The notes beneath the pieces were generated by a model, which was given only the letters and a program-made list of their open reading frames with translations, was not told the origin of the DNA and did no database searches. A DNA stretch of 20,000 nucleotides, from the IMG/VR virus record IMGVR_UViG_3300021431_000014; one strand, written 5' to 3'. How positions within the stretch are numbered: position 1 is the stretch's first letter; each line of letters starts with the position of its first letter. This stretch comes from an uncultured virus (IMG/VR IMGVR_UViG_3300021431_000014). Taxonomy: Duplodnaviria; Heunggongvirae; Uroviricota; Caudoviricetes. The translations under genes were made by a program, and so were the position numbers. Below, piece after piece: positions 1-20,000 of the stretch.

Positions 1-9
1 GATAAAACA

Positions 10-594
10 ATGTATGAAATTCCTACATCAATAGAGATAGATGGTAGACAATTTCACATAAGAAATAATGGAGACTATCGAGTAATTCTTGACTGCTTTC
101 AAGCGTTGGAAGATGTGGAACTTCAACCGACAGAAAGGATACTCGCTAGTCTTATTATTTTTTATGAGGATTTTAATACCGTTGAAGATATATATGAAGT
201 AAATATAGAAAAAGCCGTATCGGAGATGTACAACTTCTTTAACTGCGGTTCAGATAATTTTGGTACATCTTCCAAATACAAACTGATTGATTGGGAAGGA
301 GATGCACAATTAATTTGCTCCGCTGTTAATAAAGTAGCTGGCACAGAAGTTCGTTCTGTACCGTATATACACTGGTGGACATTTATGGGATACTACACTG
401 CCATAGGAGATTCTCCGATATCGACAATCATCCATATTCGTGATAAAATAATGAGTAATAAGAAACTGGAAAAATACGAACGAGAATTTCGTATGAAGAA
501 TCCTCAATATTTTACTTGGAACAGTAAACGTGTGGATGATGCAGAAGCAGATAAGTTAGCAAGAGAATTATGGAATAGTAATAGTGAGGGTTAA
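10..594 (+). CDS. Phage tail assembly chaperone, Gp15 (Listeria phage A118 Gp15-like) family
   Basis: 194 aa ORF directly upstream of the tape measure gene; N-terminal 'IPTSIEIDGRQFHIRNNGDYRVIL' and the 'IHWWTF' motif resemble the Gp15 family (LHWWxF). Confidence 0.8.
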   Translation: MYEIPTSIEIDGRQFHIRNNGDYRVILDCFQALEDVELQPTERILASLIIFYEDFNTVEDIYEVNIEKAVSEMYNFFNCGSDNFGTSSKYKLIDWEGDAQLICSAVNKVAGTEVRSVPYIHWWTFMGYYTAIGDSPISTIIHIRDKIMSNKKLEKYEREFRMKNPQYFTWNSKRVDDAEADKLARELWNSNSEG

Positions 595-597
595 ACT

Positions 598-3500
598 ATG
601 GCGGCAGTTGATGGTGATGTTGTATTAAAGGTAACACTTAATGCCGATGATGCTATAAAAGTAGCAAATGAATTACAAGATGACGTTGAAAATATTATAA
701 CTGCATCCAAAGATAATAATGTACTTAAACCTTTTTCTGACCAATTAAAAGAGGTTTTAAAGCGTTCTGAAAATGTAAAAACGCAATTAACTTCTATGAC
801 CGAAAGATTGCAAGCAATTCAAGGTCAAATGAATACCATGAGAAGTAATGCTGGACCAAATCCGCAGTATGAAGCGTTGCAACAACAGTTAAATGAAACA
901 ACTGTTAAATTAGAGTCCGCAAGAGATAAAGCAGAACAATTTAGGCGTGAAATGGCAGCATTATCACAAACTAAAGTAACTTCCTTAGAATTTAAGACTT
1001 TAGAAAGTGAATTAAGTACCGTTGAAACACGTTTTAATATTTTAAACGACAGTATGGAAAATTTTTTGAAACGCGGTGGTTCAAAAGAAAGCCCGTTGTT
1101 TAAAAGTATGCAAAAGGATGCAGATATACTGTCTCAACAAATAGATGATATATTACAAAAAGTAGTAGATTTCCCAGCAGATAAAGTTGAAATTGCCGGA
1201 ACTGATTCCGAAGAGTATAAGGAATTAGAAGAAAATTTACAAATTCGAGAAGAGTTCATACAGCATTATGAACAATCTATATCTGACCTTAGTCAAAAAT
1301 TGCAAGACATGCAAAGGCTTGGATTAGATAAGGCAGATGTAACTAAAACTGATGAATATAAGCAATTAGCGTCAGAATTTAATGAAGTAAAGACTAATGC
1401 CAAAGCAATGACTTCAACATTAGACCGTGTAAATGGAGAGATGTTGCAGTTAAGCACAAGCGCCAATCAAACAAATTATGCGGCTGAACGTTCTGCTAGA
1501 ATATTGCATAATTTAGCAATAGTTGGTAGGGCAGTGTCTGGCACATTTAATCTTCTAACTCGTTCTGTTAACTGGACACTTGGTCTATTTAAAAAGTTTG
1601 TTAACACAACTAGTCAAGTAGTTTCTAATTTGGCTAAGATGGCAAGTTCTGGTATTATTGGCGGAATAAAACGATTAGGCAGTGCGATAGCAAATTTAAA
1701 TAAACACGGAAATAAGAATAACGATGTTTTCAAAAAAGCATTTAGAATGTTATTAAGATATGGGTTGGGAGTTCGTTCTTTTTATTTCTTATTTAGAAAA
1801 TTACGTAAAGCATTAACTGAGGGTATAGGTGAATTATCAAAAGCATATGAACCTCTTAATTCATCTATGTCAAATATCAAAACTGCTTTAATGGATTTAC
1901 GAAATAGTTTTGCCGCGGCATTCGCTCCAATTATTCAGTACGTTGAACCAATTTTAACCAAATTTATAATGATGATATCTGAAGCTGTTACTAAGGTCGG
2001 TATGTTAATAGCTGCTTTAACAGGTAAACAGTATGCTAAACTTGCAACTACCTATCAAGATTATGCAAAGAGTTTGGATAAATCTACTAAGAGTTCATCA
2101 AAAAATAAGAAAGCTACAGAAGAACAAGAAGAAGCCGCTAAAGAATTACAAAGAACACTTGCCGGGTTTGATGATGTAGAAATTTTACATGAAGATAAAG
2201 ATAAAAATAATAAATCCTCTACTCCAGACACTGACACTGACGAAGAAATACCAACACTTGCGAATATACCTGTAGATGACTCTATTAATGATTTTGTTAA
2301 ACGTTTATTAGATGCTTGGAAGAACGCAGATTTCTATGAGTTTGGTAGAATACTTGGTGAAAAAATAAGAGATGCTTTAAATAGTATTCCGTGGGATGCT
2401 ATAAAAGAAGGAGCTAGAAAAGTAGCAAAGAGTATTGCCACATTCTTAAACGGTTTCTTAGAAACACCAGGATTGTTCGATGCTATTGGAAAAACGTTAG
2501 CTGAAGCATTAAATACCGCGTTTGAATTTTTACTTCAGTTTGCAAAATCATTCCATTTTGATGCTTTAGGCGAAGCTGTAGGAACAACTATAAAAAGCGC
2601 ATTAGATAATATTGATTGGCCTATAATTTATGACACTTTTAAATATTGGGGTTGGGGACTTGCAGAAGCGTTAAATAGATTCTTAGAAACCCCCGGTTTA
2701 TTTAGTTCTCTTGGAACTACACTGGCTAATGCTATCAATGCAATATTTACCGGATTATATAATTTCATTATTACGTATAATGCAGGTTCAATAGGCGGTG
2801 CCATTGCAACATTTTTAAACAATGCACTTGGCAATATAGATTGGCCGTTAATTCAAGCAACTTTATCTACTTTGGGAGAGAAACTTGCGACAGAAATTAA
2901 AACGTTTATAGAACAAGCGAACTGGGAAGGTCCGGGTGGCGTCGGTGAAACAATAGGAAATCTGTTTAACACAGCTGTAGGATTTGTTTTTAAGTTTGCA
3001 GAAAAAGACCCATTTAACGGACTTGGTGAAAAAGTTGCCGGTGCATTAAATACAGCTATGGCAACTGCTAAATCTGGTTGGATATTATTAAAACAAACCA
3101 TAAGAAGATTATTTATAAGTGCATTAAAGGAATTATATAATTTTTCTGAGACTTTTGATTTTGAAGGTTTAGGACAAGAAGTTAGTAATACAATCCAACA
3201 AGCATTGGCTGATAAGACATTATGGGAACAGGCTTGTAAAACTTTATATTCATGGTTTCATAATATTGTTAAGTTTTTAAAAACTGCATTACCTTCTGAA
3301 GCACAATGGAAATTATTGGGTACAAGAATTGCAGAATTATTAGATGCAGTTCCGTGGAAAGAAGTTCTTGATTTATGTCTTAATGCGTTAAAAGATGCTT
3401 TCTTTGGATTTTTCCAAGGTTTAGGTTCTACTGTAGCAGGAAAAATAGTTCTTGGACTTATCATGTTTCATGTAACTACAACAATGATAATACCGTTTGT

Positions 3501-5592
3501 CAATAGTATTGTCACTGCATTTGGTGGCCAGACAGTTGGTGCGGCTTTGGCAGGTGCTATAGGCGGAGCAGTTAATAATGGTGCTGCTCAGGCAGCTGTA
3601 GGATTATCTGCGTCCAGTTCTGGATTTTTAGCTTTAGCCGGTAAGTTTAGCGCGATATTAGCCGGATTATTTATTGGTTTTAAATTAACTAACGGTGATG
3701 TGTCTGCAATGGATAATTGGCAGGATGTAAATACACTAATTGCGGATACTTCTAAGGCATTAGATGCTTTAGGTCAGCAGGGTACTATAACATCTGAACA
3801 AATGCAAACAGTATATAGTGCATTAGGGCAAGTACAGCAGAACGGTCTTACTACACAAGAAGCTGTTATGGTATTAGCAGAAGCATTTGCTCAAACCGGT
3901 ATTAGTGGTGATGCGCTTAGAACAATATCTGAAGAGTTAGGACTTGGATTATCAGAAGTTGCTGTAATAACTGATACAATGTCATTCTCATATGATACAT
4001 TAAAATCTAAATTGGCAGACGTAGCAGAAGCAAGCGGCTTTACTGATGCACAGTTTGCAGAATTATCAGCTGAAATAGATAGAAATAAAGAAGTCGGATT
4101 ATCTTCACAAGAGTGGTACGATTTAATTATTACAAAACTTACAGATATGGGAGTAAGTACAGATGATGCTACAGCTATTATTAAAAAGTGCTTTCCGCAA
4201 ATAAATACAGAATTTCAAAATACAAGTAAAGCGGCTACTGAAATGCACGACACTGTAAGTAAATCTGCTGTTGAAACCACTGATATGACAGTAACAGGTG
4301 TAACTGATTCTACCGATGCATTAAATGATGCTTTAAGTGAAATAAATAAAGAGTCAAATAAAAACTTAGAAGATATTAATTCCAGTGTTACCACTAATAT
4401 TTCAGATGCTAAAGATACTGCAATAAAGGATACAAAAACTATGAATACTGATATGACAAAGCAGTATTCTAGTCTTAGCAGTTCCGGAAATAAAGAATTT
4501 GGTAACTTAAATTCCAATGTTAAATCAAAATTAGAAGATATAAAACGAGATGCAAACACTAAAACTTCTGAATTGGCAAATCAATTACATCAACGATATA
4601 CAACTATAGGAAATACTTTGCCGAACCATTTTAAAAATATTGGTAGGGACATTGGTACTCATTTTGAAACTGTACCGGGTAATGTGTTATCAGCTATGAA
4701 CTTGCCAAGTATCGTAATGACTTTTAGGGATGCCATGAACGGTATGGTTAATGTTAGTATAAATACTGCTTCTCAAATACATTCTGCTTTTTCATCCAAA
4801 GATTGGAATAGTATTGGTAGAAATGTTTGTGAAGGTATTTTCAATGGTATTAGAGAAAGCCAACATTATCCTCTTACGTTAGCTTCTACGTTGGCAGAAA
4901 GTCTAAAATCAAACTTATCTGATACAGGCGGATACTGGTGGGTAGGTCATGACTTATGTTATGGAATTTATAACGGCATTATGTGGGGCTGGCAATGGTT
5001 GAATGATGTTGTGCGAGATTTAGCTAATAGCTTATTAGACACAGCAAAATGGACATTGGGTATTGCTTCTCCATCAAAAGAATTTAAGTGGGTAGCTAAA
5101 ATGATTACAACTGGTTTAGCTGAAGGTATAGAAGATACAGGCGACTCGGCTGTTGATTCGGTAAATGAATTAGCTAAATCTCTTGTGGACGAAGCAGAAT
5201 CCGCAAAGCCCGTTTTAGATTTTGGTATTAGTTTTGATGACGTACTTTCTAATTTTTCTGATTCTGTTTCTACAGAATTTGAAAATCTTATTACTAAATT
5301 AGAAACAATGGCAGATAACTTTACTGTTACATTACCCAGTGTTGTATCCGGTAGAGTTGTTCCTTATCAAAGCAGTGTATCTCAGAACAGAGAACAAAGT
5401 TTTATTGATGAACTATTGAATGAATTAGACTATATTAATATGCACCAGTTAACAGCCGATGATATTGAATCTGTAATGGAAAGAACTGTCAGAGGATATG
5501 TTGAAAGCATTGGTTTCTATATCGGAGATGAAGATTTAGCTAGACATGTTAATAAAGGTAATGTAAAATTAAGTAGGAGGTTTAATGTATGA
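598..5592 (+). CDS. Tail tape measure protein
   Basis: 1664 aa, predicted helical; N-terminal coiled coil, 'LAGFDDVEIL' motif, Trp/Phe-periodic amphipathic repeats (IPW, IDW), hydrophobic Ala/Gly stretch, C-terminal 'LGIASPSKEF...GLAEGI' motif common in tape measure proteins; sits between chaperone and Dit. Confidence 0.93.
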   Translation: MAAVDGDVVLKVTLNADDAIKVANELQDDVENIITASKDNNVLKPFSDQLKEVLKRSENVKTQLTSMTERLQAIQGQMNTMRSNAGPNPQYEALQQQLNETTVKLESARDKAEQFRREMAALSQTKVTSLEFKTLESELSTVETRFNILNDSMENFLKRGGSKESPLFKSMQKDADILSQQIDDILQKVVDFPADKVEIAGTDSEEYKELEENLQIREEFIQHYEQSISDLSQKLQDMQRLGLDKADVTKTDEYKQLASEFNEVKTNAKAMTSTLDRVNGEMLQLSTSANQTNYAAERSARILHNLAIVGRAVSGTFNLLTRSVNWTLGLFKKFVNTTSQVVSNLAKMASSGIIGGIKRLGSAIANLNKHGNKNNDVFKKAFRMLLRYGLGVRSFYFLFRKLRKALTEGIGELSKAYEPLNSSMSNIKTALMDLRNSFAAAFAPIIQYVEPILTKFIMMISEAVTKVGMLIAALTGKQYAKLATTYQDYAKSLDKSTKSSSKNKKATEEQEEAAKELQRTLAGFDDVEILHEDKDKNNKSSTPDTDTDEEIPTLANIPVDDSINDFVKRLLDAWKNADFYEFGRILGEKIRDALNSIPWDAIKEGARKVAKSIATFLNGFLETPGLFDAIGKTLAEALNTAFEFLLQFAKSFHFDALGEAVGTTIKSALDNIDWPIIYDTFKYWGWGLAEALNRFLETPGLFSSLGTTLANAINAIFTGLYNFIITYNAGSIGGAIATFLNNALGNIDWPLIQATLSTLGEKLATEIKTFIEQANWEGPGGVGETIGNLFNTAVGFVFKFAEKDPFNGLGEKVAGALNTAMATAKSGWILLKQTIRRLFISALKELYNFSETFDFEGLGQEVSNTIQQALADKTLWEQACKTLYSWFHNIVKFLKTALPSEAQWKLLGTRIAELLDAVPWKEVLDLCLNALKDAFFGFFQGLGSTVAGKIVLGLIMFHVTTTMIIPFVNSIVTAFGGQTVGAALAGAIGGAVNNGAAQAAVGLSASSSGFLALAGKFSAILAGLFIGFKLTNGDVSAMDNWQDVNTLIADTSKALDALGQQGTITSEQMQTVYSALGQVQQNGLTTQEAVMVLAEAFAQTGISGDALRTISEELGLGLSEVAVITDTMSFSYDTLKSKLADVAEASGFTDAQFAELSAEIDRNKEVGLSSQEWYDLIITKLTDMGVSTDDATAIIKKCFPQINTEFQNTSKAATEMHDTVSKSAVETTDMTVTGVTDSTDALNDALSEINKESNKNLEDINSSVTTNISDAKDTAIKDTKTMNTDMTKQYSSLSSSGNKEFGNLNSNVKSKLEDIKRDANTKTSELANQLHQRYTTIGNTLPNHFKNIGRDIGTHFETVPGNVLSAMNLPSIVMTFRDAMNGMVNVSINTASQIHSAFSSKDWNSIGRNVCEGIFNGIRESQHYPLTLASTLAESLKSNLSDTGGYWWVGHDLCYGIYNGIMWGWQWLNDVVRDLANSLLDTAKWTLGIASPSKEFKWVAKMITTGLAEGIEDTGDSAVDSVNELAKSLVDEAESAKPVLDFGISFDDVLSNFSDSVSTEFENLITKLETMADNFTVTLPSVVSGRVVPYQSSVSQNREQSFIDELLNELDYINMHQLTADDIESVMERTVRGYVESIGFYIGDEDLARHVNKGNVKLSRRFNV
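2377..3081 (+). repeat. 75-codon (225 bp) internal tandem repeat in the tape measure gene, about 3 degenerate copies
   Basis: Trp codons of LNSIPW / LDNIDW / LGNIDW at 2392, 2617 and 2842; FLETPGLF at 2455 and 2680; all spaced exactly 225 nt. Confidence 0.8.
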
Positions 5593-5963
5593 ACATAGGA
5601 CTTAAACCATTTAAAATTGACGGGGTAACAATACCTACCCCGTCATCCTACGATTTTGGTATCGAGGATTTATCCTCAGAACAAACAGGTCGTACTCTTG
5701 ACGGAATCATGCATAAAGATGTTGTAGCCGTTAAAGATTATTATACAGTGACATGGAAAAAATTATCAGAAGATGATGCTGCACTTATACTAAATCTTGT
5801 TGACGGCAAGACACAATTATCTTTTACGTATATAGACCCAAGACACCCGGCAGGTGTTGTTACAAGAGATTTTTATGTAGGTAAACGAAGCGGTAAAGCC
5901 ATGAATTTACGTAACAGTAAGAATACATGGAATGATATAACAATGCAGTTTACAAGAATTTAA
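5589..5963 (+). CDS. Distal tail protein (Dit)-like, DUF6711-like
   Basis: 124 aa, ATGA overlap with the tape measure stop, AGGAGG at about 5575-5580; 'TGRTLDGIMHKDVV' and 'FYVGKRS' motifs and its position are typical. Confidence 0.75.
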   Translation: MNIGLKPFKIDGVTIPTPSSYDFGIEDLSSEQTGRTLDGIMHKDVVAVKDYYTVTWKKLSEDDAALILNLVDGKTQLSFTYIDPRHPAGVVTRDFYVGKRSGKAMNLRNSKNTWNDITMQFTRI

Positions 5964-5972
5964 GGTGAAAGT

Positions 5973-8651
5973 ATGAGAAATTTATCAAGTAAATTCAGAC
6001 ATGAAATGTATTATAACCACACATTTGATTGTCTAGCAGAAATCACCTTGGTTAATAATACAAAACTAACTTTAACGAATACAGAATTATGGACAGGTGG
6101 TTTTACACAGGACGATTCTGTTTCACAAGATAGTTCATTTACAGCATTAGGAGCTGCTGTAATAGGTTCTGCTTCTATTATAATCAACAATATGGATGAG
6201 TCATATTCTGATTATGATTTTACAAATGCCGAAGTAGTATTGTCTTTGTCTAAGACATATAGTTATAACGGTAGCGATGTTGTAGAATCTATTCGTATGG
6301 GAACATATGCTGTTGATGACACTGCTTATAACGGTGCTACTATTACATTATCTTTGATGGATAATATGGCACAGTTTGATAGACCATATACTACAAATTT
6401 ATCTTATCCTGCCACATTAATTGATATCGTTGAAGATGCCTGCTTAAAATGTGGAGTACATTTAGCCACATTAACATTCCCACATGAAAACTATGAAGTA
6501 CAAACAAAGCCGGATAAAGATAATACCACTTATAGACAAGTATTAAGTTGGGCGGCAGCTATTGCAGGATGTTTTGCAAGATGTAATGCAGAAGGTAGAC
6601 TTGAGTTAAAATGGTTTGATACTTCATTAATTGATTCACATAGCGAAGGATTAGACGGTGGCGAATTTGATTCTTCTAAACCCTATTCAACAGGCGATAC
6701 TGCCAATGGCGGTTCATTTAATCCTTGGAATACTGGATATGTAATTGACGAAGGTTCGTTTGAAACGGTTAGAAAACTTCACTACTTAAACAGATTAACT
6801 TCTCAAAATATAGGAGTTGATGATGTAGTTATAACAGGTGTTAGAGTTGTCACAGAAATAGTGGATTCAACAACTAAACAACGTGAGGATAAAGCATACT
6901 TAGTCGGTACAGAAGATTATGTCATCGAATTATCTGGAAATGAATTTATAACTTCAGATACAGCAAATTCAGTTTGTACATGGTTAGGAAATCAATTAAT
7001 AGGACTACGATTTAGAAACGGTTCTGTTACACATATAAATGATCCGTCTATTGAAGCAGGGGATGTGGCCATTGTCGTAGATAGAAAAGGAAGAGAATAT
7101 CCTTTTCTTGTTACACGTACATCATTTTCCGCAAGTGGAACTCAGACTACAGAGTGTAATGCAGAATCAGCTTCGCGGAATAGTGCAACACGTTTTTCAC
7201 AGGCTACAAAAGCATATGTAGATGCTAGAAAGTTATTAAATAAAGAACAAACAATTAGAGAACAAGCTATACAGGATTTAGTAGATGGATTAGCATCTAA
7301 AAGTGGTTTATACTCTACTATAGAAACAACACAATCCGGTAATATATATTATTTACATGATAAACCGTTATTAGCAGATTCTAAGACAGTTTGGAAGATG
7401 ACAGATAATGCATTTGGTGTTACTACTAATTATAACGGTAGTCATCCCGAACAAACGTCATGGAACGCTGGACTTACTGTTGACGGAACTTTAATTGCTC
7501 AAATTATAGATACCATTACTATAAGTTTTAGTCGCGGTTATGGTGGAACATTAACGCTTGGTGGACAAAATAACGGCAATGGTGAATTGCGAGTTCTTGA
7601 CGCAAACGGCAACGAAGTTGGCAGATGGAATAATTTAGGTATTCAACTACTCAAGGGCATCATAAACCTCGGAAGCGGCAATTTCACTGTGGATAACCAG
7701 GGCAATGTCAACATCCAAAAAGGCAGCATTGATATCGGAAACGGGCAGTTTGAGGTGGACAGCCGTGGCAATGTCACAGCCAAGTCACTTGTTGCCGATG
7801 ACTATGTTTATGTAGACGGTGACAACAATTCGTATATCAAAATTCCGTATACGGCATACAGTTCTTCCGGATATACAGAGGTATCAAGTGCCGGATTAAA
7901 AACAGCTTTTTCGGGAGGAGCCGTACAAATAGGTACTCTCAAGACATGGAGTAGTGGTTACGGCACACAGTATCCGTCAGGAACAAGTGCCATACCGAAT
8001 GTGTTGCTTACACAGGGCAATACATCGAACGAAGCCTGGAGGAACGATGTTTTTTGTAGCGGTATCGAACTGACTAAGGTAGCATACAATGAAGCAGTCA
8101 GAAACCTCTGGCTCAGTAGTTACAAAATCGAATTGAATCAGGCCAGTGGATATTCAACAGGAAGTTTCGCATTTAGGGCATCATGTGCCGACAAGACTGT
8201 TGCTGTTGACGGTGATTTATCCGTAACGGGAACAAAAAATCGACTTGTCAGAACAGAAGATTATAGCGACAGACTCCTGTATTGTTACGAAACTCCGACA
8301 CCGATGTTCGGGGACATAGGCGAAGGCGAAATCGGAGAAGACGGCCTGTGTTATGTTGCAATAGACCCTGTGTTCTCCGAGACAATCACTACCGCTCAGT
8401 ATCAGGTATCTCTGCAAAAGTACGGTGAAGGTGACTGCTATGTTAAAGAAAGAACAGGGAATTATTTTATTGTAAAGGGAACTCCTGGCCTGCTGTTTGG
8501 GTGGGAACTTAAAGCGAAGCAGTCGGGATATGAGCAACGAAGATTAGATGATATCAATTTTGTTAAACCGCAACAGGAAAAGCAAATCGACTACGGTGGT
8601 TTGGCAGTTGAACATATAGATGAGGTTAACAGCGAAAGGATGGTGGCATAA
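5973..8651 (+). CDS. Baseplate hub / Tal-like tail protein with C-terminal spike extension
   Basis: 892 aa following Dit; N-terminal hub-like region ('TYRQVLSWAAAIAGCFARCNAEGRLELKW', 'DPSIEAGDV'), short coiled coil, Gly/Asn-rich beta-repeat shaft, and a C-terminal 'GTKNRLV...YCYETPTPMFGDIGEG...FGWELKAKQ' domain recurrent in phage spikes. Confidence 0.8.
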   Translation: MRNLSSKFRHEMYYNHTFDCLAEITLVNNTKLTLTNTELWTGGFTQDDSVSQDSSFTALGAAVIGSASIIINNMDESYSDYDFTNAEVVLSLSKTYSYNGSDVVESIRMGTYAVDDTAYNGATITLSLMDNMAQFDRPYTTNLSYPATLIDIVEDACLKCGVHLATLTFPHENYEVQTKPDKDNTTYRQVLSWAAAIAGCFARCNAEGRLELKWFDTSLIDSHSEGLDGGEFDSSKPYSTGDTANGGSFNPWNTGYVIDEGSFETVRKLHYLNRLTSQNIGVDDVVITGVRVVTEIVDSTTKQREDKAYLVGTEDYVIELSGNEFITSDTANSVCTWLGNQLIGLRFRNGSVTHINDPSIEAGDVAIVVDRKGREYPFLVTRTSFSASGTQTTECNAESASRNSATRFSQATKAYVDARKLLNKEQTIREQAIQDLVDGLASKSGLYSTIETTQSGNIYYLHDKPLLADSKTVWKMTDNAFGVTTNYNGSHPEQTSWNAGLTVDGTLIAQIIDTITISFSRGYGGTLTLGGQNNGNGELRVLDANGNEVGRWNNLGIQLLKGIINLGSGNFTVDNQGNVNIQKGSIDIGNGQFEVDSRGNVTAKSLVADDYVYVDGDNNSYIKIPYTAYSSSGYTEVSSAGLKTAFSGGAVQIGTLKTWSSGYGTQYPSGTSAIPNVLLTQGNTSNEAWRNDVFCSGIELTKVAYNEAVRNLWLSSYKIELNQASGYSTGSFAFRASCADKTVAVDGDLSVTGTKNRLVRTEDYSDRLLYCYETPTPMFGDIGEGEIGEDGLCYVAIDPVFSETITTAQYQVSLQKYGEGDCYVKERTGNYFIVKGTPGLLFGWELKAKQSGYEQRRLDDINFVKPQQEKQIDYGGLAVEHIDEVNSERMVA

Positions 8652-8655
8652 AAAC

Positions 8656-8859
8656 ATGAAAATTGTAACATCGGTGACAATTTGGAACGATGCAATAGGC
8701 AAGCGCATCAGTATTACTTATTCGGAAATTGACCCGGAAACAGGTAAGATTATTGCTGATAACAAACGTATTGACAGAATTATTACAGATACATCGGCAA
8801 AGAAACTTGCAGATGATTTACAAGCATATGCTCAAACATTTGTTGATTCTATTGAATAA
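8656..8859 (+). CDS. Small hypothetical tail-associated protein (67 aa)
   Basis: ATG at 8656 lies just after the upstream stop with purine-rich AAAGGATGGTGG upstream; preferred to the 8620 start in the ORF track. MKIVTSVTIWNDAIGKRISITYSEID... looks like a compact beta-beta-alpha protein. Confidence 0.75.
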   Translation: MKIVTSVTIWNDAIGKRISITYSEIDPETGKIIADNKRIDRIITDTSAKKLADDLQAYAQTFVDSIE

Positions 8860-8871
8860 AGGAGGGCTTAT

Positions 8872-11800
8872 ATGGCTATCCAACATAGACGAGGTAATTA
8901 TAGTGACTTCGACCCATCAAAAACAGTAGCAGGAGAATTTAATGTTGTTCAAAACGGTGACCCAATAGCATCTGATGGAGAAGCTGTATATATAGCTTTC
9001 CAAACAGGAAAAGTAAAACGATTAGCAACGTATGATGAATTGCAGGATTATAATCAACGTTCTGAACAACTGTTAGAACAAGTAACAGAAAAGGCTACGG
9101 CAGTTAATCAGAATTATCAAAATACCGTAACTAAAGCAAATGAAGCGAGTCAATCTGCTACTGATGCGGCAACTGCAAAAACAGCAGCCGAGAAAGCAAA
9201 AACTGATACACAAGCATTATTAGATAATGCACAAACAACTATACAAGAATATACTGATGATGCAAAAGCTGATTTACAAACAGCCGTTGACGAGGCTGAT
9301 ACTCATATAACACAAAGTAAAGAATCTGCTATAGCCGATATTGATGCTGAATATCAAGATAGAAAAGCTGAAATAGATGCTAAGATAGACCAAATTATTG
9401 CAGTAAAAACTTCAGCCGAAGAAATAGCAACTGAAGCCAAAAATAAAGCAGATGGTTTGGAATTGGATGTTGCTGAATTAGCAGGCAAAACTTCTAATCT
9501 TACTACCAAAGTGAATAATTTACAATTCGATATGGATAGTAGTATTCACGGTTGGTATGTGGATATGCAGAAACGTCTTATCTTTACTGACGTTGACGGT
9601 AATCCCATCGGCGAACCTATTGAAGGTATCGGCGGCGGTGGCGGAGGTGGGGGCGGCGGTTCTTCCACTAACGCTGAAATGTCAGCACAAAATACTACAG
9701 GTTGGATTAGTAAAAGTATATCAGCCGGTGATTCAATCAGTGTAAAGATTTTATGGTCATCTATTGAAAATGATTTACCTACAGGCAACGGTGTTGTAAC
9801 GATTAAAGTTAATAACTTAACAAGAGCAACATTTGAAGTTCCGCAAGGTGAGTTGACACTAAATCTTACTGAATATTTATCTGCGGGGACTAACAATGTA
9901 AAGATAAGTGTAGCAGATATTTACGACCAGATAAGAACATTAGGCTTCAATATATCTGTATTAGACTTACGTATTACTTCAACATTTGACCCGTCAACAG
10001 TATTTGAAGGTGCTATATCTGTACCTGTTACTCCTTACGGCGATGTTGAAAAAATATTGTATTGGGAACTTGACGGCACAGTTATTCACACTCAGAATAC
10101 AAGCGCATCCGGCAGACAGATTACATATACTATTCCGGCACAAAGTCATGGAGCACATAAATTAAGATTATATTTTGAAGCAACCGTTAATAATCAAACT
10201 GTACGTTCCAATGTTTTATATTATGAGTTTATATCTCTTGAAACATTAAATAACACACCGATTATTATTAGTCCGTTTAATACAACTGAAGTTAGTCAGT
10301 TTACTATCGTTAATATACCGGCCACTGTCTATGACCCGCCAAACGCTACAACTACTGTTACAACATTTATAAATGATGTGCAGGCAGATAGATTCTCCGG
10401 TGTTGACAGAACAGAACATGTATATACTGTTAAAGCAAATGAAGTCGGTACATTAAAATTTGAAATTGCTTGCGGAAAAGTTAAAAAGACGTTCACATTA
10501 AATGTAGTAGAATCTGAAATTCACGTAGAACCGGAAACTGATAATCTTGTATTATACTTATCTTCTTATGATAAGAGTAATGATAGAGAAGATAGAAATG
10601 AGTGGAAATACGAAGATATTACAACTACATTTACAGGTAATAACTATGTAACAGACGGTTGGATAGCTGATAATGAAGGTTTTGTAGCACGAAGATTTTC
10701 CGGTGATGCGAGAGGAACAATAAACCTTGAATTGTTCAAAAACGATTTTCGTAGAACAGGTAAAACTATTACTATTGAGTTTGCCGCAAGAGATGTATTA
10801 AATTATGATACACCTATTATTTCTTGTATGAGCGGAGGTATAGGATTATCTATTACTCCTCAACGGGCTACATTGATGTCAGAACAATCTTCGTTAAGTA
10901 CCCAGTATAAAGAAGATGAACATATAAGACTTGATTGGGTTATTGAGAAACGAAACGAACACAGAATAGGTCAAATGTATATTAATGGAATTTGTTGCGG
11001 AGCTATTCAGTATCCGGACGATGATGCGTTTTCACAAGCATCTCCCGTAAATATAAGTTTAGGTTCAAGTGATTGTGTACTGGATTTGTATTGTGTAAGA
11101 GTTTACGATAATAACTTATCCAGAATACAGGTTCTTAATAACTGGATTGCAGATACACCGGACGGCAATACAATGTTGAGAAGATATCAACACAATGATA
11201 TTTATGATGCATACGGTAATATTGTTATTTCTAAGCTCCCGAAAGACTTACCGTATTTAATTCTCGAAGGGCCGGAATTACCGCAGTCTAAAGGGGATAA
11301 AAAAACTATGTCGGGTAGTTATACTGACCCAATGTATCCGTCAAGGTCATTTACATTTATAAATGCCCAAGTAGATGTACAGGGTACTTCTTCACAGTAT
11401 TATCCGAGAAAAAATTATAAAGTTAAATTTAAAGGCGGATTCATTCTTCCAAACGGTTCCACAGTAAGCACTTATGCTATAAATAATGATGCTATTCCTA
11501 CAAATACATTTACGTTTAAAAAGGACTTTGCATCAAGTGAAGGTTGTAATAACGTTGAATTAGTAAGAACGTATGACGTTGTTTGTCCATACAAGACTCC
11601 GGGTCAGAAGTCAAATCCGAAAGTTAGACAGGGTATTGACGGTTTCCCGATTGTTATTTTCTGGCGAGATACTACAACTGATACAGTAAAGTTTGTCGGC
11701 AAATATAATTTCAATAATGATAAGGGTACACCGGAAGTATTTGGATTTGTTGAAGATGATGAGTCTTGGGAAATCAAGAATAACACAGGTAATCGTGTTA

Positions 11801-12243
11801 TTTGGAAAGATAATAATTATGCAGGTACAGCATGGCTCAATGACTTTGAAGCACGTTATCCGGATACTGACCCGCCGTATGAAAATCCTGCCCAGTTACA
11901 AGAATTTGCAACATGGGCTATGACAACTGATACAACAGCGGCAACAGGAAACACATTGTCGGAACCGGTAACTTATCGTGTAAAAACTACCGAAATTGTA
12001 GAACATATTGACCCGAATACAGGAGCAATTTCTTATGAAGAGGTAGAAGTAACAAAAGACGTTACATTTACTACAGACACAGCCGAATATAGACTTGCTA
12101 AGTTTAAAGACGAAGCAAGTAATTATATGGAAATGGATTCGGCGTTATTCTATTATTTATTCACTGAATTATTCTTAATGGTAGATAATAGAGCAAAGAA
12201 CGCATTTCCGTCATTTATAGGGGAGGCAGTGGTTACGGAATGA
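8872..12243 (+). CDS. Large tail fibre/adhesin part 1: Mtd_N-like anchor, coiled coil, Gly10 hinge, beta-sandwich/LamG-like domains, N-terminal part of a CotH-like kinase domain
   Basis: RBS AAGGAGGG; 'MAIQHRRG...AGEF' resembles fibre anchor N-termini; Ala/Gln/Lys heptads to about aa 220; 10 Gly at 9631-9660; 'QMYINGI...ISLGSSDCVLDLYCVRVYDNNLS' is LamG-like; 'VQGTSSQYYPRKNYKVKF', 'GKYNFN' and 'VDNRAKN' are CotH-like motifs. Confidence 0.75.
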   Translation: MAIQHRRGNYSDFDPSKTVAGEFNVVQNGDPIASDGEAVYIAFQTGKVKRLATYDELQDYNQRSEQLLEQVTEKATAVNQNYQNTVTKANEASQSATDAATAKTAAEKAKTDTQALLDNAQTTIQEYTDDAKADLQTAVDEADTHITQSKESAIADIDAEYQDRKAEIDAKIDQIIAVKTSAEEIATEAKNKADGLELDVAELAGKTSNLTTKVNNLQFDMDSSIHGWYVDMQKRLIFTDVDGNPIGEPIEGIGGGGGGGGGGSSTNAEMSAQNTTGWISKSISAGDSISVKILWSSIENDLPTGNGVVTIKVNNLTRATFEVPQGELTLNLTEYLSAGTNNVKISVADIYDQIRTLGFNISVLDLRITSTFDPSTVFEGAISVPVTPYGDVEKILYWELDGTVIHTQNTSASGRQITYTIPAQSHGAHKLRLYFEATVNNQTVRSNVLYYEFISLETLNNTPIIISPFNTTEVSQFTIVNIPATVYDPPNATTTVTTFINDVQADRFSGVDRTEHVYTVKANEVGTLKFEIACGKVKKTFTLNVVESEIHVEPETDNLVLYLSSYDKSNDREDRNEWKYEDITTTFTGNNYVTDGWIADNEGFVARRFSGDARGTINLELFKNDFRRTGKTITIEFAARDVLNYDTPIISCMSGGIGLSITPQRATLMSEQSSLSTQYKEDEHIRLDWVIEKRNEHRIGQMYINGICCGAIQYPDDDAFSQASPVNISLGSSDCVLDLYCVRVYDNNLSRIQVLNNWIADTPDGNTMLRRYQHNDIYDAYGNIVISKLPKDLPYLILEGPELPQSKGDKKTMSGSYTDPMYPSRSFTFINAQVDVQGTSSQYYPRKNYKVKFKGGFILPNGSTVSTYAINNDAIPTNTFTFKKDFASSEGCNNVELVRTYDVVCPYKTPGQKSNPKVRQGIDGFPIVIFWRDTTTDTVKFVGKYNFNNDKGTPEVFGFVEDDESWEIKNNTGNRVIWKDNNYAGTAWLNDFEARYPDTDPPYENPAQLQEFATWAMTTDTTAATGNTLSEPVTYRVKTTEIVEHIDPNTGAISYEEVEVTKDVTFTTDTAEYRLAKFKDEASNYMEMDSALFYYLFTELFLMVDNRAKNAFPSFIGEAVVTE
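9631..9660 (+). repeat. Poly-glycine (GGN)10 hinge
   Basis: ggcggcggtggcggaggtgggggcggcggt, in frame, between the coiled coil and the globular domains. Confidence 0.9.
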
Positions 12244-15200
12244 GTATAAAGAAAAAAATTGTTTGGTTGCCATATGATATGGATACTGCAATCGGTATTA
12301 ACAATGAAGGTGAGTTGGTGTTCAGCTATGAATTAGAGGACACCGACCACCTCGCCGGTGGTGCAGACGTATATAACGGACAAGATTCTGTAATATGGAA
12401 TAATATTAGGATGGCATTTGCAGATGAATTACGTAATATGTATCAAAAATTACGTTCAGAAGGTAAATTATCCTATGAAACTGTAGAAAAAGCATTTGAA
12501 GAACATCAAGCTAAATGGCCAGAAGCATTATTTAATGAAGATTCACAATTCTGTTATATTGACCCACTTATTTATGATAATAAAAACTATCTTGAAATGT
12601 TACAAGGCAGTAAAGAAGAACAACGTAAATGGTGGTTATATAATCGTTTTAGATACATTGACAGTAAGTATAATGCAGGCGATGCGTTATCTGATTTAAT
12701 TCAGTTACGTTCATATGCAAAATCCAATATTACTATTACACCATATGCAGATATTTATCCTACTGTTAAGTTCGGTTCTTATCTTGTATCAAAACGAGGT
12801 AAAAGAAACGTTGCCACATTACTTGAGTGTCCTGTCGATGCTTTGAATGATACCGAAACATATATCTATAGTGCGTCACAGCTTGCAAGTGTTGGAGATT
12901 TAAGTGGTTTAAAAGTTGGATTTGCAGACTTTTCAATGGCTGTTAAATTGCAATCTCTTAAATTAGGTGATAGTTCTTCAAACTATGAAAATCCAAATTT
13001 AAAAGTTCTTACACTCGGTAATAATATATTACTGCAAACACTTGATGTTAGAAATTGCTCGGCATTAGGTAGCGGCGATATGAAAGTTGTTGACATATCC
13101 GGATGTACAGGAATAAGAAAAGTGTGGTTTACAGGAACACAGATAACCGGTTTAACATTACCAATCGGCGGCGTATTAGATGAGTTAGCTTTACCTGCTA
13201 CAATGACTAATATAACAGTTAGGAATCAGCCGAGACTTACATCTTTTACATTTACAGGAAACAGTTATTCTGCTGTAGGTACTTGTAGAATTGAGAACAC
13301 AGATTATTTTTTAAAGAACCAATCTTGGTTTAATCAGATATTAAAATCACAAGAATCGGGCGGATTAAAACAGGGATGTAGATTAAGACTTGTAGGACTG
13401 GATATTAATTGGTTAGCCGATACAGATGCTATATCAGATTTTTATGCTTTATTTACCGGTGAAGGTAGATTTAGAGGACTTGATATAACAGGTGGTGAAC
13501 AAGATACTCCATATCTTGATGGCACAATTCATATTAATTCTGCAAAAGGCTCAGAAATAGCAAGATTAAAACAAATATTTCCGTATGTAAATATCGAAGC
13601 CGAACACACAGAATCTTATATCTACTATTATAATGGTAGTACACTTGTTTATACTGAAAAGGTATTAGACGGTGGTAACGGAACATATGCAGGAACCCCG
13701 ACAAAAGCATCGGATGCTCAGTATACTTATACATTTGCAGGGTGGTCAAAAGATGATGACAATACAGTTGATAGTGATGCTTTAAATAACATTGTTGCTG
13801 ACAGAAACGTTTATGCTTGCTTCACAAGTACCTTACGTAAGTACAATGTTACATTTGTTAAAGCAAGTGCAGACGGCGGCGGCACATTACAGACTATTCA
13901 AAATGTTAACTACGGCACTGTAATCACAGCAGCAAATGCTTACACAGGTGCTACACCTACAACATCGCAAGGTAGCGCAGAGGATTATCCGTTTGAAGGA
14001 TGGAGTCCTGCAAGTGCTACGGTGACTGGTAATACTACCTTCACGGCGATGTTTGGTAGTCCTGTTGAAGTGGTTGAGATTACGGATTCGTGGGATACGA
14101 TTATTGCTAACATTGATAATGGGACTTATAAGACGATATATAAAGTCGGGAATTATAAAGCAATCAGTTTAGGCTCCAATTATCAAACAGCATACGCACA
14201 GATAGTTGGCTTTGATGCAGATACAGACCGCGCAGGAAATACTATACCAATTTCATTTACATTAAAAAATGTAATCAAAAAATCAGACGATACCAATTAC
14301 CAGTTGTATTTTGATAAAAATGATAATGACTGGGAATCGTCTTACATCAGAACGCAACTGAATACCACACTTTTCGATTTGTTAACAATAAACAATACAT
14401 TTGGGAACAGAATTACAGCCGCCCAGAAATACACATATAATTTGCCAAACGATATAGAAACAATGTCGATTGATTCGCTGTGGCTTTTAAGTATGCGAGA
14501 ATTTTGGGGAGGATCCACATTTGCGGAGCATAGTGGTCCGACATATAAGTTACGAGAGAACTGGATAGAAAATAATTCATATGGCTGTTTTAGAACAACG
14601 GGTCCATATCAGGGTAGTTGTTATTTTAACAACGGAAACTCATTCAGTTATTCCAGCAAGAGAAATGATGAACTCGTTAATTTTGGCTTCTGCCTCGGCC
14701 TCGAACCCGAAACCATCACAGACGATTGGCCAACCATCCTTGCCAACGAGAACTATGCTACGGATTATAGCATCGGCGATACCAAATATCTCGACCTCGG
14801 TACAGAGGGCAAACAGCTTATGGAAATCGTGGCGTTTGATACGGATGACAGAGCGGACGGACAGGGTAAGGCTGGGATTACGTGGATAAGTAAAGGGTTG
14901 TTGTATACTCCTATGCCTATGAATGCCACTCAAAAAACTGTAGATGGTGAAACCCTTGCAACGGCGGGAGGTTGGTTACATTCAGACATGAGAGCGTATT
15001 TGAAGAATACAATCAAACCACTTATTCCTGAGACTGTTAGAAATGCTATTGTGTCTGTTACTAAAGTGCAATCCATTTATACAAATGGGGAAAGAGTTGC
15101 CAACGGTCAAACAACAACGGATGACGTTTGGATTCCATCCGCCTATGAAATATTTGATGTCACAACTTATGAAAGTACAGGCGCTACGTATACCGGCGTA

Positions 15201-15371
15201 TTCAAAGATGCAGATTCACGAATTAAGAAACGTAAAGGTGTTAATGATATGTGGTGGCTGCGTTCTGTAAGCGGTAATCGCAGTTTTCGTGATGTTACTG
15301 GTGCCGGAATTAATAATTACCGTGAAGCTACTTCAACCGTATATATCGCCCTCGGTTTCTGCACCAATTAA
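12240..15371 (+). CDS. Large tail fibre/adhesin part 2: C-terminal part of CotH-like kinase, LRR-like region, two InlB B-repeat-like units, two DUF6273-like domains
   Basis: ATGA overlap with the previous gene; begins 'WLPYDMDTAIG' (CotH DxD motif); 'LQTLDVRNCSAL...VDISGCTGIRKV' is LRR-like; 'PTKASDAQYTYTFAGWS' and 'YPFEGWSP' are B-repeat-like; two ITDxW...GFC units, the last with WWLRS. Confidence 0.78.
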   Translation: MSIKKKIVWLPYDMDTAIGINNEGELVFSYELEDTDHLAGGADVYNGQDSVIWNNIRMAFADELRNMYQKLRSEGKLSYETVEKAFEEHQAKWPEALFNEDSQFCYIDPLIYDNKNYLEMLQGSKEEQRKWWLYNRFRYIDSKYNAGDALSDLIQLRSYAKSNITITPYADIYPTVKFGSYLVSKRGKRNVATLLECPVDALNDTETYIYSASQLASVGDLSGLKVGFADFSMAVKLQSLKLGDSSSNYENPNLKVLTLGNNILLQTLDVRNCSALGSGDMKVVDISGCTGIRKVWFTGTQITGLTLPIGGVLDELALPATMTNITVRNQPRLTSFTFTGNSYSAVGTCRIENTDYFLKNQSWFNQILKSQESGGLKQGCRLRLVGLDINWLADTDAISDFYALFTGEGRFRGLDITGGEQDTPYLDGTIHINSAKGSEIARLKQIFPYVNIEAEHTESYIYYYNGSTLVYTEKVLDGGNGTYAGTPTKASDAQYTYTFAGWSKDDDNTVDSDALNNIVADRNVYACFTSTLRKYNVTFVKASADGGGTLQTIQNVNYGTVITAANAYTGATPTTSQGSAEDYPFEGWSPASATVTGNTTFTAMFGSPVEVVEITDSWDTIIANIDNGTYKTIYKVGNYKAISLGSNYQTAYAQIVGFDADTDRAGNTIPISFTLKNVIKKSDDTNYQLYFDKNDNDWESSYIRTQLNTTLFDLLTINNTFGNRITAAQKYTYNLPNDIETMSIDSLWLLSMREFWGGSTFAEHSGPTYKLRENWIENNSYGCFRTTGPYQGSCYFNNGNSFSYSSKRNDELVNFGFCLGLEPETITDDWPTILANENYATDYSIGDTKYLDLGTEGKQLMEIVAFDTDDRADGQGKAGITWISKGLLYTPMPMNATQKTVDGETLATAGGWLHSDMRAYLKNTIKPLIPETVRNAIVSVTKVQSIYTNGERVANGQTTTDDVWIPSAYEIFDVTTYESTGATYTGVFKDADSRIKKRKGVNDMWWLRSVSGNRSFRDVTGAGINNYREATSTVYIALGFCTN
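14076..15371 (+). repeat. Tandem diverged duplication of a DUF6273-like domain (14076-14696 and 14709-15368)
   Basis: EITDSWDTII..YKVGNYK..QIVGFDAD..W..SYIR..L..DSLWLLSMRE..FGFC aligns by eye with ETITDDWPTIL..YSIGDTK..EIVAFDTD..W..SDMR..L..DDVWIPSAYE..LGFC. Confidence 0.85.
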
Positions 15372-15400
15372 TCATAGTAACTCGTAAACCCCGCACCACA

Positions 15401-15428
15401 GAAGGAGGTATAACCTTGTACTCCCTTC
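15401..15428 (+). terminator. Imperfect hairpin after the tail operon (possible terminator)
   Basis: GAAGGAGGTATAA-CC-TTGTACTCCCTTC, imperfect inverted repeat; followed by an A-rich rather than T-rich tract, so it may act mainly on the minus strand. Confidence 0.4.
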
Positions 15429-15437
15429 AAATAAAAA

Positions 15438-15466
15438 TTTACAATTAAACCCAACTATGTTATACT
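15438..15466 (+). promoter_or_regulatory. Sigma-A-type promoter with extended -10
   Basis: TTTACA (15438-15443), 17 nt spacer, TATACT (15461-15466) preceded by TGn; A-rich tract upstream; 32 nt before the ATG at 15499. Confidence 0.7.
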
Positions 15467-15498
15467 TATAACAAATAAAAACGAAAGAGGTATCTACT

Positions 15499-15765
15499 AT
15501 GTCCTACATTCCCTATGCTATATCATTTCTATCTTTATTGCTTGCCGCTTATACGTTTTTAAGCAAGAATAATAAAGAAAATACATCTGAGTTAACAACT
15601 GTAATTGTTAAGTTGGAGAACATAGGCAACGGAATTTCTGACATTAAAAAAGAAATAGCAAGCATGAAAGATGACCAAAAAGAAGACCATGACAGACTTA
15701 TAAAAGTCGAAACGTCTTTAGCATCTTTATGGAAACAGTTTAATAACGAGATTAAGAAGGAATGA
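15499..15765 (+). CDS. Small single-TM plus coiled-coil protein (holin / XhlA-like)
   Basis: 88 aa; N-terminal hydrophobic helix IPYAISFLSLLLAAYTFL then heptads ending 'HDRLIKVETS'; RBS GAAAGAGGT; position after the tail fibres. Confidence 0.65.
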   Translation: MSYIPYAISFLSLLLAAYTFLSKNNKENTSELTTVIVKLENIGNGISDIKKEIASMKDDQKEDHDRLIKVETSLASLWKQFNNEIKKE

Positions 15766-15769
15766 AGAT

Positions 15770-15979
15770 GTGCAAATCTATGATTTTACAGAACCGGAAT
15801 TAGATAAGTTTAGGGAATTGTGTAACTTTTCTGATGATGAATTAGAGTATCTAAATATAAAAGCAAAGCGCAAAACAAACATACAAATAGCTATGCAAAT
15901 GCACGTGAGTGAAGCACAAGTATCAAAGTTAGCAAAGCGTGTAAGAAATAAAATAATAAGAGTTCTTCCTTATTTATAA
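15770..15979 (+). CDS. Stand-alone LuxR/GerE-type helix-turn-helix protein
   Basis: 69 aa, GTG start; 'FSDDELEYLNIKAKRKTNIQIAMQMHVSEAQVSKLAKRVRNKI' fits the LT.rE..vl.....G.sn.eIA..l.vS..TV......i..Kl pattern; no receiver domain. Confidence 0.75.
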   Translation: MQIYDFTEPELDKFRELCNFSDDELEYLNIKAKRKTNIQIAMQMHVSEAQVSKLAKRVRNKIIRVLPYL

Positions 15980-15998
15980 AGAATCATATAATTTTCGT

Positions 15999-16031
15999 AA
16001 AGAAGTCGTACAAGTGTACGGCTTCTTTTTT
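15999..16031 (+). terminator. Intrinsic terminator-like inverted repeat (possibly also an operator)
   Basis: AAAGAAGTCGTAC-AAGT-GTACGGCTTCTTT, 13 bp stem with one G-U pair, ending in a T6 run. Confidence 0.75.
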
Positions 16032-16067
16032 GTTTACAATAAAATAAAAAGACAGGAGGTACATAAT

Positions 16068-16247
16068 ATGCAAGACATTGGAGTAGCGTTAACAACTATT
16101 ATGCAGGCTAAACAGTGTTCGCCTATTTGTGCCTTCTTTTTGTTATCAGAAAAGCAGAAAGAGGGTGACATAAATGGGATTCATAAATTACAACCCGAAC
16201 CCGAAAAGAAAGTTAGTAGGAGATTGTGTAATAAGAGCAATTTCTAA
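16068..16247 (+). CDS. Small hypothetical protein (59 aa), first ORF of the cassette
   Basis: Near-perfect RBS AGGAGGT (16054-16060) 7 nt before ATG 16068; overlaps the next gene by 74 nt, which lowers confidence in its 3' half. Confidence 0.55.
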   Translation: MQDIGVALTTIMQAKQCSPICAFFLLSEKQKEGDINGIHKLQPEPEKKVSRRLCNKSNF

Positions 16248-16554
16248 AACGATGAATCGAGATTGGGAAGATACATATATAGACATTATGTTGCAGGGAT
16301 TTTCTATGCACGATATGCCGTCCTCTAATAACGTATGGGGAACATATTTAGCACAACACGGATTTAAAAGATATGTCATTCCCGATACTTGTCCCGATTG
16401 TTATACAGTTAATCAATTTGTCACGGACAATCCCGATTTAACAGGAATATTAGCTACAGGAACGCATGTTATAGCTATAGGTGACGGGAATTATTACGAT
16501 ACGTGGGATAGCGGAAATGAAATTCCGATTTATTACTGGCGAAAGGAGATGTAA
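16174..16554 (+). CDS. Hypothetical protein, putative papain-fold (C39-like) Cys-His-Asp enzyme
   Basis: 126 aa, RBS GAGGGTG; 'GDCVIRAIS' (Cys at helix start), 'THVIAI' (His on strand) and 'YYDTWDS' (Asp) occur in papain-like order. Confidence 0.6.
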   Translation: MGFINYNPNPKRKLVGDCVIRAISKTMNRDWEDTYIDIMLQGFSMHDMPSSNNVWGTYLAQHGFKRYVIPDTCPDCYTVNQFVTDNPDLTGILATGTHVIAIGDGNYYDTWDSGNEIPIYYWRKEM

Positions 16555-16556
16555 CG

Positions 16557-16991
16557 ATGGCATACAATAACGGATTTCCTATGACATATCAACAGATGTA
16601 TCCGCAATATGTTGCTTCGTCATTTCAGCCGCAAATGACACAACAGCAACCTCAAATGATGCAACAACCTGTTAGTGATAACGGCATTTTATGGGTACAG
16701 GGTGAAGCAGGAGCAAAGTCATGGGCAGTAGCTCCCGGTAAAAGTGTAATGCTTATGGATAGTGAGTCAAATACTTTTTACATTAAATCATCTGACCAAA
16801 GCGGTATGCCGATGCCGTTAAGAATATTTGATTATACAGAAAGAAACTCCCAACAGCCAACACAACCTCAAGTAGTACAACATCAAGAAATTGATACATC
16901 ACAGTTTGTTACATGGGATGCATTGGATGAAAGATTAAATGAGATGCTTGCAGTTAAAAAAGAGCATAGAAGGGAGAAAATAGATGGCTAG
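16557..16991 (+). CDS. Hypothetical protein with Gln/Pro/Met-rich low-complexity arms and a small beta-rich core
   Basis: 144 aa, RBS AAAGGAG; core 'ILWVQGEAGAKSWAVAPGKSVMLMDSESNTFYIKSSDQSGMP'. Confidence 0.85.
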   Translation: MAYNNGFPMTYQQMYPQYVASSFQPQMTQQQPQMMQQPVSDNGILWVQGEAGAKSWAVAPGKSVMLMDSESNTFYIKSSDQSGMPMPLRIFDYTERNSQQPTQPQVVQHQEIDTSQFVTWDALDERLNEMLAVKKEHRREKIDG

Positions 16992-17214
16992 TTCAGTATT
17001 TAATTCATTGGGAAATAAATCTCCAAAACTACCCGGACCGTTCGGAAATATGCAGGAAATGATGAGTAAACTAAATCAGTTTAAACAATCTTTTCAAGGT
17101 GACCCGAAACAGCAGGTTCAACAGCTTCTTAATTCCGGGCGTATGTCACAAGAACAATATAATAGGCTTTCTCAAATGGCAACACAAATTCAAAATATGC
17201 TTACTAAACAGTGA
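16984..17214 (+). CDS. Small Gln/Met-rich helical hypothetical protein
   Basis: 76 aa, 8 nt overlap with the previous gene, RBS AAGGGAG; 'GDPKQQVQQLLNSGRMSQEQYNRL'. Confidence 0.85.
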   Translation: MASSVFNSLGNKSPKLPGPFGNMQEMMSKLNQFKQSFQGDPKQQVQQLLNSGRMSQEQYNRLSQMATQIQNMLTKQ

Positions 17215-17241
17215 TACATAAATCTGGCCGGATTTTAGTAT
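17214..17241. promoter_or_regulatory. Intergenic dyad / stem-loop upstream of the 308 aa gene
   Basis: ATAC-AT-AAATCT-GGCC-GGATTT-TA-GTAT imperfect inverted repeat in the only sizeable intergenic gap inside the cassette. Confidence 0.45.
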
Positions 17242-17270
17242 AAATAACTTTACGAAAGGAGTTAAAGACA

Positions 17271-18197
17271 ATGGCTTTAACAGAAGAGAACGGAGGTAAC
17301 GGTATGATTATGCCAGTAGCACCTATGTACGGTGGCGGCGGTTCCGGCTTTGGCGGCTGGGGCGGTGACGGCGGATGGTGGATTATTCTGCTTTTCCTGT
17401 TCGCTCTTGGCGGCGGCTGGGGTAACGGCTTCGGTGGTGGCATGGGAGGCTTTGCGGCTGACGGTGCAGTTATTTATCCTTGGATGAACCAGTCGAATCA
17501 GATTAATGAAGGTTTCCGTGACCAGATGATTAACGATAATGTTACATCTATTAGGGACGGAGTTACCGGAATTGCAACACAGCTTTGCAACGGGTTTGGT
17601 GATGTACAGCAGTCCTTATGCAATGGTTTCGCAGGAGTTAATGCAACAGTTAATGCTGGATTTGCTAACGCAGAAACGGCTAACAATGCTCGTCAGATGG
17701 CGAACATGCAACAGGCGTTCGCTATGCAAACTGCTATGGGACAGGGATTTAATCAACTTGGCACTCAGTTTGCCGATTGTTGCTGTGAAAACAGACTTGG
17801 TTTAGCAGACCTTAAATATACTGTGGCTACAGAGAACTGTGCCGACAGAACCCAGTCTATGCAGAACACGAGGGACATTATTGATAGTCAGTCTCGCGGT
17901 ACCCAGGCGATTCTGGATAAATTATGTCAGCTTGAACTGGATGGTGTCAAGGCTCAGGTTGAAGCAAAGAATGATAGAATTTCTGAGCTTCAGACTCAGC
18001 TTAACATGGCTAATCTGGCTGCTTCGCAGACCGCTCAGAACGCTCTTATTCAGAACGGTTTTGCAAACGAGGTTGATGCTCTGTATAACAGACTCAATAG
18101 TTGTCCGGTTCCCACTACTCCTGTTTACGGAAGGACTCCTATCTTTACTTGCCCGCAGAATCAGACTTCTTGCGGATGCGGTTGCGGTAGCTTCTAA
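17271..18197 (+). CDS. Hypothetical protein: Gly/Trp-rich N-terminus around a hydrophobic segment, Asn/Gln/Ala-rich coiled coil, Cys clusters
   Basis: 308 aa, RBS GAAAGGAG; 'GGWGGDGGWWIILLFLFALGGGWGNGFGGG', 'DCCCENR', heptad stretch 'LDKLCQLELDGVKAQVEAKNDRISELQTQL', C-terminal 'SCGCGCGSF'. Confidence 0.9.
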   Translation: MALTEENGGNGMIMPVAPMYGGGGSGFGGWGGDGGWWIILLFLFALGGGWGNGFGGGMGGFAADGAVIYPWMNQSNQINEGFRDQMINDNVTSIRDGVTGIATQLCNGFGDVQQSLCNGFAGVNATVNAGFANAETANNARQMANMQQAFAMQTAMGQGFNQLGTQFADCCCENRLGLADLKYTVATENCADRTQSMQNTRDIIDSQSRGTQAILDKLCQLELDGVKAQVEAKNDRISELQTQLNMANLAASQTAQNALIQNGFANEVDALYNRLNSCPVPTTPVYGRTPIFTCPQNQTSCGCGCGSF

Positions 18198-18208
18198 GGA
18201 GGTGCGAT

Positions 18209-18664
18209 ATGGCGGCAGAATATTTAGCAAATCCTATTCAAGAAGTAGCACTTAATGCTCCTATCTTGTTTAATGCTTCTATTCCTTGTAATCGTGGTTA
18301 TATTTATCACGAAGACGAAACAGGAATTTTTATTCTCCGTGGTATCACTAACGGACAGTGCTTTGCTACTTATCAAGTGACCTTCAACGGGAATATTGCT
18401 ATTCCCGAAGAGGGCACTGTCACACCAATCGCAGTGGCAATAACTGTAAACGGTGAACCTAGAGTAACGAGTAGAGCAATATTTACACCTGCGGCTGTTG
18501 ATGAATACGGTAATGTAACAAGTACCGCAATCATTAAAGTGCTGAAAGGTTGTTGCTTCTCCATTGCAGTGGAACATGTTGCGGCTACTACAGACCCGAC
18601 AGTAACCACGGCACCGATTATCAATGTCCAGAACGCAAATCTGGTCATTAATAGAATAGCGTAA
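18209..18664 (+). CDS. All-beta hypothetical protein, BclA C-terminal / C1q-TNF jelly-roll-like
   Basis: 151 aa, RBS TAAGGAGGT; alternating beta strands 'GIFILRG', 'YQVTFNGNI', 'IAVAITVNGEP', 'NVTSTAIIKV', and terminal 'NANLVINRIA' resembling the BclA-CTD ending (ASxxIxKxA). Confidence 0.6.
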   Translation: MAAEYLANPIQEVALNAPILFNASIPCNRGYIYHEDETGIFILRGITNGQCFATYQVTFNGNIAIPEEGTVTPIAVAITVNGEPRVTSRAIFTPAAVDEYGNVTSTAIIKVLKGCCFSIAVEHVAATTDPTVTTAPIINVQNANLVINRIA

Positions 18665-18680
18665 GAAAGGAGGTATAGTC

Positions 18681-19397
18681 ATGGATAAACATTATGAAGC
18701 AGTCAAAGAAATTCTTGAAGACCAGATTAAAAAGATTGTTAAGAAAGGTGACATATCTCCGCAGGAACTTGATAATCTGTATAAAGCATCTGCCATTTGC
18801 CTTGACTTTGAGACAAAGGACGCTATGAAGAAAGCTGAAGAACAGCAGAAACAGGGCGGTCAGTCTATGAACAGCTACAATATGAATAACCGTAGAGGTG
18901 CTTATAATATGGACGGTGGTAATTCCAATCATTACCCGTGGTTTATGTATGCCGGTGACGGTACGTATGATTTCGGTAATAGAGGAAATTCTTACGGTCC
19001 TGTTTGGAATCAAGAAATGGAGAATAAATCTTTGCACGAAGTACATTCGCAGGATTCTATGCGTTCCACTAGAAGGGGCGTAGACGGAACCGGCAGAGAT
19101 AATTCTTATAATCGTTCTTATGAAGGTGCTTACGACGGAGCATATGACGGTGCTTATGACGGAAGTTACGAAGGTAGTTATGACGGCTCGTATGACGCTA
19201 ACGATAATTCCTATCGTAGAGGTCGTGACCAGAGAACAGGTAGATATGTAAGTCGTGATAACAATAACAGAGGTTATAGTCGTGCAATGGACAAACAGCG
19301 CATGATAGGTAAACTCGAAGACATGATGGATGATGCTCCGTCTGAAAAAGAACGGCGCACATTACAGCAGTGTGTTGACAAACTGGAAAGACAGTAA
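18681..19397 (+). CDS. Hypothetical protein with helical ends and a Tyr/Gly/Asp/Arg/Asn low-complexity centre
   Basis: 238 aa, RBS AAAGGAGGT; (Y-D/E-G-A/S)n repeat followed by 'RRGRDQRTGRYVSRD'. Confidence 0.88.
   Translation: MDKHYEAVKEILEDQIKKIVKKGDISPQELDNLYKASAICLDFETKDAMKKAEEQQKQGGQSMNSYNMNNRRGAYNMDGGNSNHYPWFMYAGDGTYDFGNRGNSYGPVWNQEMENKSLHEVHSQDSMRSTRRGVDGTGRDNSYNRSYEGAYDGAYDGAYDGSYEGSYDGSYDANDNSYRRGRDQRTGRYVSRDNNNRGYSRAMDKQRMIGKLEDMMDDAPSEKERRTLQQCVDKLERQ
19119..19202 (+). repeat. 12 bp in-frame tandem repeat x7 (YEGA YDGA YDGA YDGS YEGS YDGS YDAN)
   Basis: tatgaaggtgct tacgacggagca tatgacggtgct tatgacggaagt tacgaaggtagt tatgacggctcg tatgacgctaac. Confidence 0.92.
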
Positions 19398-19402
19398 TTT
19401 AT

Positions 19403-19430
19403 AGGGAGGGTTATTGCCCTCCCTTATTTA
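19403..19430 (+). terminator. GC-rich hairpin, probable (leaky) intrinsic terminator
   Basis: AGGGAGGGT-TATT-GCCCTCCCT followed by TATTTA, 5 nt after the stop at 19397. Confidence 0.7.
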
Positions 19431-19454
19431 AGTATATAAATAAGGAGGTAAATC

Positions 19455-19802
19455 ATGGATATAAACACAATAAACAATTTAATAAAGGACACAGAAAACA
19501 GTGAAACGACCTTATCTAATATACGAAACTTATCAGCCTTGTACAATGTGAGAAACATACTACTTAATAATAAAGAAGAAACACGAACAGAAACAGAATT
19601 AAAAGATATTTTACCTTCTTATTTAGGATACATAAACATAAAACGAAAATATCAACTGCATAAAACGACAAACGACAATGTAATCATAGCTATGAAAGCC
19701 CTATGTACCGAGATAAAAGAATTTATACAAACGCTATACAGTTCAACAGATACACCTCAAGAGCGAGATATAATAAAAGAGATGATAAAAGAGATGCCGT
19801 AA
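19455..19802 (+). CDS. Helical hypothetical protein (115 aa)
   Basis: RBS TAAGGAGGT; AT-rich ORF; 'IRNLSALYNVRN' and 'LCTEIKEFIQTLYSSTDTPQERDIIK'. Confidence 0.85.
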   Translation: MDINTINNLIKDTENSETTLSNIRNLSALYNVRNILLNNKEETRTETELKDILPSYLGYINIKRKYQLHKTTNDNVIIAMKALCTEIKEFIQTLYSSTDTPQERDIIKEMIKEMP

Positions 19803-19821
19803 GGTATCTCTTATTTTTTTT
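19789..19821 (+). terminator. Intrinsic terminator overlapping the stop codon
   Basis: AAGAGATGCC-GTAA-GGTATCTCTT (GNRA loop containing the TAA stop) followed by A and T8. Confidence 0.85.
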
Positions 19822-19832
19822 CAAAAAAAGTG

Positions 19833-19861
19833 TTGACATATATATAAAGATGTAGTATAAT
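19833..19861 (+). promoter_or_regulatory. Consensus sigma-A/sigma-70 promoter
   Basis: TTGACA (19833-19838), 17 nt spacer, TATAAT (19856-19861), with T8/A7 tracts upstream (UP-element-like). Confidence 0.92.
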
Positions 19862-19891
19862 GTTCTTAGTAAGATACGAAAGGGGATAAAT

Positions 19892-20000
19892 ATGAAGCGA
19901 CAGAATTTATGGACGATTGCTGATTGCACCAGAATCATCAAAGAAAATAAGGATAACACAAATTACTTTAATCGTAGTATAACACAGGATGATATGTGGG
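19892..20000 (+). CDS. 5' part of a hypothetical protein (runs off the window)
   Basis: RBS GAAAGGGGA, ATG 19892, open to the end: MKRQNLWTIADCTRIIKENKDNTNYFNRSITQDDMW; directly downstream of the consensus promoter; absent from the ORF track. Confidence 0.7.
   Translation, partial: MKRQNLWTIADCTRIIKENKDNTNYFNRSITQDDMW

Follow-up and report, generated by a model that had tools for sequence, protein, structure and literature searches.

In the window, the whole 20,000-nucleotide stretch of DNA from an uncultured rumen phage that was analysed, ten plus-strand ORFs are tightly packed 3' of the tail genes, at positions 15499-19802. An AGGAGG-like Shine-Dalgarno sequence lies 5-10 nt 5' of every start, and neighboring genes either overlap or are spaced by 4 to 57 nt. 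The first-pass annotation had described a self-contained cassette here; all of the ORFs that it listed are present where it placed them, and a 59 aa ORF at 16068-16247 is additional. The features of the cassette are as follows.

15438..15466, + strand: promoter-like site TTTACA-17-TATACT with a TG extension (10/12 positions), 5' of the first gene
15499..15765, + strand: 88 aa protein, N-terminal hydrophobic helix and then a charged helical part; peripheral and lineage-specific
15770..15979, + strand: 69 aa HTH protein, like GerE/LuxR or sigma-70 region 4
15999..16028, + strand: terminator-like hairpin, 13 pairs and a T run (dG -17.3 kcal/mol, z -5.3; 0/200 shuffles fold as well)
16068..16247, + strand: 59 aa ORF with a strong RBS, overlapping the 5' end of the 126 aa gene out of frame
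16174..16554, + strand: 126 aa protein with a predicted papain-like (clan CA) cysteine-peptidase fold; core member
16557..16991, + strand: 144 aa protein, Q/P/Y-rich N-terminus, ~50-residue beta-rich core and C-terminal helix; type-A member
16984..17214, + strand: 76 aa Q-rich helical protein with the motif GDPxQQ(I/V)QQLLNSG; type-A member
17271..18197, + strand: 308 aa signature (rod) protein, phrog_16490
18209..18664, + strand: 151 aa stand-alone protein, predicted TNF/C1q-like jelly roll of BclA-CTD/ExsFA type; core member
18681..19397, + strand: 238 aa protein, terminal helices and a Tyr/Gly/Asp/Arg low-complexity middle with YDG repeats; core member
19403..19423, + strand: GC-rich hairpin with a weak T tail, 3' of the 238 aa gene (dG -17.6, z -3.2; 1/200 shuffles as good)
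19455..19802, + strand: 115 aa protein, helical; probable relative of the type-B 238-like protein (C-terminal half)
19789..19812, + strand: terminator-like hairpin with a T run at the cassette end (scan match; dG -15.0, z -4.8)

The compositions reported earlier match the sequences: glutamine content is 14% in the 144 aa product and 18% in the 76 aa product, Gly accounts for 14% of the 308 aa protein, which also has 12 Cys, and Y, G, D and R are abundant in the 238 aa protein. Composition is strongly biased in 5/10 products. On reading the sequences, we saw no signal-peptide-like start among the cassette proteins. Family and profile searches assigned none of the genes to a named virion, lysis or replication family, in agreement with the earlier claim that none resembles an ordinary protein of these classes, and a literature search found no paper on the cassette.

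The cassette had also been credited with its own promoter and terminators. The promoter-like site and both of the proposed hairpins are present; however, the region holds 18 promoter-like sites compared with 15.9 ± 4.0 in shuffled sequences, which is not above expectation, so the site at 15438..15466 is a consensus match only. The hairpin at 19403-19423 was missed by our terminator scan because it lacks a good T run. The hairpin at 15999-16028, absent from the first-pass list, divides the first two genes from the remaining cassette. It is conservation across loci, and not these motifs, that places the unit beyond chance, and sequence comparison confirms the cassette as a real conserved unit.

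Distribution of the cassette among phages

We used tblastn to search 81 loci that carry the 308 aa protein and 80 further loci from genome collections. The 126 aa protein was identified in 74/81 and 64/80 of these loci, respectively, and the 151 aa protein in 73/81 and 61/80; the 144 aa protein (54/81 and 38/80) and the 76 aa protein (49/81 and 22/80) follow. Counts were lower for the 115 aa protein (14/81 and 5/80), for the 69 aa HTH protein located 5' of the 126 aa gene (11/81 and 10/80) and for the 88 aa protein (4/81 and 1/80). In about 160 phage loci, four families (126, 308, 151 and 238-like) are linked in one of two gene orders; the second order (type B, about 25 loci) runs 308, 151-like, 67 aa, 238-like and 126-like. 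These counts and the two orders bear out the claim of a conserved, co-occurring cassette, for which the first-pass annotation had named non-co-occurrence as the refuting result. Its statement that similar cassettes recur as hypothetical proteins in gut phages was also correct, and the 308 aa family alone comprises 2033 cluster representatives at E ≤ 1e-3.

The cassette resides in the late region of unrelated siphophages. It lies directly 3' of holin and endolysin genes in three relatives (L084, L101 and L120) and 3' of the endolysin gene in the cultured Butyrivibrio phage Ceridwen; in two others (L137 and L113) it is flanked by the gene for the minor head protein and by the scaffold/capsid genes, and some relatives have a lysin-like gene far from the cassette. 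The suggestion that it stands where a lysis module is expected is therefore not upheld, given relatives in which it follows holin and endolysin or in which a lysin-like gene is distant. Anti-restriction genes lie 3' of the cassette in L101. Many phages with the same tail module lack the cassette within 7-10 kb downstream, and in one relative (L183) it is deleted. Most of the binned hosts of cassette phages are Clostridia. Judged from these comparisons, the cassette is a very common, optional and portable phage accessory module; it is neither a lysis module nor spore-tied. Only a lytic cycle has been seen for Ceridwen, which infects Butyrivibrio fibrisolvens (PMC7372960), and the term "mass spectrometry" has 0 occurrences in that paper, which contains no virion proteomics.

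Contigs from RNA libraries (4 runs, 2 studies) that are identical to the window fall mostly on 15.2-19.8 kb and cover the cassette better than the tail genes, although these contigs are assemblies and DNA carry-over is possible. One contig of 2095 nt spans 17671-19765. Depth peaks over the genes for the 308, 151 and 238 aa proteins, but assembled contigs cannot rank genes.

Family matches and predicted folds of the products

The 126 aa protein matched phrog_3754 (E 2.1e-26), and it had no sequence match in Pfam or the PDB and no match to a transglutaminase family. Within an alignment of 39 family members, D17, C18, R21, H98 and D109 are invariant. AF2 gave a model with a pLDDT of 93.4, and all 50 structural matches listed for it are papain-like enzymes; the best among the matches listed is the C39 domain of PCAT1 (Z 7.0, rmsd 3.7, 105 aligned), and others include Josephin (Z 6.9), YopQ (6.8), AvrPphB (6.4), PeiR and OspI. 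Based on this model, the 126 aa protein is assigned a papain-like cysteine-peptidase fold with invariant Cys18/His98/Asp109, as the earlier description of a Cys-His-Asp protein anticipated. It is similarly small and carries the same Cys/His/Asp set as peptidase C39 domains (PCAT1, ComA), Josephin and staphopain; however, its Z scores against C39 domains are <8 and tied with those of unrelated clan CA enzymes, and the cassette, unlike C39 bacteriocin ABC transporter systems, contains no transporter. In the 308 aa protein, the putative leader has prolines and, as we take it, departs from the usual double-glycine pattern. The 126 aa family is also found alone, without other cassette genes, in the early regions of Bacillus Tsamsa-like phages, where it adjoins an ocr-like anti-restriction gene, and in Geobacillus phage GBK2; Lak megaphages were matched too. 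Because the family exists outside the cassette, the 126 aa protein need not be a dedicated maturase.

The 151 aa protein matched phrog_20016 (E 7.1e-30). Its AF2 model (pLDDT 87.8) was aligned by Foldseek to the C-terminal domain of F-BclA in the PDB (9h38; E 1.6e-7, TM 0.67-0.72), with further matches to BxpB (8d02), ExsFA (7r1m) and BclA (1wck). The model thus predicts a TNF/C1q jelly-roll fold, nearest to those of F-BclA, BxpB/ExsFA and BclA, in keeping with the BclA-CTD-like protein proposed earlier. The type-B counterpart is homologous to it (hhalign 99.0%, E 7.5e-18). Within BFVD, the fold occurs in many stand-alone phage proteins of 130-145 aa, and collagen-like and pectate-lyase virion proteins carry it as their C-terminal head; it is also widespread among viruses that infect eukaryotes or hosts that form no spores.

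The 308 aa protein matched phrog_16490 (E 1.7e-37). Its alignment shows a conserved N-terminal motif, in which ~20 conserved residues end in Gly-Gly, and a near-invariant Cys/Pro-rich C-terminus ending CGCGCG; one conserved end is a Pro-rich extended motif, and the Gly-Gly could be a cleavage site. A Gly-rich region contains an 11-residue hydrophobic core, WWIILLFLFAL, flanked by Trp and Gly. This core is short (its Kyte-Doolittle mean peaks at 1.43 for a span of 19 residues), with no K/R within 35 residues upstream in 37/40 sequences and none within 30 residues downstream in 35/40. The middle of the protein is a mosaic amphipathic-helical rod with Cys clusters; residues 75-262 have a helical periodicity peak at 98 degrees that was equalled by 4/500 shuffles. 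Two blocks within it are variable, and all 6 combinations of these occur; the central blocks recombine freely. The best 150 relatives are 111-367 aa long. The search for natural rod-knob fusions gave none: 3/2267 longer candidates matched the 151 aa protein, and all were single-member partial chimeras.

The 238 aa family is homologous to a type-B Y/G/R-rich protein of 147-170 aa (hhalign 96.9%, E 1.7e-10, N-terminal helix), and in this 238-like family a low-complexity stretch between helices retains invariant Tyr, Gly and Arg residues. The type-B 238-like protein aligned, over its C-terminal half, with the 115 aa protein (hhalign 85%, E 6e-6, 70 columns); the 115 aa protein did not match the type-A 238 aa family. 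The 144 aa protein (phrog_21718, E 1.2e-25) has a conserved core of ~50 residues and no match in the PDB or Pfam; homology to its look-alike in type-B cassettes was unsupported (hhalign probability 2.9%). The 76 aa protein matched phrog_22984 (E 1.1e-15).

Among the genes at the 5' end, the 88 aa protein matched phrog_1863 (E 6.2e-9), of unknown function, and TIGR04561 below the cut-off; a phrog_1863 protein also lies near the type-B cassette of L113. The 69 aa protein had been called a GerE/LuxR-type HTH, and the window protein itself is borderline, with 21.7 bits to PF00196 (E 1.6e-4) under a cut-off of 23.5 and matches to sigma-factor PHROGs at E about 2e-3; its L084 homologue, however, passes with 25.8 bits. 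It is a candidate regulator of the cassette in this lineage. The 59 aa ORF is conserved in 15 loci and matched no family in Pfam and PHROG searches. Over its first ~30 residues, encoded 5' of the 126 aa gene, substitutions are protein-like and gaps keep the frame, and the ORF is possibly a small gene or a translational leader.

Candidate functions of the cassette

Our best explanation, which we hold tentatively, is that the cassette is an optional, portable, late-made module that builds a rod-and-knob fibre with the aid of a peptidase and low-complexity helpers. The 308 aa protein would form an elongated helical stalk, held at one end via its N-terminal motif and the Gly/Trp-flanked hydrophobic segment; a hydrophobic core is, however, unusual in virion fibres, which counts against this reading. 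The 151 aa protein would trimerise and either cap the stalk, in the manner of the BclA C-terminal domain on its collagen stalk, or anchor one of the conserved Pro-rich stalk ends, as ExsFA/BxpB holds the BclA leader peptide. The 126 aa enzyme may trim or cross-link some component, and the Gln-rich and Tyr/Gly-rich proteins may be assembly helpers or matrix. The first-pass scheme, in which all products build a single structure with a trimeric 308 aa major subunit, the 151 aa protein as tip and the 126 aa protein as maturase, is likewise conjectural. Candidate destinations for the fibre are the virion head or tail, the cell membrane and debris, and by analogy with C1q-tipped fibrils its role might be adhesion or clustering. 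PMC12357932 describes inter-subunit clefts of the ExsF trimer that bind Pro-rich leader peptides and cleavage of the BclA leader on attachment, and PMC13111695 describes clustering mediated by C1q-tipped fibrils. Movement among phages with unrelated tail and head genes, the absences and the L183 deletion are awkward for a part that docks onto a particular virion.

We compared the cassette with spore appendages (PDB 1wck, 8d02, 7r1m, 9h38 and 9h3d; Pfam PF18573). The 151 aa protein shares the TNF/C1q jelly roll with BclA/ExsFA (BxpB) of the Bacillus exosporium hairy nap and with F-BclA/F-Anchor of F-type endospore appendages, and it resembles ExsFA/BxpB in standing alone at a length of about 150 aa. 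As for BclA, the product of the partner gene is long and fibrous and has a Pro-containing conserved terminal motif beside a Gly-rich region, and a protease-like gene accompanies the two, which may be set beside the leader cleavage noted above. Sequence similarity, in contrast, is almost nil, with 1/39 homologues of the 151 aa protein reaching PF18573 (E 7.6e-4). The cassette stalk is predicted to be alpha-helical whereas that of BclA is collagen, rod and knob are separate genes, the rod has a hydrophobic core and Cys clusters, and the genes are phage genes, occurring in Ceridwen.

Viral fibres with a trimeric beta-knob include PRD1 P5, the adenovirus fibre and the phi29 head fibre gp8.5, and the Sf6 needle knob is the nearest-cluster lead for this comparison. 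These fibres and the collagen-like, C1q-headed fibrils of giant viruses share the order of anchor, fibrous shaft and TNF-like head, and phi29-type head fibres are dispensable, as the cassette seems to be from its absences and the L183 deletion. However, beta-knob fibres are single polypeptides on a defined capsid or tail site, whereas the cassette has its head in a separate gene, includes a peptidase and low-complexity proteins of its own, and is passed among unrelated phages.

A membrane-associated late function, which we consider rather unlikely, would have the 308 aa protein anchored in the cytoplasmic membrane and acting with the 151 aa protein on the envelope as infection ends; examples of such roles are the timing or completion of lysis, superinfection exclusion, and keeping progeny from re-adsorbing to debris. 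The Trp/Gly-flanked core, the adjoining holin and endolysin genes in L084, L101, L120 and Ceridwen, and the membrane-type 88 aa protein that is first in the unit here are consistent with this. The arrangement of an anchor at the N-terminus, a helical rod and conserved cysteines may be likened to that of inner-membrane spanins such as lambda Rz, which share the holin/endolysin neighborhood in several loci; however, the 308 aa protein has no sequence match to spanins, is twice the size, and has neither an outer-membrane partner lipoprotein nor positive charges flanking its hydrophobic segment. The shortness of that segment and its few flanking Lys/Arg, contrary to the positive-inside rule, argue against membrane anchoring, as do the lack of matches to holin, spanin and endolysin families, the copies in head modules distant from lysis genes, and the lysin-like genes located elsewhere in relatives. 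The host of Ceridwen, the only cultured one, presumably has a single membrane and no outer membrane, which also counts against this reading.

Alternatively, the Gln-rich, Tyr/Gly/Arg-rich and Gly-rich proteins might condense into an intracellular or extracellular gel or coat that embeds or protects virions or organises assembly, with the 126 aa protein cross-linking it as a transglutaminase-like or processing enzyme. The composition bias in half of the products, the invariant Tyr, Gly and Arg of the helix-flanked 238-like region and, weakly, the RNA-contig peaks fit such a coat, and papain-like folds include transglutaminases and glutamine deamidases (PeiR and OspI being among the 126 aa matches). 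We nevertheless regard it as improbable: no member of the cassette matched a transglutaminase family, low complexity alone carries little information, and the conserved core of 308 and 151 aa proteins resembles discrete folded parts. We know of no such phage matrix structure.

A host-directed effector or counter-defence role, in which a host protein would be the target of cleavage or de-conjugation by the 126 aa peptidase, with the remaining products serving as cofactors or decoys, is in our judgment quite improbable. Deubiquitinase-type and effector proteases (Josephin, AvrPphB, YopQ) are among its structural neighbors, and anti-restriction genes occur both beside its stand-alone early homologues and 3' of the cassette in L101; however, both gene orders keep the peptidase together with the rod and knob genes, PADLOC gave no match, the cassette is located in late regions, and the 308 aa rod and TNF-like protein would be left unexplained.

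The first-pass proposal that the cassette modifies the host spore coat or exosporium, or builds a spore-like layer, draws on the BclA-, BxpB- and ExsFA-like fold, the GerE-type HTH, the Cys-rich and Tyr/Gly-rich proteins and the majority of Clostridia among hosts, but it is very unlikely, given that exosporium-leader and spore families were unmatched, that the cassette occurs in Ceridwen, seen only in a lytic cycle and infecting a host that we take to form no spores, and that the 151 aa fold is common in viruses whose hosts do not sporulate.

Layout of the cassette and its flanking genes

Using Pfam and PHROGs, we identified the initial 15.4 kb of the window as a plus-strand siphophage tail module that includes the following genes:

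Tail module, plus strand: Gp15-like protein (PF06854)
Tail module, plus strand: tape-measure protein, 1664 aa
Tail module, plus strand: DUF6711 protein
Tail module, plus strand: tail protein, 892 aa (phrog_6616, E 1.9e-174)
8872-12243 and 12240-15371, plus strand: two large proteins, 1123 aa and 1043 aa, the latter ending in DUF6273

The 1123 aa and 1043 aa distal tail proteins match portions of a single PHROG of 2494 positions (phrog_14959). Both are highly variable among relatives with the same proximal tail genes, as expected of host-recognition proteins.

The cassette consists of ten tightly spaced plus-strand ORFs within 15438-19812, each preceded by a strong Shine-Dalgarno sequence; three products are referred to here as the peptidase-fold protein (126 aa; 16174-16554), the rod (308 aa; 17271-18197), and the knob (151 aa; 18209-18664). 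The following signals and small ORF were located:

15438-15466, plus strand: promoter-like site preceding the ten ORFs
15999-16028, plus strand: terminator-like hairpin of 13 pairs, between the second gene and the remaining cassette
16068-16247, plus strand: 59 aa ORF with a strong RBS, overlapping the 126 aa gene's start in a different reading frame
19403, plus strand: stable hairpin without a good T run, based on folding
19789-19812, plus strand: terminator-like hairpin after the ten ORFs

The first-pass annotation, from which the hairpin at 15999-16028 and the 59 aa ORF are absent, had given the unit its own promoter (15438) and terminators (19403 and 19789). A promoter-like site and a terminator-like hairpin do occur at 15438 and 19789; promoter-like sites in the cassette region are no more numerous than in shuffles, and these signals are therefore consensus matches only. 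At 19403, the hairpin is stable but lacks the good T run of a terminator. The 59 aa ORF is retained in 15 related loci, and its portion upstream of the 126 aa gene has protein-like substitutions and in-frame gaps; it may be either a short gene in its own right or a translational leader that couples to the peptidase gene. Just past the cassette terminator, a perfect sigma-70 consensus (TTGACA-17-TATAAT; 19833-19861) precedes an ORF starting at 19892. The next recognisable gene after the cassette in close relatives encodes an SNF2 helicase, and the site looks like the start of the early or replication module. G+C content is 0.40-0.45 at window positions 7000-9000, 14000-15500, and 16500-19000 and 0.33-0.37 elsewhere in the window; within the cassette, the rise falls on the rod and knob genes, which are Gly/Ala-rich.

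Contigs identical to the window were found in four RNA-library runs from two studies. These runs were located using positions 11000-20000 only, and the figures given here come from 32 of the 57 pieces. One run, probably from the sample that gave the window, contains a 2095-nt contig over 17671-19765 at a depth of 11.8, and its tail-gene pieces, among those listed, are 260-332 nt long at depths of 2.9-3.4. For the other study's three runs, 7 of 8, 6 of 7, and 7 of 8 of the identical pieces listed lie within the cassette. These contigs give a weak hint that cassette transcription at least equals that of the adjacent tail genes, with the provisos that assembled contigs cannot rank genes, that DNA carry-over is possible, and that uncovered stretches of the tail region are no proof of silence. 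A contig in run X2 that joins position 8215 to 18481, with 24 letters between the two sides, was taken as an assembly chimera.

Predicted folds of the cassette products

Pfam, NCBIfam, and PHROGs assign no named function to any gene of the cassette. The products match no named family, with one exception, a borderline GerE / sigma region 4 helix-turn-helix (HTH) in the 69 aa protein; six match PHROGs of unknown function. The same three databases yielded no holin, spanin, or peptidoglycan-hydrolase family, and the NCBIfam scan of the cassette returned nothing useful. The earlier statement that no product resembles a standard virion, lysis, or replication protein thus holds as far as confident matches to ordinary lysis or other named families are concerned, and the genes also occur together in other genomes. 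PADLOC returned two weak matches to the 88 aa protein (E 0.0026 and 0.0082) and zero for the other nine products. PDB sequence searches using family profiles of the 126, 151, 308, and 144 aa proteins gave chance-level matches only, and Pfam scans of aligned homologues (39 of the 151 aa protein, 40 of the 144 aa protein) gave nothing consistent. On reading, the cassette products carry no N-terminal signal peptides. For the 69 aa protein, previously called a GerE/LuxR-type HTH, the HTH likeness was retained, but the window protein falls just under the gathering cut-off of PF00196 (21.7 versus 23.5 bits); its homologue in the related phage locus L084 scores 25.8 bits against the same cut-off. At the fold level, it may be an HTH of the GerE type or of the sigma region 4 type.

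AlphaFold2 predicted the knob with a pLDDT of 87.8, and the modeled fold is a TNF/C1q jelly roll. Foldseek gave this model 166 PDB matches at E≤1e-3, including the F-BclA C-terminal domain (9h38, E 1.6e-7, TM 0.67-0.72), BxpB (8d02, E 9.7e-7), ExsFA (7r1m, E 1.1e-6), an ExsF-peptide complex (9h3d, E 1.6e-6), and BclA (1wck, E 4.2e-6). The matches to F-BclA and BclA bear out the first-pass description of a BclA-CTD-like beta protein, with a sequence link that is almost nil. The predicted jelly roll is that of the BclA_C / C1q-TNF superfamily (PF18573, PF00386); the window's 151 aa protein matches neither profile at E≤1, one of 39 homologues matches PF18573 (E 7.6e-4), and PDB sequence searches returned no match. 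In the ESM Atlas, the knob falls in its own viral clusters, and the nearest named clusters are BclA_C, C1q, and the Sf6 knob at 0.89-0.91, which we treat as a lead only. BclA-type proteins carry the head on a GXY collagen-like stalk within one polypeptide; the knob stands alone, as do ExsFA/BxpB-type anchors, which are TNF-like proteins of ~150 aa.

Longer proteins containing the 151 aa domain numbered 3 of 2267 candidates, all single-member and covering 46-70% of the query. In these (P0001, P0002, and P0003), part of the 151 aa protein is joined to the rod, a tail-type protein, or an integrase, and the junction in the rod-knob joined database protein lies at a shared Asn-Gly. These partial joins are probably assembly or recombination chimeras, and we found no natural rod-knob fusion among the 2267 longer candidates or the top 150 relatives of the 308 aa protein.

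In the 126 aa protein, Asp17, Cys18, Arg21, His98, and Asp109 are invariant across an alignment of 39 sequences, and its AlphaFold2 model has a pLDDT of 93.4. Foldseek searches of the PDB with this model returned nothing at E≤1e-3, and the weak matches were cysteine peptidases. In a structure search of 48,161 chains, all 50 of the matches listed were papain-like enzymes; the best among them was the PCAT1 C39 domain (Z 7.0, rmsd 3.7, 105 aligned), tied with Josephin-2, ComA (Z 6.8), and staphopain C, and the LahT-type structure 6mpz also had a Z of 6.8. The model supports a papain-like fold, with the subfamily beyond reach at Z <8. What had been annotated as a Cys-His-Asp protein is accordingly a good description, given the invariant Cys18, His98, and Asp109 and the papain-like structural matches. 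At the fold level, the protein shares with peptidase C39 a papain-like fold with the catalytic Cys and His; it has no Pfam family at E≤0.1 and no PDB sequence match, and it stands alone, with no ABC transporter found in the window.

The rod begins with a conserved motif (MALTDE..MVMPVAPMYGG), contains a Gly-rich stretch enclosing an 11-residue hydrophobic core, and ends in a nearly invariant C-terminus (CPVPTTPVYGRTPIFTC...CGCGCG). About 190 residues have amphipathic-helix periodicity with a peak at 98 degrees, which 4 of 500 shuffles reach; thus, the protein encoded beside the knob gene is helical, and GXY repeats are absent from it. The rod is a mosaic with two variable blocks, for which all six combinations were seen among 40 sequences. 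ESM Atlas placed it in its own viral clusters only. A control-free complex prediction with three copies of rod residues 199-308 and three knobs gave ipSAE values of 0.00 and 0.02, which count neither for nor against a contact. A scan of 1.84 billion cluster representatives recovered 2033 representatives of 50%-identity clusters for the rod family at E≤1e-3, 964 at E≤1e-10, and 317 at E≤1e-30, and 308 aa relatives are abundant in rumen and gut phage catalogues.

Co-occurrence, gene order, and dispensability

An IMG/VR scan with the 308 aa protein identified 390 relatives. We used tblastn to search the best 80 of these 390 loci together with Ceridwen, a cultured lytic Butyrivibrio phage that carries the cassette; the counts obtained are lower bounds, as contig ends cut many loci. 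Loci with a hit, out of these 81, numbered 74 for the 126 aa protein, 73 for the 151 aa protein, 54 for the 144 aa protein, 49 for the 76 aa protein, 20 for the 238 aa protein, 14 for the 115 aa protein, 11 for the 69 aa protein, and 4 for the 88 aa protein, and gene order in most is identical to that of the window. The cassette therefore behaves as the co-occurring unit that had been proposed. For the best 80 of 159 matches in a species-genome collection, the corresponding counts were 64, 61, 38, 22, 21, 5, 10, and 1. These 80 hits are all metagenome bins, labeled mostly as Clostridia and in some cases as Bacteroidales, Proteobacteria, or Spirochaetes, although such host labels are unreliable, since phage-sized contigs are easily mis-binned.

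A second gene order (type-B, as opposed to type-A in the window) was found in ~25 loci, and it runs from a Q/N-rich protein through the rod and a 151-like protein to a helical protein of 67 aa, which is followed by a protein rich in Tyr, Gly, and Arg and lastly by a 126-like protein. Based on hhalign, the type-A and type-B knobs are homologous (99.0%, E 7.5e-18), as are the two 238-like proteins (96.9%, E 1.7e-10), and the 115 aa protein probably shares ancestry with the type-B 238-like protein, in the C-terminal half of the latter (85%). Two other candidate homologies gained no support: that of the 144 aa family with a similarly built type-B protein (2.9%) and that of the 115 aa family with the type-A 238 aa family (2.5%). 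The two gene orders and the profile homologies together define a core of peptidase, rod, knob, and Tyr/Gly-rich protein, and the HTH, the 59 aa ORF, and the 88 aa protein are confined to the window's lineage.

The position of the cassette varies among relatives. In three related loci (L084, L101, and L120), it lies after holin and endolysin genes and before replication or anti-restriction genes, and in Ceridwen, whose cassette proteins are QHJ73765-QHJ73770, it is downstream of the endolysin and two small genes. In the related loci L113 and L137, a type-B cassette has the minor head protein gene on one side and the scaffold/capsid genes on the other, with GT2 glycosyltransferases adjacent. The window's closest relatives, two of which are complete at 71-73 kb and have terminal repeats, have the cassette between tail genes and the SNF2 helicase, with no lysin in between. 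Lysin-like genes are sited elsewhere in the related genomes G003 and G005 and on the cassette-bearing G004 contig; the lysin-like ORF of ~450 aa has a CHAP domain in the case of G003, a complete genome of 71 kb, whereas those of G005 and the L085 contig have Amidase_2, and searches of relatives for Amidase_3 and GH25 found none. Because lysin genes are either adjacent or elsewhere, the cassette is no substitute for an endolysin, and the earlier placement of the unit where a lysis module is expected does not fit the relatives.

To recover relatives of the tail module, we used an alignment-based scan, as a single-protein tail query gave only a near-identical fragment. Among 40 loci with the window's tail module, the cassette is present in five, and a sixth ends just past the HTH gene; many (L170 and the L188-L204 group) lack it entirely over the 7-10 kb downstream, and several contigs are too short to judge. 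In L183, a clean deletion of 3.3 kb begins within the HTH gene and ends within the 238 aa gene, taking out the peptidase, rod, and knob genes; as this is a single contig, it is read with caution. Comparison of L183 (11881-12160) with the related locus L177 (16867-20209) shows the truncated HTH gene fused to the 3'-terminal ~36 codons of the 238 aa gene. The absence from tail-module relatives and this deletion indicate that the cassette is optional and mobile. In L084, a tyrosine integrase gene (4497-5507) is flanked by tail-type genes and the holin and lies shortly upstream of the cassette; thus, at least some cassette-bearing phages are temperate.

Candidate roles of the cassette

Among known systems, the nearest are the BclA/ExsFA nap with the F-ENA tip/anchor, viral fibres with TNF-like knobs, and C39-type minimal peptidases. 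The cassette has folds and layout in common with these systems but differs from them in sequence and architecture; none of them unites, as it does, separate rod and knob genes, a Cys-rich helical rod that has a hydrophobic core, a peptidase of its own, low-complexity partners, and portability as a single block. We found no paper describing the cassette in the literature covered, which lies outside subscription journals.

The conserved gene set occupies late regions, and the leading reading, if short of an even chance, is that rod and knob form a fibre. The knob trimer would either cap the rod or grip one Pro-rich rod end, the peptidase would trim or cross-link some cassette component, and the low-complexity proteins would assist assembly. 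One study describes ExsF trimer clefts that hold the Pro-rich exosporium leader, as well as trimming of the BclA leader (PMC12357932); another describes clustering mediated by Firmicutes C1q-tipped fibrils (PMC13111695). Based on structure matches, the TNF/C1q-like fold in viruses is typically the head of virion fibres, and given this and the clustering by C1q-tipped fibrils, adhesion would be the most natural role of the cassette. In a fuller and unlikely version, the cassette would be a portable phage counterpart of the exosporium hairy nap: a peptidase-trimmed rod, its Pro-rich end locked in TNF-like trimer clefts, would form adhesive hairs on virions or lysis debris by which progeny would aggregate or attach to host cells or gut plant fibre, as a self-contained kit that any tailed phage could acquire. 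Glycosylation of such a fibre, as in BclA, is conceivable. Family-2 glycosyltransferases follow the type-B cassettes at 10640-13732 in L113, where a homing-endonuclease-like gene follows as well, and at 10771-11892 in L137.

Several points count against the fibre reading: natural rod-knob fusions were not found, a module that moves between phages and can be dispensed with is hard to reconcile with docking on a specific virion, and the rod's hydrophobic core is odd for a virion fibre. A membrane-linked late function, to which that core might contribute, is unlikely; the core is not a typical membrane anchor, with a maximum Kyte-Doolittle mean of 1.43 (19 residues) and with no Lys/Arg among the 35 residues preceding it in 37 of 40 sequences or among the 30 residues following it in 35 of 40. 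A condensate or matrix is improbable. Such a structure could draw on the low-complexity products, namely the 76 aa protein (Q-rich, with the conserved motif GDPxQQIQQLLNSG), the 238 aa protein (a helix at either end of a Tyr/Gly/Asp/Arg low-complexity middle), and the 144 aa protein; an alignment of the last revealed a conserved beta-rich core after its Q/P/Y-rich N-terminus.

Slightly less probable still is a host-directed protease module. Homologues of the 126 aa protein with 30-38% identity occur in three other phage groups, two of them with these records:

9509-9904 of the record: Bacillus phage Tsamsa (L082), rod and knob genes not alongside
26471-26860: Geobacillus phage GBK2 (L083), rod and knob genes not alongside

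Lak megaphage records also match, by tblastn only. The occurrence of the peptidase family alone in Bacillus and Geobacillus phages, with the rest of the cassette not beside it in these records, is a further point against the fibre reading. The homologues in Tsamsa-like phages lie near an ocr-like anti-restriction gene. A spore-modifying version is very improbable, despite the BclA-like knob: the 308 aa protein has no match to the NCBIfam exosporium leader (TIGR03720) at E≤0.05, and Ceridwen's host, Butyrivibrio fibrisolvens, is not known to sporulate.

If the cassette makes adhesive fibres, as the fibre reading would have it, then it bears on how gut phages find hosts or persist, and phages would be using the C1q-tipped fibre principle of spore surfaces in modular form. 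An optional cassette that is apparently well transcribed in rumen samples, on weak evidence, suits a fitness factor for the animal rather than the flask. A cultured pair carrying the cassette exists in phage Ceridwen and Butyrivibrio fibrisolvens DSM 3071.

Follow-up and report, generated by a model that had tools for sequence, protein, structure and literature searches.

Does the 308-residue protein p308 build part of a virion, as a preliminary description made from the sequence alone had proposed, or does it act inside the infected cell? The gene lies in a window of 20,000 nucleotides (the whole stretch of DNA that was analysed) from an uncultured virus (IMG/VR IMGVR_UViG_3300021431_000014). 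The window represents the late region of a siphovirus-like phage, with a Gp15-type chaperone, a tape measure, and tail and fibre genes extending to 15371. Within 8872-15371, adjacent genes for 1123- and 1043-aa proteins each align with parts of the 2494-column profile of PHROG 14959; the 1043-aa gene, the second of the pair, ends in DUF6273, and the pair is possibly a split tail or fibre protein. Close relatives are IMG/VR contigs and ruminant-gut genome bins, the bin labels being too mixed to identify a host. The host is probably clostridial, since Butyrivibrio phage Ceridwen shares 54% identity and the same cassette. After the fibre genes follow an 88-aa gene, an HTH gene, a hairpin, seven genes (16174-19802) and a second hairpin. 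The features are given below; fractions are the loci at which a partner was detected with HMMs built from the loci, among 113 loci with at least 2.5 kb on either side.

15499..15765, plus strand: 88-aa protein with apolar N-terminus and coiled coil (PHROG 1863; 12/113 loci, loosely linked)
15770..15979, plus strand: 69-aa HTH protein, GerE/sigma region 4-like below curated cut-offs (59/113 loci)
15999..16028, plus strand: terminator-like hairpin between the upstream genes and the cassette
16174..16554, plus strand: p126, 126-aa putative cysteine peptidase (PHROG 3754; 98/113 loci)
16557..16991, plus strand: p144, with Gln/Pro/Met-rich N-terminus (PHROG 21718; 92/113 loci)
16984..17214, plus strand: p76, Gln/Met-rich (PHROG 22984; 79/113 loci)
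17222..17237 (approximate limits), no strand: imperfect DNA palindrome in the gap before p308, a possible operator
17271..18197, plus strand: p308, the core gene (PHROG 16490 member; by sequence a homologue of CSP1_021, PHROG 9288)
p308 residues 36-46: 11-residue apolar helix in the Gly/Trp/Phe-rich head
p308 residues about 78-170: hendecad rod, followed by CCC at residues 170-172
p308 residues 222-276: end of the rod in heptads, followed by a Pro/Cys tail at residues 277-308
18209..18664, plus strand: p151, TNF/C1q jelly-roll with an invariant CC (PHROG 20016; 100/113 loci)
18681..19397, plus strand: p238, helical partner with central Arg/Asp/Tyr/Gly low-complexity region (99/113 loci)
19455..19802, plus strand: p115, helical partner (80/113 loci)
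19789..19812, plus strand: terminator-like hairpin closing the cassette

At the 113 loci the partners were never found on the strand opposite to p308. The residues D17, C18, H98 and D109 are invariant in p126, which we take to be a peptidase (C39/papain-like) and which is named by no library. The model of p151 is confident (pLDDT 90.5) and its fold matches BclA-CTD, F-BclA and ExsF/BxpB (Foldseek E 1e-7 to 5e-6); two divergent p151 relatives match PF18573, below its cut-off. In 110 of 138 loci p151 lies within 30 nt downstream of p308. Co-occurrence of the p308 tail and the p151 knob (n = 154) gave both in 127, discordance in 11 and 11 and neither in 5, using a tail pattern that missed many real tails. 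The predicted complex of three p151 chains with p308 residues 255-308 was poor (score 0.02, mark 0.32; controls not folded). In p238, YDG(A/S)-type repeats stand in tandem and the Arg/Asp/Tyr/Gly-rich middle varies in length; many of its relatives measure some 130-140 aa. In contrast to many relatives, the window has no identified endolysin at 15371-16174, the stretch from the last fibre gene to the cassette; this stretch holds only the HTH gene and the apolar-headed 88-aa protein, which might, by inference from its sequence, be holin-like or holin-associated. Just past the cassette terminator (19833-19861) lies a perfect sigma-70 consensus (12/12), the start of another unit. Endonuclease genes (HNH-type or other) occur within or beside the cassette in Ceridwen (L081 24928-25722, by motif), C3_41T2LP (L174 5006-5626) and Dulem 33 (L086 7013-7564).

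The open reading frame of p308 is real, and the motifs described for it were confirmed in position: WWIILLFLFAL starts at residue 36, QLCNGF at 104, SLCNGF at 115, VNAGF at 127, CCC at 170 and CGCGC at 301, and residues 1-67 are 37% Gly. Purifying selection is evident from a dN/dS of 0.08-0.11 against 8/8 tested relatives. Conservation was assessed in an alignment of 144 rows, comprising the window, 111 of 150 representative hits (127 passed the length/start filter and 16 further ones were removed by eye because of aberrant ends), 24 loci and 8 close proteins. The apolar core is retained in 143/144 rows, the central CC/CxC cluster in 121/144 and at least two tail Cys in 132/144, so that the hydrophobic segment and the Cys clusters are indeed conserved among homologues; the family has 11 Cys on average. 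p308 belongs to PHROG 16490 (E 1.7e-37), which is also matched by Vibrio, crAss, archaeal and enterobacterial homologues and which cross-hits with PHROG 9288. Its function is listed as unknown, with no curated function, and some records are mislabelled as spike, fibre or chaperone. The family is large, with at least 8000 members at 90% clustering (8000/8000 scored candidates) and 1978 clusters at 50%. Neither Pfam nor NCBIfam held a curated match for p308; PDB sequence searches gave weak helical matches only, a protein atlas search gave unnamed viral clusters only, and no capsid, tail, toxin or fusion family was matched in family, PDB and fold searches.

AlphaFold2 predicts a short helix (37-45) and a single helix (77-277) for p308, with a mean pLDDT of 70 and a pTM of 0.31; about 200 residues at 0.15 nm per residue correspond to a length of about 30 nm. 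The model contains no globular monomer, and one long helix of this kind must oligomerise, which agrees with the proposed oligomeric helix and not with a soluble monomeric fold. Fold searches with the model returned nothing significant. The long heptad run noted earlier is present and clean, but only at residues 222-276 (p=0.003); the NGF repeats are hendecad, with a period of 3.67 at residues 78-170 (p=0.0003, versus p=0.38 for a heptad over the same span). The length of p308 varies in 11-residue steps, 88 of the 91 measurable rows (those in which both anchors were found) falling on two ladders. The rod is Asn/Gln-rich (21-26%), and Phe makes up 39% at one position of the hendecad core; such a bulky core suits a filled low-order coil. 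Membrane insertion was supported in part: the N-terminus is membrane-seeking, but its apolar core falls short of the usual length of a transmembrane helix. The apolar run has a median of 10 residues with an acidic, Lys/Arg-free flank, the 19-residue hydropathy reaches 1.6 or more in only 47/144 rows, and the best 19-mer scores +2.4 on the position-independent Hessa scale. A signal-peptide-like start was found in 0/176 sequences of the p308 family and in none of the seven cassette families, and p308 has no C-terminal membrane anchor. Enterobacterial homologues carry an N-terminal glycine zipper (GxxxG), versus the WWIILLFLF type in p308.

High expression had been proposed from skewed codons, a strong RBS and an upstream hairpin, and these three signals fared differently. 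Codons are skewed toward CAG (23/26), AAC (17/29) and GCT (17/32), with ATA at 0/14, and C-ending Phe/Tyr/Ile/Asn codons make up 27/63 in p308 versus 208/910 in five tail genes (p=7e-4). GGT/GGC, also named in the preliminary description, is not special (32/44, versus 71/110 in the tape measure gene and 50/70 in a fibre gene). The codons of the Ceridwen homologue (27/61) are indistinguishable from those of its own phage's capsid gene (30/53; p=0.26), a comparison in which codon use resembles that of a highly expressed gene. The RBS is ordinary and not strong, at -8.5 kcal/mol versus -12.4 to -13.2 for three downstream genes. The upstream element looks, from its sequence, more like a DNA palindrome than an RNA hairpin: it is loop-less with 7/8 pairs, and the 60 nt upstream of p308 hold no stable RNA fold in the window (-6.1 versus -6.5 +/- 2.1 in shuffles). 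A palindrome occurs upstream in 34% of 153 homologues versus 18 +/- 3% in shuffles, and upstream of four other cassette genes in 7-12%. Counting against the palindrome and in favour of a hairpin, 38% of 60 relatives tested fold well upstream (RNA fold z < -2). RNA libraries of two studies contain near-identical cassette contigs, one of which covers 17671-19765 without mismatch; coverage is more continuous for the cassette than for the tail genes, which have only short, scattered contigs, but contigs cannot rank genes. The cassette contigs show presence only, and not level, strand or timing, and DNA carry-over is possible.

Stepwise searches of 50,697 phage records revealed p308 homologues in 143 Vibrio phage records, in crAss-like and other Bacteroidota phages, in Clostridium perfringens phages and in viruses assigned to Methanomassiliicoccales (L178 5632-6555; L179 5641-6522). 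A Klebsiella phage query retrieved 187 records, mostly of enterobacterial phages, and hhalign of each lineage group against the window family gave 98-99.9%. In the archaeal virus vir215 the homologue follows a reverse transcriptase and lies beside a tail gene. A tree of 32 homologues groups them by host lineage on long branches. This host range led us to reject a sporulation-specific role, given the homologues in Vibrio, enterobacterial, Bacteroidota and archaeal viruses. The carriers are podo-, sipho- and myoviruses with unrelated capsids and tails, and the family is common in strictly lytic phages. p308 is the sole cassette gene common to all lineages, and the partner genes differ by lineage: Vibrio phages have only an approximately 66-aa partner and often a divergent HTH gene, and enterobacterial phages have three other partner genes. 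Likenesses seen by eye between partners (p76 and enterobacterial gene D, p144 and the Vibrio 66-aa gene, p238 and gene B) found no support in hhalign comparisons of small alignments. The C1q-fold knob p151 is absent from the enterobacterial, Vibrio and archaeal versions, and the four Vibrio and two archaeal-virus forms examined lack both the Pro/Cys tail and a p151 homologue.

The module is also repeatedly missing. Coliphage TLS matches Bas08 at 92-98% on both flanks and lacks 1.7 kb with the homologue and two partners; it keeps (L189 11762-12061) a 97%-identical piece of the last (fourth) operon gene of Bas08 (L181 4755-6454), which makes the two a natural test pair. A T5-like copy of the module is broken, phage AAS23, for which a proteome exists, lacks the operon, and Seurat, GottfriedDienst and CSP1C lack all or part of the module. 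Past the Seuratvirus operon, a 67-aa Cys/Pro-rich gene (L184 5782-5985) resembles the p308 tail by eye. Repeated loss in laboratory-grown phages (TLS, CSP1C, Seurat, GottfriedDienst) would be expected if clear-plaque variants were picked. p308 is the core gene of a mobile, dispensable and very widespread phage cassette. Since the module is dispensable, the proposed role as a major virion subunit is excluded for the family: the homologues are neither essential nor fixed in a genus (absent from TLS, CSP1C and Seurat, with CSP1C keeping its burst size), the virion types are unrelated, and p308 matches no known structural fold or family of a capsid, tail tube or sheath protein. The presence of the core gene alone in all lineages, across podo-, sipho- and myoviruses, fits a role on the host side better than a fixed site in the virion.

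A functional lead comes from CSP1_021 of the coliphage Seuratvirus CSP1. Direct BLASTP, run without composition correction, aligns p308 and CSP1_021 at 27% identity over 279 columns (E 8e-16), the p308 family HMM scores CSP1_021 at 24.3 bits versus at most 4.5 bits for 200 shuffles and 7.6 bits for tape-measure pieces, and hhalign of the p308 family with CSP1_021 gives 99.4% versus 41% for the reversed alignment. Judged by these comparisons, p308 is homologous to CSP1_021. The homology goes beyond composition and is accompanied by an apolar N-terminal segment without a signal peptide, as in the superfamily of CSP1_021 and PHROGs 9288 and 16490. CSP1_021 was identified as ARW59041.1 (locus CSP1_009) by gene sizes in KY982929, where genes of 3081, 708, 369 and 531 bp in a row have the paper's sizes for CSP1_020-023; the KY982929.1 locus tags CSP1_010-007 correspond to CSP1_020-023 by size and order.

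According to the available text of the CSP1 study (Kim & Ryu, 2025; PMC13577005), CSP1 forms turbid plaques, and a 4,672-bp deletion (CSP1C) makes the plaques clear, while adsorption, latent period and burst stay unchanged. CSP1_020 (a tail fibre), CSP1_021 and CSP1_022 jointly restore lysis suppression by complementation and together block a cloned holin and endolysin; suppression is overcome by an excess of holin or by DNP, and in two-hybrid assays only CSP1_021 gave a signal with the holin. CSP1-infected cells die, remain unlysed and elongate, and progeny are freed by chloroform (PMC13577005). Lysis inhibition in T4, by comparison, needs superinfection (PMC13577005). CSP1_021 resembles p308 in its rod, its GFAGxN and CCCE motifs, its apolar N-terminus without signal peptide, its dispensability and its place as first gene or core of an accessory operon. 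It differs in length (235 vs 308 aa), in its glycine-zipper head (vs WWIILLFLF), in its short tail, in its Gram-negative host, and in lacking a C1q-fold or peptidase-like neighbour; its partners CSP1_022/023 are not detectably related to those of the window. For the two neighbours that CSP1_021 needs for suppression no homologue was detected in the window: CSP1_022 gave less than 30% in hhalign against all eight window-cassette families, and 0.4% against short p238 members. Thus, p308 is by its sequence a member of the CSP1_021 superfamily and not of the CSP1 three-gene set as defined. The antiholins RI/RIII of T4 and LydB of P1 are comparable in their proposed membrane-associated inhibition of holin (PMC13577005), but they are small, lack a 200-residue rod and a multi-gene cassette, and have no sequence link that we found.

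The position of the cassette is suggestive as well. It directly follows holin/endolysin genes in eight annotated genomes (Ceridwen, a Vescimonas prophage, bajarodcaudo 5, Dulem 33, Vibrio 82E32.3 and 1.259.O, cr116_1 and cr4_1), and of the cassette loci 63/97 have a small membrane-type ORF in the 3 kb upstream, versus 20/103 downstream (p=5e-11). However, accessory genes usually sit downstream of lysis genes too, and in Dulem 35, C3_41T2LP, PJ16/9NA-like phages and CSP1 itself the cassette is found at a distance from the lysis genes.

It is tempting to speculate that p308 is an oligomeric, membrane-anchored lysis-delay factor acting inside infected cells, as the core of a portable, dispensable module; we assign this reading a probability of about 0.45. 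With no export signal and one short Gly-flanked apolar helix, p308 would sink into the cytoplasmic membrane and leave its rod in the cytoplasm. The helix of about 200 residues, with its 11- and then 7-residue repeat, may self-assemble into a parallel coiled coil; should the C1q-fold neighbour cap the rod, a trimer would be most likely. The membrane end would engage the holin, as reported for CSP1_021, and delay hole formation while the proton motive force lasts, after which progeny would leave slowly. Lineage-specific partners, here the peptidase-like, low-complexity and C1q-fold proteins, might build or regulate the assembly, and the Cys clusters could cross-link it or bind metal. The anatomy, dispensability and homology of p308 were observed, and we infer membrane insertion, oligomer number, holin binding and the roles of the partners.

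Several points speak against lysis delay. Its functional basis is one paper on one distant homologue (27%), with no single-gene phage deletion reported. The need for the tail fibre CSP1_020 is unexplained, and the working set is not conserved, CSP1_022 having no homologue here. The burst of CSP1C is no higher than that of CSP1, and two hydrophobic proteins can give an unspecific two-hybrid signal. Furthermore, the N-terminal segments differ, holins differ between hosts, and no endolysin was identified in the window. An abundant extracellular structure would account better than a regulator for the capsid-like codons, the average of 11 Cys and the C1q neighbour of spore-surface type.

The main rival to lysis delay, ahead of exclusion, a pore former and a pilot tube, is a stalk-and-knob virion fibre. 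A p308 trimer would form a stalk of about 30 nm on the particle, with the apolar head attached to it and p151 as a cap, serving in adhesion, aggregation or protection outside the cell. The closely linked p151 gene and its BclA-CTD/F-BclA/ExsF fold favour such an appendage, as do the 11-residue length steps, which are as in fibres, the joint lack of tail and p151 in Vibrio and archaeal-virus forms, and the frequent place of enterobacterial copies after a lateral fibre gene. The exosporium proteins BclA, F-BclA and ExsF/BxpB (PDB 1wck, 9h38, 8d02, 9h3d; PF18573) share the TNF/C1q fold of p151 and have Cys-rich partners; however, BclA and F-BclA have a collagen-like stalk fused to the head, whereas p308 is alpha-helical with the knob in a separate gene, and phages of hosts that do not sporulate carry its family as well. 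In RefSeq, crAss homologues bear the label 'spike protein/glycoprotein' or 'outer capsid protein/viral fiber', but no experimental support for these labels was found and the same family is elsewhere called 'sugar-binding protein' and 'tail fiber chaperone'. The missing knob in whole lineages and the unrelated capsids and tails of the carriers argue against an appendage, and the text available for CSP1 states that its visible fibre was restored by CSP1_020 alone (PMC13577005). We regard the appendage as unlikely.

Also quite unlikely is that the cassette builds an abundant, Cys-cross-linked scaffold under the membrane of the infected cell, with p308 rods, C1q caps and maturation by the peptidase, which would close the killed host as a slow-release container for virions. 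This would reconcile capsid-like codons and spore-coat-type parts with the dead, unlysed and elongated cells of CSP1. If true, it would be a prokaryotic-virus counterpart of the exosporium or of occlusion bodies, common to bacterial and archaeal viruses.

A role as an accessory gene of the host envelope, which would exclude superinfecting phages or mask receptors when expressed in infected or lysogenic cells, appears very unlikely. The self-contained unit between terminators with its own HTH gene, the divergent HTH gene of Vibrio phages, the accessory hot spots and the RNA contigs from two studies would suit such a gene. The prevalence of the family in strictly lytic phages and the lack of export signals do not, and CSP1 kills cells as efficiently as CSP1C (PMC13577005). 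The RNA contigs, as stated above, show neither level, strand nor timing.

Class I viral fusion proteins have a signal peptide and a C-terminal membrane anchor. Both are absent from p308, which speaks against the fusion protein or secreted toxin considered earlier. The Gly/Trp/Phe-rich apolar head before a long coiled coil and the GxxxG zipper of enterobacterial homologues would be in line with a pore former, a toxin or a fusion-like protein, acting by membrane damage or fusion, but no toxin or fusion family was matched, and in E. coli assays expression of CSP1_021 went with suppressed, not caused, lysis (PMC13577005). For p308, such an activity is highly improbable.

A DNA-pilot-like helical tube, comparable to microvirus protein H, is barely credible. 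Protein H has an amide-rich rod that runs from hendecad to heptad and forms an essential decameric tube; p308 shares the rod and its repeat switch and has an apolar Gly-rich head, but the resemblance goes without a significant sequence or fold match (a microvirus pilot protein ranked 14 in the viral fold search, E 2.9, not significant), the family is dispensable, the carriers have a tape measure or other ejection proteins, and the bulky Phe core is better suited to a filled low-order coil.

Our literature search found no paper on the cassette, but it overlooked the CSP1 paper too and so does not show that the cassette is absent from print. The portions available of PMC7372960, PMC8594841, PMC8310023, PMC4276943, PMC8004638, PMC11990801, PMC8583763, PMC6266253, PMC5758909 and PMC11447400 contain no discussion of the p308 gene.

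In summary, p308 may serve many gut phages as a brake that delays lysis and slows release, rather than as a new virion building block. With the link to CSP1_021, thousands of phages from gut and rumen, crAss-like ones and methanogen viruses among them, gain a candidate lysis-delay system, and database labels such as spike, sugar-binding protein and fibre chaperone are corrected. Laboratory phages with and without the module are at hand (CAjan, Bas08 vs TLS, CSP1 vs CSP1C, Ceridwen). The finding bears on how abundant gut phages can persist while their hosts do not collapse, and on why some phages form turbid plaques or lose the module in culture.
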